Assembly: GCA_022563255.1 (NCBI GenBank)
Contig: JADFNS010000009.1
Coordinates: 7,295-71,294, forward strand
Reading direction: 5' to 3'
Source of the DNA: Pseudomonadota bacterium
GTDB taxonomy: Bacteria; Pseudomonadota; Gammaproteobacteria; Steroidobacterales; Woeseiaceae
Length of the DNA stretch: 64,000 nt
Both the position numbers and the translations under genes were made by a program. The notes under the pieces were generated by a model. It was not told the origin of the DNA and searched no databases. It was given only the letters and a program-made list of their open reading frames with translations. Below, piece by piece: positions 1 to 64,000 of this stretch (positions are counted from its first letter, which is position 1; each line of letters opens with the position of its first letter).

Positions 1-2
1 TG

Positions 3-332
3 AACGGTGAAGCTCGTCCCTGGCAAATGGGCCTTCTGTGGGACAAGGATCGCCGCCTGCGGGATATTTTCATCGAGGATTTCGCAGCGGCCGGTTACGT
101 TGTCGGCGACAACGAGCCGTATTCGGGTAAGGCGCCGCAGGATTTTACGGTCGACTTCCATGCCGAAAAAATCGACTTGCCGCATATCGGTATCGAAATA
201 CGTCAAGACCTTATCGACGATGACGCCGGCGTCGCGGAAATTGCCAGGGTGATGCACAAAATCATTGCATCGATACCCGAGCGAATCGCGGCTGCCGGCC
301 AGGAAGCGTATGGCGCGGTCAGTGAAAAATAG
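3..332 (+). CDS. N-formylglutamate amidohydrolase (FGase) family protein, 3' part. The 5' end lies outside the window.
   Basis: Frame 3 is open from the window edge. The tail ...GYVVGDNEPYSGKAPQDFTVDFHAEKIDLPHIGIEIRQDLI looks FGase/HutG-like. It overlaps the start of the next gene. Confidence 0.5.
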   Translation, partial: NGEARPWQMGLLWDKDRRLRDIFIEDFAAAGYVVGDNEPYSGKAPQDFTVDFHAEKIDLPHIGIEIRQDLIDDDAGVAEIARVMHKIIASIPERIAAAGQEAYGAVSEK

Positions 333-1458
333 CGAACCGGCGTTCACGATCGGGGTAGAGGAAGAGTACCTGCTCGTCGACAAGGAGACGCGCGCGCTGG
401 TCATCGACCCGCCCGAGACGTTAATGGCGGAAGCGCGAGCGAAGTGTGGCTCTCAAGTCACGTCCGAGTTGCTGCGGTCCCAGATCGAAATCGGCACCAG
501 GGTATGCAGCGACGTTCGCGAGGCGCGTGCAGATCTGGCCCGCCTGCGTCGCAACATTATTGAGGTCGCGGACCGCCATGGGCTGGCGCCGATCGCGGCG
601 TCGACGCATCCGTTTTCGCACTGGACCGAACAAAAGCACACGCAGAAAGAACGCTACGAAGACTTGACTCACGAAATGCAGGGCGCTGCCCGGCGTCTGG
701 TCATTTGCGGCATGCACGTGCACGTCGGTATCGAAAACGACGAGTTGCGCATTGACCTGATGAACCAGCTCGCTTATTTCCTGCCGCATCTGCTGGCCTT
801 GTCTTGTTCGTCGCCGTTTTGGTGCGGTATCGATACCGGGCTCAAGAGTTATCGACTGACGATTTTCGATGCGTTGCCGAGAACCGGCTTGCCGGAGCGC
901 TTTGCGAGTTATGCGGAATACCAGCGGCACATACGGATTCTGGTCGATGCGGGAATCATCGAGGACTCGACACGAATCTGGTGGGATCTGCGACCGAGCG
1001 GGCGATTTCCGACCTTGGAAACTCGCATCATGGATGTCTGCACGCGGCTGGATGACAGCATTGCGTTGACCGCGCTGCTCGTGTGCATCATGCGCATGTT
1101 GTACCGGCTGCGCACCCGCAACCAGCGCTGGCGCATTTACACGCCGATGCTCATTCATGAAAACCGCTGGCGGGCCATGCGCTACAGTTTCGACGAGGGC
1201 CTGATCGACTTCGCCAAAGGTCGTGTCGTCGCTTTCAACGAACTGCTTGAGGATATTTTGTCGCTGGTCGCGGAAGACGCCGAGGCGCTGGGCTGCGAAA
1301 AAGAACTCGCTGGCGTCCGCACGATCCTTGACAGAGGCACCAGCGCGCATCGACAGCTTCGGGATTACGCGGCGGCGCAAGCATCCGGGGCCAGCGTCGA
1401 GGACAGCCTCAAGGCGGTTGTCGATACGCTCATTGCCGATACGGCGGCAGGCCTTTAA
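310..1458 (+). CDS. carboxylate-amine ligase, glutamate-cysteine ligase family 2 (YbdK-like)
   Basis: ORF 265..1458. The N-terminal FTIGVEEEYLLVD motif is typical of the GCS2 family. ATG at 310 chosen (MARSVKNSEPAFTIGVEEEY). Confidence 0.75.
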   Translation: MARSVKNSEPAFTIGVEEEYLLVDKETRALVIDPPETLMAEARAKCGSQVTSELLRSQIEIGTRVCSDVREARADLARLRRNIIEVADRHGLAPIAASTHPFSHWTEQKHTQKERYEDLTHEMQGAARRLVICGMHVHVGIENDELRIDLMNQLAYFLPHLLALSCSSPFWCGIDTGLKSYRLTIFDALPRTGLPERFASYAEYQRHIRILVDAGIIEDSTRIWWDLRPSGRFPTLETRIMDVCTRLDDSIALTALLVCIMRMLYRLRTRNQRWRIYTPMLIHENRWRAMRYSFDEGLIDFAKGRVVAFNELLEDILSLVAEDAEALGCEKELAGVRTILDRGTSAHRQLRDYAAAQASGASVEDSLKAVVDTLIADTAAGL

Positions 1459-1517
1459 GCAAGCGGAATGCGGCGTACGTCGCATTATGTCGTGTCAAAC
1501 CCCGATAGCATGGCTCC

Positions 1518-3437
1518 ATGTCCGGGCTCACTCAATTCTTTACGCCGTTCCTGGTGCTGGCCGCCGTGGCTTACACGGTGCTCGCTGTCCGTGTTTCGCG
1601 CTCGGGGCCACAATACGCCAGTAGCGTGATCGGTTTCTTCCTGCTGCTGATCGCTGGAATGATCGCCGGTTCGGCGTTTTCCTACGGCGCGACAGACGCC
1701 GGCTTTTTCGGTACGGGCCGGGTATTGAGCTTTATCTCGGCTGGCTTCATACCGGTTGTCTTCTACATTATTTATCGTGAGTACACGGTCGGATCTCCGG
1801 GTACTCTCGCTGTTTTGGCACTGAGCATTATCCCGCTGGCAACGACAGCGCTTGCCCTGACTAATTCGCTGCACCACTTCATTTGGGTCGCGACCGAGAC
1901 CGCGGACGGCCTCGTTGTCAGCGCCCTGAAGGATCACTTTTGGTACAACAACGTGTTTGCGCCGTTTGCCTACGGTCTGTTCGGATATTCAATCATCGCG
2001 TTGACTGCCCGACTGCCGACTATCGCGCCGGCACATCGCAAAATGGTTTCATTGTTGCTGATTTGCGCGGTGTTGCCATTTGCCGTGAGCGTCGCGAACA
2101 CGTTCCTCGGCATGGGTCCCAAGCATTTCCCGTTCGCATCCACGACCCTGGCTTTGCTCTGGCCTGTGTTCGCGTTCGCCAGTCTGAAATTGCGCGGCCA
2201 CGATTTCAGCCCGTTCGCGTATCACACTCTTTTTGACCATGTGCGTGATCCGATTATCGTGGTCGACAATGAACAACGCATCATCTGCGCGAACAAGGCG
2301 GCGCAGAATTTGCTGGGAGGTTCCGAGCGCGAGTTGATCGGTCGCGGCCTATGGGAGGATTTTCCGGCCGCGCGCGCCATTCTTGAAAAGGCGAGAACTC
2401 TTGACCAAACGCAGACGCTCGAGATGGACACGAATCGCGTGTACGAAGTCAGCGTTTCCACCCTGACCGGGCGGAGAAACAGGGATATGGGCATGGTGGT
2501 CGTGTGTCGTGACGTGACCGAACGACGCCGCGCGCAGCGGAAGCTCGCCGAAAGCGAACACCTGATTCGAACCCTGATCGAAACGTCGTCGAACGGAATT
2601 CTGCGTTTTGCGCGGGATGAGAATGACGCCGCGCGGAAGTTCCGCTGCGTCTTCGCGAATCGTGCGGCTGAATCGTTTGCCGGCGAGGGCGTCGGTACGC
2701 TGGTTGGCATGCCGCTCGAAAAACTGCGGCAGCTCGATCCGCAAAAACTACTGCAGCATTTCAATGCGACGGACCGGGCTGAATCGCAGATAAGCTATGA
2801 GATTTCTACCCACGCGGATCGCGAACAAATCTGGCTGCGAATCGTCGGTGAACCGGTTGGCGACGATTTCTCGGTGACACTGATCGACATCACTCAACGC
2901 AAGCGCAATGAGGACAAGATGCTCTCGGACGCTTTGCGCGATCCGCTGACTGGCGTTTTGAATCGGCGGGGTTTCGATCAGGAAGGTGCGGCTTGCATAG
3001 GCCGCAGCAGTGTAGGTGCGGTGTTGTATCTCGACCTGAATCAATTCAAGTCGATTAATGACCGCTTTGGCCATCAGGCCGGCGACGCGCTGCTGCGGGC
3101 TTTCGGACACCGCCTGGAATTTTGTCTGCGACCGGAAGATATTTTAGGTCGCCTGGGTGGCGACGAGTTTGCGATCGTGCTGCCAGGCGTTAACGTCGAG
3201 GATGCGCGACACATCGCGGGACGACTGGTGCAAACGGCTGCGGAGGCCTACATCATTCAAGGGCAGGAGATCACCTGCGCCGCGAGCGTTGGTATCGCTC
3301 TGATGCCAAAACACGGTAAGGAATTGTGGCAATTGCTGGGCGTTGCCGACGAGGCGATGTACAACGTCAAGCATATCTCCGAGGAAGATGCGGCCAACGA
3401 TCGCGCCGCCTATGTGGACGCCGCTACCGCCTCCTAG
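1518..3437 (+). CDS. membrane-bound PAS/GGDEF diguanylate cyclase
   Basis: 639 aa. It has a multi-TM N-terminus and PAS-like segments. RPEDILGRLGGDEF carries both an RxxD I-site and the GGDEF active site. Confidence 0.85.
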   Translation: MSGLTQFFTPFLVLAAVAYTVLAVRVSRSGPQYASSVIGFFLLLIAGMIAGSAFSYGATDAGFFGTGRVLSFISAGFIPVVFYIIYREYTVGSPGTLAVLALSIIPLATTALALTNSLHHFIWVATETADGLVVSALKDHFWYNNVFAPFAYGLFGYSIIALTARLPTIAPAHRKMVSLLLICAVLPFAVSVANTFLGMGPKHFPFASTTLALLWPVFAFASLKLRGHDFSPFAYHTLFDHVRDPIIVVDNEQRIICANKAAQNLLGGSERELIGRGLWEDFPAARAILEKARTLDQTQTLEMDTNRVYEVSVSTLTGRRNRDMGMVVVCRDVTERRRAQRKLAESEHLIRTLIETSSNGILRFARDENDAARKFRCVFANRAAESFAGEGVGTLVGMPLEKLRQLDPQKLLQHFNATDRAESQISYEISTHADREQIWLRIVGEPVGDDFSVTLIDITQRKRNEDKMLSDALRDPLTGVLNRRGFDQEGAACIGRSSVGAVLYLDLNQFKSINDRFGHQAGDALLRAFGHRLEFCLRPEDILGRLGGDEFAIVLPGVNVEDARHIAGRLVQTAAEAYIIQGQEITCAASVGIALMPKHGKELWQLLGVADEAMYNVKHISEEDAANDRAAYVDAATAS

Positions 3438-4777
3438 GGCGCGGGCAGGATCCGAAGGTCCAGCACCGCCGGATCGACCGTATCGAAAACCACGATGTCG
3501 ACAACGTCCCCGAGCACGACGTCGATCTGCACCGGCCCCGCTAATATATCTTTGGCTCCGGAATCGGTGACGTAAATATCGAAACTACCGGCGGCGAGGG
3601 CCGCGGGAAGAGCCTGCAGCCCGGAGTTTATTGCGGTCCGGAATGGATCGGCCTCAGCGATCGCTTCTCCCCGTCCGACAAAATAGAAATCCAGCTCTGC
3701 AAAATTGTTGGACGTCTGTAGCAGCAGAATCTTCGCAGACGTATCGACTGGTCGTAGATTGGGAATCAAAGTCGCGGTGGAGTAGGCGCCGTTGGCGCCC
3801 AGCGCCACGAAGCGATAGCGCACCCCGGACTCCGCGGCCAATGTGCCCTCCAGCGTGACCGCCGCGGTGCTGCCCGCTGGCGTGTAGCGGAACGTGTGAT
3901 CGCCGGCGAGCAACGGTATCGCAGCCGTCAACTCCTGGTAGCTGTGATCGGCAATGACTTGCGACAGCAAAATTTCGTCGTCGTAAATGTCCGATGTTCC
4001 CAGGTCGGGCGCAGCATGCAGAAATTCCACGGTCGCCGGATAACTGCTGTCCGGCATCGAAAACGTGGCCCCCACGGCTGCCAGTGCACGCACGATGACA
4101 GGGGCGACGTCGTTTGCGTCGCCGTCGAACGGCGTAATGATCATTATGCTCTGCGCCGCGAATTGTGCTTCGTCGGAGGTATAAAGAATGTCAAGAGGAT
4201 CGCCGGCGGTCGTTATCGTCATGACGTACAGACCGGACTCGAGATCGATCGGGTCGGTGATTTCTCCAAAAGACAGCGTCGCGACTTCCTGACCCGTGAC
4301 GGGCGCCACCCCCGCCGCGGCGAAATAATAGTCCACGGCGCCCAGGGTGTTGGACGTGTGGGCAAATTGAGCCTGAAAAACGGTGTCGCTTAAATCGAAA
4401 GCACGGCCTGTCGATTCCCAAACTGTGACAACCGGTGCGGCCAGTGTGCCGCTGATCAACATGGTGTAGTCCTGGTCGGCGACGAAATCGACATGCTGGC
4501 TGGCAATGCGCGTGGTGGCGGTGTCGCCCGCGAAAAACACGTCGAAATTAAAGGTGTAATCCAGATCGTCGTAGCGCCCCTGCGGCGAAACGTTCTTATA
4601 GCCCACTTCGCCGATCGTACGTTCTTCAATCTTGAAGCTGATATTTGGCGAAGCCATTATCGCGTTGATCGACCGGACGTTGGCCTTGCCGGTCGCGACC
4701 GGCAGATTCGATTCGCCGGCGCACGCACCCAGCAGCAGAGCGCCAGCCAACGCCAGCAGTAATACAGTTCGTTTCAT
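3434..4777 (-). CDS. lipoprotein, DUF4397-like beta-rich repeat protein
   Basis: ORF 3434..4849. Internal ATG at 4777 gives MKRTVLLLALAGALLLGAC, a signal peptide with a lipobox Cys. The family assignment is tentative. Confidence 0.55.
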   Translation of the reverse strand: MKRTVLLLALAGALLLGACAGESNLPVATGKANVRSINAIMASPNISFKIEERTIGEVGYKNVSPQGRYDDLDYTFNFDVFFAGDTATTRIASQHVDFVADQDYTMLISGTLAAPVVTVWESTGRAFDLSDTVFQAQFAHTSNTLGAVDYYFAAAGVAPVTGQEVATLSFGEITDPIDLESGLYVMTITTAGDPLDILYTSDEAQFAAQSIMIITPFDGDANDVAPVIVRALAAVGATFSMPDSSYPATVEFLHAAPDLGTSDIYDDEILLSQVIADHSYQELTAAIPLLAGDHTFRYTPAGSTAAVTLEGTLAAESGVRYRFVALGANGAYSTATLIPNLRPVDTSAKILLLQTSNNFAELDFYFVGRGEAIAEADPFRTAINSGLQALPAALAAGSFDIYVTDSGAKDILAGPVQIDVVLGDVVDIVVFDTVDPAVLDLRILPAP

Positions 4778-4785
4778 CAATGGTT

Positions 4786-6213
4786 TTACTTCTCGTAGCC
4801 GTAAACCGACTTTACTTCCAGGTATTCGTCCATGCCGTGCGCGCCCCACTCGCGTCCGTTGCCAGAGCGCTTGTAGCCGCCAAACGGGGCCATCGCGTCC
4901 AGGTCGGCGTCGTTGATGTGCACCATGCCGGTGCGCAGCCGCGACGCAACGCTGCGCGCTCGTTGCAAATTTGACGACGAGACGTAGCCGGACAAGCCGT
5001 AAGGCGTGTCGTTCGCGATGCGGACGGCCTCGTCCTCGTCATCGTAAGGAATGATCGACAACACGGGGCCGAAGATTTCCTCGCGCGCGATCGCCATGTC
5101 ATTTCTGACATTCGCAAACACAGTAGGTTTCACGTAATAACCCTTGTCGAGACCATCGGGACGCCCGGTGCCGCCGGCCGCCAGCGTGGCACCTTCGTCG
5201 ATGCCTTTTTGAATCAGCGCCTGGATCTTGTTCCACTGCAGTTCCGACACCACCGGTCCGACGCGCGTGCCTTTCTCTCGCGGGTCGCCAACGATCGTTG
5301 CAGCGGCGACTTTTGCGGCGATAGCCGCCGCCGCGTTCATCTTGTCTTTTGGAACCAGCATGCGCGATGGTGCGTCGCAGGACTGCCCGGTGTTTTCGAA
5401 CATGGCCTTGGTACCGCTGGTCACCGCCTCTTCGAGATCCGCATCGTCGAGAATAATATTGGCCGACTTGCCGCCGAGTTCCTGCGCGACTCGCTTGACG
5501 CTCGGTGCGGCGTTTTGCGCGACCAGTATGCCGGCACGCGTCGAGCCGGTGAAAGAGACCATCGCGATGTCCGGATGTTCGCTAAGCGCGGTGCCGACGC
5601 CCAGGCCGTCGCCGTTGATCAGGTTGAATACGCCTGCGGGCACACCGGCTTCGTCGAGGATCTCGGCGAAGATAATGGCGTTGAACGGGGCGATCTCGCT
5701 GGGCTTGAGAATCATTGTGCAGCCGGCGGCAATAGCCGGTGCGACCTTGACGGCGATCTGGTTCATCGGCCAGTTCCACGGCGTGATCATGCCGCACACG
5801 CCGATCGGCTCCCTGGCGATCAGCGTCGAACCGATCTGCTCTTCAAATTTGTAATCTTTCAGCGTTTGCAGCGCGGCGCCAATATGTTGAGTGCCGCTCG
5901 CCGCTTGTGCGTATTTTGCAAGTCCCCACGGAGCGCCCATCTCGTCCATGATGGCGGTCGCGATATCTTCAGAGCGTTTGTTGTAAACATCGAGAATGGA
6001 CTGCAGCAAATCCACGCGTTCTTCGCGGGTGGTTTTTGAAAAGGATTCGAATGCCCGCGACGCCGCGACGACGGCAATCTCCACGTCCGCGGCGGAGCCG
6101 ATGCTGATGCGACCGTACACTTCTTCGGTTGCCGGATTGACGACGTCCATCGTTCTGGGTTCGACCGGATCGACCCAGCGACCGTCGACGAAGAATTGCA
6201 GTTTTTCGAGCAT
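4786..6213 (-). CDS. NAD(P)-dependent aldehyde dehydrogenase
   Basis: ALDH family motifs are present ([21 protein letters not shown] catalytic Cys). ATG at 6213 is preceded by GGAGGA. Confidence 0.9.
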
Positions 6214-6255
6214 CGTTGTCCTCCACAAACGAGCCGCGCATGATAGCGTAAATAG

Positions 6256-6636
6256 TCAGGTGCAGAGGTTTTTTTGGCGGTACCGTGCCGGTGGCATGTC
6301 GTACCAGGACTTGAAGGCGGCAGTGAAGGAACTGATATTCGAGTAGCCCAGCAGCATCGCGATTTCGATGGACTTGAGCCGTTCGTCGCTGAGATAGTTG
6401 ACGGCAAGTATCTCGCGAACTTCCTGCAGCACTTTCTGGAAACTGGTCTTCTCAGCCTTGAGGCGGCGTTGTAAAGTACGGCGGCTTAGTCGCAGAACGT
6501 GGCAGGCGGCGTCAGCATTGGCGTCCCCCTGCGCCATCAGGTCAGCCAGCTTGTGTTTCAGCTGGCCCACGATATCGTCCTGGCTGTAAAGCGACCGCAG
6601 GTATTTGCCGGCCTGATCTGTCAGTTGTCGGTACAT
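6256..6636 (-). CDS. AraC-family HTH protein, DNA-binding domain only
   Basis: 126 aa ending ...IEIAMLLGYSNISSFTAAFKSWYDMPPARYRQ. There is no room for an N-terminal sensor domain. Confidence 0.65.
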   Translation of the reverse strand: MYRQLTDQAGKYLRSLYSQDDIVGQLKHKLADLMAQGDANADAACHVLRLSRRTLQRRLKAEKTSFQKVLQEVREILAVNYLSDERLKSIEIAMLLGYSNISSFTAAFKSWYDMPPARYRQKNLCT

Positions 6637-6679
6637 CCGCGCATTATAACCTACGCATCATCAATTATGAGGGAACAAT

Positions 6680-8644
6680 ATGTCATCACCCGTGAGCTAC
6701 CAGCTCGAGGACACGATCGGTGTCATCAGTATCGACAGCCCGCCTGTGAATGCGCTGTCGCATGCAGTGCGACAGGGATTGCTGGACGCGATCAACGCGG
6801 CGCAGAACGATGCGTCCGAGGCCGTCGTCATCGTGTGCGCAGGCCGCACTTTTATCGCCGGCGCGGACATCACGGAATTTGGCAAGCCGCTCAAGGATCC
6901 GTGGTTGCCCGATTTGCTCAATACGATTGAGGCGTCTGCGAAACTCGTGGTCGCGGCGCTGCATGGCACGGCGCTTGGCGGCGGTTTTGAAACGGCGCTG
7001 GCGGCGCACTACCGTTGCGCCGCACCGGGCGCAAAAATAGGGTTTCCGGAGGTGCACCTGGGACTGCTGCCCGGCGCGGGGGGCACGCAGAGAACGCCGC
7101 GGCTGGCCGGCGTGCAGGCGGCGCTGGACTTGATCACGAGCGGTACACCGATTGCCGCCGGCGAGGCGCAGGAGATCGGCCTGATCGACAAAATAATTGA
7201 TGGCGACCTGCGCGCAGGCGCTATCGCCTGGGCTCGTGAACTCGTTGCCAGCGGCGCCAAGATTCGCAGAAGCAGCGAGCAGGATGTGCCGGAGTTCGAT
7301 CATGCGATTTTTGACGTTTATCGCAGCAAGCTGGCCAGACGCGCGCGGGGTCAGGTAGCGCCCGATCATATCGTGGCGTGCATTGAGGCGGCGGCCACGA
7401 TGACTTTCGAAGACGGCATGGCCAAAGAGCGTGAGTTGTTCATGGCGTGCATGGACAGCTCGCAATCGGCCGCGATGCGGCACCTGTTCTTCGCGGAGCG
7501 CCTCGCCGCGAAGGTCGATGGACTCGCGAAAGATACGCCGCAACGTCCGATCAAAAGCATCGGCATCATCGGTGGCGGCACCATGGGCGGCGGCATCGCC
7601 ATGAGCTTCGCCAATGCGGGCATACCCGTGACGATGATCGAGATCAGCGAGGAAGCACTGGAGCGCGGTTTGGCGATCGTCGACAAAAATTACGCGGGCA
7701 GCGTCAAACGCGGCAAACTCACGCAAGAGCAAGCGGCGAAGTGTCGTGCCCTGATCGTTGGGTCTGTGGATTACGCGTCACTGGCAGACGTCGATCTCGT
7801 TATTGAGGCCGTGTTTGAGGACCCGGAGCTGAAGAAGAAAATTTTCGCGAAGCTGGACAAGGCGTGCAAAGCGGGCGCGATACTCGCGACCAATACTTCC
7901 TATCAGGACGTGGACGCAATCGCGGCTGCCACCGGTCGTCCCGAGGACGTCATCGGCATGCACTTTTTCAGTCCGGCGCACATCATGAAGTTGCTCGAAG
8001 TCGTACGTGGTAAAAAAACGGCCGACGACGTACTGGCGACGGTCATGGCGCTGGCGAAAAAGATTCGTAAGGTGCCGGTGGTGTCCGGTGTCTGTTATGG
8101 ATTCATCGGCAATCGCATGTTGAGCCCGTACGGAAAAACCGCGCAATTGCTGTTACTCGAAGGTGCGTCGCCGCAGCAGGTCGATAACGCGATGGAGGCC
8201 TGGGGCATGGCGATGGGACCGTTGCGGGTGTTCGATCTTGCCGGTCTCGACATCGGTTACAAGGCTCGGGAAGCGTTGTCGGACGACGAAAAGGGCGACC
8301 CGAAGTCGTACCGGGTGCCGGATTTGCTGGTCGAGATGGGTCGGCTCGGACAAAAGTCCGGTGCCGGGTTTTATCATTACGACGATGCGCGCAAACCGAC
8401 GCCGGATTCCGCCGTGCAGGAAATTATCGACCAGGTGGCGAGCGAACTTGGCGTTGATCGGCGTACGGTAACGGACGAGGAAATTGTTGCTCGCCTGATC
8501 GGCGCACTCATCGACGAGGGCAAAAAAATCGTCGCGGAAGGAATTGCGCAGCGCTCCGGTGACATTGACGTGGTTTATGTTTACGGCTACGGCTTCCCGG
8601 CTGCGCGCGGCGGGCCGATGTTTTACGGAGCCAATCGCGGCTAG
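6680..8644 (+). CDS. fused enoyl-CoA hydratase / 3-hydroxyacyl-CoA dehydrogenase (FadB/FadJ-like)
   Basis: 654 aa. N-terminal crotonase fold (FIAGADI, ALGGGFE), then the NAD-binding GIIGGGTMGGGIA and an HACD C-terminal domain. Confidence 0.9.
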   Translation: MSSPVSYQLEDTIGVISIDSPPVNALSHAVRQGLLDAINAAQNDASEAVVIVCAGRTFIAGADITEFGKPLKDPWLPDLLNTIEASAKLVVAALHGTALGGGFETALAAHYRCAAPGAKIGFPEVHLGLLPGAGGTQRTPRLAGVQAALDLITSGTPIAAGEAQEIGLIDKIIDGDLRAGAIAWARELVASGAKIRRSSEQDVPEFDHAIFDVYRSKLARRARGQVAPDHIVACIEAAATMTFEDGMAKERELFMACMDSSQSAAMRHLFFAERLAAKVDGLAKDTPQRPIKSIGIIGGGTMGGGIAMSFANAGIPVTMIEISEEALERGLAIVDKNYAGSVKRGKLTQEQAAKCRALIVGSVDYASLADVDLVIEAVFEDPELKKKIFAKLDKACKAGAILATNTSYQDVDAIAAATGRPEDVIGMHFFSPAHIMKLLEVVRGKKTADDVLATVMALAKKIRKVPVVSGVCYGFIGNRMLSPYGKTAQLLLLEGASPQQVDNAMEAWGMAMGPLRVFDLAGLDIGYKAREALSDDEKGDPKSYRVPDLLVEMGRLGQKSGAGFYHYDDARKPTPDSAVQEIIDQVASELGVDRRTVTDEEIVARLIGALIDEGKKIVAEGIAQRSGDIDVVYVYGYGFPAARGGPMFYGANRG

Positions 8645-8658
8645 GTCAGGGGAATACA

Positions 8659-9111
8659 ATGGATACAACATGGATACAGGTTTTCATTTTGACGTTTGCC
8701 GAGTGTGTGGCGCCAGCGGGCAAGACCGTTTGCCAGGAGCAGCAGTTTGAGCTGCAGTTTGCGAAGCAGGCGGACTGCGAATACGCATTGGAGCAATTGC
8801 TGGCGATGAAGGACGGGCTCGACAATGTCATCGTGAATCGGCGCAAATCCGGCTGCGCGCCCTCGGCCATGCAGACCGAATCGTTTGCGAGCCTTGAGGC
8901 GATCAACGAGGCCTTCAAAGACAAAGTCGGCTGGACGGTTCCCGGCGAAGGCGGCGCCCGCAGGGCGATTGTCAATGCCGATCATCGTGAGCGACTGGTC
9001 AATCTTTATCCCTGCGAGGAAACCGGCGGAATCGCACCTTGCAGGATCGGCGACATCATCGTCGAAGAGGCGACGACAGGCGAAGTCGTTGAGATCTGGA
9101 AACGCGATTAG
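8659..9111 (+). CDS. hypothetical Cys-containing small protein
   Basis: 150-aa ORF with AGGGGA 6 nt upstream of the ATG and six Cys. No family recognised. Confidence 0.4.
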
Positions 9112-9140
9112 GTTTTAACGGTCACGGATTTGCTATTGCG

Positions 9141-9350
9141 ATGAGCTTGTCAACTTGCCACGATGCGATCGCCGTCGCCCTGATGATGGACTGGACTGAC
9201 CGCCATTGCCGCTACTTCATGCGCTTGCTGAGTCCGTCAGCCGTTTTGTACACGGAGATGGTGACGGCAGCGGCGATTCATGTCGCGGTCAGCGATGTGT
9301 TGTTTTGGAGAGTTATCGAGCCGTCATCGTTGATAAATTTAACTATATAA
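9141..9350 (+). pseudogene. dusA: orphan 5' fragment of dusA (first ~47 codons, then unrelated sequence and a stop)
   Basis: [39 protein letters not shown] is nearly identical to residues 9-47 of the intact DusA at 11507. Homology ends at 9281. Confidence 0.8.
9171..9281 (+). repeat. direct repeat copy 1 (dusA 5' segment, 111 bp, 7 mismatches to copy 2)
   Basis: Hand alignment with 11537..11647. It contains identical blocks of 26 and 35 bp. Confidence 0.85.
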
Positions 9351-9394
9351 ATAACAGGTAGTTATACGTTGACATTAGCTATTGATTGATTGAA

Positions 9395-10300
9395 TTATGA
9401 TACGAACGGCAGGGCTTCGCCGTGTTCGTACGCGTACTCTCTGTGCAATTCCTGCAGCTTAAGCGTCATCTGCCCACGTTTGCCATCGCCAATCACTCGT
9501 CCGTCGGCTTCCAGAATTGGCGTTAGTTCGCCCATCGTACCCGTCGTGAATGCTTCGTCCGCCGAATAGAGCTCGCTCAATGTCAGGTTTCTCTCGCCGC
9601 CCGGGATGCTCTGTGAGTTCGCGATATCGAGAATCATTCGCCGCGTCAGGCCGGGCAGGCAGGCATCCGCGAACGGTGTGAGCAGCTCGCCGTTGCGCAC
9701 GACAAACATGTTCGTATCGTTTGTCTCGGAAATAAAACCATTGATGTCGAGCATGATTGCGCTGTCCACACCGGCAACATTGGCGTCAATGGCGGCCAGA
9801 ATATTGTTCAGCAAATTATTGTGGTGAATTTTCGAATCCAGACACTGCGGTGTATTGCGTCTCGTCGCTGATGTAACGACACGAATACCTTCATCGGAGT
9901 AAACAGGCGGCTTCCATTCGGCAAGGACGATCAATGAGCACCCTGACAGATTAAGCCTGGGGTTCATGCCGGAAGTAATCTTTTCACCGCGCGTCAGCGT
10001 AAGACGGATATGGGTGTCGTCTGTCATCCCATTGGCTTCGAGCGTGTCAAATATTGCTGTGCGGATTTCATCGGACGATGGTACTGCCGCAAATGCCAGG
10101 GTCTTGGCCGAGTTTTGCAAGCGCTCGAGGTGTCCGCCAAGCGCGGCAATGCGACCTTTGTAAACACGCAGTCCTTCCCAGACGGCGTCGCCACCTTGAA
10201 CGACGCTGTCAAAGACAGAGACACGGGCTTCGGCACGTGGAAGCAGATGGCCGTTGACGTGAATGAGGATGTCGGCATTTCGAGGGTCAGGCAGTTTCAA
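9395..10300 (-). CDS. class IV (branched-chain/D-amino-acid type) PLP aminotransferase
   Basis: The ORF extends to 10492. A TTG at 10300 lies 7 nt after AAGGAG and 20 nt after the upstream stop. The start (M)KLPDPRNADILIHVNGHLLPRAEARVSVFD is typical of fold-type IV enzymes. Confidence 0.75.
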   Translation of the reverse strand: MKLPDPRNADILIHVNGHLLPRAEARVSVFDSVVQGGDAVWEGLRVYKGRIAALGGHLERLQNSAKTLAFAAVPSSDEIRTAIFDTLEANGMTDDTHIRLTLTRGEKITSGMNPRLNLSGCSLIVLAEWKPPVYSDEGIRVVTSATRRNTPQCLDSKIHHNNLLNNILAAIDANVAGVDSAIMLDINGFISETNDTNMFVVRNGELLTPFADACLPGLTRRMILDIANSQSIPGGERNLTLSELYSADEAFTTGTMGELTPILEADGRVIGDGKRGQMTLKLQELHREYAYEHGEALPFVS

Positions 10301-10319
10301 TCGGGATCTCCTTATGCAT

Positions 10320-11042
10320 TCATGCAGACGCGCGAAGAGCGCGGCCGTAAAGTTTTTCGTACCACGGCGAGCATTCTGCAAGTAGTGGCGCGAGGCTTTC
10401 CGGAAAACATTCCTTGTGATGATACCCGGAGAAACCCGTACTCTGGTGTACGGCTTGATACCAGTGTGGTGCCCAAACGCCATCTTCGGCACGCGGGCCA
10501 GGTTCCCAGCTCAGCATTGTATCCAGAAAGGGTACGTTCAGGTGCTCGCACAATTGTCGCAACACGGCTTGTGGATCCAGCAACAATTCCCGGGAATCAA
10601 GAATAGCAGGCCGCTGTCCCGCGGCATCAAGTTCCTCGAATAGTTGCCACTGCATTTTCAGTCCGGTGTCGGCCAGCGTCGCATCGGGCAGCTGAATCGT
10701 CAGCGACGGCAGCATCTGCTCCGGATCACGAATGAGAAAAATATGTTCAGTCTGCTGCAGAAAATCCTTGTCGATATCGACCAGATGGTGCGCCATCTGT
10801 TTTATGAAAAGGATATCGGGGCTGTCCGCAGATTGGACGAGCAGCTCGCGCATCACCTTGTTGCCGTCACACTCGACATTGGCTAACACTTCCTCACGGC
10901 CCGGATGAACGGTGCCGGTCACGCGCAAAAAATGCCCGTAAAGCGGCTCGTCGACGACGTGAGTGTCCGGTCGCTCGGCAAAACTGTACATGAGGGCGGT
11001 CGAAACATTCCGCGGGCCCGACCAAAGGCAGATCGTTTTCAT
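10320..11042 (-). CDS. sulfotransferase-like P-loop protein
   Basis: 240 aa. N-terminal LWSGPRNVSTALMYSF resembles a PAPS-binding 5'-PSB loop. Apparently co-transcribed with the aminotransferase. Confidence 0.55.
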   Translation of the reverse strand: MKTICLWSGPRNVSTALMYSFAERPDTHVVDEPLYGHFLRVTGTVHPGREEVLANVECDGNKVMRELLVQSADSPDILFIKQMAHHLVDIDKDFLQQTEHIFLIRDPEQMLPSLTIQLPDATLADTGLKMQWQLFEELDAAGQRPAILDSRELLLDPQAVLRQLCEHLNVPFLDTMLSWEPGPRAEDGVWAPHWYQAVHQSTGFSGYHHKECFPESLAPLLAECSPWYEKLYGRALRASA

Positions 11043-11506
11043 TCTCGATTTCCAAAATAATATGTCACGGTCCGGTGCCGCAGCAGTTCAGCGGCTACGT
11101 CGCTGGAAGGACTGTTGCGGATTGAAGAACGCCAGTCAAATGAGAATCTTCGATGCTCTATTGAATCCAGCCGCTTCTGGCCACCCTCAAACCTGCCGTT
11201 CGGTAGTATGGTGTACGCAGACTGCTTTTGACCCACTGCATCCGTTGAAATTAGTTCGATCGTGATTAACGAAATCGCCCACATTGACATCGATTCCAGA
11301 AAACGAAAAAAGGCAGGAAGATGAAGAAATCTCTCGTAATGTTTGGTTTGTTATCGGTTTTGTTCGCTACAGAGGCACGATCATCCAATGAAATGCTGAC
11401 CGCCGCTCTGGATGCGCAAGAAGCGTTTAAGAATGTCCAACGGTGTTGAAGCGATCAATGTAGCTGCATTGGCTCACTTGTTGGCATAGCTGTTGACTTG
11501 CTTTGA

Positions 11507-12487
11507 ATGAAAGACTCTATGAACAACTGCGAAATAGCCGTCGCCCCCATGATGGACTGGACGGACCGGCACTGCCGCTACTTCATGCGCTTGCTGAGCC
11601 CGTCAGCCGTTTTGTACACGGAGATGGTGACGGCGGCGGCGATTCATCATGGCGATGCCGGTCGATTGCTGCGCTTCAACGCGGAGGAGCATCCTCTCGT
11701 GCTGCAGATTGGCGGCAGCGAACCCGAGTGGATGGCGAGCGCAACACGCAAAGCAATTCACTACGGCTACGACGAAATCAACATCAACGTTGGCTGTCCC
11801 AGCGATCGTGTGCAGAGCGGTCAGTTCGGCGCCTGTCTCATGGCGCGTCCGGAAACCGTGGCCGAGTGTTATCGCGCCATGCGCCAGGAGACGGATATTC
11901 TGATCACGGTGAAGACCCGGATCGGCATCGACGACAATGACAGCTATGATTTCTTGCGAGGTTTCGTGGAACAACTCGCCGCGGCAGGCTGCAGCAAGTT
12001 TGACGTGCATGCGCGAATCGCGATTCTGGACGGCTTGAGCCCGAAAGAGAATCGGAGTATTCCGCCGCTTGATTACGCACGGGTGTACCGGCTCAAGCGA
12101 GACTTTCCGGAACTTACGATCGTGCTGAACGGTGGATTGACGACGATCGCCGAGGTTGAGGACGTTCTGCAACACGTTGATGGCGCGATGATTGGCCGGC
12201 AGGCTTATCACCGGCCGTATTTTCTGGCCGAACTTGAAAATCACTTCAACCCGGACTTTGCGTTGCCCAATCGTCGCGACATTGTTGAGCAAATATTGCC
12301 CTACATTGAGTCGGTGCTCGCCGCGGGCGAGCCGTTAGCGCGAGTAACGCGGCACATGCTCGGTCTTTATGCGGGCCAGCCCGGGGCAAGATCCTGGCGG
12401 CGATACATCAGCGAGCACGCTCATCTGCGCGACGCGGGACCGCAAGTGCTGATTAACGCGCTAAAGGCTATGCCATTAGCCGCCTAG
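11507..12487 (+). CDS. dusA: tRNA-dihydrouridine(20/20a) synthase
   Basis: 326 aa with [14 protein letters not shown] and a TIM-barrel Dus signature (NINVGCPS). Confidence 0.9.
   Translation: MKDSMNNCEIAVAPMMDWTDRHCRYFMRLLSPSAVLYTEMVTAAAIHHGDAGRLLRFNAEEHPLVLQIGGSEPEWMASATRKAIHYGYDEININVGCPSDRVQSGQFGACLMARPETVAECYRAMRQETDILITVKTRIGIDDNDSYDFLRGFVEQLAAAGCSKFDVHARIAILDGLSPKENRSIPPLDYARVYRLKRDFPELTIVLNGGLTTIAEVEDVLQHVDGAMIGRQAYHRPYFLAELENHFNPDFALPNRRDIVEQILPYIESVLAAGEPLARVTRHMLGLYAGQPGARSWRRYISEHAHLRDAGPQVLINALKAMPLAA
11537..11647 (+). repeat. direct repeat copy 2 (inside the intact dusA)
   Basis: See copy 1 at 9171..9281. Confidence 0.85.
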
Positions 12488-12545
12488 GCGGCTACAATGC
12501 ACGCCCCCTTGCAACGCCCCATGCAGACAGGAACGCAATTTTGAA

Positions 12546-13370
12546 ATGAGCGCCAAATCAGCGAGTAAGCGTCAGACGATGGCCGACAAGGCCGACATTC
12601 ACGAATTGTACGAACTGGCCGTACAAAACGTCGAACATGAAGTCGAATTTTTGCAGGCGACGTTCAAATCGCTTGCCGGCCGCACGGCCTATCTGTTTCG
12701 CGAAGACTTTTGTGGTACGGCAAGCGCCTCATGCGAGTGGGTGCGCCAGGGAAAAGAATTTCAGGCGATCGGTGTTGATATCGATGCGTCAGTACTTGAG
12801 TGGGGTAGAAAGAATCGCGTCAGCAAGCTGACGTCTGCGGATCAGGCGCGCGTGAGCCTGATCGAATCGGACGTACTGACGGTCGAGACGCCGCAGGTCG
12901 ATCTTCTGGCGGCATTCAATTTCAGTTTCTTTATCTTCGATACACGCGACAGGTTGCGCGCCTATTTCGAGCGCGCGTACGCGGCGCTCAAGGACGACGG
13001 TATTTTTTTCTGCGATATGTTTGGCGGACCCGAAGCGCAGGAAGAACAGAAAGAAAAAACCAAGCACAAAGAACACGGCTTTTCTTATATCTGGCACCAG
13101 TCGACATTCCACCCGGTCACGCATTTCATTCGTTGCCATATCCACTTCAAGTTCAAGGACGGTTCGAAGATCAAAAAGGCGTTCACGTACGAGTGGCGTC
13201 TGTGGTCGGCGCCCGAAATTTGTGAGCTGCTGCTGGAGGCGGGCTTTCAAAAAGCGACGGTTTACTGGGAAGGCGAAGATGAGGACGGCGAGGGCAATGG
13301 AGAATTCACGCCCGATGAGAAGGGCGAGGCGGATCTTGCGTGGATCGCCTATATCGTGGCCGAGAAATAG
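12546..13370 (+). CDS. class I SAM-dependent methyltransferase
   Basis: 274 aa. FREDFCGTASASCEWV...AIGVDID looks like SAM-binding motif I plus the acidic loop. Confidence 0.7.
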   Translation: MSAKSASKRQTMADKADIHELYELAVQNVEHEVEFLQATFKSLAGRTAYLFREDFCGTASASCEWVRQGKEFQAIGVDIDASVLEWGRKNRVSKLTSADQARVSLIESDVLTVETPQVDLLAAFNFSFFIFDTRDRLRAYFERAYAALKDDGIFFCDMFGGPEAQEEQKEKTKHKEHGFSYIWHQSTFHPVTHFIRCHIHFKFKDGSKIKKAFTYEWRLWSAPEICELLLEAGFQKATVYWEGEDEDGEGNGEFTPDEKGEADLAWIAYIVAEK

Positions 13371-13385
13371 TACTATTATCAGCTG

Positions 13386-14282
13386 ATGGCGAAAGATCTC
13401 GAGGTTGCAATTGTGTTTGCCGACGTTGTCGGCAGCACGCAGCTGTACGACAAGTACGGCGACACCAAAGCCAGCGAGACCGTTGCAGCTTGCCTCGATA
13501 TCATGAAAGACGCGACCTACCAGTTCAACGGCACGGTCATCAAAACGATTGGCGACGAGGTCATGTCGACATTCGAAACCGCGGACGAGGCGATGGGCGC
13601 GTGCGTGATGATGCAAAATCGCATTACCGCCACCAGCAAGATAGCGGACGGCATTCCCGTGTCGATTCGTATCGGTTGCCACTTCGGGCCCGTGGTGCAA
13701 GAGCAGAACGACATATTCGGCGCGGCCGTGCACACGGCCAATCGCATGACATCGCAGGCGAAAGCCCGGCAGATCGTCATATCCGGGTTTACCGTTGAGC
13801 AGATGAGTCCGGAGCTGCGCAATCAGACGCGCCAGATCGACCTGGCCACGGTGCGCGGTCGTGTCGATGAGGTCGCGCTGTTCGAGTTGGTTTGGCAGCC
13901 GGACGAGGCGACGAGCATGCTGCCGACGATCGGTTGGGAGAACAAAGGACGCCGGGCGTCGAAGCTGCTATTGAATTTCCGCGACACGACGCTCGAGATA
14001 TCGGATCAACGCAAGAGCATTAATTTAGGTCGCGCGGACGACAATGACCTCGTCGTTAAAGGAAATCTGATATCCAGAATTCACGCCCGGATCGAAATGC
14101 GGCGCGGCAAGTTTGTGCTGGTTGACCAGAGCACCAACGGCACGTTTCTGCACGACCTGCAGGGCAACGAGACCTTCGTTCGCCGTGACACGACCGAACT
14201 CGGGGCCGAAGGGACGATCGGTTTGGGGCGCGCCGAAGAGGCCGACTCTTCGCTGGCGATCTATTACAAGACGATCGATTAA
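13386..14282 (+). CDS. class III nucleotidyl cyclase domain fused to a C-terminal FHA domain
   Basis: Cyclase motifs VFADVVGST, IKTIGDEVM and NDIFGAAVHTANRM. FHA-like LGRADDNDLVV...ISRIHARI...LVDQSTNGTFL. Confidence 0.8.
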   Translation: MAKDLEVAIVFADVVGSTQLYDKYGDTKASETVAACLDIMKDATYQFNGTVIKTIGDEVMSTFETADEAMGACVMMQNRITATSKIADGIPVSIRIGCHFGPVVQEQNDIFGAAVHTANRMTSQAKARQIVISGFTVEQMSPELRNQTRQIDLATVRGRVDEVALFELVWQPDEATSMLPTIGWENKGRRASKLLLNFRDTTLEISDQRKSINLGRADDNDLVVKGNLISRIHARIEMRRGKFVLVDQSTNGTFLHDLQGNETFVRRDTTELGAEGTIGLGRAEEADSSLAIYYKTID

Positions 14283-16021
14283 CGCAGAGCCGCCAGAATA
14301 TTCCGTTGTTGTTCACGCAGCGCATCGGGCAGGCGGTCCCCGTAGCTCTCCAGATATTCGCCGACCGATTCCATTTCTGCACGCCACTGGGCGCGATCGA
14401 TTGAGGTTAAAGCCTGCATCGTTGCCGCGCTGATATCGAGGTCCGTGGTGTCGATATCGGCTGGATTTGGCAGGAATCCGATCGGCGTTTCGTTGGCAGC
14501 CACGCGATTTTCGCAGCGGTCGATGATCCAGCGCAGGACACGCAGATTTTCGCCAAAACCCGGCCACAGAAATTCGCCGGCGGCGTTTTGCCGGAACCAG
14601 TTGACGTGGAAAATTTTCGGCAGCTTGTCGCTGCGGGCGGCGAATGACAGCCAGTGCGCCCAGTAGTCACCGAAGTTATAGCCGCAAAAGGGCTTCATCG
14701 CCATCGGGTCGCGGCGTACAACGCCGACTTCGCCGGCGTTCGCAGCCGTCGTTTCTGATGCGACGCTAGCACCGACCAGTACGCCGTGCGCCCAGCTCTT
14801 GGCCTCGTACACCAGCGGCGCCAGCTCTTTGCGGCGGCCGCCGAAGACGATCGCTGCGATCGGCACGCCTTGCGGGGCGTCCGCCAGCGCCGAATAACTC
14901 GGGTTGTTGGTCGCGGCGACCGTAAAGCGTGAGTTCGGGTGCGCGGCCTTGCCATTGGCTGCGTCGAAGTCGCGTCCCTGCCAGTCCGTGGCAGGCTCGC
15001 CGTTCTTCTTGCCCTCCCACCACGGCTCCCCATCCTTAGTGACTGCGACGTTCGTGAAGATGGTGTCGTGCCGAATCATGTCGTAGGCATTTTTGTTGGT
15101 CGCTTCGTTGGTGCCGGGCACGACGCCGAAATAACCACTTTCCGGGTTGATCGCGCGCAGCCTGCCGTCGTCGTCGAGATGCAGCCAGGCGATGTCGTCT
15201 CCAAGCGTCCAGATTTTCCAGCCTGGCAAGGACTTGGGTGGAATCAACATCGCGAGGTTGGTTTTGCCGCAAGCGGAAGGAAACGCGCACGCGATGTAAT
15301 GGATCGCGCCCTCGGGGCTTTCGAGGCCGACGATCAGCATGTGCTCAGCCAACCAGCCTTCCTGGCGTGCCTGGTGACTGGCGATACGCAGCGCATGGCA
15401 TTTTTTGCCGAGCAGCGCGTTGCCGCCGTAGCCTGAGCCGATGCTCTTGATCGACAGCTCGGCCGGGAAATGCATGATCAGCCGCCGCTCGGGATCCAGA
15501 TCGCCGGTCGAGTGCAGTCCCTTGACAAAAGTTTTATCATTTTCAATGCGTTGCAACGCTTTCTCGCCCATGCGAGTCATGAGCTTCATGTTGATGACGA
15601 CGTAGGGGCTGTCGGTAATCTCGACCCCGCAACGGGCGTACGGTGAGTCGATCGGGCCCATGCAATAGGGGATGACGTACATTGTGCGGCCCTGCATGCA
15701 GCCATCGAACAGCGCGTCGATTTTGGCGTGTGCGGCATCCGGGTCCATCCAGTTGTTGTTGGGCCCGGCGTCCGTTTCGTCGGCTGTGCAGATGAAAGTC
15801 AGGTGCTCCACGCGGGCGACGTCACTGGGGTCGGAACGATGCAAATAACAATTCGGGTATTGGGCCTGGTTCAGGGTCGTGAGCGTGCCGTCGGCGAGCA
15901 TGGATTCGATCAGCTCCTGGTACTCCGCGTCGGTTCCGGTACACCAGCGAACGGCATCGGGTTGGGTGAGTTTTGCGACCTGGTCTACCCAGGATTGCAA
16001 CGCCGATAATTGGGTCATCAT
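14279..16021 (-). CDS. pckG: phosphoenolpyruvate carboxykinase (GTP)
   Basis: GTP-PEPCK signatures are present ([23 protein letters not shown]). ATG-ATG at 16021/16018 chosen ([11 protein letters not shown]). Confidence 0.9.
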
Positions 16022-16150
16022 TGGTGGAGTCTCTGAAGGTGGTTTTCGTTTTCGGCTGACTTTGCCATTCGCCCTGAACAGGTGCCGCATTATACTGATG
16101 CGCAGCACAAATGCAGTACCCAATATCCTTTGGCGGTGCGGTATCCGCCG

Positions 16151-16166
16151 TGTGAGACGCGTCACA
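16151..16166. promoter_or_regulatory. CRP/Vfr-type site 1: TGTGA-GACGCG-TCACA
   Basis: Perfect match to the TGTGA-N6-TCACA core, in the pckG/DUF11-operon divergent intergenic region. Confidence 0.55.
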
Positions 16167-16173
16167 GTCCGAG

Positions 16174-16189
16174 TGTGAGGAGTATCACA
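16174..16189. promoter_or_regulatory. CRP/Vfr-type site 2: TGTGA-GGAGTA-TCACA
   Basis: Second perfect core, 23 bp centre-to-centre from site 1. Its centre falls at -41.5 relative to a start site inferred from TATTAT at 16211-16216. Confidence 0.55.
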
Positions 16190-16315
16190 ATCTGTGCACA
16201 AAACTGGCGATATTATGGAAACTCAGCCCATAATCCGCGACATTCAATATCAATGACTTGCGACACATCCTTTTGGTGTGTCCTCGCGTAGTGTGGACGG
16301 CAGGCAATACTCAAG

Positions 16316-17338
16316 GTGGATTGGCAGATTCAAAACAAACGGGAAACTCAAAGGCGGCTGTTGCTGCAGTTCGTCACGACCGTGACGCTGCTGCTGAGCG
16401 GCCTCTCTGCAATGGCGACGGGTACGCCAGCAGGCACGGTTATCCAGAACTCCGCGACCATTGATTTCGATCTGGGCGGTACGCCGATCACTTTGACGTC
16501 CAATACGACGTCGATAACGGTCGCTGAACGTATTGACGTGACGGTCACGCTGCAAAGTGCGCAGGTTCAAGTTAGCGCCGGCGATACGATTCGAGCCATA
16601 CTGTTCCGCGTTACCAATATCGGCAACGGCACGGAGACGTTCCAGCTCGCAATCGACAGCGTGCTGGCCGGAGACGATTTCGATCCGCTTCCCTCGGCGC
16701 CTGATGCCATCTTTTTCGATACTGACGGCAGCGGTGACTTCAATATCGCCAACGACCTGCCGTATTCGCCGGGCGCAAACGATCCGAACCTGGCTGCAGA
16801 CGCTTCCGTTGATATTTTCCTGGTTAACGATATTCCAGGAACGGTCGTCAACGGCAATATTGGCCGCACTGAGCTCACGGCGACCTCTGCAACGGGCACC
16901 GGCGCGCCGGGTACCGTGTTCCCTGGACTCGGAGACGGCGGCGTTGACGCCGTCGTGGGCACCACCGGTGGTCAGGCTGCCGACGTTGGCGAGTACATCG
17001 TCGTTGACGTGCAGGCGAACTTCGTCAAGTCGCAGCTGGTCAACGATCAGTTTGGCGGCACTGAGCCAATTCCCGGCGCCACGATTACCTACACGGTCAC
17101 GATCGAGATTACTTCGGCTGGCACGGCGACCGCCAGTGTGTTCAGAGATGTGGTCCCGGCAAATTCCACCTACGTTGCCGGCAGCATATTGCTGAACGCC
17201 GCGTCGCTTTCCGACGCTATCGACGCGGACGCCGGCGAATTCGATACGTCCGGGGCGCCGACGATCGTCGTACGGCTGGGAGACCTGACGTCGGCGGACG
17301 GCGTTCAAACCGTCGAGTTCCAGGTGACGATTAACTAA
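16316..17338 (+). CDS. secreted DUF11-repeat protein A (subunit-like, two domains)
   Basis: GTG start. Signal ...LLLSGLSAMA|TGT. DUF11/TIGR01451 signature PGATITYTVTIEITSAGTATASVFRDVVPANSTYV. Ends VEFQVTIN. Confidence 0.75.
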   Translation: MDWQIQNKRETQRRLLLQFVTTVTLLLSGLSAMATGTPAGTVIQNSATIDFDLGGTPITLTSNTTSITVAERIDVTVTLQSAQVQVSAGDTIRAILFRVTNIGNGTETFQLAIDSVLAGDDFDPLPSAPDAIFFDTDGSGDFNIANDLPYSPGANDPNLAADASVDIFLVNDIPGTVVNGNIGRTELTATSATGTGAPGTVFPGLGDGGVDAVVGTTGGQAADVGEYIVVDVQANFVKSQLVNDQFGGTEPIPGATITYTVTIEITSAGTATASVFRDVVPANSTYVAGSILLNAASLSDAIDADAGEFDTSGAPTIVVRLGDLTSADGVQTVEFQVTIN

Positions 17339-17362
17339 TTGATGTGAGCTAAGGAGCGAATG

Positions 17363-17839
17363 ATGAAAATTTTGACAGGACTGATGCTGACGATGTTTGC
17401 CTGCATCGCAGTGGCACAGGATCCGGTCCATCTGGATGTGCGCACGATCGTGCAGAAGGAAGAGATCGTCGTCAACGCCGCTGGGGACACGGAGACGAAG
17501 CTGGTCACAGCCGAGACCGTAGCTCCGGGCGAAAGCGTGTTCTACACGATTACTTTCACCAATGTGAGTGACGAGGTCGCCGACAACGTCGTGATCACCA
17601 ACCCGATCGCGTCTGAATTGACCTACATCGATGGTTCGGCTTTCGGGCCGGGCATGGACATCCTGTTTTCCGTGGATGGCGGACAAACATTCGCCGCAGC
17701 GGGCGAACTTAAGGTGACCGAGGACGGTCAGGAACGCGTCGCGACGGCGAGTGACTTCACACATGTTCGCTGGATCATGCAGAACGACTTGCAAGCCGGC
17801 GCGCAGGGTATCGCGCGCTTTGCCGCCGTCCTCAACTGA
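17363..17839 (+). CDS. secreted single-domain DUF11 protein B
   Basis: AAGGAG 6 nt upstream (alternative ATG at 17360). Signal MKILTGLMLTMFACIAVA|QDP. PGESVFYTITFTNVSDEVADNVVITNP. Ends ARFAAVLN. Confidence 0.75.
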   Translation: MKILTGLMLTMFACIAVAQDPVHLDVRTIVQKEEIVVNAAGDTETKLVTAETVAPGESVFYTITFTNVSDEVADNVVITNPIASELTYIDGSAFGPGMDILFSVDGGQTFAAAGELKVTEDGQERVATASDFTHVRWIMQNDLQAGAQGIARFAAVLN

Positions 17840-17853
17840 ATAATTTTTGAACC

Positions 17854-17877
17854 GAGCGGTCTTTATTTGGGCCGCTC
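17854..17877 (+). terminator. weak hairpin after gene B (gagcggtc-N8-ggccgctc), no clean T-tract
   Basis: 8-bp stem including one G-U pair, followed by aaatttgatgtt. Confidence 0.3.
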
Positions 17878-17909
17878 AAATTTGATGTTAAGCAAAAAGG
17901 AGTACCGTG

Positions 17910-19046
17910 ATGAAAACTGTAGGACACAAAATCGGAAATCTGCTTCGGTTTGGTGCTGTCGCAGTGGCGCTGTTGCTTGGGCAACAGGCGTTCGCTGTGG
18001 GTACCGACGCCGGAACCTCGATTTCCAACTCAGCGTCAGTCGTTTATGACGTGAATGGCGCCACTCAGACGGCCGTAGCTTCGACTGTTGCGACGTTTAC
18101 AGTGGATCGTATCGTCAGCTTTACGCTGGTACAGCAGGGCGCCGCGGACACGATTACGAGTCCGGGAGCGTTCAATGCTGCGACTGCGTTCGAATTGACG
18201 AACACGGGCAATTCGCCGCTGGACTTCAGTCTGTCTGCCATCAACCTGGCTGCCGGAATTGTCGTCAATTCCACGGCCGATGACGCGGACATGGATGCGA
18301 CCTTCGAGTTTGCGGTTGCCAACGGCGATGGTGCCGGTGGTACGCCGATTCCCGGAACGGATCTGACGTTCGTTGACGGCCTCGCCGAAGACGCGACGGT
18401 TGTTATTTGGGTTTTGGCTGACGCGCCGTTGACATTGATCAACGGTCAGATTGCCAACATCGAATTGACAGCAACTGCCGCCGATCCTGGCGCGGGTGTG
18501 AATCCGGCTCCGGACTCCTCCCTGGGTGTCGACCTGACCGCATCCGTCGCGGATGGCGATCAGGCCATCGACGTTGTCTTCAACGACGCTGGCAGAGACG
18601 GCTTCGAGGCGGCTCGAGACGGCTACGCCATTGTTTCGGCAAGCCTGACGATCACCAAGACGGCCCTCATTATCGATGATCCCGTTAACGCGGTGGCACC
18701 GTTCTTTGCGATTCCGGGAGCGACGATCGAATACACGATCAACATCGCCAACACCGGTACCGTGGATGCGACCGATATCGTGATCAGCGATACGCTGGAT
18801 GCGAATCTGATCTTCCAGGTCGGCGCCTACAGCGATGCCGGTACTCCGGTTGACGTTTCCATCGGCGGCACTACTTTCTGTATCGCTGATGCAGCGGATG
18901 CCGACGGTGATGGCTGCGCGCTCGACGGCGCAATCCTGACGATCGGCGGTGCGGACTGGACCGTTACTTCGCCTGCCGCGCCGATCAATGTCGCTGCGGG
19001 TACGAATATCGATATCACCTTCCAGGTCGTCATAAACGCCACTTAA
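17910..19046 (+). CDS. secreted DUF11-repeat protein C (subunit-like, paralogue of A)
   Basis: AAGGAG 7 nt upstream of the ATG (GTG at 17907 also possible). Signal ...LLGQQAFA|VGT. PGATIEYTINIANTGTVDATDIVISDTLD. Ends ITFQVVINAT. Confidence 0.75.
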   Translation: MKTVGHKIGNLLRFGAVAVALLLGQQAFAVGTDAGTSISNSASVVYDVNGATQTAVASTVATFTVDRIVSFTLVQQGAADTITSPGAFNAATAFELTNTGNSPLDFSLSAINLAAGIVVNSTADDADMDATFEFAVANGDGAGGTPIPGTDLTFVDGLAEDATVVIWVLADAPLTLINGQIANIELTATAADPGAGVNPAPDSSLGVDLTASVADGDQAIDVVFNDAGRDGFEAARDGYAIVSASLTITKTALIIDDPVNAVAPFFAIPGATIEYTINIANTGTVDATDIVISDTLDANLIFQVGAYSDAGTPVDVSIGGTTFCIADAADADGDGCALDGAILTIGGADWTVTSPAAPINVAAGTNIDITFQVVINAT

Positions 19047-19195
19047 AACTGGCAGTTGACGATAAATCACGGTGCTTAAGGAATTGCACGAAGCGTTACG
19101 CCTGCCGGCGGCCCTGATGGGTCGCCAGCGGGCAGCCGCGCACTCGACCGGGCCACCCGGGCGATGCGGCGGCGGTCGCCTCGTGCAAACAGATT

Positions 19196-19223
19196 CTCGG
19201 GGGGAGCAACGGCTTCCCCCGAG
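19196..19223 (+). other. GC-rich RNA hairpin in the 218-nt gap between genes C and D
   Basis: ctcgggggga / ttcccccgag forms a 10-bp stem (8 Watson-Crick, one G-U, one A-U) with the 8-nt loop gcaacggc. No T-run follows. Confidence 0.4.
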
Positions 19224-19263
19224 GCACGTCTGGAGTTCCTGCACCACCGCATTTGGTACTTTT

Positions 19264-22200
19264 ATGGCGGCTGTTCTGCTGTCATTTCTTGGCGCGGGGA
19301 CGGTCTTTGCCAGCCCCCCCGGAGCTGTTATTTCCAACCAGGCGGCACTCGACTACTTCAACGCGGCGGGCCAGCCAGCGACCTTACTGAGTAACACAGT
19401 TACGGTCGTAACAGGGGTCGCGCGCAGTCCATCCAGCGTCGAATTTACTCGCGTGTTGACGGTTGGTACGGGCGCTTATCAGGAAGTTGTTGGTCCGTCA
19501 TCGTGTTTCCAGGCAGGCGTATTCCAGTTGCTTGCCGATCCGCTTCTGACAGGCGGCGTGGTGATCGATCCGACGCAAACGCAGGACGTCAGCGCAACGT
19601 CGTCGTACAACCTGGGCGAACCGTTGTTTATTCGCCTCGTTGACAGCGATCAGAACGTTGACTATCAGGTGATCGATACGGCCGTTGTGACGGTCGTAAA
19701 CGACGCCTCGGGCGACACGGAAACCATCCAGCTCAGTGAAACGGGCGTCGATACCGGCGTGTTCGTTGGCTACATTCCCACGGCAAGAGGTGCCGCCAAT
19801 TCCGGTGATTGCGTCTTGCAGGGGCCACTGGATTCGTCGGTCACTGTTCGCTACACCGACCCTGTGGATGGCACGGACACGGCACAAGCGACGGCCAGCC
19901 TGGATCCGGTGAGCATTGTTTTCGAGTCGCTGACCGGCACAGTGGTTGATGATGTACTCGTCGAACTGGTCGATGCTGTAACCGGGTTGCCGGCGGTCGT
20001 ATTCGGCAACGACGGCACCAGCACCTTCCCATCGCAGATAACGAGTGGTTCCACGGTCGTTGACAGTTCCGGAACAAATTATGTATTTGGCGTCGGCGAA
20101 TATCGCTTCCCGGTTGTTGCCGACGGTGATTACCGGCTGGTGGTTACGCCGCCACCCGGATACGTCGCACCATCGACCGCCACCATCGCTGATCTGCAAT
20201 TACTTGCCGGCGCACCGTATGCTTTGGGACCGGAGTCCTTCGGTGCGGCGTTTACGAAAACGGGTCCGGCCTCCATCGACGTCGATCTGCCAATCGATCC
20301 GATCTTGTCGGCGCTGTTCCTGCAGAAGCAAACCTTGACGACGACGGCCTCACCGGGCGATTTTGTCCGTTACGAATTGCTGCTCGAGAACAATGCGGCA
20401 GTTGGCGCTGTAATCGACATCACTGTTATCGATCAGCTGCCTGCCGGCGTGCGTTTTGTACCAGGGTCAGTCACCGTAAACGGCGTGACGGCGCCGGATC
20501 CGGTAATGAATACCGGGCCCCTCACTCTCGAATTTACTATCGCTGCGCTCGCCGTTGGTGAGCGAGCAAGAATTTTCTACGTCGTCGAAGTTATCGGTGG
20601 CGATCGCAATGGCGAGTTGGTAAACCGCGCAACCGCATTCGCTGCAGGTGGTTTGTCGTCGAATGAGTCGACCGCGACCATTCGACTGACCGAGGATTTG
20701 TTCCGCTCCACGGGCACCATTATTGGCCGCGTACTGGAAGCGGACTGCAGGCAGGCGACGTTCAGCGAGGAGCAGGGCGTCTCCGACATACGTATCTACC
20801 TTGAGGATGGCCGCTACGCGGTGACAGACGAGGGCGGTCGATTCCACCTCGAGGGCATCGATCCCGGAACCCATGTTGCACAGCTCGATACTTTCACGTT
20901 GCCCGGATACTTCGACATCATTGGTTGCGATGCCACTCCAGGTTACGCAGGCAGTGCGGAATCCCAGTTCGTGCGAGTCGCACGCGGCGGGCTGCACCGA
21001 GCCGATTTTTACCTGCGACGCAAAGCGCCGCCGGAAGGCCGCATCGATCTTGAGCTCCAGAATCTCGGTACCGATAGCGCCGAGGAAGTCATCTACAAAT
21101 TGAAACTCAACGGCGTTGGCAACGTCGCGATTCGCAACATCAACGTAATGATCGTTTTGCCGCCAGGCGTCACCTACGTTCCGGACAGCATGACCGTCGA
21201 TGGCAAGGATCTCGGCAATCCCAGGATCATGGGTCCGGCCGTGACATTGGCGCTCGACCCGCAGACAGGCGACTGGACCAGCGAAATCGAATTTGTTGCC
21301 ACGATCGACGAAAACGTTGCCGGCGAGCTCGTGTCCAAAGCCACCGTGCTTTTCGATTCACCGGTTGCCAGGGGTCAAAAAACGCCGGTTGCGGAAACCC
21401 GCATGGTGCGCGAACCGAGCGTCGTTGAAAGCGAAGATTACGTGCTCTATCTCAATTTCGACGTGCTCTCGGACAAGCTTGCTCCCGAGGACAAACTGGA
21501 ACTCAACATGCTGATCGGTGATTGGCAGGGCATTAGCAACATTCAGATATTCGCGACGGGCCACACGGACGTCGACAGGATTTCGCCGCGCAATATGCAC
21601 TTGTTCGCCGACAACTATGTGTTGTCGCAGGCGCGGGCTATGACAGCGGCATTTTACCTGGCCGACGGACTGAATATTCCCAATGCGAACATCCTGGTCG
21701 TGGGCCGCGGGTCGGACGTTCCGGTTGCCAGCAACGCCACAGCAGCCGGGCGCGGCAGCAATCGCCGCGTCGAGATGGTGATACGCGGTATCCGGCCAAG
21801 CAAGCCATCGTTCCTCGAAGTAACCCAGGAATCCAGTGGTACCCGGGAAGCGGCGACGGTTGGCGCTCTCCCGGGGTCCGAGATCGAGCAAGCGCGGGAA
21901 GACCGGGCCGCTGCTGAAATCGTCTTCGTCGGTACGCCGAAATCTCAGGTCGAAGAGCCACTGGAATCGTTGCAGCCGGGCATCTCAATGTTGCTGCCGA
22001 AAAAGTCTTTCCAGCCCGCTATTTTAGCATCGAAGGTTGCGATTCAGCATGCGCCGGATCAGACGGTAGCCCTGTACGTCAACGGCAGCCTGGCCGATGC
22101 GTTGAATTTCGAGGCGACGGTTGTGAACCGTCGTCAGACGGTTGCCGTCAGTCGCTGGCGCACGGTCACATTGCAAGCAGGCAAGAACGTGCTGCGCGCC

Positions 22201-25056
22201 GTGATCACGAACCCGGACGGAACGCCGGCGAAGACGCTTACGCGCACGATTTATTTCACGGGCGTGCCCATAAGAGGCGTACTGGATCTGGAAGCGTCCC
22301 ACTTGGTCGCCGACGGCCAAACCCGACCGGTCGTCGCCGTGCGGCTGTTTGACAGGACGGGCAACGTATCTCGTCCGGGCATGGTTGGCGGCTACCGCGT
22401 GAACCCGCCGTACCGGTCCTGGTGGGACGTTGAGAAAGAGCGCGAGAATGAACTGGTTGCGATCGGCGAGCGCGAGTCCACCTATCGTATTGGTGCGGAC
22501 GGCATCGCCCTGATCGAACTCGAACCCACCACACGCACCGGCGAACTGACGCTGAACCTGAAATTCGAAAACGGACGCGAGCAGAAAATCCGTGCGTGGC
22601 TGAAGCCGGCTGCACGCGACTGGATCCTGGTTGGCTTTGGCGAGGGCACCGCGGGCAATACAACGATCTCGGACAATGCTGTTGCCGCGGCGGCCGCCGG
22701 TGAATTCGACGGTTATTACGACGAGGGTCGTGTCGCATTTTTCGCCAAAGGCCAGATCAAAGGCGAGTATTTGCTGACGCTGGCCTTCGATTCCGACAAG
22801 CGGCGCTCTGACAATCGGGATCGCTTCAACACCGTGATCGATCCCAACGCGTACTACGCGTTGTACGCGGACAAGAGCGAGCAGCGTTTCGAGGCCGCCA
22901 GTCAACGCAAGATATACGTCAAGCTTGAGCGCAGTCAGTTTTATGCGCTGTTCGGCGACATGAATACCGGATTGTCGGTTACCGAGCTGTCTCGCTACGA
23001 ACGGCGTTTCAACGGTTTCAAGAGTGAATTCCGCGGCAACAACGTCGGGTACAGTGTCTTTGCCGCCGAATCGGATCAAACGTTTGTTCGCGACGAATTA
23101 CGTGGCGATGGAACGTCCGGCCTCTACCAGTTAAGCCGGACGCCGATTATTGCGAACAGCGATATCGTGCGCATCGAGGTTCGCGATCGCTTCGACAGCA
23201 GTATCGTAATTAGCAATACAACCTTGAGCAGGTTCCTGGATTACACGCTCGACCCGCTGACGGGCACGCTCTTTTTCAAGCGGCCCATCGCGAGTCGCGA
23301 TACCGACTTCAATCCGGTGTACATCATTGTCGAATACGAGACGGCCAATACGAGCGCCGCAGATCTGATCGCCGGCGGTCGCGGGTCGTTGCGCGTGGCG
23401 GACGGTCGGGTCGAAATTGGCATTACCCATGTAACGGACAAAGCGCAGGGTGCGGCGGCAGATCTGACCGGCGCCGACCTGCGCTGGCAGATCAGCGACC
23501 AGACGGTGCTGCGTGCCGAAATTGCGGCCACGAACAATGAAGTTGGCGGCGTTACGCAGTCCGGCACGGCGCAATTTATCGATCTGCAACACAACGGCGA
23601 GAACGTCGACGTGCACGCCTACATTCGCGAGGTCGAAGAATCGTTCGGCATGGGCTACCAGTCGGCGGCGGACAAGGGCTTTCGCCGTCTGGGCATCGAT
23701 GCGAGAGGCAAAGTCAGCGAGCATTACTTTGTAGAAGGCGAAGCGACCTGGCAACAGAATTTGCAGACACAGGACATCCGCAATACGGTTCGCGCTCGCG
23801 TGCGTTATGAGAAAGAGGGTTTCACGGCAACGCTGGGTCTCCTGCACGCTGCCGACAAGTTTGACGATGGCGATACGCGGAGCAGCGACCTGGTCGAAGC
23901 CGGCGTGTCCAAAAAGATGCTCAACAGCAAGCTGACGCTGCGCGCATCCGCCAGTACCGCGATAGGCAATGCGGCGCAAAGCGTGGATTATCCGGGCAGC
24001 GTCGTCGTTGGCGCAGACTACCGTATCGCGCAGGGCATCGACCTGATCGCAGAATATGAAAAGGCCAGTGGCCGGGATATCGATACCACGATGACTCGTG
24101 TTGGTGTCCGCGCAAGGCCGTGGAACCGGGCGCAAATCAATACATCTCTCACGAACGAAGAATCGGAATTCGGACCGCGCCTGTTTGCCAACCTGGGACT
24201 TGTGCAGGGTTTCCAGATTGGCGAAAACTGGGTGGTTGACGTGGGCGTGGACCAGACAAAATCGATCATCGACAACAATGCACGCGTTTTCGATCCGGAC
24301 CGCGAACTCATCTCGGGCTCGCTGAATCAGGATTTCCTCGCGGTTTACACCGGCGCCATGTATTCCGCCGCGGACTGGAGCGCGAACGCGCGCATCGAAA
24401 TGCGCAATTCGGATGCGGAAGATCGCAGGATCCTGTTGTTCGGCTGGTACCGTGCGCCCACCCAGGGACATGGATTGTCGGCGGGCCTGACAATGTTCAC
24501 CAGTCAGCTCGACACTGGCAACGAGCTCGCATCGGCCAGGTTGAAAGTCGGCTGGGCATATCGCATAGCCGACAGCAAGTGGGCGTTCCTCGACCGGGCA
24601 GATCTGCTCTTCGACAAGGCGGTACTGGGCGTCGACACGGAAAAATCCTGGCGTTTCATCAATAACTTCAATGCCAACCGCCGTATCAATGCGCGCGCCC
24701 AGTTGTCGCTGCAGTACGCGTTCAAGTATGTCCGCAGCAACTACGACGGGGCGGATTATACGGGATACACCGATCTGATCGGCGTTGACTTCCGCCACGG
24801 CCTGCGCGAGCGCTGGGAGGTCGGCATGAACACCAGTGTGTATCACTCCTACAGCGCCGGGATTCTCGACTACGGCGTGGGCGTAGACGTCGGCTACAAC
24901 GTCGGTTCGAACATGTGGTTGACGCTGGGATACAACTTCACGGGCTTCGACGACAAGGATTTTTCCGAGGCTCGTTACACCGCGTCGGGTCCCTACCTGA
25001 GATTCTCGATCAAAGCCGACCACCTGCTGCTCAAGCGCATCGCCGGACAGCGATAA
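19264..25056 (+). CDS. giant (1,930 aa) protein with DUF11, CnaB-like and OmpA-like domains and a beta-barrel-like C-terminus
   Basis: ATG at 19264 gives the signal MAAVLLSFLGAGTVFA|SPP. Two intact DUF11 domains lie at ~20314-20690 and ~21040-21365. CarboxypepD_reg/SdrD-B-like segments include GEYRFPVVADGDYRLVVTPPPGY. The OmpA_C-like module is at ~21439-21790 (ATGHTD...NYVLSQARA...NRRVEMV). The C-terminal ~550 aa show an alternating beta-strand pattern. Confidence 0.8.
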   Translation: MAAVLLSFLGAGTVFASPPGAVISNQAALDYFNAAGQPATLLSNTVTVVTGVARSPSSVEFTRVLTVGTGAYQEVVGPSSCFQAGVFQLLADPLLTGGVVIDPTQTQDVSATSSYNLGEPLFIRLVDSDQNVDYQVIDTAVVTVVNDASGDTETIQLSETGVDTGVFVGYIPTARGAANSGDCVLQGPLDSSVTVRYTDPVDGTDTAQATASLDPVSIVFESLTGTVVDDVLVELVDAVTGLPAVVFGNDGTSTFPSQITSGSTVVDSSGTNYVFGVGEYRFPVVADGDYRLVVTPPPGYVAPSTATIADLQLLAGAPYALGPESFGAAFTKTGPASIDVDLPIDPILSALFLQKQTLTTTASPGDFVRYELLLENNAAVGAVIDITVIDQLPAGVRFVPGSVTVNGVTAPDPVMNTGPLTLEFTIAALAVGERARIFYVVEVIGGDRNGELVNRATAFAAGGLSSNESTATIRLTEDLFRSTGTIIGRVLEADCRQATFSEEQGVSDIRIYLEDGRYAVTDEGGRFHLEGIDPGTHVAQLDTFTLPGYFDIIGCDATPGYAGSAESQFVRVARGGLHRADFYLRRKAPPEGRIDLELQNLGTDSAEEVIYKLKLNGVGNVAIRNINVMIVLPPGVTYVPDSMTVDGKDLGNPRIMGPAVTLALDPQTGDWTSEIEFVATIDENVAGELVSKATVLFDSPVARGQKTPVAETRMVREPSVVESEDYVLYLNFDVLSDKLAPEDKLELNMLIGDWQGISNIQIFATGHTDVDRISPRNMHLFADNYVLSQARAMTAAFYLADGLNIPNANILVVGRGSDVPVASNATAAGRGSNRRVEMVIRGIRPSKPSFLEVTQESSGTREAATVGALPGSEIEQAREDRAAAEIVFVGTPKSQVEEPLESLQPGISMLLPKKSFQPAILASKVAIQHAPDQTVALYVNGSLADALNFEATVVNRRQTVAVSRWRTVTLQAGKNVLRAVITNPDGTPAKTLTRTIYFTGVPIRGVLDLEASHLVADGQTRPVVAVRLFDRTGNVSRPGMVGGYRVNPPYRSWWDVEKERENELVAIGERESTYRIGADGIALIELEPTTRTGELTLNLKFENGREQKIRAWLKPAARDWILVGFGEGTAGNTTISDNAVAAAAAGEFDGYYDEGRVAFFAKGQIKGEYLLTLAFDSDKRRSDNRDRFNTVIDPNAYYALYADKSEQRFEAASQRKIYVKLERSQFYALFGDMNTGLSVTELSRYERRFNGFKSEFRGNNVGYSVFAAESDQTFVRDELRGDGTSGLYQLSRTPIIANSDIVRIEVRDRFDSSIVISNTTLSRFLDYTLDPLTGTLFFKRPIASRDTDFNPVYIIVEYETANTSAADLIAGGRGSLRVADGRVEIGITHVTDKAQGAAADLTGADLRWQISDQTVLRAEIAATNNEVGGVTQSGTAQFIDLQHNGENVDVHAYIREVEESFGMGYQSAADKGFRRLGIDARGKVSEHYFVEGEATWQQNLQTQDIRNTVRARVRYEKEGFTATLGLLHAADKFDDGDTRSSDLVEAGVSKKMLNSKLTLRASASTAIGNAAQSVDYPGSVVVGADYRIAQGIDLIAEYEKASGRDIDTTMTRVGVRARPWNRAQINTSLTNEESEFGPRLFANLGLVQGFQIGENWVVDVGVDQTKSIIDNNARVFDPDRELISGSLNQDFLAVYTGAMYSAADWSANARIEMRNSDAEDRRILLFGWYRAPTQGHGLSAGLTMFTSQLDTGNELASARLKVGWAYRIADSKWAFLDRADLLFDKAVLGVDTEKSWRFINNFNANRRINARAQLSLQYAFKYVRSNYDGADYTGYTDLIGVDFRHGLRERWEVGMNTSVYHSYSAGILDYGVGVDVGYNVGSNMWLTLGYNFTGFDDKDFSEARYTASGPYLRFSIKADHLLLKRIAGQR

Positions 25057-25118
25057 ACCCTGAATTTTGCCTCGATTCGGTCGCGCCAACGTGGCACGAA
25101 CCGTGTAATCTTGCGCCC

Positions 25119-27038
25119 GTGACATCTCTGACGGAATTCTTCGGCGACGCCAGCCCACTCAAAGATCTGTTGCCAGGTTTTCAGCCGCGGGCGGGTCAGG
25201 CGTGGATGGCGGAAGCCGTCGCCGAGGCGATCGCCAACTGCGACAAACTGGTCGTCGAGGCCGGCACCGGAACCGGGAAGACGTTCGCTTACCTGATTCC
25301 GGCGCTTCTGAGCGGCCGAAAAACCATTATCAGTACCGGCACGAAAGCGCTCCAGGACCAGTTGTATCATCGCGACCTGCCGCTCGTTGGCAAAGCGATA
25401 GGCCGGCCGGTCACCACGGCGTTGCTCAAGGGACGCGCCAACTATCTGTGCCTGCAACGACTCGACCAGGTGACGGACCCCGCACCGGCATTGCTGCGAG
25501 ATCTCAACGAGGTCCGCGAATGGCGCCACCGTACGATTAGCGGCGATAAGGCCGAGTTGATCGAGGTTCCCGAGGATTCTCAGGTCTGGCCGCTGGTCAC
25601 CTCGACCGTGGACAACTGTCTCGGTCAGAAATGTCCCGAGTATTCGCAATGCCATGTCGTGAAGGCGCGGCGCGAGGCGCAGGATGCGGACCTTGTGGTC
25701 GTCAATCATCACCTGTTGCTCGCCGATCTGGCGATGAAGGAGGAAGGTTTCGTCGAGTTCTTGCCCGACGCCCAGGCCATCATTCTCGACGAGGCGCACC
25801 AGGTACCCGACCTTGCCGCGCAATTTTTCGGCGTGTCGCTCGGCAGCCGCGAGATGGAGCGTCTGCTCGACGAGGTGCGTGCCGCGACGTTGCCATTTTC
25901 GCAACCGGACCTGAATCGTCGCATTGACAAATTGCAGACCGGAATTCGAAATTTGCGAGCCGCTGCGCCGCGCACGGAAGGGCGGCACGAGCTCAGCGAA
26001 GTCATGGACGAACTGCGCGAACCTCTGGCGCAGCTGTCCCATGCCATGCACGACGTCCAGGTGGCGTTGATGGACCTCGGGGACGCGTCGCTTGCCATCG
26101 AAAAGCTTCATGAGCAGCTTGTCTCGATGGCGGAGCGGTTGGTGTTGCTGACCGGCGAGGACACCTGGGACGGATTGCGCTGGCTGGAGATTCATCCGCG
26201 AAGTTTGCGCTTGCACCTCACACCGCTCGATGTATCCGCAAAGCTCAACGGCCTCATCGACAATGGCGTGCAGGCCTGGATCTTTACGTCGGCCACGCTC
26301 GCCATCGGCGACGACTTCTCGCATTTTGCGGCGCGCATGGGACTTACGGGCGTTGCCGGGCTGACGTTTCCCAGCCCTTTCCCGATCGAGCAAAATGGCC
26401 TGATATTTTTGCCGCCGGACATGCCACAGCCCGCCGATCCGAGCCACACGGGGGCGATGCTCGAAGCAGTGACGCCGCTGCTCGAAATGGTCGCAGGCGG
26501 CATGTTCTGCCTCTTCACGAGTCATCGCGCTCTGAACAACGCAAAAAAATGGTTCAAGTCTCGCAAGTCGGCGCTCGGCGGCCGCATTTTGCTGGTGCAA
26601 GGCGATGCGCCGCGGGACGACTTGTTGCGCCGCTTCCGGCAGATTGGCAATGCGGTATTGCTGGGGACGGGCAGTTTTTGGGAAGGCGTTGACGTGCGTG
26701 GCCCGGCGCTCAGCGTCGTTGCGATAGACAAGCTGCCGTTTGCGTCGCCCGCGGACCCGCTGATGATGGCGCGGCTGGAATTTATTCGCCGCGAGGGCGG
26801 CAACGGATTCATGGAACACCAGTTGCCGCTCGCCGCGTTGTCGCTGAAGCAGGGCGCGGGCAGATTGCTGCGCGATCAGACGGACTACGGCGTCGTCGTA
26901 TTGTGCGATCCGAGAATCACTGAAAAAAATTACGGCAAAATGTTCCTGCAATGCCTCGAGCCTATGCCGTCGACGTCGGCGCTGCACGAAGTTTCCAGTT
27001 TTCTCAGAGCACATGAGCGCAAAGGGGCCGTCGCATGA
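25119..27038 (+). CDS. yoaA: DinG/YoaA-family ATP-dependent DNA helicase (Fe-S, XPD-like)
   Basis: Walker A AGTGTGKTFAYL, a DEAH box (ILDEAHQV) and a Cys cluster NCLGQKCPEYSQC. The GTG start at 25119 is inferred from LPGFQPRAGQ conservation. Confidence 0.75.
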   Translation: MTSLTEFFGDASPLKDLLPGFQPRAGQAWMAEAVAEAIANCDKLVVEAGTGTGKTFAYLIPALLSGRKTIISTGTKALQDQLYHRDLPLVGKAIGRPVTTALLKGRANYLCLQRLDQVTDPAPALLRDLNEVREWRHRTISGDKAELIEVPEDSQVWPLVTSTVDNCLGQKCPEYSQCHVVKARREAQDADLVVVNHHLLLADLAMKEEGFVEFLPDAQAIILDEAHQVPDLAAQFFGVSLGSREMERLLDEVRAATLPFSQPDLNRRIDKLQTGIRNLRAAAPRTEGRHELSEVMDELREPLAQLSHAMHDVQVALMDLGDASLAIEKLHEQLVSMAERLVLLTGEDTWDGLRWLEIHPRSLRLHLTPLDVSAKLNGLIDNGVQAWIFTSATLAIGDDFSHFAARMGLTGVAGLTFPSPFPIEQNGLIFLPPDMPQPADPSHTGAMLEAVTPLLEMVAGGMFCLFTSHRALNNAKKWFKSRKSALGGRILLVQGDAPRDDLLRRFRQIGNAVLLGTGSFWEGVDVRGPALSVVAIDKLPFASPADPLMMARLEFIRREGGNGFMEHQLPLAALSLKQGAGRLLRDQTDYGVVVLCDPRITEKNYGKMFLQCLEPMPSTSALHEVSSFLRAHERKGAVA

Positions 27039-27724
27039 AACTGCTGGCGATCGATACTTCATCCGTCGCGTGCACGGTCGCGGCAAGGGTTGGCGAGACC
27101 TTGGTTCAGCGACATGCGGAGCAGGCTCGGGAACACACCCGATTGTTGATGCCCATGATTCGTGAGGTGCTGGAGGAATCCGGAATCGAACTTGCGGACT
27201 TCGACGCGATCGTGTTGGGCAACGGTCCGGGATCGTTTATCGGCATGCGCATAGCCGCGTCGGTCGCACAAGGTCTTGCCCACGGCGCAGGACTGCAGAT
27301 TATTCCCGTTTCATCGCTCGCGGCGGTCGCGGCGCAGGTGTTCGCGGAGTCCGATGCAAAGGAAGTGGCCGTCGCACAGGATGCGCATATGGGTGAAGTC
27401 TATCTCGGCCTGTATGCACGAGGAGAAGACGGTCTGCCGGAATCGATCGTCGCCGAACGGTTGCAGGCACAGAAGCGGATCGGGGAACTGGATCGCAAGG
27501 GTAGAGATCAAAGAGTTGCGGCTGGCAAAGGCTGGCGACGATATCCGGGGCTCATGGCTGTGAACGAGGCGTTTTTTTCCGGCCAGTCGAAAGTATTGTA
27601 TCCGCGCGCTGAATATTTATTGGGGCTGGCGGAAAAATTGCCGGCCATCGAAGCGCAAACCATTACGCCAGCTTATCTGCGGCAAAAAGTCGCGGAAAAA
27701 CCGGCAACGAGGAATACGAATTAA
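27035..27724 (+). CDS. tsaB: tRNA t6A37 biosynthesis protein TsaB (YeaZ)
   Basis: MKLLAIDTSS...GPGSFIGMRIA is typical of TsaB. The start overlaps the yoaA stop. Confidence 0.85.
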   Translation: MKLLAIDTSSVACTVAARVGETLVQRHAEQAREHTRLLMPMIREVLEESGIELADFDAIVLGNGPGSFIGMRIAASVAQGLAHGAGLQIIPVSSLAAVAAQVFAESDAKEVAVAQDAHMGEVYLGLYARGEDGLPESIVAERLQAQKRIGELDRKGRDQRVAAGKGWRRYPGLMAVNEAFFSGQSKVLYPRAEYLLGLAEKLPAIEAQTITPAYLRQKVAEKPATRNTN

Positions 27725-28806
27725 TGAAGTCAGCATCACTGGCGGCGTTGTTGTGCGCAGCTTCGGTTCTGATCGCCAGCCCCGCATCGGCCGCAGAACA
27801 AAGCTGGGTCGATCGTATCCGGTTCAAGGGCGACGTGCGACTCCGATACGAGAGTATCGACGAGGAGTTTGCAGCAAAGCGCGAGCGCATGCGTTTTCGT
27901 GCGCGCTTTGGTTTTACCGCGGACGTTCGTGATGATCTGCAGGTCGTGTTGCAGCTCGCGTCGGGTGGCGATAATCCGGTCTCTACCAACCAGACGTTTG
28001 ATGATGGCTTCTCGCGTAAGGATATCGGCCTGGATCTCGCCTATGTGGACTGGCGTGTTAACGAGTCGTTGACGATCCAGGCTGGCAAGATGAAAAATCC
28101 CGTGTTCAAAGCCGGCAAGGTGCCGCTGATCTGGGATAGCGACCTGAACCCGGAAGGATTCGCCGCCAGGTTCCGTTCCGACAGGATGTTCGGAACAGTC
28201 GCTATTTTTTCGGTTGAGGAACGCAGCTCAGCCGACGATTCACTGTTGACCGTCGTGCAGGCCGGGGCGAAGTTTGCCTTGGGGGAAGCGTGGAAATTGA
28301 CGGTCGGCGCCGGATATTTCGCGTATTCCAATACGGTCGGCAATCGACCGTTCTACAATGGCAAGGCTCGCGGCAACTCGGTCGATACCGATGGCGACTA
28401 TCTTTTCGAATACAAAGATACCGAGGTTTTCGCCCAGGTCGAGTCGACGTTTTACGATTTGCCATTGCAGGTATTCGCGCACTTCGCACAGAACAACGCA
28501 GTGAGTACACAAGACAAGGCATTCTCGCTGGGCATCAAACTGGGCTCGGCCAAGGAGCGGGGCCAGTACGAATTCGCCTGGATTTATCAGGACATAGAAG
28601 CGGACGCCGTTATCGGCACCTACAACGACTCCGATTTTGCGGGAGGAGGCACGGACTCCAGGGGTCACATCCTGAAGGTGAAGGTCGGTCTGGCCAGGAA
28701 AATCTTCTTTGCGGGTACGCTGTTCGTGAACGCGAAAGACCGGTTCCAGGATATTGAGCACGATTATACTCGTGTGCAAATCGACATAGAATTCAGGTTC
28801 GATTAG
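27724..28806 (+). CDS. putative outer-membrane porin
   Basis: Signal ...ASPASA|AEQ, an alternating beta-strand pattern and a C-terminal IDIEFRFD. Confidence 0.6.
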   Translation: MKSASLAALLCAASVLIASPASAAEQSWVDRIRFKGDVRLRYESIDEEFAAKRERMRFRARFGFTADVRDDLQVVLQLASGGDNPVSTNQTFDDGFSRKDIGLDLAYVDWRVNESLTIQAGKMKNPVFKAGKVPLIWDSDLNPEGFAARFRSDRMFGTVAIFSVEERSSADDSLLTVVQAGAKFALGEAWKLTVGAGYFAYSNTVGNRPFYNGKARGNSVDTDGDYLFEYKDTEVFAQVESTFYDLPLQVFAHFAQNNAVSTQDKAFSLGIKLGSAKERGQYEFAWIYQDIEADAVIGTYNDSDFAGGGTDSRGHILKVKVGLARKIFFAGTLFVNAKDRFQDIEHDYTRVQIDIEFRFD

Positions 28807-28817
28807 CGAGGCTCGCG

Positions 28818-29306
28818 ATGTCACTGCCGAACAAGCGCGTCCTCAATCTGGCGGGATTTAGCAGTTGCGCCGCGATGATGGCTTTTGCCCTTTACTCGCA
28901 GCATGTCTTGCTGTTGGATCCGTGTCCGCTTTGCATCCTGCAGCGGATTGCCGTGATTCTGCTGGGAATTGTTTTTCTTGTAGCGGCAATTCACGATCCT
29001 GAGCGTTTCGGCAGCAGGGTGTACGCCGTTTTGTCCGGAGTGATTGCGATAGCCGGCGCGTCGATTGCCGGCTGGCACGCGCGCTTGCAGAACCTGCCCG
29101 CAGACGAGGTGCCGGGATGCGGTCCGGGTCTTGATTACATCATGGATAATTTTCCACTTCAGGATGCGTTGGGCCTGATTTTCAAGGGCTCGGGAGAGTG
29201 CGCGGAGATTGCCTGGAGCTTGTTGGGGCTTTCGATGCCGGTGTGGGTGCTTATCAGCTTGCTGGGGCTGGGAGCTGTCGGGGTTTGGAATTTGTGGCGC
29301 AGCTAG
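28818..29306 (+). CDS. dsbB: disulfide bond formation protein B
   Basis: 162 aa, 4 TM segments, with the LDPCPLCILQR CxxC motif and a second Cys pair in the periplasmic loop. Confidence 0.85.
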   Translation: MSLPNKRVLNLAGFSSCAAMMAFALYSQHVLLLDPCPLCILQRIAVILLGIVFLVAAIHDPERFGSRVYAVLSGVIAIAGASIAGWHARLQNLPADEVPGCGPGLDYIMDNFPLQDALGLIFKGSGECAEIAWSLLGLSMPVWVLISLLGLGAVGVWNLWRS

Positions 29307-30445
29307 TCGAGCAGCAGTTCAATGACTCTTTGGTACATTTTCGTCAATTGAACGACGTCGTCGACTTTTACGTGTTCATCGATTTTGTGGATTGACGCAT
29401 TGACTGGGCCGAGTTCGACGACATCGGCGCCGGCGGGCGAGATAAAGCGGCCGTCCGACGTGCCGCCGCCTGTCGACAGTTCGGGCGCCGAACCGGTGTG
29501 TTCCGTCACGGATTGCACGACAGCATCGATGAGTTTTCCCGATCGGGTCAGGAACGGTTCTCCGGAAAGATGCCATTCAATTTCGTAGTCGAGGTCGTGT
29601 GCATCGAAAATTTCGTGTACGCGCTTTTTTAAAGTCTCATAGTTCCATTCGGTTGAGTAACGGAAATTGAAGCGCGCCGAAAGTTGGGCCGGCGTTACGT
29701 TGGGCGCCCCGCTACCGCTCCTGATGTCGACCACCTGAAAACTTGTCGGCGGGAAATGCTCGTTGCCCTGATCCCATTCGATGTTGTGCAACTCGGCGAG
29801 TACCGGCGCAAAACCTTGTATCGGATTGTCGGCCAGATGCGGGTAGGCGACATGTCCTTGAATACCTTTGACGGTCAGCAATCCGCTCAGCGAGCCGCGC
29901 CGGCCGATTCGAATCACGTCGCCCAGCGTCTCCTGGCTCGACGGTTCGCCAAGTACACACCAGTCGATGCGCTCGCCACGGGCCTGCAGCGCCTGCATGA
30001 CCCGCAGAGTTCCGTCGCGCGCACGGCCTTCTTCGTCGCTGGTAAGCAGCACAGCGAGGCTACCCTGGTGGTCGCTGTGCCCGGCTACAAATTGTTCGAT
30101 TGCGATCATCATGGAGGCCAGGCCGCTTTTCATATCTGCAGAACCGCGGCCGTACAACAAGCCGTCGCGGCACGTTGGTGCAAACGGCGGGCTGGTCCAT
30201 TCCGATTCGTCGCCCGGTGGCACGACATCCGTATGACCGGCGAAGCAGAGCACGGGTGATGCAGTGCCGCGTCGCGCCCACAAGTTTGTGACGTCGCCGA
30301 AGACCATCGTTTCACATACAAATCCGATGGCCTCGAGACGATCGATAAGGACTTGCTGGCATCCTGCGTCTGCGGGCGTTATTGAATCGCGTCGCAACAG
30401 ATCACGCAGTAGTTCGATTTCGGGTTCGTCAGCGAGAGCTGCCAT
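29303..30445 (-). CDS. dapE: succinyl-diaminopimelate desuccinylase
   Basis: 380 aa M20 peptidase with GHTDVVP and SDEEG motifs, in the conserved yffB-dapE arrangement. Confidence 0.9.
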   Translation of the reverse strand: MAALADEPEIELLRDLLRRDSITPADAGCQQVLIDRLEAIGFVCETMVFGDVTNLWARRGTASPVLCFAGHTDVVPPGDESEWTSPPFAPTCRDGLLYGRGSADMKSGLASMMIAIEQFVAGHSDHQGSLAVLLTSDEEGRARDGTLRVMQALQARGERIDWCVLGEPSSQETLGDVIRIGRRGSLSGLLTVKGIQGHVAYPHLADNPIQGFAPVLAELHNIEWDQGNEHFPPTSFQVVDIRSGSGAPNVTPAQLSARFNFRYSTEWNYETLKKRVHEIFDAHDLDYEIEWHLSGEPFLTRSGKLIDAVVQSVTEHTGSAPELSTGGGTSDGRFISPAGADVVELGPVNASIHKIDEHVKVDDVVQLTKMYQRVIELLLD

Positions 30446-30794
30446 CGGATTTCTTGAGGAAGGCCGAAAATCGTTTTTCCGAAAAGCCGACGGCGATGAA
30501 CTGCGGAGATTCCAGAACCGGTCGTTTCACAAGCGTTGGATTGTCGAGCATCAGGGAAAACGCACGGTCTTTGGTCATGTCGCTGCGATCGACTTCCGGA
30601 ATCTTGCGCCAGGTCAGGCTTTGCTTGTTGAGCAGCGCGGTCCAGGCAATGCGCGCCGACCAACGCTCGAGCATCTGGATGTCCAGACCGTCGTCACGAA
30701 CATCGTGAAATCGGAACTCAATGTCATTTTCCGCGAAAAACTTGCGCGCTTTTCTGCAAGTGTCGCAACTCTTGATTCCGAATACCGTTAGCAT
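30429..30794 (-). CDS. yffB: ArsC/Spx-family reductase-like protein (YffB-like)
   Basis: Internal ATG at 30794 gives MLTVFGIKSCDTCRKARKFF. Located upstream of dapE, as in E. coli. Confidence 0.8.
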   Translation of the reverse strand: MLTVFGIKSCDTCRKARKFFAENDIEFRFHDVRDDGLDIQMLERWSARIAWTALLNKQSLTWRKIPEVDRSDMTKDRAFSLMLDNPTLVKRPVLESPQFIAVGFSEKRFSAFLKKSDGSSR

Positions 30795-30795
30795 G

Positions 30796-33369
30796 TCAGG
30801 CGTATGGTAGCAGCAACGCGCGCCGCAATTCATCTTGAGCGTCATCGGTGAGCGGCTGCCCCGACGCGTCACTGATATAAAATACGTCCTCTGCACGTTC
30901 GCCGATCGTCATGATCTTCGCGGACGCGATGTTGATTCCCTGTTCGATAAATACCTGGCCAACGTGGCTCAGAAGCCCGGGCCTGTCCGCGGCGATCAGT
31001 TCCAGCACGGTCTCGTTGCCGGACAAGCTGGCGCTGAAATGGACCCGGGTCTGAGTCTTGAACACGCGCGCCTGACGGGTCATTGCGCGAGTGACTTTGG
31101 CGACCTCGTTATCGCCGGCGGTCAGGATACGCGTCAGCGACCGCCTGATCTTGTCCAGGCGGGTCTCGTCGATCTCAACGCGCTTGTCCTGCTCCATAAA
31201 GACAAACGTGTCGATACTGAAGCCGCGTTCCAGCGGCACGATGCGCGCGTCCATAATTGTCATGCCGAGCTCGCCCAGGACCGCCGTGGCGTGCGCGAAA
31301 GTCCGTTTTTTGCGTGGCGTCAGCAATACGGCTTCTGCGCCATCGCCGGTTTTTCGGCGTCTGATAGCCACGAGGCCGGCCGCCGGGTCTTTGCCGGAAT
31401 CGGCCAGCCACTGTGTATGCCAGGCGATTTCCGCGCTGCGATGGCGCAGGAAGTAGTTTTTGTTGAACAGCTTCCAGACATCGTCGATGCGATCGTCGCT
31501 GATTTTTAAGTTGCGCAGAGTCTGCCTGGCCTTTTCCTGTTTCTCGAGGACGAGCTGTTCACTCTCGATCGGATTCTCCAGGCCGCGTCGCAACGCGCGC
31601 TTCGTCAACTCGTACAAGTCCCGGAACAGCTGCGCTTTCCACGAATTCCACAATTTTGGATTTGTCGCGCGGACGTCGGCGACCGTCAGCACATAGAGGT
31701 AGTCGAGATGCAGCGGATCGCCGACCAGCTTCGCAAACTCGGCGATAACGTCCGGGTCGCCGAGATCCTTCTTTTGTGCCGTGGTCGACAGAATCAGGTG
31801 GTAGCGTACAAGCCATGCAACGGTGCGCGCCTCGTACTTGCTGAGGCCGTGCTCCAGGCAAAATGCAGCGGCGTCGACGGCGCCCAGTTCGGAATGATCG
31901 CCGCCGCGTCCTTTGGCGATGTCGTGGAACAGTCCGGCCAGGTACACGATCTCCGGCGCTTCGATGGACTGCATGATCTGACTGCAGTGCGGGAATTCGT
32001 GATCGAATCTGGGCAGGGCGAAGCGCCGCAGATTGCTGACGACAAACAGCGTGTGCTCATCGACCGTGTAAGCGTGAAACAGGTCGTATTGCATGCGCCC
32101 GACAATGCGGCCGAAGGCCGGAATATAAAGCCCGAGGACGCCGTACAGATTCATGCGTCGCAATTCATTCGTAGCGCCTTCGGGCGCGCGCAATATGTTC
32201 AGAAAGAGACGGTGGTTGCGCGGATTTTGCCGAAATTCGTCGTCGATCAGGTGCAAGTGGCGCTTGATGGAGCCCACCGTGTAGGCGCTCACGCCGCGCA
32301 GTTCCGGCTGTTGCTGCAACAGAAGGAACATTTCGAGCATGGCGGATGGATCCTCCCGGAAAACGTCCTCGTTGGCCGTCTGCAAGAAACCGTTCTTGAC
32401 CTGGAAGCGCTCGTTTAGCGGTTCGGCCGGCGCATCAGGATCCATAAGAATGGCTTCTTCGAACTGCTGCAGCAGCATTTCGTTGAGGCGGCTCAATTCC
32501 ATCACGGTGCGGTAATAGCGTTGCATGAGTTGCTCCACCGCCAGCGTGTAAGCCGCATCCTCATAGCCCAGCATCCTGGCCAGTTTGGCCTGGTGGTCGA
32601 ACAACAGTCGGTCTTCCCGGCGGCCGGTTATGATGTGCAACGCGAAGCGTATGCGCCAGAGAAAAGCCTCGCCGTCTGCAAGTCGTTGCAGCTGTTGCGG
32701 CGTCAGGAACTCGTGCTTCACGAGTTCCGCCAGGGTCGCAGCGCCAAAGTGTCGCTTGGCCACCCAGCCGATCATCTGAATGTCACGCAAGCCGCCCGGA
32801 CCGCCTTTTACGTTGGGTTCCAGGTTGTAGGCGGTGTCATGGTAACGGTGGTGCCGGGCGATTTGTTCCTTGCGTTTTGCCGAAAAAAACTCGGCCGATG
32901 GCCACATGCGTCCGGGTTCAATGACCTGCTGAACGGCGCCAAACAGGCTCTCGGGTCCCACCAGCAGACGGGATTCCATCAGCGTCGTCGCGATCGTGAG
33001 ATTGGCCTTGGCTTCTTCAAAACATTGTTCGATCGTGCGCACGCTGTGCCCGATATCGAGGCCCAGATCCCACAGGCAGGTGACGAAGCCCGACAATGCC
33101 TCCCTGCTGGCCTCGGTCACCTTGTCGGGCAGCAAAATCATGATGTCGATGTCCGAGCACGGATGCAGTTCACCACGTCCGTAGCCGCCCACGGCGAGCA
33201 GCGCTGCGCCGCGGTCTCCAACGTGCTCGTTCCACAGCCTGACAAGGATTTCATCGACGATGCCGGCGCGGGCGTGAACCAGGTTGACAACGGACTCGCC
33301 GGCTTCGAATCGTTCCCGCAGATCCACGCCGGCGATGAGAAGCTCTTCGCGAGTTTTTCCGTAAGTCAT
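30796..33369 (-). CDS. glnD: bifunctional [protein-PII] uridylyltransferase/uridylyl-removing enzyme
   Basis: About 857 aa with nucleotidyltransferase (GGYGRGELHPCSDID), HD (FHDIAKGRGGDH) and two ACT-like C-terminal domains. ATG at 33369 avoids overlapping map. Confidence 0.9.
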   Translation of the reverse strand: MTYGKTREELLIAGVDLRERFEAGESVVNLVHARAGIVDEILVRLWNEHVGDRGAALLAVGGYGRGELHPCSDIDIMILLPDKVTEASREALSGFVTCLWDLGLDIGHSVRTIEQCFEEAKANLTIATTLMESRLLVGPESLFGAVQQVIEPGRMWPSAEFFSAKRKEQIARHHRYHDTAYNLEPNVKGGPGGLRDIQMIGWVAKRHFGAATLAELVKHEFLTPQQLQRLADGEAFLWRIRFALHIITGRREDRLLFDHQAKLARMLGYEDAAYTLAVEQLMQRYYRTVMELSRLNEMLLQQFEEAILMDPDAPAEPLNERFQVKNGFLQTANEDVFREDPSAMLEMFLLLQQQPELRGVSAYTVGSIKRHLHLIDDEFRQNPRNHRLFLNILRAPEGATNELRRMNLYGVLGLYIPAFGRIVGRMQYDLFHAYTVDEHTLFVVSNLRRFALPRFDHEFPHCSQIMQSIEAPEIVYLAGLFHDIAKGRGGDHSELGAVDAAAFCLEHGLSKYEARTVAWLVRYHLILSTTAQKKDLGDPDVIAEFAKLVGDPLHLDYLYVLTVADVRATNPKLWNSWKAQLFRDLYELTKRALRRGLENPIESEQLVLEKQEKARQTLRNLKISDDRIDDVWKLFNKNYFLRHRSAEIAWHTQWLADSGKDPAAGLVAIRRRKTGDGAEAVLLTPRKKRTFAHATAVLGELGMTIMDARIVPLERGFSIDTFVFMEQDKRVEIDETRLDKIRRSLTRILTAGDNEVAKVTRAMTRQARVFKTQTRVHFSASLSGNETVLELIAADRPGLLSHVGQVFIEQGINIASAKIMTIGERAEDVFYISDASGQPLTDDAQDELRRALLLPYA

Positions 33370-33376
33370 TGTTATT

Positions 33377-34141
33377 TCAGCGTTCGTCGGCACCGAGTGT
33401 GAGTACCTCAAAACCGTCTTCGGTAATCAGGCAGGTATGTTCCCACTGCGCCGAGAGGCTGTGATCCTTGGTGACAACGGTCCACTGGTCCGGCAGGAGT
33501 CTTATGCCGGCCTTGCCGGCGTTGACCATGGGTTCGACCGTCAGCGTCATTCCTGCGCGCAATTTGAGGCCGGTGCCGCGTTTGCCGTAGTGCAGGACTT
33601 GCGGGTCCTCGTGGAATACCTCACCGATTCCGTGGCCGCAGTATTCGCGCACGACCGAAAAGCGATGTTTTTCCACGTGTTTTTGCACGGCCGCGCCGAT
33701 ATCGCCCAAATGCTTGCCGGGACCCAGTTCCCTGATGCCTAACCACATGCTTTCAAAGGTAATTTCGGATAATCGCTTCGCCTGGATATTCTCTTTTCCG
33801 GCGAAAAACATGCGGCTGGTGTCACCGTGAAAGCCGTCCTTGATGACCGTGACGTCAATATTGACGGCATCGCCTGCCTTAAGCGTCTTGTCGCCGGGAA
33901 TCCCGTGACAGACCACATGATTGACCGAGGTGCAAATCGATTTGGGGAAGCCCCGGTAATTGAGCGGGGCCGGGATCGCCTGCTGGGTAACAGTGATGAA
34001 TTCATGGCAAATACGGTCCAGCTCACCGGTCGTGATGCCGGGCTTTACATAATCCCCGATCATATCGAGAACATCGGCAGCCAGCCGTCCTGCGACGCGC
34101 ATTTTGGTCTGCTGTTGTGGCGTTTTGATCGTGATGCTCAT
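33377..34141 (-). CDS. map: type I methionine aminopeptidase
   Basis: 254 aa with VCHGIP, DVTV and GHGIG motifs. Confidence 0.95.
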   Translation of the reverse strand: MSITIKTPQQQTKMRVAGRLAADVLDMIGDYVKPGITTGELDRICHEFITVTQQAIPAPLNYRGFPKSICTSVNHVVCHGIPGDKTLKAGDAVNIDVTVIKDGFHGDTSRMFFAGKENIQAKRLSEITFESMWLGIRELGPGKHLGDIGAAVQKHVEKHRFSVVREYCGHGIGEVFHEDPQVLHYGKRGTGLKLRAGMTLTVEPMVNAGKAGIRLLPDQWTVVTKDHSLSAQWEHTCLITEDGFEVLTLGADER

Positions 34142-34189
34142 TGGGCTGCAGTTAAAACCGTTTCCTCATGAATTTGTTGCCATTGCGCG

Positions 34190-34218
34190 TTGTTGGGCGC
34201 GACCGGCTATGGTATAAA
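34190..34218 (+). promoter_or_regulatory. candidate rpsB promoter (TTGTTG-17 nt-TATAAA with an extended -10 TG)
   Basis: -35 at 34190-34195 and tgG-TATAAA at 34210-34218, about 127 nt upstream of the rpsB ATG. Confidence 0.45.
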
Positions 34219-34344
34219 GCGCGCGCCCTTGTAGCAACTCAGGGGCAAATACTACACACGTGTACCGACACATTTCGCAGGGTGCCCCACCTGAAAAGGG
34301 GTTGCGGAATGGGGTATGCGGAGGCTTAACCCGGAGACAACACA

Positions 34345-35478
34345 ATGGCAGACGTAACCATGCGCCAGATGCTAGAGGCTGGCGTGCATTTCGGTCATCA
34401 GACCCGTTACTGGAACCCAAAGATGGCCCCCTACATCTTTGGCGATCGTAACAAAATCCACATCATCAATCTCGAACAGAGTTTGCCACTGGCGCGCGAA
34501 GCCTGTGCTTTTATTAAAGCCACGGTCGCCGATGGCGGCAAAGTCATGTTTGTTGGCACGAAGCGTGCGGCTCGCGAGGCGATTCAGACACACGCGCGGC
34601 GCGTCGGAATGCCCTTCGTATCGCAACGCTGGCTCGGCGGCATGCTGACCAATTACAAGACGATTCGCCAGTCCGTAAAGCGACTTCTGGTGCTGGAGGA
34701 GATGTCCGAAGACGGCACATTCGACAGCCTCACCAAGAAAGAAGTCCTTGGTCTGACCCGCGAGCGGGATAAACTTGAACGCAGCCTCGGCGGTATCAAG
34801 GAAATGCATGCGCTGCCCGACGTTCTGTTTATCGTCGACGTCGATCATGAGGATATTGCGTTGCGCGAAGCGAAGAAGCTGGGTATCCCCGTCGTCGCCA
34901 TCGTTGACACGAATTGCTCACCCGATAATGTTGACTATGTCATCCCCGGCAATGACGACGCGATGCGCGCCATAGAGCTGTATGCAGGAATGATTGCTGA
35001 CGCGGTGCTTGAGGGCAAGGCGTCTCTTCCGGAAGTGGCGTTGAGCGACGATGACTTCATCGAACTCGACGAAGACGGCAAGCCGAAGAAGGTGAGCGCC
35101 AGAAAGAAGGCAGCGCCGCAGAAGAAAGCAGCCAAGAAAACCGTCAAGAAGGTCGTCGTTAAGAAAGCGTCGACCAGGAAGCTTGTCGAGAAGGCGGACG
35201 ATCAGGCCGCAGCCAAGACCGAGGTGCAAGCCGATGAGAAGGCGGAGCCGGTAGCCGAGAAGAAGGCCGAAGCCAAGACCGAGAAGAAGGTCGAGGCCAA
35301 GACCGAGAAGAAGGTCGAGGCCAAGACCGAGAAGAAGGCCGAAGCCAAGACCGAGAAAAAGGTCGAAGCCAAGACCGAGAAAAAGGTCGAAGCCAAGACC
35401 GAGAAGAAGGCCAAGGCAAAAACGACGGCGAAGAAGAAAACACCAACCAAGGCCAAAGCTAAAGCCGGGGAGGACTGA
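34345..35478 (+). CDS. rpsB: 30S ribosomal protein S2 with a long Lys/Ala/Glu-rich C-terminal extension
   Basis: Canonical S2 core ([19 protein letters not shown]...) for about 245 aa, then about 130 extra residues containing KTEKKVEA repeats. Confidence 0.95.
35272..35415 (+). repeat. 6 x 24-bp in-frame tandem repeat (AKTEKK[V/A][E/K]) inside the rpsB tail
   Basis: Unit gccaagaccgagaagaaggtcgag. Copies 1-3 and 4-6 form a 72-bp higher-order duplicate (gagaagaaggtcgaggcc versus gagaaaaaggtcgaagcc). Confidence 0.9.
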
Positions 35479-35481
35479 CGC

Positions 35482-36357
35482 ATGTCTGTCTCTGCATCGT
35501 TGGTGAAAGAACTTCGCGAACGCACGGGCGCGGGCATGATGGAATGCAAAAAAGCGTTGGTCGAAACAGAGGGCGATCTGGAAGCGGCTGTCGACGTATT
35601 GCGCAAATCGGGTCAGGCCAGGGCGGACAGGAAGGCAGGTCGTGTCGCCGCTGACGGTCGCGTTGTCGTCAGCCAGGATGGCGACAAGGTGGTCATCGTC
35701 GAGATCAACTCGGAAACGGACTTCGTGGCCAAAGACGAGAATTTCGAGGCGTTTGCTGCAGCGGTTGCCGCTGCGGCCCTCGGCAGCGGTACGACCGACG
35801 TTGTAGAACTCGCCGCGCAGCCACTTGACGACGGCAGGACGGTCGAAGAGGCGCGCACCGCGCTCGTGACGAAAGTCGGCGAAAACATATCGGTGCGCCG
35901 TGTCGCGATTGTCGACCATGCCGGACCGATCGGTTTTTACACGCACGGCCTGCGCATTGGCGCGGTCGTAGCGCTTGAAGGCGGCGATAGCGAACTTGCG
36001 CGCGATATTGCGATGCACGTTGCGGCGATCAACCCTGCGTGCATCGACGAAAGCGGTGTCGATGCGGATACGCTGGCTAGGGAGCGGAGCATCTACCAGG
36101 AACAGGCGGAAGCCTCAGGCAAGCCACCTGAAATCGTCGAGAAAATGGTGACGGGCCGGGTCGCCAAGTTCCTCAAAGAAATTACTCTGGTTGGTCAACC
36201 GTTCGTCAAGGATTCCGACCAGACTGTCGGCGCCCTCCTGCAAGGGGCCAGCGCCAGCGTTGCCAGCTTTGTCCGCTTTGAAGTGGGTGAAGGGATAGCA
36301 AAGAAAGTGGATAATTTCGCCGCAGAAGTGATGGCGCAGGTGAACAGCGCGGGTTAG
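35482..36357 (+). CDS. tsf: elongation factor Ts
   Basis: SASLVKELRERTGAGMMECKKAL is the UBA-like N-terminus of EF-Ts. Confidence 0.95.
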   Translation: MSVSASLVKELRERTGAGMMECKKALVETEGDLEAAVDVLRKSGQARADRKAGRVAADGRVVVSQDGDKVVIVEINSETDFVAKDENFEAFAAAVAAAALGSGTTDVVELAAQPLDDGRTVEEARTALVTKVGENISVRRVAIVDHAGPIGFYTHGLRIGAVVALEGGDSELARDIAMHVAAINPACIDESGVDADTLARERSIYQEQAEASGKPPEIVEKMVTGRVAKFLKEITLVGQPFVKDSDQTVGALLQGASASVASFVRFEVGEGIAKKVDNFAAEVMAQVNSAG

Positions 36358-36407
36358 CTTTGTCGTGCGCTGCGCCGCCGTGATGGCAATATTATAAAGG
36401 GTGATCA

Positions 36408-37130
36408 ATGAGTGACAATCCGGTTCAGTATCGTCGTGTATTGCTGAAACTCAGCGGTGAGGCGCTGATGGGGGATCTGGATTACGGCATCGAGCCGAAA
36501 GTTATTCAGCGCATTGCGGGTGAGATTTCCACAGCCCTCAAGACCGGCGTCGAAATCGCGATCGTGATCGGCGGTGGCAATATTTTCCGCGGAGCAGGTC
36601 TGGCGCGTGCGGGTATGGACCGGGTGACCGGTGACTACATGGGTATGCTCGCGACGGTGATGAATGCACTGGCGATTCAGGACGCACTCGAAGCGATCGA
36701 TGTCTATGCACGCGTGATGTCGGCGCTGCGGATCAACGAGGTTTGTGAGGACTATATCCGGCGACGCGCGGTGCGGCATCTGGAAAAGGGCCGGGTCGTG
36801 ATACTCGCCGCCGGCACCGGAAACCCGTTTTTCACAACGGATACAGCGGCCAGCCTGCGTGCCATCGAAATTGGCGCTGATGTATTGTTGAAAGCGACTA
36901 AAGTCGACGGCGTATACGACTCCGATCCGATGATCAATCCGGACGCGAAGCGCTACGACTCGGTATCCTACGATCAGGTGCTGTCGGAAAAACTTCTGGT
37001 CATGGATGCGACGGCGATCGTAATGTGTCGCGATAACAATTTGCCGTTACGCATATTCGATTTATCGCGTGCGAACGCGTTGGTGCTGGCAATGACAGGC
37101 GACGATATCGGGACGGTGGTCACTGCCTGA
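36408..37130 (+). CDS. pyrH: UMP kinase
   Basis: [13 protein letters not shown]...GGGNIFRG. Confidence 0.95.
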
Positions 37131-37164
37131 CGGGGTGGCGGCAATATCGAGAGGGCTATTAAAC

Positions 37165-37722
37165 GTGTTAGACGAAATCAAAAAAGACGCGACCAACAGG
37201 ATGGCCAGGAGTGTGGCTGCATTGCAGCAGGAGCTGACAAAAATTCGCACGGGCCGTGCACACACGAGTTTGTTGGATCACATTACCGTCGAGTACTACG
37301 GTAGTCAGGTTCCACTGAGTCAAGTCTCCAACGTCGGCATAGAAGACTCGCGTACATTGATCATCACGCCGTGGGAAAAAGATATGGTGCAGCCCATTGA
37401 AAAGGCAATTATGTCATCGGATCTGGGCCTGAATCCTGCCACGGCCGGTACCGTCATTCGGGTGCCGCTGCCCGCGCTGACCGAAGAGCGTCGCAAGGAC
37501 ATGATTCGTATCGTGCGGCATGAAGCCGAAAGCGGCCGCATCGCCATTCGCAGTATTCGCCGCGACGCGTTGCACAACGTGAAGGAACTGCTCAAGGAAA
37601 AAATGATAGGCGAAGACGATGAACGTCGCGCGGAAGGCGAAATTCAGGGCATTACCGATAAATTTGTCGGACAGATCGACGGTCATCTGGCGGACAAGGA
37701 ATCCGAGTTGATGGAGATTTAG
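37165..37722 (+). CDS. frr: ribosome recycling factor
   Basis: GTG at 37165 with GAGAGGG upstream gives a 185-aa product starting (M)[16 protein letters not shown]. The ORF is open from 37135. Confidence 0.9.
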
Positions 37723-37756
37723 GGGGTTCGACTCCTTTAATCTACCCGAGCTGACA

Positions 37757-38515
37757 GTGACGAGTCCCTCCGCAAAATCATCGGCAACCGGCAACGTGCC
37801 TCGGCATGTCGCTATCATCATGGATGGCAACGGTCGATGGGCGAGTGGCAAGAGCAAACCACGACACGCGGGCCATCGGGCGGGCGTCAAGTCCGTGCGC
37901 TCCGTCGTTGAAGCGGCTTCGCAGCGCGGCGTCGAATACCTCACTTTGTTCGCGTTCAGCAGCGAAAACTGGGCCAGGCCAGAGGAAGAAGTCAACCGGC
38001 TGATGAGACTGTTTGTCGACGCCCTGCGACGAGAAGTCGACGAGCTGCATCGTAATAATGTAAAGGTCACGTTCATAGGTGCTCTGGACCGTCTGCAACC
38101 TGCGCTCAGGGACAAGATTTCGCAGGCTGAAGAAAAAACGGCTGGCAATACCGGCCTGCAGCTGATTGTCGCCATTGGGTACGGCGGGCGTTGGGACATT
38201 ATTGAGGCGAGCAGGGCGGTCGCCAAAAAAGTAGCGGACGGTGCATTGCAAGTGGACGAGATCGATGAAACCGAATTTGCTCGCAGCCTGCAACTCGGAA
38301 CGACGCCGGATCCGGATCTGCTGATCCGCACGGGTGGGGAGCAACGCATTAGCAATTTTCTGCTATGGAATCTCGCCTATGCGGAGCTCTGGTTTACCGA
38401 CGTGTTGTGGCCGGAATTCGATGCAAAGCATTTCGATGAGGCGCTTTTGTTTTATTCGGGCAAACAACGCCGCTACGGACACACGGGCGATCAGGTAAAG
38501 GTTGTCGGATGCTGA
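37757..38515 (+). CDS. uppS: di-trans,poly-cis-undecaprenyl-diphosphate synthase
   Basis: HVAIIMDGNGRWA...FAFSSENWARP...RTGGEQRISNFLLWN. Confidence 0.95.
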   Translation: MTSPSAKSSATGNVPRHVAIIMDGNGRWASGKSKPRHAGHRAGVKSVRSVVEAASQRGVEYLTLFAFSSENWARPEEEVNRLMRLFVDALRREVDELHRNNVKVTFIGALDRLQPALRDKISQAEEKTAGNTGLQLIVAIGYGGRWDIIEASRAVAKKVADGALQVDEIDETEFARSLQLGTTPDPDLLIRTGGEQRISNFLLWNLAYAELWFTDVLWPEFDAKHFDEALLFYSGKQRRYGHTGDQVKVVGC

Positions 38516-39297
38516 GGACACGCTTTGTTACGGCTGTTATTTCGTTGCTGATTCTCGGTGCAGTGCTATTCCTCGTGCCGCCCGTAGTTGCGCTGCTGGT
38601 CGTCGGTCTTTTGGTACTTGCCGGCGCCTGGGAGTGGTCGGGATTCCTGCAGCTTGGGACGACCGCCTGGCGAATCTCTTACGTCGTCCTGATCGCCGCC
38701 TTGATGGTGGTCACGAGCCTCGTGTTTCCCGGGCAAGCCGATCTGTTGCTGAGCATCGCTTGCGGTTGGTGGCTGCTGGCGTTCGTATGGACGTTCTTCT
38801 TCCCGACGCCGATTCCTGCTGCGGTGCGCTGGGCATGCGGCGTGCTGGTGCTGATACCGTTGTTTGTGGCGCTGCAATCGTTGTACGGGCTTGATCCGAT
38901 GCTGCTGTTATTGTCACTTCTGATCGTGTGGGCGGCGGATATGGGAGCGTATTTTATTGGCCGAAAATACGGTCGCGTCAAGCTGGCGCCGAGCATTAGC
39001 CCTGGTAAGACGTGGGAAGGTGTTTTCGGCGGCCTCGCAGCAGTCGTCGTACTGATCCTGGTGTGGGCGCATTTTCGCGACATGGGCATCGCTGTGCTGC
39101 TGCCGTTTTGCCTGGGCGTCGCAGCGCTGTCAATCGTCGGTGATTTGACGGTGAGCATGTTCAAACGCACCGCCGGCCTAAAAGACAGCGGCAATCTGTT
39201 TCCAGGTCATGGCGGCGTCCTGGACAGAATCGACAGTGTTTCGGCCGCTGCGCCATTATTCGTCATCGGCGTAAAGTGGCTGGAGTTGTTCCCGTGA
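38509..39297 (+). CDS. cdsA: phosphatidate cytidylyltransferase
   Basis: Multi-TM protein with SMFKRTAGLKDSGNLFPGHGGVLDRIDS. Confidence 0.9.
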   Translation: MLRTRFVTAVISLLILGAVLFLVPPVVALLVVGLLVLAGAWEWSGFLQLGTTAWRISYVVLIAALMVVTSLVFPGQADLLLSIACGWWLLAFVWTFFFPTPIPAAVRWACGVLVLIPLFVALQSLYGLDPMLLLLSLLIVWAADMGAYFIGRKYGRVKLAPSISPGKTWEGVFGGLAAVVVLILVWAHFRDMGIAVLLPFCLGVAALSIVGDLTVSMFKRTAGLKDSGNLFPGHGGVLDRIDSVSAAAPLFVIGVKWLELFP

Positions 39298-39352
39298 GTC
39301 GTTCAGGCAGCATTCATCCGCAGTCGCCTATGGTGAGGGAAGGGAACTATTA

Positions 39353-40705
39353 ATGGGTAATGCACTGACCAATCTCCTGTCATTCATCGCCGCGATCAGC
39401 ATATTGGTCGCCGTGCACGAGTTCGGGCATTATATTGTCGGTCGCTGGGCCGGCATGAAAGTGCTGCGTTTTTCCATTGGCTTTGGCAAAACCGTCTGGA
39501 CTTACATCGGTGGCAAGGATAAGACGGAATATTGTGTGTCTGCGATTCCGCTTGGCGGCTACGTCCGATTTCTCGATTCTCGGGAAGGATCGGTAGCCCC
39601 GGAGGATGAGGGCCGGGCTTTCGATCAGCGCCCGATCGCTGCGCGAATAGTGGTGTTGCTCGCCGGGCCCGCTTTCAATTTCATTTTCGCCGTTGCCGCG
39701 TACTGGGTTTTGTTGTCCCCGGGCGTCATGCTGTTAAAGCCCGCGGTGGGCGCCGTGTCGCCCGATTCCTACGCGGAAAAGGCCGGCTTGGTGTTCGGCG
39801 ACAAGATCGTCGCCGTTGGCGCGACCGAAACGCGCGAGTGGGAGGCGGCGCTGGTCGCGATCCTGGGAGAAATGGTTGACGACGGCCGCGTGCCTGTCAC
39901 GTTGGAGAACGCCGCCGGTCAGCGCCGTCAGACCGTTATTGAGGTTGGCGACGACAAGACGCGCCTGACCGAGCCGGGAGTGCTTTTTGTGGGGCTGGGT
40001 TTCGAACCCTGGCAGCCGCCAGCGGTCATCGGTTCGTTGCCCGATACCGGTGCCGCCTACGCTGCCGGCATGGCCGTTGGGGATCGAATCACGGCGATCG
40101 ACGGCATGCCGGTTACGAATTTCAGCGATCTCAGAGACGCCGTTGGTCCGCGCGCGGGTCAGGCCGTTGTGATCGATTTCGTTCGCGATGGCTACGACGA
40201 ATCGCTCGAAGTGGTGCTCGGCGAGCAAGAGGTCAACGGTGAAACGCGCGGTCTTCTGGGCGTCGCATTGCCGGAGTCGACGAACGATTATTACTATCGC
40301 AGAAGTTACACGCCCGCCGAATCATTGCGTGCGGCTGCCGTGAAAACCTGGACTTCGACTGTATTTACGGTACAGATGCTCAGTCGCATGGTGACCGGCG
40401 ACGTCTCTATCAAGAACATCAGCGGACCTATTAATATAGCCCAGTTCGCCGGAGCATCGGCGCAGCGCGGCCTCAGCAGTTTCATCGGCTTCCTGGCAAT
40501 TATCAGTATCAGTCTTGGCGTCCTGAATTTGCTGCCGATTCCGGTGCTCGACGGGGGCCAAATCGTTTACCAACTCGTAGAAATGGTGAAAGGCAGTCCG
40601 ATGACCGAGCGGGCGCAGATTCTGGGCCAGCAAGCAGGCATACTTGCGTTGCTGTTGCTGATGAGCTTCGCTTTCTATAACGATATTCTGAGAATTCTCG
40701 GGTAA
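39353..40705 (+). CDS. rseP: sigma-E protease regulator RseP (site-2 zinc metalloprotease)
   Basis: HEFGHY zinc motif, PDZ segments and a C-terminal LNLLPIPVLDGG. Confidence 0.95.
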   Translation: MGNALTNLLSFIAAISILVAVHEFGHYIVGRWAGMKVLRFSIGFGKTVWTYIGGKDKTEYCVSAIPLGGYVRFLDSREGSVAPEDEGRAFDQRPIAARIVVLLAGPAFNFIFAVAAYWVLLSPGVMLLKPAVGAVSPDSYAEKAGLVFGDKIVAVGATETREWEAALVAILGEMVDDGRVPVTLENAAGQRRQTVIEVGDDKTRLTEPGVLFVGLGFEPWQPPAVIGSLPDTGAAYAAGMAVGDRITAIDGMPVTNFSDLRDAVGPRAGQAVVIDFVRDGYDESLEVVLGEQEVNGETRGLLGVALPESTNDYYYRRSYTPAESLRAAAVKTWTSTVFTVQMLSRMVTGDVSIKNISGPINIAQFAGASAQRGLSSFIGFLAIISISLGVLNLLPIPVLDGGQIVYQLVEMVKGSPMTERAQILGQQAGILALLLLMSFAFYNDILRILG

Positions 40706-40731
40706 CTCCGAACCAACGGAACATTTTGCAG

Positions 40732-43107
40732 ATGAGATACACTTTATTCGCGTTGCTCGCAGCGCTGCCATTGAGCACGATGGCGGCTGAAGATTTTGTC
40801 GTCAAAGACATGCGGGTCGAAGGGCTGCAACGAATTTCCGAAGGTACTGTCTTCAATTATCTGCCGATCAATATCGGCGACACGATCGACGGCACTCGGG
40901 TTGGCGAGGCGATCCGGTCGTTGTACGGGCAGAATTTGTTTGATGACATCGAAATGCGTCGCGAAGACGACACGTTGGTCATTATTGTCGAAGAGCGGCC
41001 GTCGATTGAGAGCTTCGACATTGACGGCAATAAAGACATCAAGACGGAAGACCTGATGGAGTCGCTCCGTGGCGTCGGTCTGGCACGAGGCCGCACCTTT
41101 GATCGCTCAGTACTCGATAACGTCGGTATGTTTTTGCGAGAGCAGTACTACGATCGTGGCAAATACGGCGTGGTCATCGACACGGATATTCAGGATCGCC
41201 CGAACAACACGGTCCGTATTAAAATCGACGTAAAAGAAGGGGAACGCGCGAAGATCCGCCAAGTGAATATTGTTGGCAACGACTCCTTCGATGAAAAAGA
41301 GATCCGTGCCGATTTCACGCTCGATACCGCGAACTGGCTGTCCTGGATCCGTCAGGACGATCGCTATGCGAAGGAATCGCTGGAAGGCGATCTTGAAATA
41401 CTGAAGTCATTTTACATGGATCGCGGCTATGCCGATTTCCGCATCGAGTCGACGCAGGTCGCTATTTCGCCCAACAAGAAAGACATCTACGTCACGATCA
41501 ATATTCATGAAGGGGACGTGTATACGATTTCCGAGGTCAGGCTTGTTGGCGAGATGATGGTGGCAGAGACGTTTCTGAAATCGCAGATTCTCGCGCAGCC
41601 GGGTTCGGTTTTTAATCTGAATTTACTCACCGTGTCGGCGGAACGTATGCAATTCATCCTTGGCGCGGAAGGTTATGCCAACGCCGAGATCGAACCGGTG
41701 CCGGATTTGGATCACGAGACGAAAGAGGCGGCCGTCACCTTTTATATGAATCCGCAAAGCCGGGTGTATGTGCGTAAAATCAATTTCCACGGCATCGACC
41801 AGGTCGACGACGAGGTGTTGCGTCGTGAGATGCGACAAATGGAAGGCGCGTATTTGTCGAACGCGTTGATGGACCGTTCCAAGATTCTTTTGCAGCGATT
41901 GCCGTACATTGAACCCGGCGTAGATTATCGGACGTCGCCCGTATCGGGAAGTCCTGATGTCGTGGATATCGATGTTGATCTTGAATATCGCATGCCAGGG
42001 CAATTTTCTGGTGGCCTGGGCTACTCGCAATCGCAGAAGCTGTTGCTGAATGCCAGCGTCGTGCACACCAACTTTCTGGGCACGGGCGACCGCGTCGCAA
42101 TCGAACTCAATTCCGGTCGCTTTCAAAAACTCTACAGCATTTCGCACACGGATCCGTATCGATCCATGGACGGGATTCGTCGCACCTTAAGCATTAATTT
42201 CCGAGACATAACACAGTTCACGTCTGCATCTTCCGATTTTTCGACTACCAGTGCCGGTGCGACCATCGACTACGGCTATCCGATTTCGGAATACCAGTCC
42301 TTGTCTTTCGGCGTGAATTTTCAACACTCCGAACTGGTGACGTCAAGCAACAGCACGCTGCAGGCGCAAGCCTGGGTAACCGAAAACGGCAATCCGTTTG
42401 TGGAGGACCTTCCCAACGGAGTCACGTTGTCCGGTTCAGTTTTCAATGTTTTCGAAGCCATCGTCGGTTGGACGTACGACAGTCGCAACCGTTCGATATT
42501 TGCAACTCGCGGGATGCGACAGCAGGTGTTCCTGAGCGCCGCCGTACCGGGCGGCGATGTCGAGTACTTCCAGGCGCGCTATAATTTTACGAAATACTTT
42601 CCGCTCTCACCGCGGTGGGTCGTGCGATTAAACGCGGAATTTGGAATTGGGCAGGCGCTCGGCGCTACGACGGCGGTGCCGCCGTATAAGCAGTTCTACG
42701 GCGGTGGACCCAAGACAGTACGCGGTTTCAAGGAATCTTACCTCGGACCGCGGGATAGCTTCGGTCGTCCGTACGGAGGTAACGTATTGGTTGCGAGTCA
42801 GCTAGAGCTTATAATTCCTCTGCCGGACAAGTTTGCCAGCCAGGCGCGGGCGAGCTTTTTTTACGATATTGGCAACGTGTTCAACACCGGTGAGGTCGCA
42901 TTTACCGACAAGTTGGGCAGCCCGCTGGAATACAAACCCGATTTTTCCGAATTGCGTGCATCGGTTGGCATTGGAGTGCAGTGGCTTGCGCCGCTGGGTA
43001 TGTTCCGCTTCAGTTATGCTTTCCCGCTGAATGCGTATGATGGCAATGACAGGTACTACGGAGATGAGCTGGAACGCTTCCAGTTCTCCATTGGACAAGC
43101 GTTTTAA
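40732..43107 (+). CDS. bamA: outer membrane protein assembly factor BamA
   Basis: Signal peptide, then POTRA repeats (VKDMRVEGLQRISEGTV...) and a C-terminal barrel ending FQFSIGQAF. TTG at 40726 is also possible. Confidence 0.95.
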   Translation: MRYTLFALLAALPLSTMAAEDFVVKDMRVEGLQRISEGTVFNYLPINIGDTIDGTRVGEAIRSLYGQNLFDDIEMRREDDTLVIIVEERPSIESFDIDGNKDIKTEDLMESLRGVGLARGRTFDRSVLDNVGMFLREQYYDRGKYGVVIDTDIQDRPNNTVRIKIDVKEGERAKIRQVNIVGNDSFDEKEIRADFTLDTANWLSWIRQDDRYAKESLEGDLEILKSFYMDRGYADFRIESTQVAISPNKKDIYVTINIHEGDVYTISEVRLVGEMMVAETFLKSQILAQPGSVFNLNLLTVSAERMQFILGAEGYANAEIEPVPDLDHETKEAAVTFYMNPQSRVYVRKINFHGIDQVDDEVLRREMRQMEGAYLSNALMDRSKILLQRLPYIEPGVDYRTSPVSGSPDVVDIDVDLEYRMPGQFSGGLGYSQSQKLLLNASVVHTNFLGTGDRVAIELNSGRFQKLYSISHTDPYRSMDGIRRTLSINFRDITQFTSASSDFSTTSAGATIDYGYPISEYQSLSFGVNFQHSELVTSSNSTLQAQAWVTENGNPFVEDLPNGVTLSGSVFNVFEAIVGWTYDSRNRSIFATRGMRQQVFLSAAVPGGDVEYFQARYNFTKYFPLSPRWVVRLNAEFGIGQALGATTAVPPYKQFYGGGPKTVRGFKESYLGPRDSFGRPYGGNVLVASQLELIIPLPDKFASQARASFFYDIGNVFNTGEVAFTDKLGSPLEYKPDFSELRASVGIGVQWLAPLGMFRFSYAFPLNAYDGNDRYYGDELERFQFSIGQAF

Positions 43108-43119
43108 GGAATGGAATAC

Positions 43120-43656
43120 ATGAGTTTTATGAAGCGAAGATTGGTTAAAGCTAGTTTGGGCGTAGCGCTGATTTTAGTACTTGCGACGCCGGCTCTGGCT
43201 CAGGAAGTCAAGATAGGCGTTGTGAGCCTGCAGGCTATCGTGGAGCGTGCGCCGCAGACGAAAGCGGTCATGGACGCGTTGCGCGAGGAGTTCGCACCGC
43301 GCGAACGTGAAATCCGCGCGAAACAAAAAGAAATAGAGGATCTTCAGGCCAAGGTGCAGAAAGATCTGGCTGTCATGGGTGAAACAGAACGCCGCAACGC
43401 CGAGAAAAATCTCCGCGAGCTGCAGCGCGATTTCACGCGGCTGCGTACCGAGTATCAGGAAGACAGCAATCTGCGTCAAAACGAAGAAATCAGTATTTTG
43501 CAGCGTTCGGTACTCAAAGAAGTTCAGGACTACGCGGCGGCGCAGGGTTACGATCTTATCGTTGGTGATGGCGTACTGTATGCAAGCAGCGCGGTGAATA
43601 TCACCGAAGCAGTGCTGCGCGCAGTTGAGGCCAACTACCAGGCGACTTCGCCGTAA
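43120..43656 (+). CDS. skp: periplasmic chaperone Skp (OmpH)
   Basis: Signal peptide, coiled-coil-rich, positioned between bamA and lpxD. The start is ambiguous (43111, 43120 or 43129). Confidence 0.85.
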   Translation: MSFMKRRLVKASLGVALILVLATPALAQEVKIGVVSLQAIVERAPQTKAVMDALREEFAPREREIRAKQKEIEDLQAKVQKDLAVMGETERRNAEKNLRELQRDFTRLRTEYQEDSNLRQNEEISILQRSVLKEVQDYAAAQGYDLIVGDGVLYASSAVNITEAVLRAVEANYQATSP

Positions 43657-43684
43657 GCTCCGACTACCAGCGACGACGTATTCA

Positions 43685-44689
43685 ATGCCGATCAGTCTCG
43701 GAGAGCTTGCTACCAGTTTTGGCTGCGAGCTGATCGGTGATCCGGATACGATAGTCAGCTATCTTGCCGCATTGCAAAATGCAGAAAGCGGGTCGCTGAC
43801 TTTTCTTTCGGGGGCCTCTTTTTTGAAGTATCTGTCGGCGACGCAGGCCGCCGCCGTGATCTTGCGGGCTCAGGACGTCGACCAATGCCCGGTCGCGGCG
43901 CTGATCTGCGACGACCCCTACGCGACCTACGCACGCATGGCCGCGGTCATTTGTCCGCCGCCGGCATTCACTCCGGGCGTGCATGCTTCGGCAGTCGTGG
44001 CCAGCACCGCAACCGTAGCGGCAAACGCGCATCTTGCCGCCAACGTCGTTGTCGGCGAGGGTACTACGATCGGTGAAAATACCTACGTTGGTCCGGGCTC
44101 CGTGATTGGGCCGGACTGCAGCATCGGCAATGACTGTCGCTTGATCGCAAACGTGACGCTCGTGAAGCAGGTGGTGATTGGTGCACGCGGCATCTTTCAT
44201 CCGGGCGTTGTTATCGGCGCCGACGGATTTGGCAATGCCAGTACGGCGGAAGGCTGGGTCAAGGTGCCGCAGATCGGCGGCGTCCGTATTGGCAACGATG
44301 TGGAAATTGGCGCGAATTCAACCATCGATTGCGGCTCAATCGACGACACGGTTATCGGAGACGGCGTCCGCATAGACAATCTCTGCATGGTCGGGCACAA
44401 CGTTCACCTGGGTGCGCACACCGCCATGGCCGCGACGGCCGCCATCGCCGGGAGCGCGAAGATAGGCGAGCGTTGTATTTTCGCTGGCGCCTCCGGCACT
44501 GTCGGACATATTGAGGTATGCGACGACGTTACCGTTGCCGCCCTGTCATTTCTAAGCAAAGATGTCACGGAACCGGGAAACTACGCGGCCAGCTTTCCTG
44601 CCGTTGCCGCAAAGTCCTGGCGCAAGCAATTGGCCAGATTCCGCCGTCTCGGCCAGCTAAACGAGCGCGTCAAGAAGCTCGAAAAATGA
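43685..44689 (+). CDS. lpxD: UDP-3-O-(3-hydroxyacyl)glucosamine N-acyltransferase
   Basis: MPISLGELA... N-terminal domain followed by left-handed beta-helix hexapeptide repeats. Confidence 0.9.
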   Translation: MPISLGELATSFGCELIGDPDTIVSYLAALQNAESGSLTFLSGASFLKYLSATQAAAVILRAQDVDQCPVAALICDDPYATYARMAAVICPPPAFTPGVHASAVVASTATVAANAHLAANVVVGEGTTIGENTYVGPGSVIGPDCSIGNDCRLIANVTLVKQVVIGARGIFHPGVVIGADGFGNASTAEGWVKVPQIGGVRIGNDVEIGANSTIDCGSIDDTVIGDGVRIDNLCMVGHNVHLGAHTAMAATAAIAGSAKIGERCIFAGASGTVGHIEVCDDVTVAALSFLSKDVTEPGNYAASFPAVAAKSWRKQLARFRRLGQLNERVKKLEK

Positions 44690-45456
44690 TTCATTCCACT
44701 GCCATTATTGCCGCGTCAGCCGTCATTGCGGACGATGTTGAGATCGGCGCGTATTCGATTGTCAGCGATCATGTGGAAATCGGCAATGGCACGAAAATCG
44801 ACAGCCATGTGGTCATCAATGGACCGACAGTTATTGGCAAAGAAAATCACATCTATCAATTTTGCTCGATAGGCGATGATCCGCAGGACATGAAGTACGC
44901 GGGAGAATCAACGCGCCTGATCGTCGGCGACCGAAATACGATTCGGGAGTTTTGTACTTTGAGTCGCGGCACGACGCAGGGCGCCGGTGAGACGATCCTG
45001 GGCAATGACAACTGGATCATGGCGTACGTGCACATCGCACACGACTGTGTGATCGGCGACAAGACGATCATGGCGAACAACACGACGCTGGCCGGGCATG
45101 TGCATGTGGGTGACTGGGTGATCTGTGGCGGTTTCTCAGGTGTGCATCAATTCTGCAGGATTGGTGCGCACGCTTTTCTGGGGATGTACGCGGGAATCAA
45201 TCGCGACGTGCCGGCGTACACGCTGGTGTCCGGGCAGCCTGCCGCGCCGAAGGGCATCAACAGCGAAGGCTTGAAACGCCGGGATTTTTCGGTGGACCAG
45301 ATTCGCAATATCAAGAACGCTTATCGGCTCGTATTTCGCAAAGGCTACAAGCTCGCCGAGGCGATAGAACAGATTGAGGCAATCGTCGACGGGCAGCCCG
45401 AGTTGTCGTTGTTTCTTGATTCGCTGCGCTCGTCCGAGCGTGGCATCGTCCGCTAG
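44686..45456 (+). CDS. lpxA: acyl-ACP--UDP-N-acetylglucosamine O-acyltransferase
   Basis: MIHSTAIIAASAVIADDVEIG plus hexapeptide repeats. ATGA overlap with the lpxD stop. Confidence 0.9.
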   Translation: MIHSTAIIAASAVIADDVEIGAYSIVSDHVEIGNGTKIDSHVVINGPTVIGKENHIYQFCSIGDDPQDMKYAGESTRLIVGDRNTIREFCTLSRGTTQGAGETILGNDNWIMAYVHIAHDCVIGDKTIMANNTTLAGHVHVGDWVICGGFSGVHQFCRIGAHAFLGMYAGINRDVPAYTLVSGQPAAPKGINSEGLKRRDFSVDQIRNIKNAYRLVFRKGYKLAEAIEQIEAIVDGQPELSLFLDSLRSSERGIVR

Positions 45457-45468
45457 GAGGCAACGCGG

Positions 45469-46605
45469 ATGCGTATCGGCTTCGTTGCTGGCGAGTCCTC
45501 CGGCGATCTGCTGGGCGCAGGCCTTATTCTGGAATTGAAGCGGCGCTATCCGGACGCGGTGTTCGAAGGCGTCGCGGGACCTGCGATGCTGGCGGCCGGT
45601 TGTGAGCAGTGGCACCGTGCCGAGACTCTGGCCGTCTTCGGCCTGGTTGAGACGCTGGCGCACATCCCGCGTCTGTTGCGTCTGCGCAGGGAACTGTGCA
45701 GGCGGTGGCAGCATTCGCCCCCCGACGTGTTTGTCGGTATCGACTCGCCGGACTTCAATCTGGGCCTCGAGAAAAAACTGCGCGCCGCCGGCATCAAGAC
45801 CATTCACTATGTTAGTCCGTCGATCTGGGCATGGCGCTACGGTCGTATCAAGACGATACGAGCGGCAGCGGACAAGGTGCTGTGCATACTGCCGTTCGAG
45901 AAGTCGCTGTATGACGAACAGGGCATTGACGCGGTATTTGTAGGGCACCCGAAGGCGGATAGCACGCCGGAGTTTGCTGATGCCGCCAGCGCCCGGCAGG
46001 CGTTGGGAGTCACTGCGCGGACCGTCGTGGCGGTCTTGCCGGGCAGCCGGGCCGGTGAAATATCCCGCCTGGGCGAGCCCCTGGTGGCGGCGGCTGCGCT
46101 GATAGCAAAAACCTGTAGCAGCATTCAATTCATCACCCCCGTCGCGACGCCCGCGCTGCGACCGGCCATCGAGCGCCAGATTGCTGCTGCAGGCCTGACG
46201 GATATGTTCCTGCTGCTCGACGGCGACTCTGAACGCGCCATGTTGGCAGCCGATGTCGTGTTACTCGCGTCGGGCACCGCAGCATTGGAGTCTGCGCTTC
46301 TGGGTAAGCCAACGGTTGCTGTTTACGGGGTCGCGCAACTGACCTACTGGATTCTGACGCGGCTGCGCCTCGTCAGGTTAAGCCATTACACGCTGCCAAA
46401 TCTGCTCATGGAGATGCCGCTGGTGCCGGAGTTCATACAAGGCGATATCCGTCCGCAAGCCGTCGCAAATGCTGTCATCGAATTACTGGACGACCCGGAT
46501 CGCAGGCGAATCATCGGCGACAGATTTGCTAAACTGCGAGCCGAGCTGGCGCAAAATACAGACCAGCGTGCAGCGGACGCGGTGGTCGCGCTTCTGCATC
46601 GATAA
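45469..46605 (+). CDS. lpxB: lipid-A-disaccharide synthase
   Basis: MRIGFVAGESSGDLLGAGLI...YVSPSIWAWR. Confidence 0.9.
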   Translation: MRIGFVAGESSGDLLGAGLILELKRRYPDAVFEGVAGPAMLAAGCEQWHRAETLAVFGLVETLAHIPRLLRLRRELCRRWQHSPPDVFVGIDSPDFNLGLEKKLRAAGIKTIHYVSPSIWAWRYGRIKTIRAAADKVLCILPFEKSLYDEQGIDAVFVGHPKADSTPEFADAASARQALGVTARTVVAVLPGSRAGEISRLGEPLVAAAALIAKTCSSIQFITPVATPALRPAIERQIAAAGLTDMFLLLDGDSERAMLAADVVLLASGTAALESALLGKPTVAVYGVAQLTYWILTRLRLVRLSHYTLPNLLMEMPLVPEFIQGDIRPQAVANAVIELLDDPDRRRIIGDRFAKLRAELAQNTDQRAADAVVALLHR

Positions 46606-46638
46606 AGACCATCAGGCAGATCCAACATTCGGCTACCC

Positions 46639-47241
46639 ATGCAGCAAACGAACAGATTGAAGTTTGGCGGGCTTCTGGCCGGCATTGACGAGGCAGGCCG
46701 AGGTCCGCTCGCGGGCCCGGTGGTTGCAGCTGCGGTCATATTGAACCCGAATGCCGCTATCCGGGGGCTGGTGGACTCCAAGAGGCTGTCGGCGCAGCGA
46801 CGTGACGCGCTCGCCAGGCAAATAAAGCAGGGTGCGCTGGCCTGGTCGGTTGCCTGGGCCGACGCCGCGGAAATTGATGCGATCAATATACTCGCTGCAA
46901 CGATGCTGGCGATGCGGCGCGCGATCCTGAGCTTGCGCATCATGCCTGAAATCGTGCAGATCGACGGCAATCGGCTGCCGGATTTGCGCTTCGGGAACAC
47001 GACGGTTGTGGGCGAGGCAATCGTTGGAGGCGATGACATTGTTCCCGCGATCAGCGCGGCGTCCATCATCGCCAAAACCACTCGCGACCGGATGATGGTT
47101 AGTCTCGATAAAATCTATCCGTGCTACGAATTCGCGCGACACAAGGGCTACGGTACACAGATCCACCGCAACAACTTGCGAGAATTCGGGCCGTGTCGTG
47201 CACATCGACGAACCTTCGCGCCCGTCAGGGCCGTTTCCTGA
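46639..47241 (+). CDS. rnhB: ribonuclease HII
   Basis: [20 protein letters not shown]...DSKRLS. Confidence 0.9.
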
Positions 47242-50200
47242 TGTCCGCCGGTTTTGTCCACCTGCATGTGCACACCGAGTACTCGCTGGTGGACAGCATG
47301 GTACGCATTCCCAAGCTCATGGAGCGTTGCGTTGCCGAGCGCATGCCTGCGGTCGCACTAACGGATCAAAATAATCTGTTCGGACTGGTCAAGTTCTATC
47401 GCAAGGCGATGGCGGCAGGCGTGAAGCCGATCATCGGTCTCGATCTGCGCATCGTCAATGACGACGCCGCCGATCAACCGTTCACGTTGTTGTTGCTGGT
47501 GCAGAATAACTTAGGCTACCGGAATCTCTCGCAGTTGGTGACGCGCATTTACCTTGAGGGCCAGATCCGCGGCGCACCGATGGCGCGCCACGAATGGCTG
47601 ACGCCGGATAGTTGCGCAGGGCTACTCGCGTTGTCAGGCGGCCGCGAAGGAGACGTGGGTCGCGCCTTGCAGAGTGGTCACGCCGATCACGCCAACGAAC
47701 TGCTGGACTACTGGCAAAATGTTTTTGGCGACCGCTATTACCTGGAATTGATTCGCACGGGGCGACCCGGCGAGGAAGACGTTGTGCGGCGAAGCCTGGC
47801 GCTCGCGAGCGATGCAAGGGTGCCGGTTGTTGCCAGTAACGACGTGCGTTTTCTGGACGGGGACGACTTTGACGCGCACGAAGCCAGGGTTTGTATTCAC
47901 ACCGGTCGCGTGCTGGCCGATGCGGACCGGCCGAAGAACTACACTGACGAACAGTATTTTCGTTCCACGCAGGAGATGCTGGAGCTGTTCGCAGATGTGC
48001 CATCCGCCCTGGACAATACCGTCGAAATTGCGCGCCGCTGCAGCCTGGACCTCAAGCTGGGCGAAAGCGTGCTGCCGGCGTTTCCGGTCCCGGACGGACG
48101 CAGCGAAGCCGAATTTCTGCAGTCGGAGGCGCGATCCGGTCTGGATGCCGCTTTGGCGATCAAGTTCGAGGTGGAGGCGGTGCCGGCGAAACAGCGCGAT
48201 GCGGCCGCAGCGCCGTATCTGGCGCGCTTGAAAATCGAACTCGACGTTATTCAGACCATGGGTTACGCGGGGTACTTTCTGATCGTTGCAGACTTCATTC
48301 GCTGGGCGCGCAAAAATGACATCCCGGTCGGACCGGGTCGCGGTTCCGGCGCGGGTTCTCTGGTCGCCTGGGTGCTGCATATTACCGATCTCGACCCGTT
48401 GCAGCACGGCTTGCTGTTCGAGAGATTCCTGAATCCGGAACGCGTGTCCATGCCTGACTTCGACATCGACTTCTGCATGGAAGGCCGCGACCGTGTCATC
48501 GACTACGTTGCCCGGCAATACGGGCGTGAGCGGGTATCTCAGATCATTACTTTTGGCACGATGGCGGCAAGGGCCGTCATACGGGATACCGGCCGCGTGT
48601 TGGGTCAGCCCTACGGTTTAGTTGACCGAATCGCGAAACTGGTGCCGTTCGAGATCGGTATAACGCTGGCCAAGGCGCTCGAGGATTCCGATGAACTGGC
48701 GGCGATGGTTCGCGATGACGAAGAGGTTGCTGCGATCATCGATCTGGCGCAGTCACTGGAAGGCCTGGTCCGCAACGCCGGCAAGCATGCGGGTGGCGTC
48801 GTCATTTCGCCGGGCGCGCTCACGGATTTTGCGCCGCTGTATTGTGAAGAGGGTGGCAGCAACGTTGTTACGCAGCTCGACAAGAGTGACGTCGAGGCCG
48901 TTGGCCTGGTGAAGTTCGACTTCCTGGGCCTCAAGACGCTGACGATTATCAACTGGGCCGTGAAAATTATTAACGACAGCAACCCGGATCTGTCCTTTAC
49001 GATCAAGACGATTCCCGACAACGACGCGAAGACGTTCGAGTTATTGCGCAGCACCATGACGGTCGCCGTGTTTCAGCTGGAGTCCAGCGGCATGCGTGAC
49101 CTGATCAAGCGCATGCGGCCGTCGCAGTTCGACGACCTGGTTGCGTTGGTGGCGCTGTTCCGGCCGGGTCCGTTGCAGTCCGGCATGGTGGACGATTTTA
49201 TTACGCGCAAACACGCCACGAGCAAGGCGCACATCGATTATCTGCATCCGGATTTAAAGCCTGTACTGGAAGAAACCTACGGCGTCATTCTCTATCAGGA
49301 ACAGGTCATGCAGATTGCGCAAGTGCTCGCAGGCTACACGCTCGGTGGCGCGGACCTGTTACGTCGCGCCATGGGCAAGAAGAATTACGAGGAGATGGCG
49401 AAACAGCGCGGCATTTTTGTGACGGGCGCGACGGAGCGTGGTGTTACGGATAAAACGGCAACCCGCATCTTCGATCTCATGGAGAAATTTGCAGGCTACG
49501 GTTTTAACAAGTCGCACTCTGCCGCCTATGCTGTGCTGTCGTATCAAACGGCTTACCTTAAGGCGCATTTTCCTGCCGCGTTCATGGCGGCGGTTATGAG
49601 CGCCGACCTGGACAACACCGATCGGCTGGTCGTGCTGAAGGCCGACTGTCGCCAGCTGAAACTCGAACTGCTTGCGCCTGATATCAATGTATCGAAGTAC
49701 CGCTTCAGTGTGCCGGACGATGGCACGATTCTTTACGGTCTGGGCGCGATCAAGGGCGTAGGGCAGGCCGCGGTCGAGTCGCTGATCCGCGAGCGCGAAA
49801 AGAACGGAGCGTTCACAAGTCTGGTCGAGTTTTGCCGCCGCAGCGATCACGACAGGACCAATCGACGCGCGCTCGAGGCGATGATCAAGTCCGGTTCCAT
49901 GGACGGCTTTGGCGAGACGCGCCGCAGCATGATGCAGCAGGTGCCGCAGGCGTTGCGCAGCGCGGATCAGGGAGCCAGGGCAGCGGCCGCCGGCCAGAAC
50001 GACATGTTCGGTCTTGAGGACGCCGCGAGCGCTGCGGTGGAGAAAGCCGTGCCGCTGGCCGAGTGGCAGCAGTGCGAACTGCTGAATTGCGAAAAGGAGG
50101 CGCTGGGTCTGTACCTGAGCGGGCATCCGTTTGACGCGGTTCGGCACGATGCTCGATACCTCACGGATGGCAGACTTTGCGAGATCGCTGCAGAGCCCGC

Positions 50201-50753
50201 TCCGCCAACGATCAAGGGCAAGCACAATTACGCGCAATTGCGCAGAGAGGCCACGGTTGCGGGACTGATTGTCGAGATTCGCAAACGCGGCAATCGTGTG
50301 ACTGTGACGCTCGACGACGATACGGCTCGCATGGAGGTCAGCCTGTTTAGCGAGGTCTTTCAGGAGTTTCGGGACTTGCTGGTGATGGAAGAAATCGTCG
50401 TCGTCACCGGCGCCTTGCGTTACGACAACTTCATCGGTAGCTGGACCGTGAACGTAAAGAAGGCGCTGCACATCGACAGGGTGATTGAATCGCGCGCGCA
50501 AAGCATGGTCTTGAGTATTTCACCGAACGGGCAGGGCGAGCAATTATTGGCCAGGCTGCATGACGTGCTTTTGCCCTATCGTGTGGGTAACTGCGACGTG
50601 TCGGTGCGTTATATCGGTGAGGGCGCGGCAGCGAGACTGTCGCTGGGGCCGGAGTGGGCGGTTCGTCCGAGCCGTGAATTGCGTGATAAGTTGACGGAAT
50701 TGCTGGGCAATAATAATGTCCGCCTTCTGTATGGGCCGGGACGCGACAGCTGA
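47241..50753 (+). CDS. dnaE: DNA polymerase III subunit alpha
   Basis: The start [19 protein letters not shown] marks the PHP domain. 1,170 aa. The start shares 1 nt with the rnhB stop. Confidence 0.95.
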
Positions 50754-51712
50754 TGGAATTGAAATTTCTGGATTTCGAGCAACCGATCGCTGAATTGGAG
50801 GCGAAGATCGATGAGCTGCGCTATGTGGGTGATGACGCCGAAATCAACATCAACGACGAAATCGCGCGTCTTAAGGAAAAGAGCGCCTCGCTGACCAAAG
50901 GCATTTTTGCCAAGCTGTCGCCGTGGCAGGTTGCTCGCGTTGCACGACATGAGTCGCGGCCGTATACGCTGGATTACCTCAAAGAAATTGCGCCCGATTT
51001 TCAGGAACTGCATGGTGATCGCATGTACGCGGACGATCCGGCGATTGTCGGCGGTATCGGCCGAATCAACGACATCGTGGTCATGTTTATCGGCCATCAA
51101 AAAGGACGCGACACAAAAGAGCGCGTCCGCCGAAACTACGGCATGCCGAACCCCGAAGGCTATCGCAAAGCGCAGCGACTCTTTCGTCTGGCCGAGAAAT
51201 TCTCGATGCCCGTCGTTACCTTTATCGATACGCCGGGCGCTTATCCGGGGATCGGCGCCGAGGAACGCGGTCAGAGTGAAGCGATCGCACAGTGCTTGTA
51301 CATGATGTCCACCCTGCGGACGCCCATCATCAGCGTCGTCATCGGCGAGGGCGGTTCCGGTGGTGCGCTCGCGATCGGGGTTGGCGACAAGTTAATGATG
51401 TTGCAATACAGCATTTACTCCGTTATTTCACCGGAAGGCTGCGCGGCCATTTTGTGGAAGAGCGCCGATATGGCCGAGGACGCTGCACAGGCGATGCGAA
51501 TTACTGCCGCTCATCTGGACGAATTCGGCCTGGTCGATGAAGTACTTCCCGAACCACTCGGTGGTGCCCACCGCAATCCCAAGGCAATGGCCGAAGTCGT
51601 GCGCAACGCCCTGCTGCAAAGTCTGGATGAGCTGACCCGCTTGCCCATTGAGGAACTGCTTGCAAAACGCCAGCAGCGTCTCGCGAGCTTCGGACAGTTC
51701 GAAGAAGTGTGA
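50753..51712 (+). CDS. accA: acetyl-CoA carboxylase carboxyltransferase subunit alpha
   Basis: [19 protein letters not shown]...[11 protein letters not shown]. Confidence 0.95.
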
Positions 51713-53031
51713 CTTTCAGCCCGGCGCTTCTCCTGGCGCGACTCGCAAAACTCGAAGCCGTGGCGGAAAAACCGGCTCGCTATGTTATAGCGTTCAGCGG
51801 CGGTCTTGATTCGACGGTTCTCGCACATGCCGTCAGCGAATTTTCCAAAATCCCGGTTCTGGCGATGCATGTCGACCACGGACTGCAGGCCGGATCGGCC
51901 GGTTGGGCGCAGCATTGCGCGTCCGCCGCCGCGACGTTTGGCATCGAATTTCAGTTGCTGCAGGTGCAGGTCGATCTGGATTCCGGCAAAGGGCCTGAAG
52001 CATCCGCGAGGGACGCGCGATACACGGCCTTGCAAGCCGAAATGCGTTCCGGAGACTGGCTGCTGAGCGCGCACCACCGTGAAGATCAGGCCGAAACGCT
52101 GTTGTTGAACCTGATCCGGGGCAGCGGTCCGGCGGGGCTTGCCGGTATCGGCGAGATCCGGCGTTTTGGTCCCGGATGGCTGGCGCGCGCGATGCTCGAC
52201 GTCGATCGCGCGGCCATTGAGAAATATGCACGCGATGCGGGCCTCGACTGGGTGGAGGACGCGTCGAATTCCGACCGGCGATTCGATCGAAATTTTTTGC
52301 GGCACGAAATCCTGCCGCGTTTCCAGTCACGCTGGCCGGACATTGCCGCTCGCCTGCAGCGCAGCGCCGGACATGCCGGTGAGGCGTCGCATTTGCTGAC
52401 CGACCTGGCGAAGATCGATCTTGAGCGATTGGGTGGGCGGCCCGAGCGACTGTCGATCGACGGGTTGTCGCAACTGTCAGCGCCACGGCAGCGCAATCTG
52501 ATTCGATACGCGCTGCGCGATCTGGGACTCTCCACGCCGAGTGCGCAGCAGCTGGAAAGGGTCATGCACGATGTCATCGCCGCGCGCGTGGATGCGCAAC
52601 CGCTGGTAAGTTGGCCTGGTGCCTCGGTTCGGCGTTATAGAAAAGGGCTTTATCTGCTGCCCGAAAAGCTTGCAGATGTGATTCAGATGACCCGCTTTGC
52701 AGGCGATGAGGTGGAACTCGGCGCGGGTCTTGGCAGCTTGCGACTGGTCGCCGGTGCGGACGTTGGGATATCCCAGGCGCTGGTGCAGCGCGGATTGACG
52801 ATCAAGTCGAGGTCCGGGGGAGAGGAATTTCAGCCACAGGGTCAATCGCATACGCGTAAATTGAAGAAATTACTTCAAGAAGAGGGCGTGGTTCCCTGGA
52901 TGCGAGAGCGCCTGCCATTGCTGTACTGCGGGGAGCAACTCGTGGCCGTGGGTGACCTTTGGATGGCCGCTGACGCCGTCAGCCGACCGGGCGTAGCCGT
53001 GCAATGGAGCGGTCGCCCCGCATTGCATTAA
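51709..53031 (+). CDS. tilS: tRNA(Ile)-lysidine synthase
   Basis: PP-loop [14 protein letters not shown] start overlapping the accA stop. Confidence 0.85.
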
Positions 53032-53098
53032 GGCACTTGCCCTGATAACGTTTAACACCGTCTTTAGTCCAACGACGGCGCGGAATACCAAGGGTTGG

Positions 53099-56999
<3,901 letters not shown>

Positions 57000-57020
57000 T
57001 TTGGCTATTGGGGTTTTAGA

Positions 57021-57317
57021 TTGTTCTGTGCACGCTGGCTTCTGGTCATACTCGTAATGGGCGGGCTCGGTATTCAGGCCGAACTCCGGTTTTCCGCCGA
57101 CGGTTATCAAAAGACCGTGAAATTGCGCGCAGCGGTGAACGAGCAGCGCGCTTTGAACGACACCCTGCGTGAACGCAATGCGGCGCTGGACGCCGAGGTG
57201 ATCAATCTCAAACGTGGCCGCGATGCGGCCGAAGAGCGCGCCCGTAGCGATCTGGGCATGATCGGCAAGCGGGAAACCTTCTACCAGGTCGTGCCCGTCG
57301 CCGCTGCATCCCGGTAA
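57021..57317 (+). CDS. ftsB: cell division protein FtsB
   Basis: 98 aa with a TM segment, a coiled coil and ...EERARSDLGMIGKRETFYQVV. TTG start. Confidence 0.8.
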   Translation: MFCARWLLVILVMGGLGIQAELRFSADGYQKTVKLRAAVNEQRALNDTLRERNAALDAEVINLKRGRDAAEERARSDLGMIGKRETFYQVVPVAAASR

Positions 57318-57325
57318 AACCACAC

Positions 57326-58321
57326 GTGTCATTGCCCGCCTGGCCCCGCGCGCACGGGTCGACGTTGTTCGCCGCAGTCATTCGATCCTCCCCTGCCGAT
57401 TTTGACGTTACCGAAGCACTCGACTTCGATTTCTCGGGCGACGGCGAGCACGATGTCCTTTACGTCGAGAAAACCGGCGCCAATACCGAGTGGGTCTCGC
57501 GGCAGTTGGCAACGCATGCCGATGTGCCGGCCAAAGATGTCGGATACTGTGGACTTAAAGACCGGCACGCGATCACACGGCAGTGGTTCAGCGTGCCGCG
57601 TTGGAACGCACCCGACTGGAACACGTTGACGATCGAGGGCGTATCGCTGCTGGACGTCAAGCGGCATTCGCGCAAACTACGGCGCGGCGCACACAAGGCG
57701 AATCATTTTCGGATTGTCTTGCGCGGCGAGATGCCGGATGCCGACATTTTGGAGCTGCGATTGCAGCTCATTCGCGACGCCGGCGTGCCCAATTATTTCG
57801 GTTCGCAGCGTTTTGGACGCAACGGCGCGAACGTGGAACTCGCGAATATTTGGAGCGCAGGCAAACGCCTGCCGCGACACAAGCGCAGCATCGCGATATC
57901 GAGCGCTCGATCTTTCATGTTCAATGAACTGCTGGCGACTCGGGTCACCGACAACACCTGGAATACGATTTTGCCCGGGGAGGTCGTTAATCTTGACGGC
58001 TCCGGCAGCGTATTTGACGTCGATGTCGTGGATGACGAGATCACGCGGCGCTGTCAGGAGTTGGACATCCACCCGACTGGATTGCTGTGGGGCGACGGTG
58101 CGGATGTGGATACGGCTCCAGCGGGGCACGAGAATTGGTTACGCGCTCTTGGCAAAGCAAGAGTCAAGCCCGCGCACCGAAGCCTGAGACTAAAAGTCAT
58201 GAACCTTCAGTGGCAACTTGACGACGAGTCGTTGACGCTTACATTTGCATTGGGGCGTGGCGCTTTCGCGACCTCGGTTTTGAGAGAGCTTGCGGCAGTA
58301 AGCGACGCACTTTTCAATTGA
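57326..58321 (+). CDS. truD: tRNA pseudouridine(13) synthase
   Basis: 331 aa with GLKDRHAITRQWFS and NYFGSQRFG motifs. Confidence 0.9.
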   Translation: MSLPAWPRAHGSTLFAAVIRSSPADFDVTEALDFDFSGDGEHDVLYVEKTGANTEWVSRQLATHADVPAKDVGYCGLKDRHAITRQWFSVPRWNAPDWNTLTIEGVSLLDVKRHSRKLRRGAHKANHFRIVLRGEMPDADILELRLQLIRDAGVPNYFGSQRFGRNGANVELANIWSAGKRLPRHKRSIAISSARSFMFNELLATRVTDNTWNTILPGEVVNLDGSGSVFDVDVVDDEITRRCQELDIHPTGLLWGDGADVDTAPAGHENWLRALGKARVKPAHRSLRLKVMNLQWQLDDESLTLTFALGRGAFATSVLRELAAVSDALFN

Positions 58322-58390
58322 GACCGGGCTGACCAATAACGTCTGTTTTTCCGGATAGCGGACGTCGATGGCTGCCTATTGGCTTGGTAC

Positions 58391-59812
58391 CTACTGGTCC
58401 GGAGCACCAGGATCGTTTTCAATTGATGCCAGGTGATCCTCTATAACTTGCCACAAAGGAGCGTCTACCCACGTGTCATCGAGATAGAAGCCTTCGGGAA
58501 CCTCTTCTTTTGGGTCTATGATCAGATTATAGATTGATGGATAGGCCATAGTTCGGATCGCATAGCTATCCTCATCGATTTCCTTGATAAGCATTTTCCA
58601 ATTGCGCCACTTCACTCCAAAAAGTACATTACCAATGTAAATGACGATGGATTCTCGAGCGGATTTCTCTGACTTACCCATCAGGAAATCAGATTGGTCA
58701 ACACCATCGAGTATGCGATCTTGCGGGATATCGCCGCCGGCAAAATTCGCCAATGTGGGAAACAAATCCACCAGATGGACCATGTCGTTTGAGACTTGCT
58801 TTGCGGGGATTTTCCCAGGATAGCGGATTAGAAAAGGAACACGTAAGGAGCCTTCATAGGGTGAAAACATCGATCCTCGCCAGGGCCCGGTGAATCCAAA
58901 CGATCGCGTTACGCCTTCGCGACCATTGTCCGATGTAAAGATAAAGATGGTGTTGTCTTTGAGCCCTAGATCATCGATCGTATCGAGGAGTTCGCCCACG
59001 TAGGCATCGGTTTGTGCAAGAACGTCAGCAAAGCTTCCGTTTCCGGTCGTACCTTTAAAGTCGGGATGGGCGTCGACCGGTTCATGGGTTTGCGTATACG
59101 GGATATAGGCGAAAAAAGGCTGCTTGGTTTTAGCCTTGCGTTTGATGTAATTGATGGCGTGATCGGTGATTTCCCGGTCGATCGTCCTGCGCTTCTCGCG
59201 GCCGTACACTTCCAGTTTCTTAGGCGTTTCACCTCGCTTTGATGACACGACATAGGTGAACTCGAGATCCGGGTGAGCCCCCTCCTGCCAGCTATCGCTA
59301 TCCGGCCAGAAGGCCCGATCCGATGAATGGGGGATTCCATACCACTCATCAAATCCCTGGTCCGTGGGAAAACGGCCCTCGGTGTTACCCAAGTGCCATT
59401 TTCCGAATATGCCCGTCGCGTAACCGGTATCGGACAGCATCTCCGCCAGTGTAATTTCCCATTGGGTGATGCCCCACCATATATCCCTGGGAGGACCGTC
59501 AGGCCGCTGCCGGGCACGAATCCCGTAACGACCAGTCATCAACGAGGTACGCGATGGCGTGCATTCCGCTTCGACATTGAAGTTGGTCAGCTGGAATCCC
59601 TCAGCGGCAATGCTGTCAATATTGGGTGTTGCGGCCCCGCGCAGGACACCGCCGCCGTAAACGCCAACTTCCCCATAACCAAAATTATCCATCACGACAA
59701 GGACAATATTGGGTTTGTTATCACTGCCTGGCGCAGCCACAGCCAGTGGAACGGACGCAACAAGGACTATCAGGAATACAGGGAATCTCACGGTTCGAAT
59801 GTACTCAAGCAT
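58391..59812 (-). CDS. secreted arylsulfatase-family (formylglycine-dependent) sulfatase
   Basis: Signal peptide and the CTPSRTSLMTGR (C-x-P-x-R) motif. GC content is visibly lower than the surrounding DNA. Confidence 0.85.
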   Translation of the reverse strand: MLEYIRTVRFPVFLIVLVASVPLAVAAPGSDNKPNIVLVVMDNFGYGEVGVYGGGVLRGAATPNIDSIAAEGFQLTNFNVEAECTPSRTSLMTGRYGIRARQRPDGPPRDIWWGITQWEITLAEMLSDTGYATGIFGKWHLGNTEGRFPTDQGFDEWYGIPHSSDRAFWPDSDSWQEGAHPDLEFTYVVSSKRGETPKKLEVYGREKRRTIDREITDHAINYIKRKAKTKQPFFAYIPYTQTHEPVDAHPDFKGTTGNGSFADVLAQTDAYVGELLDTIDDLGLKDNTIFIFTSDNGREGVTRSFGFTGPWRGSMFSPYEGSLRVPFLIRYPGKIPAKQVSNDMVHLVDLFPTLANFAGGDIPQDRILDGVDQSDFLMGKSEKSARESIVIYIGNVLFGVKWRNWKMLIKEIDEDSYAIRTMAYPSIYNLIIDPKEEVPEGFYLDDTWVDAPLWQVIEDHLASIENDPGAPDQ

Positions 59813-60261
59813 TGTGGCCTCCTATGGCGCTGCTTTCGGTTACAGCTGGTGTAGCAAAAAAATTGCACGAATTAATATTGACGCAATTCAGTGGATGATC
59901 GTCAACGTCCGCTTCGGATCCAGGCCGTGTAAAAACCAGCGCCGTTACTCATTTATGCAGCGACCCCGTGGATCATAGTTCATTTTTCGGCTGTAATGAC
60001 TCAGGGTCCGCCATTTGAACGATCTTTTTGAGTTCGTTTTCTGATTTGTTTTTTGTTGTCATGGACAGGCTCTCACGCGGCGAGCAAGGTAAAACCAAAA
60101 CTTTCCAGTACCACCGATTGCTCGCTACTACTAATGATTCTCATTCAGATAATCCCCCGCGGGGGCATTAGTTTCAAGGGGCGTATACACGGCTCCAGCA
60201 GGCCATTATCACTGGTTGCAGGAACTGCAAGTCTCTTGACCGGATATCTGAGGCAGTTTGC

Positions 60262-61209
60262 TTACTGCGTAAGGAAATTCATTTCCTCGTCTGCGATGCG
60301 CAGCAATGCGGCAACAATTTCTTTTCGACCGGGCTGGATATGCCGGCCGTCGGTGTAGCGCAAGCGCTTGGGTTCGCGCGCGGCATCGAACAACAGTTCC
60401 GCCTGACCGGCGGGTGTCCGTTCGTCGTCGCGTGCGCCAATGATCAGTACCGGACGCGGCGAGAGCGTGGCAACGTGTTTGCTGGTGTCGAGAACGGGAC
60501 CGTATGCCAACCAATACAGAATTTTCGCCAGAGGATAATGCAGGAATTCGGTGTCTAACCGTCGTGCCACCTGTACCTCAAGCCACAACTGATTATCGGC
60601 TGCGCCGTGGACGAGCATGAGACCGGTCACACGCGGATCACGAGCTGCGACGGTTGCGGCAAACGGTACGCCGAGACTTGCGCCAATCAGGACAATTCTT
60701 TTTTCGTCAACCCAGTCCTGTTCAAGCAGCCAGTCGAGAATGAGGGACACGGCCGGGACAGTGTCCAAAAACGCCCGCCGAGCCAGCGGGATCGCTTTGG
60801 CAATAGAAATCACACCTTTGACTTTTTCCGGTCCAGCATAGGGATAGTCCACTCCGACAATCGAGCGTTGACCGACGTCGCCAAACAGCTCAACCGCATC
60901 GCTGCCGGTGCGGTGTCCACCCAGTATCATCAACACCGGCAGCGGAGCATCCGTTTGCACATCGCGGATGATGCGAAAAGAAACCTGCAGGCCAGAATCG
61001 GATGTCAGCCGTACCGTTTTCGCCAGTTGTCCGTGTTCGGTGATCGACTCCTCGGTCGCTACGGCATCGATCCGACCATGCCGCTCGTTGAACCAATCAT
61101 CCCTCGGCCGGCCGGAATCCCAACGCAGCCAGGTCAGTGACAGTGTCATTGACAGTACGACGATCAGCAAAAAATATTTGAGCACTGAGCGTACGTTTGC
61201 GATGGTCAT
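60262..61209 (-). CDS. membrane-anchored alpha/beta-fold hydrolase
   Basis: N-terminal TM segment, nucleophile elbow LIGASLG, and a dienelactone-hydrolase-like layout. Confidence 0.6.
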   Translation of the reverse strand: MTIANVRSVLKYFLLIVVLSMTLSLTWLRWDSGRPRDDWFNERHGRIDAVATEESITEHGQLAKTVRLTSDSGLQVSFRIIRDVQTDAPLPVLMILGGHRTGSDAVELFGDVGQRSIVGVDYPYAGPEKVKGVISIAKAIPLARRAFLDTVPAVSLILDWLLEQDWVDEKRIVLIGASLGVPFAATVAARDPRVTGLMLVHGAADNQLWLEVQVARRLDTEFLHYPLAKILYWLAYGPVLDTSKHVATLSPRPVLIIGARDDERTPAGQAELLFDAAREPKRLRYTDGRHIQPGRKEIVAALLRIADEEMNFLTQ

Positions 61210-61247
61210 GTCGTTCCAGTGTGCTTAAACACTCCTCCGCGGAGGGA

Positions 61248-61808
61248 CTATTTTTCAAGCAAAACATACACGGCGCCAGTGCCGCCGTCGACCTGCCGTG
61301 TTGAAACGAATGCCAGAACGATGTCCCATTTTCTAAGCCAGTGATTGATGGCGTTCTTTAACACCGGGCCGCGGTCTCCGGAGCCCAGCCCCTTGCCGTG
61401 CACGACACGCACGCACAGCCGATTCTGCTGTGCGCTGTACTGGATAAAATCTCGCAGGCGCGGTTTCGCTTCTGCCAGCGTCATGCCGTGTAGATCGATT
61501 TCCGCCTGCACGCTATAAGCGCCGCGGGCCAGCTTGCGCATCGTACGACGCCCGACGGACTGCCGCTGATAGTGCAGGGCGCCGCCGTAGCCGTGCTCGA
61601 TGGTGTCTATATCGTCCTCAAGACTTTCGACCAGCACGGCGGCCTCGTCTGCGCGCGCAAATGCAGCGCGGGCTTTCGGCTTCGGCTTGTCTTCCGGGGC
61701 GCGCTTTGCGGCTTTGAGCCGTCTTGCGCCGGACACTGCCCGGTGAAACTCTTCGCTGTCTTCTTCGGTCACGGCGTGCCCTTTGAGGCTATGGCAGGCG
61801 GCAAACAT
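61248..61808 (-). CDS. Smr-domain protein (SmrB-like endonuclease)
   Basis: C-terminal [10 protein letters not shown]...VHGKGLGS...LKNAINHWL. The start is uncertain (a GTG at 61772 is possible). Confidence 0.75.
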
Positions 61809-61860
61809 TCAGTATAGTGAGCGCGTCTGCCAATCACGAGTTCACCCGCCAAGAATAACA

Positions 61861-62613
61861 ATGAAAATTCTCGTAAGTAACGATGACGGGTACCTGGCCA
61901 CGGGAATCGTCGTGCTCACAGAAGCGCTGGCACAGGTGGCGGATGTGGTTGTCATGGCACCCGATCGCAACCGTTCGGCGGCCAGCAACTCGTTGACGTT
62001 GCAGGTGCCATTGCGAGTGTCGGAATTTGGCGAGAATCGCTACAAAGTGGACGGTACGCCGTCGGACTGCGTGCACCTCGCGTTGACGGGTTTTCTGGAC
62101 TATGAGCCGGACCTCGTGGTGTCCGGAATAAATCACGGCGCCAATCTTGGCGATGACGTGATCTATTCGGGGACGGTCGCCGCAGCCATGGAAGGGCGTT
62201 TCCTCGGATTGCCGACGATCGCGGTATCTCTTGTGGGACAGAATCTCAAGCATTTTGAAACGGCCGCGCAGGTCGCATGCGAGCTGGTGCAGAAGATCGA
62301 GAGCGCACCGTTGGCGTCGGACGTGGTGCTGAATCTGAATGTGCCGAATATTCCCTTTGATCAGCTCAGCGGCGTGCGCGCGACGCGTCTTGGATTTCGC
62401 CACAAGTCCGAGCAGATACTGAAAGACACAGATCCCTATGGACGGCCGATATACTGGGTCGGCCCGGCGGGAGAGGGGCAGGATGCAGGCGAAGGCACTG
62501 ATTTCCACGCGATCGAACAGGGATTTGCGTCCGTTACGCCACTCAAAGTGGATCTGACGCGCCATGAGGCGGTGCAGGTTCTTTCCGCCTGGCTGGAGGA
62601 GTCGCCTGGATGA
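61861..62613 (+). CDS. surE: 5'/3'-nucleotidase SurE
   Basis: [11 protein letters not shown]...[24 protein letters not shown]. Confidence 0.95.
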
Positions 62614-63266
62614 TCGATGCACGACTGGGCATCGGCATGACGTCAGCGCGCACGCGCAACCGGCTGGTGCAGCGCCTCATTGAGCAAGGCATTCGCTCGG
62701 AGGTGGTGCTGAATCAAATACGTACCGTGCCGCGCCATCTGTTCGTCGATGAAGCGCTGGCCAGCCGGGCATATGAAGATACGGCCTTGCCGATCGGCCT
62801 CGGCCAGACGATCAGTCAGCCGTTTATCGTTGCGCGAATGACGGAAGCGCTGCTCGATGGCTTTACCGGTGAGTCGATACTCGAAATTGGCACCGGCTGC
62901 GGCTATCAAACCGCGATGCTCGCGCCATTGGTGAAGAAAATTTACACGGTTGAACGCGTTCCTGAATTACTGAAAAAGACGCGCGTGAGATTACGGAGCC
63001 TCGATATCTATAACGTGCAATTCCGCCCAGGCGATGGCTGGGAAGGTTGGCCAAAGTACGCTCCTTACGATGGCATTATCGTTACCGCGGCTCCAGCTTC
63101 GATTCCGCAAAAGCTGCTTGATCAGCTGGCGCCGGGTGGTCGGCTTATCATTCCAGTCGGCCCCAAAGGGCGCCAGGATCTGACGATGGTGACGAAACTC
63201 GCGGATCACTTCGAGCAGGTGTCTTTGGGCGCCGTGAGTTTCGTGCCGCTCGTGCAAGGTAAGTAG
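62610..63266 (+). CDS. pcm: protein-L-isoaspartate O-methyltransferase
   Basis: [11 protein letters not shown]...[17 protein letters not shown] overlap with surE. Confidence 0.9.
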
Positions 63267-63267
63267 A

Positions 63268-63855
63268 GTGAAACTGTTTGCTCCCATGTACGAACAGGTC
63301 ATGCGCTGGTCCCGGCACCGTCATGCGGAGCGCTATCTGAGCGCGATGAGTTTTGCCGAATCGTCGTTTTTTCCGATTCCGGTCGACGTCATGCTGGTGC
63401 CGATGTGCCTGGCGGCTCGGGAACGCTGGGTCCGTTTTGCGAGTATTGCGACCGGCTTCTCCGTACTCGGTGGTCTGGCCGGTTACGCGTTAGGTTACGC
63501 GTTGTTCGATGTCATCGAACCGTGGCTCAGGGAGTCACGTTACTGGGGTGCGTACGTCACCAGTCGTGACTGGTTTGATGGCTACGGTGTCTGGGTTGTC
63601 CTGGTGGCCGGTTTTTCGCCGATTCCGTACAAGGTCTTTACGATCGCAGCGGGTGTGGCGGCTTTGAGCCTGCCGGGTTTTCTGATCGCATCTCTGCTCG
63701 GTCGTGCAGGTCGTTTTTTCCTGGTTGCCGGGCTGGTCAAAGCCGGCGGACAGCGCTTCGAGGACGGTTTGGCCCGGAACATTGAGCGCGTAGGCTGGGC
63801 TGTTGTCCTGGTTGCCGCGCTGGTGATCGTTTGGTTGATGATGCGCGGGCAATGA
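63268..63855 (+). CDS. YqaA/DedA-type (SNARE-associated) membrane protein
   Basis: 195 aa, multi-TM, with FAESSFFPIPVDVMLVPM. Confidence 0.65.
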   Translation: MKLFAPMYEQVMRWSRHRHAERYLSAMSFAESSFFPIPVDVMLVPMCLAARERWVRFASIATGFSVLGGLAGYALGYALFDVIEPWLRESRYWGAYVTSRDWFDGYGVWVVLVAGFSPIPYKVFTIAAGVAALSLPGFLIASLLGRAGRFFLVAGLVKAGGQRFEDGLARNIERVGWAVVLVAALVIVWLMMRGQ

Positions 63856-64000
63856 CGCCGCGTTTCCTCATACTGCTGCCGCTGATGCTCCTGCTGGCAT
63901 CGTGCGGCGGTCACTCGTCCTGGCGAGACGATCCGGACACGCACATCGTGCGCAGGGGAGAGACGCTGTTTTCCATCGCCTGGCGTTACAACAAGAGCGC
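63852..64000 (+). CDS. nlpD: LysM lipoprotein NlpD-like, 5' part. The 3' end lies outside the window.
   Basis: Own translation: MTPRFLILLPLMLLLASCGG (lipobox), then HIVRRGETLFSIAWRYNKS (start of LysM). Located after pcm, as in other gammaproteobacteria. Confidence 0.75.
   Translation, partial: MTPRFLILLPLMLLLASCGGHSSWRDDPDTHIVRRGETLFSIAWRYNKS

Follow-up and report, generated by a model that had tools for sequence, protein, structure and literature searches.

Four co-oriented genes in a marine-sediment gammaproteobacterium, designated here A, B, C and D, encode proteins in which the lysine, aspartate and asparagine of an isopeptide-forming domain are divided between separate parts. The C-terminal domains of A and C retain the lysine and the aspartate and stop short of their last strand, and the asparagine is found in an N-terminal donor module that A and C have in common with the much larger protein D. 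This split triad, recognised at the level of sequence alone, is the key feature of the locus and was absent from the earlier note on this DNA. We judge the chances to be slightly better than even that the four proteins build a surface fibre without the help of a chaperone, an usher or a sortase, in which strand donation together with a Lys-Asn bond between molecules joins the subunits and D is the base. A broader proposal is put forward only tentatively, as something we would not yet expect to be borne out: that the cluster represents an unrecognised class of pilus, present in several phyla, in which a split isopeptide domain polymerises and locks the fibre in the absence of chaperone, usher, sortase and ATP, while a single protein, its barrel exceeding 30 strands, combines the roles of export pore, of covalent base and of anchor to peptidoglycan. 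The present analysis provides no evidence of the bond itself, of an oligomer, of export or of surface exposure.

The A-B-C-D gene cluster

Translation of the open reading frames of the window, that is, the whole 64,000-nucleotide stretch of DNA that was analysed, places all four genes on the + strand, where co-oriented genes had previously been called. Gene A (16316-17338) starts with GTG and encodes 340 amino acids; gene B starts at 17360 or 17363 and stops at 17839 (159 amino acids from 17360, with the N-terminus MMKIL); gene C starts at 17907 (GTG) or 17910 (ATG) and stops at 19046 (379 amino acids from 17907); and gene D (19264-25056) encodes 1,930 amino acids. The frame of D is open from 19072, and the ATG at 19264 is the sole start codon near the hydrophobic leader. 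All four products are inferred from their predicted Sec-type leaders to be exported, and the AxA-type cleavage sites proposed for them (SAMA/TGT in A, AVA/QDP in B, AFA/VGT in C and VFA/SPP in D, the stroke marking the cleavage) are indeed present in the sequence. The leaders are of the signal peptidase I type, with neither a lipobox nor a cysteine after the cleavage site. That of D is short and weak and has no basic n-region; D homologues have normal leaders. The cluster is flanked by genes for a GTP-dependent PEPCK and a DinG/YoaA-like helicase, which agrees with the earlier description of the flanks as housekeeping genes (pckG and yoaA).

A survey of the co-occurrence of the four families, which the earlier note had suggested, recovered the same A-B-C-D order in 54 fetched loci and in several distant phyla, with unrelated flanking genes. 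This disposes of one refutation that the note had allowed for, namely that the families fail to form a conserved cluster elsewhere. The cluster had been called an orphan with no characterised function. As regards function this remains correct, no published description of the cluster having been found in full-text literature searches, but the cluster itself is widespread and not rare.

The family membership of the products was assessed with Pfam and NCBIfam models, using cut-offs of 24.6 bits for PF01345, 24 bits for TIGR01451, 27.2 bits for PF00691 and 30 bits for TIGR04226. The claim that each product carries a DUF11/TIGR01451 signature is upheld by TIGR01451, which is above cut-off in all four proteins (A 29.8, B 38.4, C 40.7 and D 56.4 bits). 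PF01345 is above cut-off in B (28.7 bits), C (25.9 bits) and D (34.0 bits) only, and the Pfam search with this model gives no match to the product of gene A. The DUF11 family is now named CLIPPER. C also matches PF24595 (33.6 bits), and the peptide quoted previously as an example of a DUF11 signature, PGATIEYTINIANTGTVDATDIVISD, was located in this protein.

No Pfam or NCBIfam model of an usher, chaperone, sortase or autotransporter matches A-D, as had been surmised when the locus was first read. Specifically, neither a PapD-like chaperone nor a PF00577 usher is found among the four products or in the flanking genes, sortase models go unmatched both within the cluster and among those flanking genes that were examined, and the autotransporter and two-partner barrels (PF03797; Omp85-type with POTRA) have no match in A-D. 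The motif LPXTG is absent, the C-termini being ...QVTIN in A, ...AAVLN in B and ...VVINAT in C. The TasA/camelysin family likewise gives no match for A-D in Pfam, NCBIfam or PDB searches, and a PDB sequence search with A, C and D returned OmpA-like domains only, leaving the subunits and the barrel unmatched.

Subunits with a truncated acceptor domain and an N-terminal donor module

A and C are paralogous (34% identity, E 6e-23) and identical in plan. In A, whose gene heads the cluster in 54 loci, the leader is followed by an N-terminal donor module and then by a middle DUF11-like domain, and the protein ends in a CLIPPER acceptor domain that lacks its last strand; C, for which 58 homologues of 350-415 amino acids were found, is a secreted-type two-domain subunit of the same build. 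The donor module of A (TGTPAGTVIQNSATIDFDLGG..., 16418-16540, + strand) starts at the predicted signal-peptidase site and contains Asn45 (codon 16448-16450), and that of C (VGTDAGTSISNSASVVYDVNG..., 17997-18110, + strand) contains Asn41 (codon 18027-18029). The acceptor domain of A (16988-17335, + strand) has a CLIPPER core with Lys238 (17027-17029) and Asp278 (17147-17149) and ends ...VEFQVTIN, without an Asn strand. Its counterpart in C (18603-19043, + strand) has a CLIPPER core with Lys251 (18657-18659) and Asp295 (18789-18791) and ends ...ITFQVVINAT.

These residues are under strong constraint. Lys238 and Asp278 of A are at least 95% conserved (54 sequences), and Asn41, Lys251 and Asp295 of C are invariant in sets of 29 and 53 sequences. 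In every homologue the terminal domains of A and C stop directly after the penultimate strand, at the hairpin that would lead to the Asn strand, and conservation analysis of the terminal domain of C revealed no further conserved Asn downstream of the Asp. A complete triad, with Lys, Asp and Asn in that order in one chain, is therefore lacking in the terminal domain of A or C, and likewise in that of B; in A and C the Asn has been relocated to the N-terminus, outside the terminal domain. A strict form of the donor motif, G[TA]x[ILV]xNx[AS], occurs in 41 of 54 homologues of A, 47 of 66 of C and 66 of 82 of D, and in none of the 61 homologues of B.

Gene fission, or a pseudogene origin, was considered as a source of the cut domains and rejected, since every gene is equipped with a leader of its own and the truncation is conserved from phylum to phylum.

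Equivalence of the donor modules and the missing strand

That the N-terminal modules are the missing strand is established by two kinds of comparison. When scored against TIGR04226, a model of isopeptide-forming fimbrial D2 domains named RrgB_K2N_iso_D2, the native acceptor domain of C reaches 27.6-27.7 bits and covers positions 20-106 of 123. Joined to the donor of C, D or A it reaches 38.1, 37.6 and 37.3 bits, respectively, and coverage extends to the end of the model (20-122 of 123 with the D donor), whereas the control with a reversed donor gives only 28.8 bits. The acceptor of A behaves in the same manner, with 15.0 bits alone and coverage ending at 105 of 123, 27.9 (own donor) and 27.5 bits with donors attached, and 17.1 bits with the reversed control. 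Any of the three donors adds 10-13 bits and a reversed module only 1-2, and the TIGR04226 cut-off is passed only by the reconstituted split domain, that is, the C acceptor with a donor. Truncation is also evident from other models in Smithella homologues, where the match to DUF11 ends at 84 of 114, that to DUF7927 at 95 of 132 and that to DUF7933 at 92 of 123.

The second comparison uses a permuted profile in which the acceptor is followed by the donor. Its sole sequence match in the PDB is the CLIPPER domain 9IFR, with which it is colinear across the cut (...tvtFqvtI / GTdaGtsisN in the profile against ...LTYKVLV GTDAVNNVVN in 9IFR). The donor Asn lands on Asn806 of 9IFR and the E value improves from 0.019 to 0.0032. 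The donor of C also aligns with the Asn806 strand (VGTDAGTSISN against GTDAVNNVVN), and Asp295 of C aligns with the Asp of the TLNDTL motif, the presumed catalytic Asp; the roles of the 9IFR residues are taken from the published description (PMC12617251). A profile of the donor module, searched against all open reading frames of the loci, picks out the N-terminus of A, of C and of D but misses the Asn strand within the complete domain of D, so that the chimeras and the alignment with 9IFR are needed to establish the equivalence.

Gene B and the acceptor-only proteins

The product of gene B is of the secreted type and consists of a single DUF11 domain that lacks its last strand and has no donor module. 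It has no conserved Lys in this lineage, and the position of the catalytic Asp is taken by a conserved Asn-Pro, which means that a link made by B, if there is any, would not be covalent. B is the sole open reading frame of the window to be matched by a profile of the adhesin-type acceptor domain (E 2.6e-5), and it is a candidate for a tip or cap, or for a chaperone that binds donor strands.

The adhesin-like proteins themselves, which have an acceptor domain only and are ~550-1400 amino acids long, adjoin the cluster in 13 loci of Steroidobacteraceae and Lysobacterales, and do so too in loci of Nitrospirota, Desulfobacterota, Eisenbacteria and Acinetobacter. At the N-terminus they resemble lectin/LamG, SdrD_B or Calx-beta domains, and they are devoid of the donor motif. 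They carry the conserved Lys and Asp and end ...FxVRFRVRVN without an Asn strand, so that their triad can be completed only by another protein. This 64-kb window contains no gene for an acceptor-only adhesin.

Protein D: donor strand, stalk, OmpA-like domain and giant barrel

D opens with a donor module and an Ig-like stalk; after these come an OmpA-like domain, two Ig-like domains and, last, a giant beta-barrel. The donor module (SPPGAVISNQAALDYFNAAG..., 19312-19428, + strand) contains Asn25 (codon 19336-19338), which is at least 95% conserved in 62 homologues of D, and the motif is kept in the consensus of 53 diverse representatives. A complete CLIPPER domain (20299-20703, + strand; PF01345 at 34.0 bits, residues 353-460) provides an internal reference for the unsplit arrangement, with Lys355, Asp390 and Asn454 in the canonical order and each at least 95% conserved. 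Within residues 1-700, Lys355 is the sole conserved Lys and is paired with the domain's own Asn454, leaving no unsatisfied acceptor in D. Since this domain is complete and no conserved Lys is to spare, Asn25 needs a partner on another protein.

The OmpA-like part that had been read in D corresponds to a peptidoglycan-binding domain (21457-21783, + strand; residues 732-834) that matches PF00691 at 30.8 bits, above the cut-off of 27.2. Its GHTD and NRRVE motifs are present and conserved, from which binding to peptidoglycan is inferred, and the matches of D to PDB sequences are all to domains of the OmpA/MotB/TssL/YfiB type. There follow two Ig-like beta-sandwich domains (21973-22620, + strand), modelled by AlphaFold2 at module residues ~55-270 with pLDDT mostly 80-94, and the giant outer-membrane beta-barrel (22624-25017, + strand), in which AlphaFold2 predicts more than 30 long strands. 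The barrel makes up the last ~800 residues of D. In the model of the module (pLDDT 79.8, pTM 0.73), 31 long strands lie in module residues 502-1069, in addition to earlier strands, and the first barrel strands are followed by an inserted small beta domain that is highly conserved. The beta-barrel-like part proposed for D is thus supported by structure prediction but not by sequence, where OMP_b-brl stays below threshold.

Foldseek searches with the D model return only large outer-membrane barrels with low TM-scores; SlpA (8ae1, E 1e-9) is the best, and the others include MtrB, LptD, TonB-dependent transporters, SprA and FimD. A profile of the barrel, compared with PDB sequences, gives only weak Ig-like matches to glycosidases, and no usher. 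The possibility that D is itself an usher was considered on account of the inserted domain and the FimD matches, and was rejected in view of the low rank of FimD and the lack of any sequence signal.

Proposed assembly of the fibre

In the assembly that we propose, A and C would, once the signal peptide has been removed, start with the Asn-bearing strand, and the N-terminal module of one protein would enter the incomplete terminal domain of another in a donor-strand complementation. The joint would then be locked by a spontaneous intermolecular Lys-Asn isopeptide bond. The N-terminal strand of D would capture the last subunit, and because D has a donor module only, it would form the base, seated in the outer membrane through its barrel of more than 30 strands and bound to peptidoglycan through its OmpA-like domain. 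The distal end would be occupied by acceptor-only proteins, B in the present locus and elsewhere also a large lectin-like or SdrD-like protein, to give the chain order tip <- (A/C)n <- D. In the broader proposal of a new class of pilus, irreversible formation of the bond could ratchet export.

The pairing between chains and the formation of the bond are inferences, as is the role of the D barrel as a conduit for the subunits and for the stalk of D itself. The topology is also awkward, since the OmpA-like domain, which is expected to be periplasmic, sits between the N-terminal stalk and the barrel, so that a stalk at the surface must thread back through a barrel. The layout had originally been likened to a fimbrial operon, and everything that could be tested supports this likeness, with surface location and polymerisation remaining inferred.

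Alternative explanations

The main rival to a fibre is closure within each chain. A and C would be monomeric proteins, secreted or at the surface, each with a circularly permuted terminal CLIPPER domain into which the second domain is inserted and which is closed by the protein's own N-terminal strand through an intramolecular Lys-Asn bond; only the donor of D would pair with B or with an acceptor-only adhesin, making D a two-piece fibrillar adhesin and leaving A and C as accessory proteins of unknown role. This we regard as unlikely, though it cannot be set aside. Pilins in which a Lys-Asn bond closes a nested domain are known, and TIGR04226 is built on such a domain of RrgB. The AlphaFold2 monomer of mature C (pLDDT 93, pTM 0.83) is compact and confident, including its N-terminal module (pLDDT 91-97 for residues 1-40), which indicates a strand docked in its own chain in a compact two-domain fold and favours, or at least allows, self-closure. 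Monomer predictions are, however, expected to satisfy head-to-tail contacts within one chain, and folding in either a self-complemented or a polymerised form is reported for pilins such as FimA (PMC6615685). The Foldseek matches of the C model, which are to generic tandem Ig-like proteins (integrin legs, antigen I/II, PrgB, Cna) with TM-scores of 0.2-0.35, are uninformative on whether pairing is intra- or inter-chain. Tests of co-variation did not single out inter-chain pairing, and co-evolution cannot in any case tell intra-chain from head-to-tail inter-chain pairing: similarity between donors of the same genome gave a z of 2.1 (p about 0.02) for A-C, of -1.6 for D-C and of -0.5 for D-A, with no usable shared-acceptor signal, and the mutual information of all nine donor-acceptor pairs was inflated by phylogeny (z 4.8-12.4) and was judged uninterpretable, the top pair being the A donor with the B acceptor. 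Self-closure does not account for A and C being so strictly conserved together with D in different phyla, nor does it offer a reason why the three should have one N-terminal module in common. Moreover, the Asn of D and the acceptor-only adhesins would still require completion between chains, so that machinery for inter-chain pairing exists anyway.

A role in the envelope was also weighed, in which D, like SlpA, links the outer membrane to peptidoglycan and its Ig-like chain forms a stabilising periplasmic lattice with A, B and C. The best structural match of the barrel is the Deinococcus SlpA, a 30-strand barrel with a cell-wall-binding domain, the OmpA-like domain keeps its binding motifs intact, and the simplest topology would have everything upstream of the barrel in the periplasm. 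The TM-scores to SlpA nevertheless reach only 0.23-0.25, and the two are unrelated in sequence; isopeptide locking is characteristic of surface adhesins, as are CLIPPER, SdrD_B and lectin-like domains (PMC12617251), and the lectin/LamG-like heads of the acceptor-only neighbours make little sense in the periplasm. In addition, some D homologues (L083 and L085) give no OmpA match, and in Acinetobacter the OmpA protein is encoded by a separate gene. Such a tether strikes us as improbable. It is scarcely credible that the cluster is a divergent form of a known pathway, be it chaperone-usher, type V or sortase pili, an autotransporter or a two-partner adhesin. Subunit genes beside a gene for a large outer-membrane protein do recall the chaperone-usher layout, FimD is among the Foldseek matches (E 6e-6), and the conserved small domain early in the D barrel may be compared with the plug of an usher. 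But no model of an usher, a PapD-like chaperone, a sortase or an autotransporter matches, the PDB-sequence profile search finds no usher, LPXTG is missing from the C-termini and the leaders are not those of lipoproteins. With its more than 30 strands the barrel exceeds those of ushers (24) and autotransporters (12-16), and FimD falls below SlpA, MtrB, LptD and many TonB-dependent transporters, at TM-scores of 0.19-0.29.

Relation to known fibre systems

The closest parallel to a fibre locked by strand donation is BsaA of Clostridium perfringens, for which a 'donor-strand exchange and lock' with an Asn/Lys/Glu triad (N35/K74/E56) has been described with mutational support (PMC11580942). There, an N-terminal Asn strand enters the next subunit, where a Lys and an acidic residue complete the triad and an isopeptide bond forms spontaneously between the molecules. 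The same split logic, with an N-terminal Asn and an acceptor that holds the Lys and the acidic residue, is present and conserved here, the bond between chains being inferred. However, BsaA has a TasA/camelysin-like fold, comes from a single-membrane host and forms a homopolymer without a dedicated base protein, and no sequence relationship was detected. The archaeal threads (Saci_0406) also have isopeptide bonds between subunits (PMC9715654) and, together with bundling pili, cannulae and TasA, resemble the present system in having Sec-exported subunits with N-terminal donor strands and no chaperone. In the threads, however, the bond joins the N-terminal amine to an Asn and connects subunits n and n+2, and the fold is another; the hosts of these chaperone-free donor-strand filaments have no outer membrane, and a base protein is lacking.

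With chaperone-usher pili the cluster has in common Ig-like subunits without their last strand, an N-terminal extension as donor, an acceptor-only tip and a barrel gene in the operon. The subunit plan of that pathway (last strand missing, N-terminal donor, tip free of an extension) is matched here by analogy and not by homology. A PapD-like chaperone and a PF00577 usher are missing here, the link is predicted to be covalent, and the barrel is larger and fused to a stalk, a donor strand and an OmpA-like domain, so that the base is part of the chain. The type V pili of Bacteroidota (Fim/Mfa) likewise have a tip, shaft and anchor connected by strand exchange, the anchor terminating the fibre where it reaches the outer membrane, but their subunits are lipoproteins that are activated by proteolysis and joined non-covalently, in contrast to the signal-peptidase-I leaders without a lipobox found here. 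Sortase pili (RrgB and SpaA, with CnaA/CnaB domains) are covalent fibres of Ig-like beads, and the terminal domain of C matches TIGR04226, whose cut-off it passes only when a donor has been appended. Their Lys-Asn bonds are nevertheless intra-chain and their subunits are linked by sortase, whereas here, without sortase or LPXTG, the Lys-Asn bond is proposed to be the link itself.

SpyTag/SpyCatcher is a split CnaB2 domain, cut before the last strand, whose pieces reunite and bond spontaneously. It differs in being man-made, in its CnaB fold and in its Lys-Asp bond; the split described here would be natural, cross-phylum and structural. The fibrillar adhesin B9T28_05395 of Acinetobacter silvestris has stalk domains of the same CLIPPER family, and in its solved domain (9IFR) Lys715, Asp748 and Asn806 are the counterparts of Lys251, Asp295 and Asn41 of C (PMC12617251). 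It too has an OmpA-like anchor. This anchor, however, lies at the C-terminus of a single chain whose domains are complete, and the adhesin has neither the barrel module nor separate subunits, whereas the domain described here is divided between proteins.

Significance and distribution

If the proposed fibre exists, it would add a further route of fibre assembly in double-membrane bacteria to chaperone-usher, type IV and type V pili and curli, and would be the first such double-membrane system in which subunits are joined covalently without an enzyme. It could explain adhesion and aggregation in environments from which no characterised pili are known. Several thousand database entries that are now called 'OmpA family protein' or 'DUF11 repeat protein' would acquire a concrete function, and a new candidate for a folded-protein pore would be provided by the D barrel, with its more than 30 strands and its conserved insertion. 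For biotechnology, the donor and acceptor modules would constitute natural, mutually compatible tag-and-catcher pairs with a defined order.

The barrel module of D, which is always C-terminal, has 3,335 cluster representatives at 50% identity and is present at at least 589 loci among species-representative genomes. Full-length homologues of D number 455 (60-88% identity), from Woeseiaceae and other gammaproteobacterial MAGs, and are labelled only 'OmpA family protein'. The system as a whole is found in Woeseiaceae, a family abundant in marine sediments, as well as in Steroidobacteraceae, Desulfobacterota, Nitrospirota and some Acinetobacter plasmids. As for cultured hosts, in the cluster of Novosphingobium sp. 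THN1 (pTHN), C and D are split into several open reading frames, and in that of Acinetobacter haemolyticus p4 the subunit genes are fragmented.

The gene cluster and its distribution

Genes A to D, all on the + strand, lie at 16316-17338 (A, 340 residues), 17360 or 17363 to 17839 (B, 159 residues), 17907 or 17910 to 19046 (C, 379 residues) and 19264-25056 (D, 1,930 residues), and ORF calling of the window confirmed their earlier placement. The AxA-type leaders that the earlier note had described in each are found in the translations, export being inferred from them, and its DUF11-type signatures are borne out by matches to TIGR01451 above cut-off in A, B, C and D, with PF01345 above cut-off in B, C and D (Pfam search of A-D). 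D also has an OmpA-like domain (PF00691, 30.8 against a cut-off of 27.2), and a generic barrel model gave only a sub-threshold match to it in Pfam and NCBIfam searches. The D frame is open from 19072, and the ATG at 19264 is the sole plausible start near a hydrophobic leader. The gap between C and D (19047-19263) is unusually long at 217 nt; a GTG stands at 19072, but no leader is encoded at that point. Starting at the ATG at 19264 gives a short leader of 16 residues without any basic residue, in which it differs from the leaders of D homologues.

The flanks are housekeeping genes, as previously noted, with a GTP-dependent PEPCK encoded on one side, on the strand opposite to the cluster, and a DinG/YoaA-like helicase on the other, after which come TsaB and a porin; the region is uniform in G+C content. 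In the stretch 27035-28806 the porin gene directly follows tsaB without an intervening phoB-phoR two-component pair, which in two related contigs lies between tsaB and the Porin_5 gene (L001:17841-21792; L002:18065-22063). Two genes upstream of A, at 13386-14282, an adenylate/guanylate cyclase domain is fused to an FHA domain, and the same position is filled in L001.

There are 455 full-length relatives of D (60-88% identity); those that are named at all are called only 'OmpA family protein' and come from Woeseiaceae or Gammaproteobacteria MAGs, which makes a Woeseiaceae member the probable source of the window. No Pfam model covers the 1,081 C-terminal residues of D (the D module). Searched exhaustively, they gave 3,335 cluster representatives at E up to 1e-3, 1,366 of them below 1e-30; the module invariably stands at the C-terminus, and the proteins that carry it have ~1,600-3,000 residues. 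A scan of species-representative genomes confirmed at least 589 stretches encoding a relative. Among 82 loci examined, every one with sufficient upstream DNA has the order A-B-C-D; the complete set is present in 54, and three have B-C-D without A and with a shorter D. Searching with a distant representative brought in Desulfobacterota (Smithella, Desulfuromonadales), Nitrospirota (Thermodesulfovibrionia) and Candidatus Eisenbacteria, where the core consists of proteins of ~340-370, ~160 and ~370-415 residues together with D, and the surrounding genes are unrelated. The earlier note would have fallen had the four families not clustered elsewhere; they do, in the 54 complete loci and in these distant phyla. 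Since the same core recurs among unrelated neighbours across phyla, the cluster is an old, self-contained module. Genes for sigma-54 activators or a GGDEF/EAL protein directly adjoin it in several unrelated lineages (L002:4587-6968, L084:16502-18034, L083:4237-6744), a possible hint of surface- or biofilm-linked regulation.

A CLIPPER domain split between termini

DUF11 has recently been renamed CLIPPER, a CnaA-like domain in which crystallography revealed a Lys715-Asn806 isopeptide bond with Asp748 as the presumed catalyst (PMC12617251). By sequence, A-D are assigned to this family, and the terminal domains of A, B and C fail the criterion of a complete domain. A and C are 34% identical paralogues, and alignments show all their homologues stopping abruptly past the strand '...tvtFqVtI(n/d)'. 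An invariant lysine lies in the first strand of the terminal domain (C Lys251, A Lys238) and an invariant aspartate in its 'vIsDtL' motif (C Asp295, A Asp278), and the A and C alignments contain no conserved asparagine after that aspartate. The mature N-termini of A, C and D share a module, G(T/A)xIxNxAxxxY..G......SN..t.tV, with its own invariant asparagine (C Asn41, D Asn25). The earlier note had remarked on neither the terminal truncation nor this module. Given the known CLIPPER triad, the placement of these residues implies that A and C carry it in split form, with the asparagine strand (donor) at the N-terminus and the lysine and aspartate in a C-terminal domain (acceptor) lacking that strand.

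Profile coverage stops short in the terminal domains, at 105-106 of 123 positions of TIGR04226 for A and C of the window and, in the Smithella homologues, at 84 of 114 (DUF11), 95 of 132 (DUF7927) and 92 of 123 (DUF7933). Chimeras were scored in bits against TIGR04226, a model of isopeptide-forming fimbrial domains (cut-off 30). The C acceptor scored 27.7 alone, 38.1, 37.6 and 37.3 with the donors of C, D and A appended, and 28.8 with a reversed donor as control; the A acceptor scored 15.0 alone, 27.5 and 27.9 with the donors of C and A, and 17.1 with the reversed control. With a true donor, coverage reaches the end of the model, and Pfam models gave similar but smaller gains. A C-family profile run against solved structures matched the CLIPPER domain 9IFR alone. 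With the profile in native order, its acceptor part covers chain residues 9-73, the C aspartate falling on that of 'TLNDTL', and the donor 'vGTdAGtsvsNtat' aligns to 'VGTDAVNNVVNKVT' with negligible score. Permuted, acceptor then donor, the profile is colinear over the junction ('...tvtFqvtI / GTdaGtsisN' against '...LTYKVLV GTDAVNNVVN') and E falls from 0.019 to 0.0032; the aligned donor asparagine is Asn806, provided that chain Lys10 is Lys715. The permuted alignment places the cut exactly in the hairpin preceding the asparagine strand. One CLIPPER domain would, on these comparisons, be re-created by the C-terminus of one protein and the N-terminus of another.

The proposed base protein D

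D begins with a donor module, an unassigned beta domain, a CnaB/SdrD-like domain and a complete CLIPPER domain, continues with a carboxypeptidase-regulatory-like domain, a DUF11-like domain without the triad and the OmpA-like domain (GHTD and NRRVE motifs conserved), and ends with a linker, two Ig-like sandwiches and a barrel of very large size. Not every D has the OmpA part: two distant homologues give no match to it. In an AlphaFold2 model of the D module (pLDDT 79.8, pTM 0.73), the span of module residues 502 to 1069 contains 31 long strands and several more come earlier, with a small, highly conserved beta domain inserted past the first barrel strands. All Foldseek matches are large outer-membrane barrels with low TM-scores: Deinococcus SlpA is the best (E 1e-9), and the others are MtrB, LptD, TonB-dependent transporters, the type 9 translocon SprA and the usher FimD. 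The D barrel belongs to none of these and is a family of its own, not described before. Module residues 270-584 (first strands and inserted domain) alone match, at ~30% identity, plasmid-encoded proteins of rhizobia, Vibrio campbellii and others (including NZ_CP021805.1, Sinorhizobium meliloti pSymA) that carry the annotation TonB-dependent receptor or OmpA family protein, which suggests a wider barrel superfamily sharing the inserted domain.

As modelled, the D barrel could be wide enough to pass folded Ig-like domains. From this width it is proposed, by inference only, that the barrel would serve as both subunit exit and anchor. The chain would run from a surface stalk through the pore, pass the OmpA and Ig-like domains in the periplasm and enter the barrel at its first strand, a proposed topology like that of a classical autotransporter with a periplasmic excursion added.

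Pairing between or within chains

The anatomy points to a specific and apparently undescribed mechanism, in which the donor strand of each protein would enter the next acceptor to form a chain, tip <- (A/C)n <- D. We incline towards this arrangement without much assurance, its inter-chain bonding, export and surface location all being inferred. In its favour, B has the truncated domain, but the donor module occurs in none of 61 B homologues. D has a donor but no acceptor in need of a partner: the triad of its internal CLIPPER domain is all present (Lys355, Asp390, Asn454), the second DUF11-like domain is without one, and the D homologue alignment has no conserved lysine other than Lys355 in residues 1-700. 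Acceptor-only proteins, counted on the same side, are encoded next to the cluster in many other lineages. These large accessory proteins (~550-1400 residues) have lectin/LamG-like, SdrD_B-like, Calx-beta-like or beta-helix heads, none carries an N-terminal donor motif, and their C-terminal domain has the lysine in 'LLVVKS', the aspartate in 'VITDxIP' and the end '...FxVRFRVRVN'. Having Lys and Asp without a donor strand of their own, they can complete the triad only with another protein; their make-up resembles that of tip adhesins. Their genes lie just upstream of A, divergently on the - strand, in 13 Steroidobacteraceae/Lysobacterales loci (L049, L051, L053, L059, L063, L064, L066, L068, L072, L077, L079, L080, L081), and adjoin the cluster in Nitrospirota, Desulfobacterota, Eisenbacteria and Acinetobacter loci; further such genes are at L083:15504-19688, L084:3924-6890, L086:2846-7015 and 16114-18951, L087:8021-11485 and L088:4856-7258. 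The 64-kb window has none.

Alternatively, A and C might close on themselves and only D pair, with an acceptor-only protein. We consider this unlikely, but mature C, modelled by AlphaFold2 as a monomer, comes out compact and with high confidence (pLDDT 93, pTM 0.83), its N-terminal 40 residues included, which implies a strand docked within the chain, and it remains a real caveat. Some pilins fold both ways. Co-evolution is blind to the difference between within-chain and head-to-tail pairing, and our two co-variation tests did not discriminate between them. The fimbria-like reading of the earlier note is supported, though without direct evidence for inter-chain bonding, export or surface location.

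B may serve as a minimal cap, bound non-covalently at the distal end, or as a periplasmic donor-strand holder that prevents premature locking. In this lineage it lacks the lysine and has Asn-Pro at the aspartate position, where some distant clusters have Asp; B and the acceptor domain of the large adhesin-like proteins are related.

Relation to known systems

The proposed mechanism resembles donor-strand complementation in chaperone-usher pili. Closer likenesses are the 'exchange and lock' of Clostridium perfringens BsaA, with lock residues Asn35, Lys74 and Glu56 (PMC11580942), and cross-linked archaeal threads (PMC9715654), and the split domain would be a natural chemical counterpart of SpyTag/SpyCatcher. 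The cluster is a member of none of these families, whose defining genes or folds were looked for and are absent. Usher, chaperone, sortase and autotransporter models are all without match in Pfam and NCBIfam, in keeping with the earlier failure to recognise any assembly machinery. The view that the gene combination has no characterised function also stands, as far as full-text literature of incomplete coverage allows: no description was found of the cluster, the D barrel family or a split CLIPPER domain, and novelty is unproven.

Plasmid-borne variants

Plasmid p4 of Acinetobacter haemolyticus w12 (L089; CP085288.1, 187891-208440), which is mobilizable, carries a variant cluster with a B-like gene and what looks like a broken-up A/C-type gene, in the form of several short overlapping DUF11/NEW3 ORFs. 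Its D homologue (2,008 residues) has the donor motif and no OmpA domain; a separate OmpA family gene (360 residues) follows D, and a 978-residue acceptor-only protein is also encoded. On plasmid pTHN of Novosphingobium sp. THN1 (L091; NZ_CP028348.1, 4085-25298), A and B are intact and C and D are broken over several overlapping ORFs, either because the cluster has decayed or through frameshifts in the sequencing; a 391-residue protein with an adhesin-type acceptor domain is encoded after D.

Follow-up and report, generated by a model that had tools for sequence, protein, structure and literature searches.

The CLIPPER domain has been demonstrated experimentally to be a Lys-Asn/Asp isopeptide domain (PMC12617251). 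In CLIPPER adhesins such as Acinetobacter silvestris B9T28_05395 (9IFR), complete tandem domains are crosslinked within one polypeptide (PMC12617251). Within the window analysed here (the whole stretch of 64,000 nucleotides; all coordinates are window positions on the forward strand), four adjoining genes for secreted proteins, A, B, C and D, probably specify a surface fibre of an undescribed kind. Their products share the fold family and the Lys/Asp/Asn triad motifs of these adhesins, but a break between strands 7 and 8 divides the terminal domain into two parts, carried by different gene products. The comparison of D with B9T28_05395 covered the CLIPPER domain.

Fibres of the BsaA/TasA family in Clostridium perfringens form by 'donor strand exchange and lock', whereby an N-terminal segment enters the beta-sheet of the next subunit and an autocatalytic Asn-Lys bond, with an acid-catalysed triad, provides the lock (bioRxiv 10.1101/2024.11.04.621531). 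This principle would be common to BsaA and the operon, as is the absence of a sortase. BsaA differs in its TasA fold, Gram-positive setting, single disordered strand, dedicated SipW peptidase and lack of an outer-membrane anchor, and no match to a TasA-type Pfam family was found in A, B, C or D. The archaeal threads of Sulfolobus acidocaldarius (Saci_0406) offer a parallel in N-terminal-tail donor-strand complementation, a proposed intersubunit isopeptide bond and a Sec signal peptide; there, however, it is the N-terminal amine that bonds with an Asn of subunit n+2, in an archaeal, heavily glycosylated system of unrelated fold (PMC9715654).

In chaperone-usher pili (type 1, P) the logic of polarity is the same, the incoming N-terminal extension completing the Ig fold of the previous subunit, and the acceptor-only tip subunit and the terminator at the base have their likenesses in B and D. 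The operon departs from these pili in using a two-strand hairpin as donor in place of one strand, in its likely covalent lock and in an anchor, D, that is one giant protein; no PapD-like chaperone or usher family was found among the Pfam and NCBIfam matches of A to D and of the D family. Sortase pili (SpaA, BcpA, RrgB, EbpC) are, as the proposed fibre would be, covalent polymers of subunits with CnaA/CnaB isopeptide domains, and Foldseek matches include SpaD, BcpA, EbpC and SpaA. The operon, in contrast, has neither LPXTG motif nor sortase, belongs to two-membrane organisms and would draw its link from domain chemistry rather than transpeptidation. The engineered split CnaB2 pair SpyTag/SpyCatcher, in which the separate parts reassemble and bond without help, shares the split isopeptide logic. 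That system is man-made, with a single split-off strand bearing Asp, whereas the operon would be a natural CnaA-like split, with an Asn-bearing hairpin, used for polymerisation.

Gene A (16316-17338; 340 aa; TIGR01451 29.8 bits) was parsed from its open reading frame with HMMs for the N-segment, middle and C-terminal domains (nseg, mid, cdom) and with AlphaFold2 (mean pLDDT 85). It encodes a signal peptide, an N-terminal hairpin, a middle beta-sandwich domain and a truncated C-terminal CLIPPER/DUF11 domain; as donor and acceptor at once, A is a candidate for the shaft. The middle domain (16526-16990; pLDDT about 90) matched no family in the Pfam search; conserved NTGNG and FDTDGSGDF motifs were seen in alignments, the latter (16715-16741) being a DxDxDG-like loop which, to judge from its sequence, may bind calcium. 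Gene B (17360-17839; 159 aa; DUF11 28.7 bits, TIGR01451 38.4 bits) encodes a signal peptide and one truncated CLIPPER domain without a donor hairpin, its relatives keeping a length of 155-158 aa; it is an acceptor only and a candidate distal cap. Gene C (17907-19046; 379 aa; DUF7619 33.6 bits, DUF11 25.9 bits) is a paralogue of A (34% identity) and shares its layout, again donor and acceptor, and scores 27.6 bits against TIGR04226, an isopeptide-forming fimbrial domain, under the cut-off of 30.

Gene D (19072-25056; 1994 aa as called), delineated by its open reading frame and Pfam and NCBIfam matches, encodes a long N-terminal leader, a donor hairpin, an Ig-like stalk, an OmpA-like domain and a C-terminal region, an architecture retained in every complete locus. 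The stalk holds two complete CLIPPER domains. Domain 1 (20314-20688; DUF11 38.2 bits, profile 4-98) has nine strands, of which AlphaFold2 gives the last two as ELVNRATAF and SNESTATIRL, and carries the triad all in one chain (LQKQTL, VIDQLP, LVNRAT). The D model matches 9IFR in Foldseek (TM 0.72, 24% identity), and domain 1 is taken to be the matching part, Foldseek giving no query range. Domain 2 (21040-21408), read from the sequence as complete and CLIPPER-like (TIGR01451 finds two stretches in D), has none of the three triad residues, with Glu, Val and Ser instead. The OmpA-like, peptidoglycan-binding domain (21457-21765; PF00691 30.8-34.9 bits, profile 2-98/98) also draws many NCBIfam matches of the OmpA/MotB type. 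The C-terminal region (21802-25053; 1084 aa) gives weak Ig-like matches (Invasin_D3/Big_1) and, after them, sequence resembling outer-membrane beta-barrels, again with weak matches; OMP_b-brl was matched in 5/17 members of the D family (best E=1.6e-8) and Invasin_D3 likewise in 5/17. Comparison of the family profile of this region with PDB sequences gave no meaningful match, and no characterised homologue was found. D, a donor only, is a candidate anchor and possibly an export pore.

An earlier note on this DNA had proposed that the terminal DUF11 domains of A, B and C are incomplete and that the matching segment lies at the mature N-termini of A, C and D. All of the peptides it quoted are present in the sequence, and each of the three domains indeed stops after strand 7 of the nine-strand DUF11/CLIPPER domain. 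Mapping of DUF11 boundaries showed that the Pfam match in A, B and C ends at profile 53-56/114, while the internal domain of D reaches 98; AlphaFold2 models contain seven strands in the C-terminal domain of A, nine in D domain 1 and two in the N-segment of A. The acceptor domain of A (16991-17335) comprises CLIPPER strands 1-7, with Lys238 at 17027-17029 and Asp278 at 17147-17149, and ends ...VEFQVTIN at the stop codon. That of C (18642-19043) carries Lys251 (SLTITKTAL) and Asp295 (VISDTLD) and ends ...ITFQVVINAT, and B has Lys33, with Asn81 at the position of the catalytic Asp.

The missing piece does lie at the mature N-termini, at the predicted signal-peptidase sites, but it consists of two strands, paired as a hairpin of about 35 residues, and not of the single strand first supposed. 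In A the hairpin, TGTPAGTVIQNSATIDFDLGGTPITLTSNTTSITV, occupies exactly the segment originally given (16418-16522) and contains the candidate isopeptide Asn, Asn45 (16448-16450). The hairpins of C, VGTDAGTSISNSASVVYDVNGATQTAVASTVATFTV (17997-18104; Asn41; nseg HMM E=3e-9), and D, SPPGAVISNQAALDYFNAAGQPATLLSNTVTVVTGV (19312-19419; Asn88), are each one base shorter than first claimed. The cleavage sites SAMA/TG, AFA/VG and VFA/SP, read by eye with von Heijne's rule, have small residues at -3 and -1. In the A hairpin, the residues G, T, I, N and A do not vary among 51 homologues, and AlphaFold2 assigns strands E8-19 and E22-34 at pLDDT 55-65. The N-terminal motif is conserved, with 132 full-length representatives at 37-58% identity sharing the layout; relatives of D, both those at 30-70% identity and those from other orders, have the hairpin immediately after the signal peptide. 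Nor is the pattern a product of chance: on six-frame translation of the window, the N-segment HMM matched at only the A, C and D sites.

Joining a tail to an N-segment recreated the contiguous pattern of an intact domain, as had been predicted, with the DUF7619 match then running to profile position 130-132/133. With the N-segment appended, A, otherwise lacking a DUF7619 match, scored 18.6 bits, while B rose from 18.3 to 34.9 or 36.3 bits and C from 27.3 to 38.4 bits; a shuffled N-segment, appended as a control, brought no gain. In hhalign, the alignment of the A acceptor domain to D domain 1 extended to template position 114 when the hairpin was included but ended at 96 otherwise, and the score across the junction was 77.0, compared with 71.8 for the C-terminal part alone, 70.8 for the reversed and 71.5 for the shuffled control. 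A BcpA alignment also spans the chimera junction, albeit at E=0.09. In P0278, a 5697-aa tandem DUF11 adhesin, the split-part HMMs tile 23 consecutive repeats, C-part then N-part, with gaps of 2-5 residues between the two. Fission of such a tandem array would be a simpler origin of the split than permutation plus insertion.

Missed in the earlier reading was that the split parts the triad itself, leaving Lys and the catalytic Asp in the C-terminal part and Asn in the hairpin. Lys is present in the C-terminal domains of 132/132 A-family representatives and Asp in 130/132, and the hairpins of 117/132 contain Asn; judging from these sequences, the split triad is under selection. The 15 members without a hairpin Asn retain Lys and Asp, a pattern more readily understood if a different chain supplies the partner hairpin. 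Among 46 loci, B has Asn at the catalytic position in 42 and keeps its Lys in only 31. Of the 77 D sequences scored, among them fragments truncated at the N-terminus, 66 have the hairpin Asn. In Oleispira, no covariation was found between loss of the D Asn and the acceptor Lys or Asp, which counts against a fibre.

The A-B-C-D order and the donor and acceptor roles are kept in Woeseiaceae, Steroidobacteraceae, Sphingomonadales, Moraxellaceae, Pseudomonadales, Oleispira, Thalassolituus and Krumholzibacteriota, and the split-domain layout occurs in 49 loci from distant taxa. The donor and acceptor bookkeeping of the original proposal is strongly supported and the same across related loci: A and C have both parts, B the acceptor only and D the donor only. 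Several lineages have extra acceptor-only proteins of about 600-1030 aa. Since B and these large proteins lack a donor, and D lacks an open acceptor, none of them can complete itself. Two independent natural fusions join the tail of one unit to the hairpin of a second: in L050, ...YQLNFQVTVN continues directly into AGTAANTAIENTATVEF, and in P0282, ...FELSFIGHIL into VGTPAGSILNYSV. The join falls exactly at the predicted stop-codon/signal-peptidase junction, and each protein still has an unpaired hairpin at one end and an unpaired truncated domain at the other; self-closure of these multidomain rods of 939-1335 aa is implausible. Thus, of the head-to-tail polymer envisaged in the note, the arrangement is supported by natural fusions and the split logic is strongly supported; that assembly takes place between chains rather than within one chain, we infer.

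We consider it reasonably probable that the products form a head-to-tail fibre by hairpin complementation, with spontaneous Lys-Asn locks and anchorage on D, and with neither sortase nor chaperone. Sec would export the shaft subunits A and C, which bear strands 8-9 and Asn at the mature N-terminus and strands 1-7, Lys and Asp at the other end. Each hairpin would enter the open C-terminal domain of the preceding subunit and restore a nine-strand domain; Lys, Asp and Asn would thereby be united, so that an isopeptide bond could form spontaneously and lock the joint. B, with the acceptor half only and usually no catalytic Asp, would be a distal, non-covalent cap. D, with the donor half only, would act as chain terminator and anchor, its OmpA-like domain holding peptidoglycan and its C-terminal region lying in the outer membrane, possibly as the export pore too. 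No outer-membrane export route for A, B or C was identified, nor any chaperone for the incomplete subunits, and both absences count against a fibre, as does the position of the OmpA-like domain between the stalk and the barrel-like region, which obscures the membrane topology.

It seems rather unlikely that the hairpin of A or C instead folds onto its own C-terminal domain, yielding a CLIPPER domain that is circularly permuted and made discontinuous by an inserted middle domain. The isopeptide bond would then be intrachain, leaving A and C as stable monomers in the envelope or at the surface, and at most B and D would pair between chains. Discontinuous, nested domains are frequent in CnaA/CnaB adhesins, RrgA being an example, a side-by-side, antiparallel placement of the two domains of A or C would allow such closure, and the presence of the whole triad within a single protein in 115/132 A-family representatives fits this arrangement and a homopolymer equally well. 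In the monomer model of the D N-terminus the hairpin is confidently placed (pLDDT 91-93, residues 11-30) and is probably, as modelled, docked on a neighbouring domain of its own chain, weakening the argument from D as an 'orphan donor'. The A hairpin, however, is the low-confidence part of a model with pLDDT of about 90 elsewhere (five models ranging from 72 to 85), and in the natural fusions the hairpin completes the domain of the preceding unit instead of its own. Self-completion is at odds with B, the large acceptor-only proteins and D, with the Asn-less members that keep Lys and Asp, and with the simpler origin by fission.

Quite improbable is a hairpin that complements nothing and instead belongs to the domain after it, or acts as a sorting or recognition signal for passage through D; on this reading the truncated domains are seven-strand DUF11 variants and the four proteins make up a non-polymeric outer-membrane complex or an adhesin with accessories. 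The strand number of DUF11 domains is indeed reported to range from seven to nine, with isopeptide bonds absent from some of them (PMC12617251). The docked D hairpin would also suit such a role, and direct-coupling analysis of 316 sequences gave only weak hairpin-to-C-domain pairs (10-249, rank 28; 4-203, rank 72), with hairpin-to-middle-domain pairs of comparable strength, a result that also counts against the fibre. Yet the invariant Lys and Asp of the truncated domains would be left partnerless, the D domains carry the triad either complete (domain 1) or not at all (domain 2), and the hairpin corresponds to the missing strands by profile and in tandem repeats and is made contiguous with the truncated domain by the fusions. 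We likewise give little credence to a polymer complemented by hairpins between chains with no intersubunit isopeptide bond, in which Lys, Asp and Asn are structural only. Such a polymer would accommodate the lack of the catalytic Asp in B (42/46 loci) and of its Lys (15/46), the loss of Asn in about 11% of A relatives and some D relatives, and the precedent of BsaA oligomers that are SDS-stable even without the bond (bioRxiv 10.1101/2024.11.04.621531). Lys and Asp hardly vary in A and C at 37-58% identity, however, which argues for a covalent lock, and the homologous complete domain bonds spontaneously in 9IFR (PMC12617251).

The suggestion that such a mechanism is undescribed for this family agrees with our literature search, which found no account of the family, the fold or the Gram-negative setting. 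The principle of a donor strand secured by an isopeptide lock is itself already known, from BsaA fibres and archaeal threads.

Genes A (16316-17338, 340 residues), B (17360-17839, 159 residues) and C (17907-19046, 379 residues) lie co-directionally on the forward strand with the giant gene D (19072-25056, 1994 residues). All four products returned DUF11-type matches; D additionally matched an OmpA-like domain and, weakly and towards its C-terminus, outer-membrane beta-barrel families. No genes beyond A-D were found in the operon, which is flanked by a GTP-type PEPCK gene and a DinG-like helicase gene. A related genome (locus L001) shares this synteny, and the nearest relatives of the window are Woeseiaceae, a group known from marine sediments. 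A promoter and terminator scan across the operon yielded nothing above shuffled expectation. At its longest, the downstream helicase ORF (24915-27038) shares approximately 140 nt (24915-25056) with the end of D. In L001 the helicase gene starts around 160 nt past the end of D and encodes 610 residues, compared with 707 in the window; the window helicase therefore probably starts further downstream. Upstream, a 298-residue protein (13386-14282) is syntenic with an L001 protein containing an adenylate/guanylate cyclase domain and an FHA domain, and has no evident connection to the fibre operon.

The earlier note had proposed that A, B and C each end in a domain without its final segment, and that a matching segment sits at the mature N-termini of A, C and D. 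All of the peptides it quoted were found in the sequence. The N-terminal segments do directly follow predicted signal-peptidase sites; the span given for A is exact, while those for C and D each run one base too long. The signal peptides end AMA/T (A), AVA/Q (B), AFA/V (C) and VFA/S (D), with the sites of A, C and D assigned by eye from the -3/-1 rule for signal peptidase I rather than by a predictor. Membership of the CLIPPER/DUF11 family was assigned by curated cut-off, through PF01345 (cut-off 24.6) for B, C and D (28.7, 25.9 and 33.8 respectively) and through TIGR01451 (29.8, cut-off 24) for A, whose PF01345 score was only 16.3. In A, B and C, the Pfam DUF11 match to the terminal domain breaks off at position 53-56 of the 114-position profile, whereas an internal domain of D reaches position 98. 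These terminal domains are thus incomplete. None forms a complete sandwich of about nine strands within a single polypeptide, in contrast to domains 1 and 2 of D.

The proposed split was confirmed: the missing element is a two-strand hairpin, a conclusion that rests on chimera scores, profile alignment, repeat tiling and AlphaFold2 strand counts. Each C-terminal domain was rescanned for DUF7619 with an N-segment appended. The A domain alone gave no match, but the chimera scored 18.6 bits and extended to profile position 130 of 133. Equivalent additions raised the B domain from 18.3 to 34.9 or 36.3 bits and the C domain from 27.3 to 38.4 bits, while a shuffled N-segment gave nothing. A profile built from 30 chimeras aligned, without a break at the junction, with the family profile of the complete D domain 1, scoring 77.0; the score fell to 71.8 when only the C-terminal part was used, to 70.8 with a reversed hairpin and to 71.5 with a shuffled one. 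The chimera profile also crossed the junction on the Bacillus cereus pilin BcpA, with an E-value of only 0.09. The clearest result came from P0278, a tandem adhesin of 5697 residues, which was searched with separate HMMs for the C-terminal part and the N-terminal segment: 23 successive DUF11 repeats were tiled by the C-part and then the N-part, 2-5 residues apart. AlphaFold2 placed seven strands in the A C-terminal domain, two in its N-segment and nine in D domain 1, the last two of which are ELVNRATAF and SNESTATIRL. Neither C nor D domain 1 gave a useful hit when searched against PDB sequences.

The middle domain of A, covered by no Pfam family, carries a nearly invariant DxDxDG-like loop, FDTDGSGDF (16715-16741, residues 134-142), with an NTGNG motif upstream, suggesting a putative calcium-binding site.

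The DUF11 family (PF01345) is now renamed CLIPPER (PMC12617251). The crystal structure 9IFR revealed a CnaA-like nine-strand sandwich with an autocatalytic, within-chain isopeptide bond from a strand-1 lysine to a late-strand asparagine, catalysed by an aspartate (PMC12617251). The division between C-terminal domain and hairpin separates this triad, a point absent from the earlier note. In A, Lys238 (NFVKSQ) and Asp278 (FRDVVP) reside in the C-terminal domain and Asn45 (IQNSA) in the hairpin; in C, the corresponding residues are Lys251, Asp295 and Asn41. The D hairpin contributes Asn88. D domain 1 possesses the full triad in one chain and D domain 2 none of the three residues. The strand-1 lysine, catalytic aspartate and strand-8 asparagine are thus found at the sequence level in A, C and D domain 1. 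Among 132 full-length A-family representatives of 37-58% identity, the lysine was present in 132, the aspartate in 130 and the hairpin asparagine in 117; all 15 representatives without the asparagine kept both acceptor residues.

B departs from this pattern. At the position of the catalytic aspartate of A, C and D domain 1, B has the asparagine of VITNPIA (17591-17611, residues 78-84). An asparagine occupies this position in 42 of 46 loci, the B lysine is present in only 31 of 46, and in distant relatives the lysine too has been lost. B may be a non-covalent cap, or a holder of donor hairpins instead of a structural tip. A further variation was found in Oleispira and Paraglaciecola (loci L042, L044, L048 and L049), in which the D hairpin has serine for the isopeptide asparagine (…GDVLDSPASTNY…) and the acceptors of A and C nevertheless retain lysine and aspartate. 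The anchor joint of this clade may be non-covalent. An accompanying loss of acceptor lysine or aspartate was sought in the same clade and none was found.

In D, the OmpA-like domain (PF00691) spans residues 796-898 and matches the profile over its full length (positions 2-98 of 98; 30.8 bits, cut-off 27.2). The C-terminal region of 1084 residues is conserved, and its profile found no meaningful match, and no usher, among PDB sequences. The hairpin directly follows the signal peptide in relatives of D. Of 77 sequences scored, some of them N-terminally truncated fragments, 66 have the asparagine. The D ORF as called, with an uncertain start codon, also has an extension of approximately 60 residues ahead of the hydrophobic core of the signal peptide (19072-19311, residues 1-80), reminiscent of the extended signal peptide regions of autotransporters. 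Its motif RGEQRLPPRHVW (19198-19233) recurs at the protein level in several D relatives with 55-65% identity. In several MAGs the D gene occurs as two or three ORFs (L009, 8219-14076; L037, 12721-18318; L034), and in L034 A and C are broken as well; these interruptions may be assembly errors or pseudogenes.

A genome scan identified 49 loci, and the family is large, 295 sequence clusters (50% identity) matching A at E<1e-30. The A-B-C-D order and architecture were found in Woeseiaceae, Steroidobacteraceae, Sphingomonadales, Moraxellaceae, Pseudomonadales, Oleispira, Paraglaciecola, cultured Thalassolituus strains (T. pacificus, T. alkanivorans and T. marinus; loci L045-L047) and one Krumholzibacteriota MAG. 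Roles are fixed across loci, with A and C possessing both donor and acceptor, B an acceptor only and D a donor only. Several lineages encode an additional protein of approximately 600-1030 residues that lacks a hairpin and closes with a truncated acceptor domain bearing Lys/Asp (or Lys/Glu) (…FKFRYKVKVQ, …FSLKFQVMVQ or …FEVRFRVRVN). Such proteins lie upstream of A in L042-L046 and L049 (for example L045, 6976-10017), and also occur in L033 (18450-20255) and on the reverse strand of L029 (6936-9521); none is present in the 64-kb window. Those of Oceanospirillales and Krumholzibacteriota share a common N-terminal region (…AAYLYWSGSG…), and those scanned from Oceanospirillales have complete DUF11 domains inside. 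They are plausible candidates for tip adhesins. A rearranged version of the system was found in a Thermaceae MAG (L050), where a 939-residue protein of two fused A-like units with insertions (9998-12817) is followed by a 904-residue protein with a hairpin and several complete DUF11 domains (12858-15572). A separate protein of more than 1659 residues, which weakly matches the C-terminal region of D, follows as well.

A hairpin of this kind might complete the domain of a neighbouring chain, or fold back onto its own. In the AlphaFold2 monomer of A, the hairpin had a pLDDT of 55-65 against approximately 90 for the remainder. In the D N-terminal model, hairpin residues 11-30 reached 91-93, suggesting docking onto a neighbouring domain of the same chain. 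We took this value as evidence against an unattached, orphan donor, although monomer models of pilins that use donor strands often dock onto themselves. Mean-field direct-coupling analysis of 316 A-family sequences resolved within-domain contacts well, but the hairpin was too conserved for a clear partner to emerge. Foldseek with the whole A model hit nothing but generic, elongated arrays of Ig domains (integrin legs, complement MG domains, Saf and SpaD), which carry no information on hairpin position.

Complementation between chains is favoured on four counts. Neither B nor the large adhesin-like proteins carry a hairpin, and no domain of D is incomplete. Two independent fusions found in nature run straight from the truncated domain of one unit into the next hairpin, with no signal peptide in between: the 939-residue Thermaceae protein (…YQLNFQVTVN followed by AGTAANTAIENTATVEF) and the metagenomic protein P0282 (…FELSFIGHIL followed by VGTPAGSILNYSV). 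In both, the N-terminus still bears a free hairpin and the C-terminus a free truncated domain, and rods of 939-1335 residues could hardly close on themselves. Members without the hairpin asparagine retain the acceptor lysine and aspartate. Lastly, the split would most simply have arisen by gene fission within a tandem array, at the loop between strands 7 and 8.

Comparison with four known classes of fibre placed the operon outside each of them. No PapD-like chaperone or PapC/FimD-type usher match (Pfam, NCBIfam) was found in A-D, and chaperone-usher pili were rejected; an analogous piece, in this case two strands, is missing from the terminal domains of A-C, and a putative donor is N-terminal. 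Sortase pili were rejected since A, B and C end …VTIN, …AVLN and …VINAT, lacking both an LPXTG motif and a hydrophobic tail; neither operon nor flanks contain a sortase gene, and TIGR04226 scored 27.6 and 15.0, under its cut-off of 30. Type V pili of Bacteroidota are built from lipoprotein precursors by an Arg-specific protease and C-terminal strand donation, whereas here the donor element is N-terminal, the A-D signal peptides contain no lipobox cysteine and no FimA/Mfa family matches were obtained. The TasA/BsaA fibres, with their "exchange and lock", are similar in that A and C each appear to have an N-terminal donor with asparagine and an acceptor with lysine and catalytic acid. However, the Pfam scan gave no TasA-type match and the operon contains no peptidase gene, whereas these fibres have an associated SipW signal peptidase. 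Donor-strand exchange with an isopeptide lock is documented, with mutational support, for C. perfringens BsaA (bioRxiv 10.1101/2024.11.04.621531) and proposed for Sulfolobus threads (PMC9715654), in both cases with folds unrelated to CLIPPER and in single-membrane organisms. The CLIPPER family is known only with within-chain bonds in single-polypeptide fibrillar adhesins, among them an Acinetobacter adhesin whose size, CLIPPER stalk and OmpA-like anchor are similar to those of D. Full-text literature searches, which may have missed papers in subscription journals, found no description of the A-B-C-D operon or of a split CLIPPER domain.

We consider the following mechanism to be fairly probable, its central step being one that we infer. 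A, B and C would reach the periplasm via Sec. The hairpin of an incoming subunit would then complete the C-terminal domain of the subunit ahead, with the same polarity as in chaperone-usher pili, bringing lysine, aspartate and asparagine together for formation of a Lys-Asn bond. The distal end would be capped by B, bound non-covalently, or by the large adhesin-like protein where present. Finally, the D hairpin would terminate the chain, which D would tie to the peptidoglycan and the outer membrane. More tentatively, we suggest that the operon may represent a widespread, unrecognised class of fibre in two-membrane bacteria. Such fibres would self-polymerise through a natural, SpyTag/SpyCatcher-like split of CLIPPER, the N-terminal Asn hairpin completing, and covalently bonding to, a neighbour's C-terminal Lys/Asp domain without need for sortase, chaperone or classical usher. 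A single giant protein would end the chain, tether it to peptidoglycan and act as its anchor or pore in the outer membrane.

As cultured Thalassolituus strains carry the operon, the system is directly testable. If correct, the proposal would describe a new route of pilus or fibre assembly for Gram-negative bacteria, and the first in which subunits are covalently linked by an autocatalytic isopeptide domain split between them. It would illustrate an evolutionary path from tandem-domain fibrillar adhesins to modular polymers via gene fission at a loop, and would offer a source of natural, orthogonal "hairpin tag and catcher" domain pairs for protein engineering. It would also provide a function for many proteins annotated only as "uncharacterized repeat protein (TIGR01451 family)".
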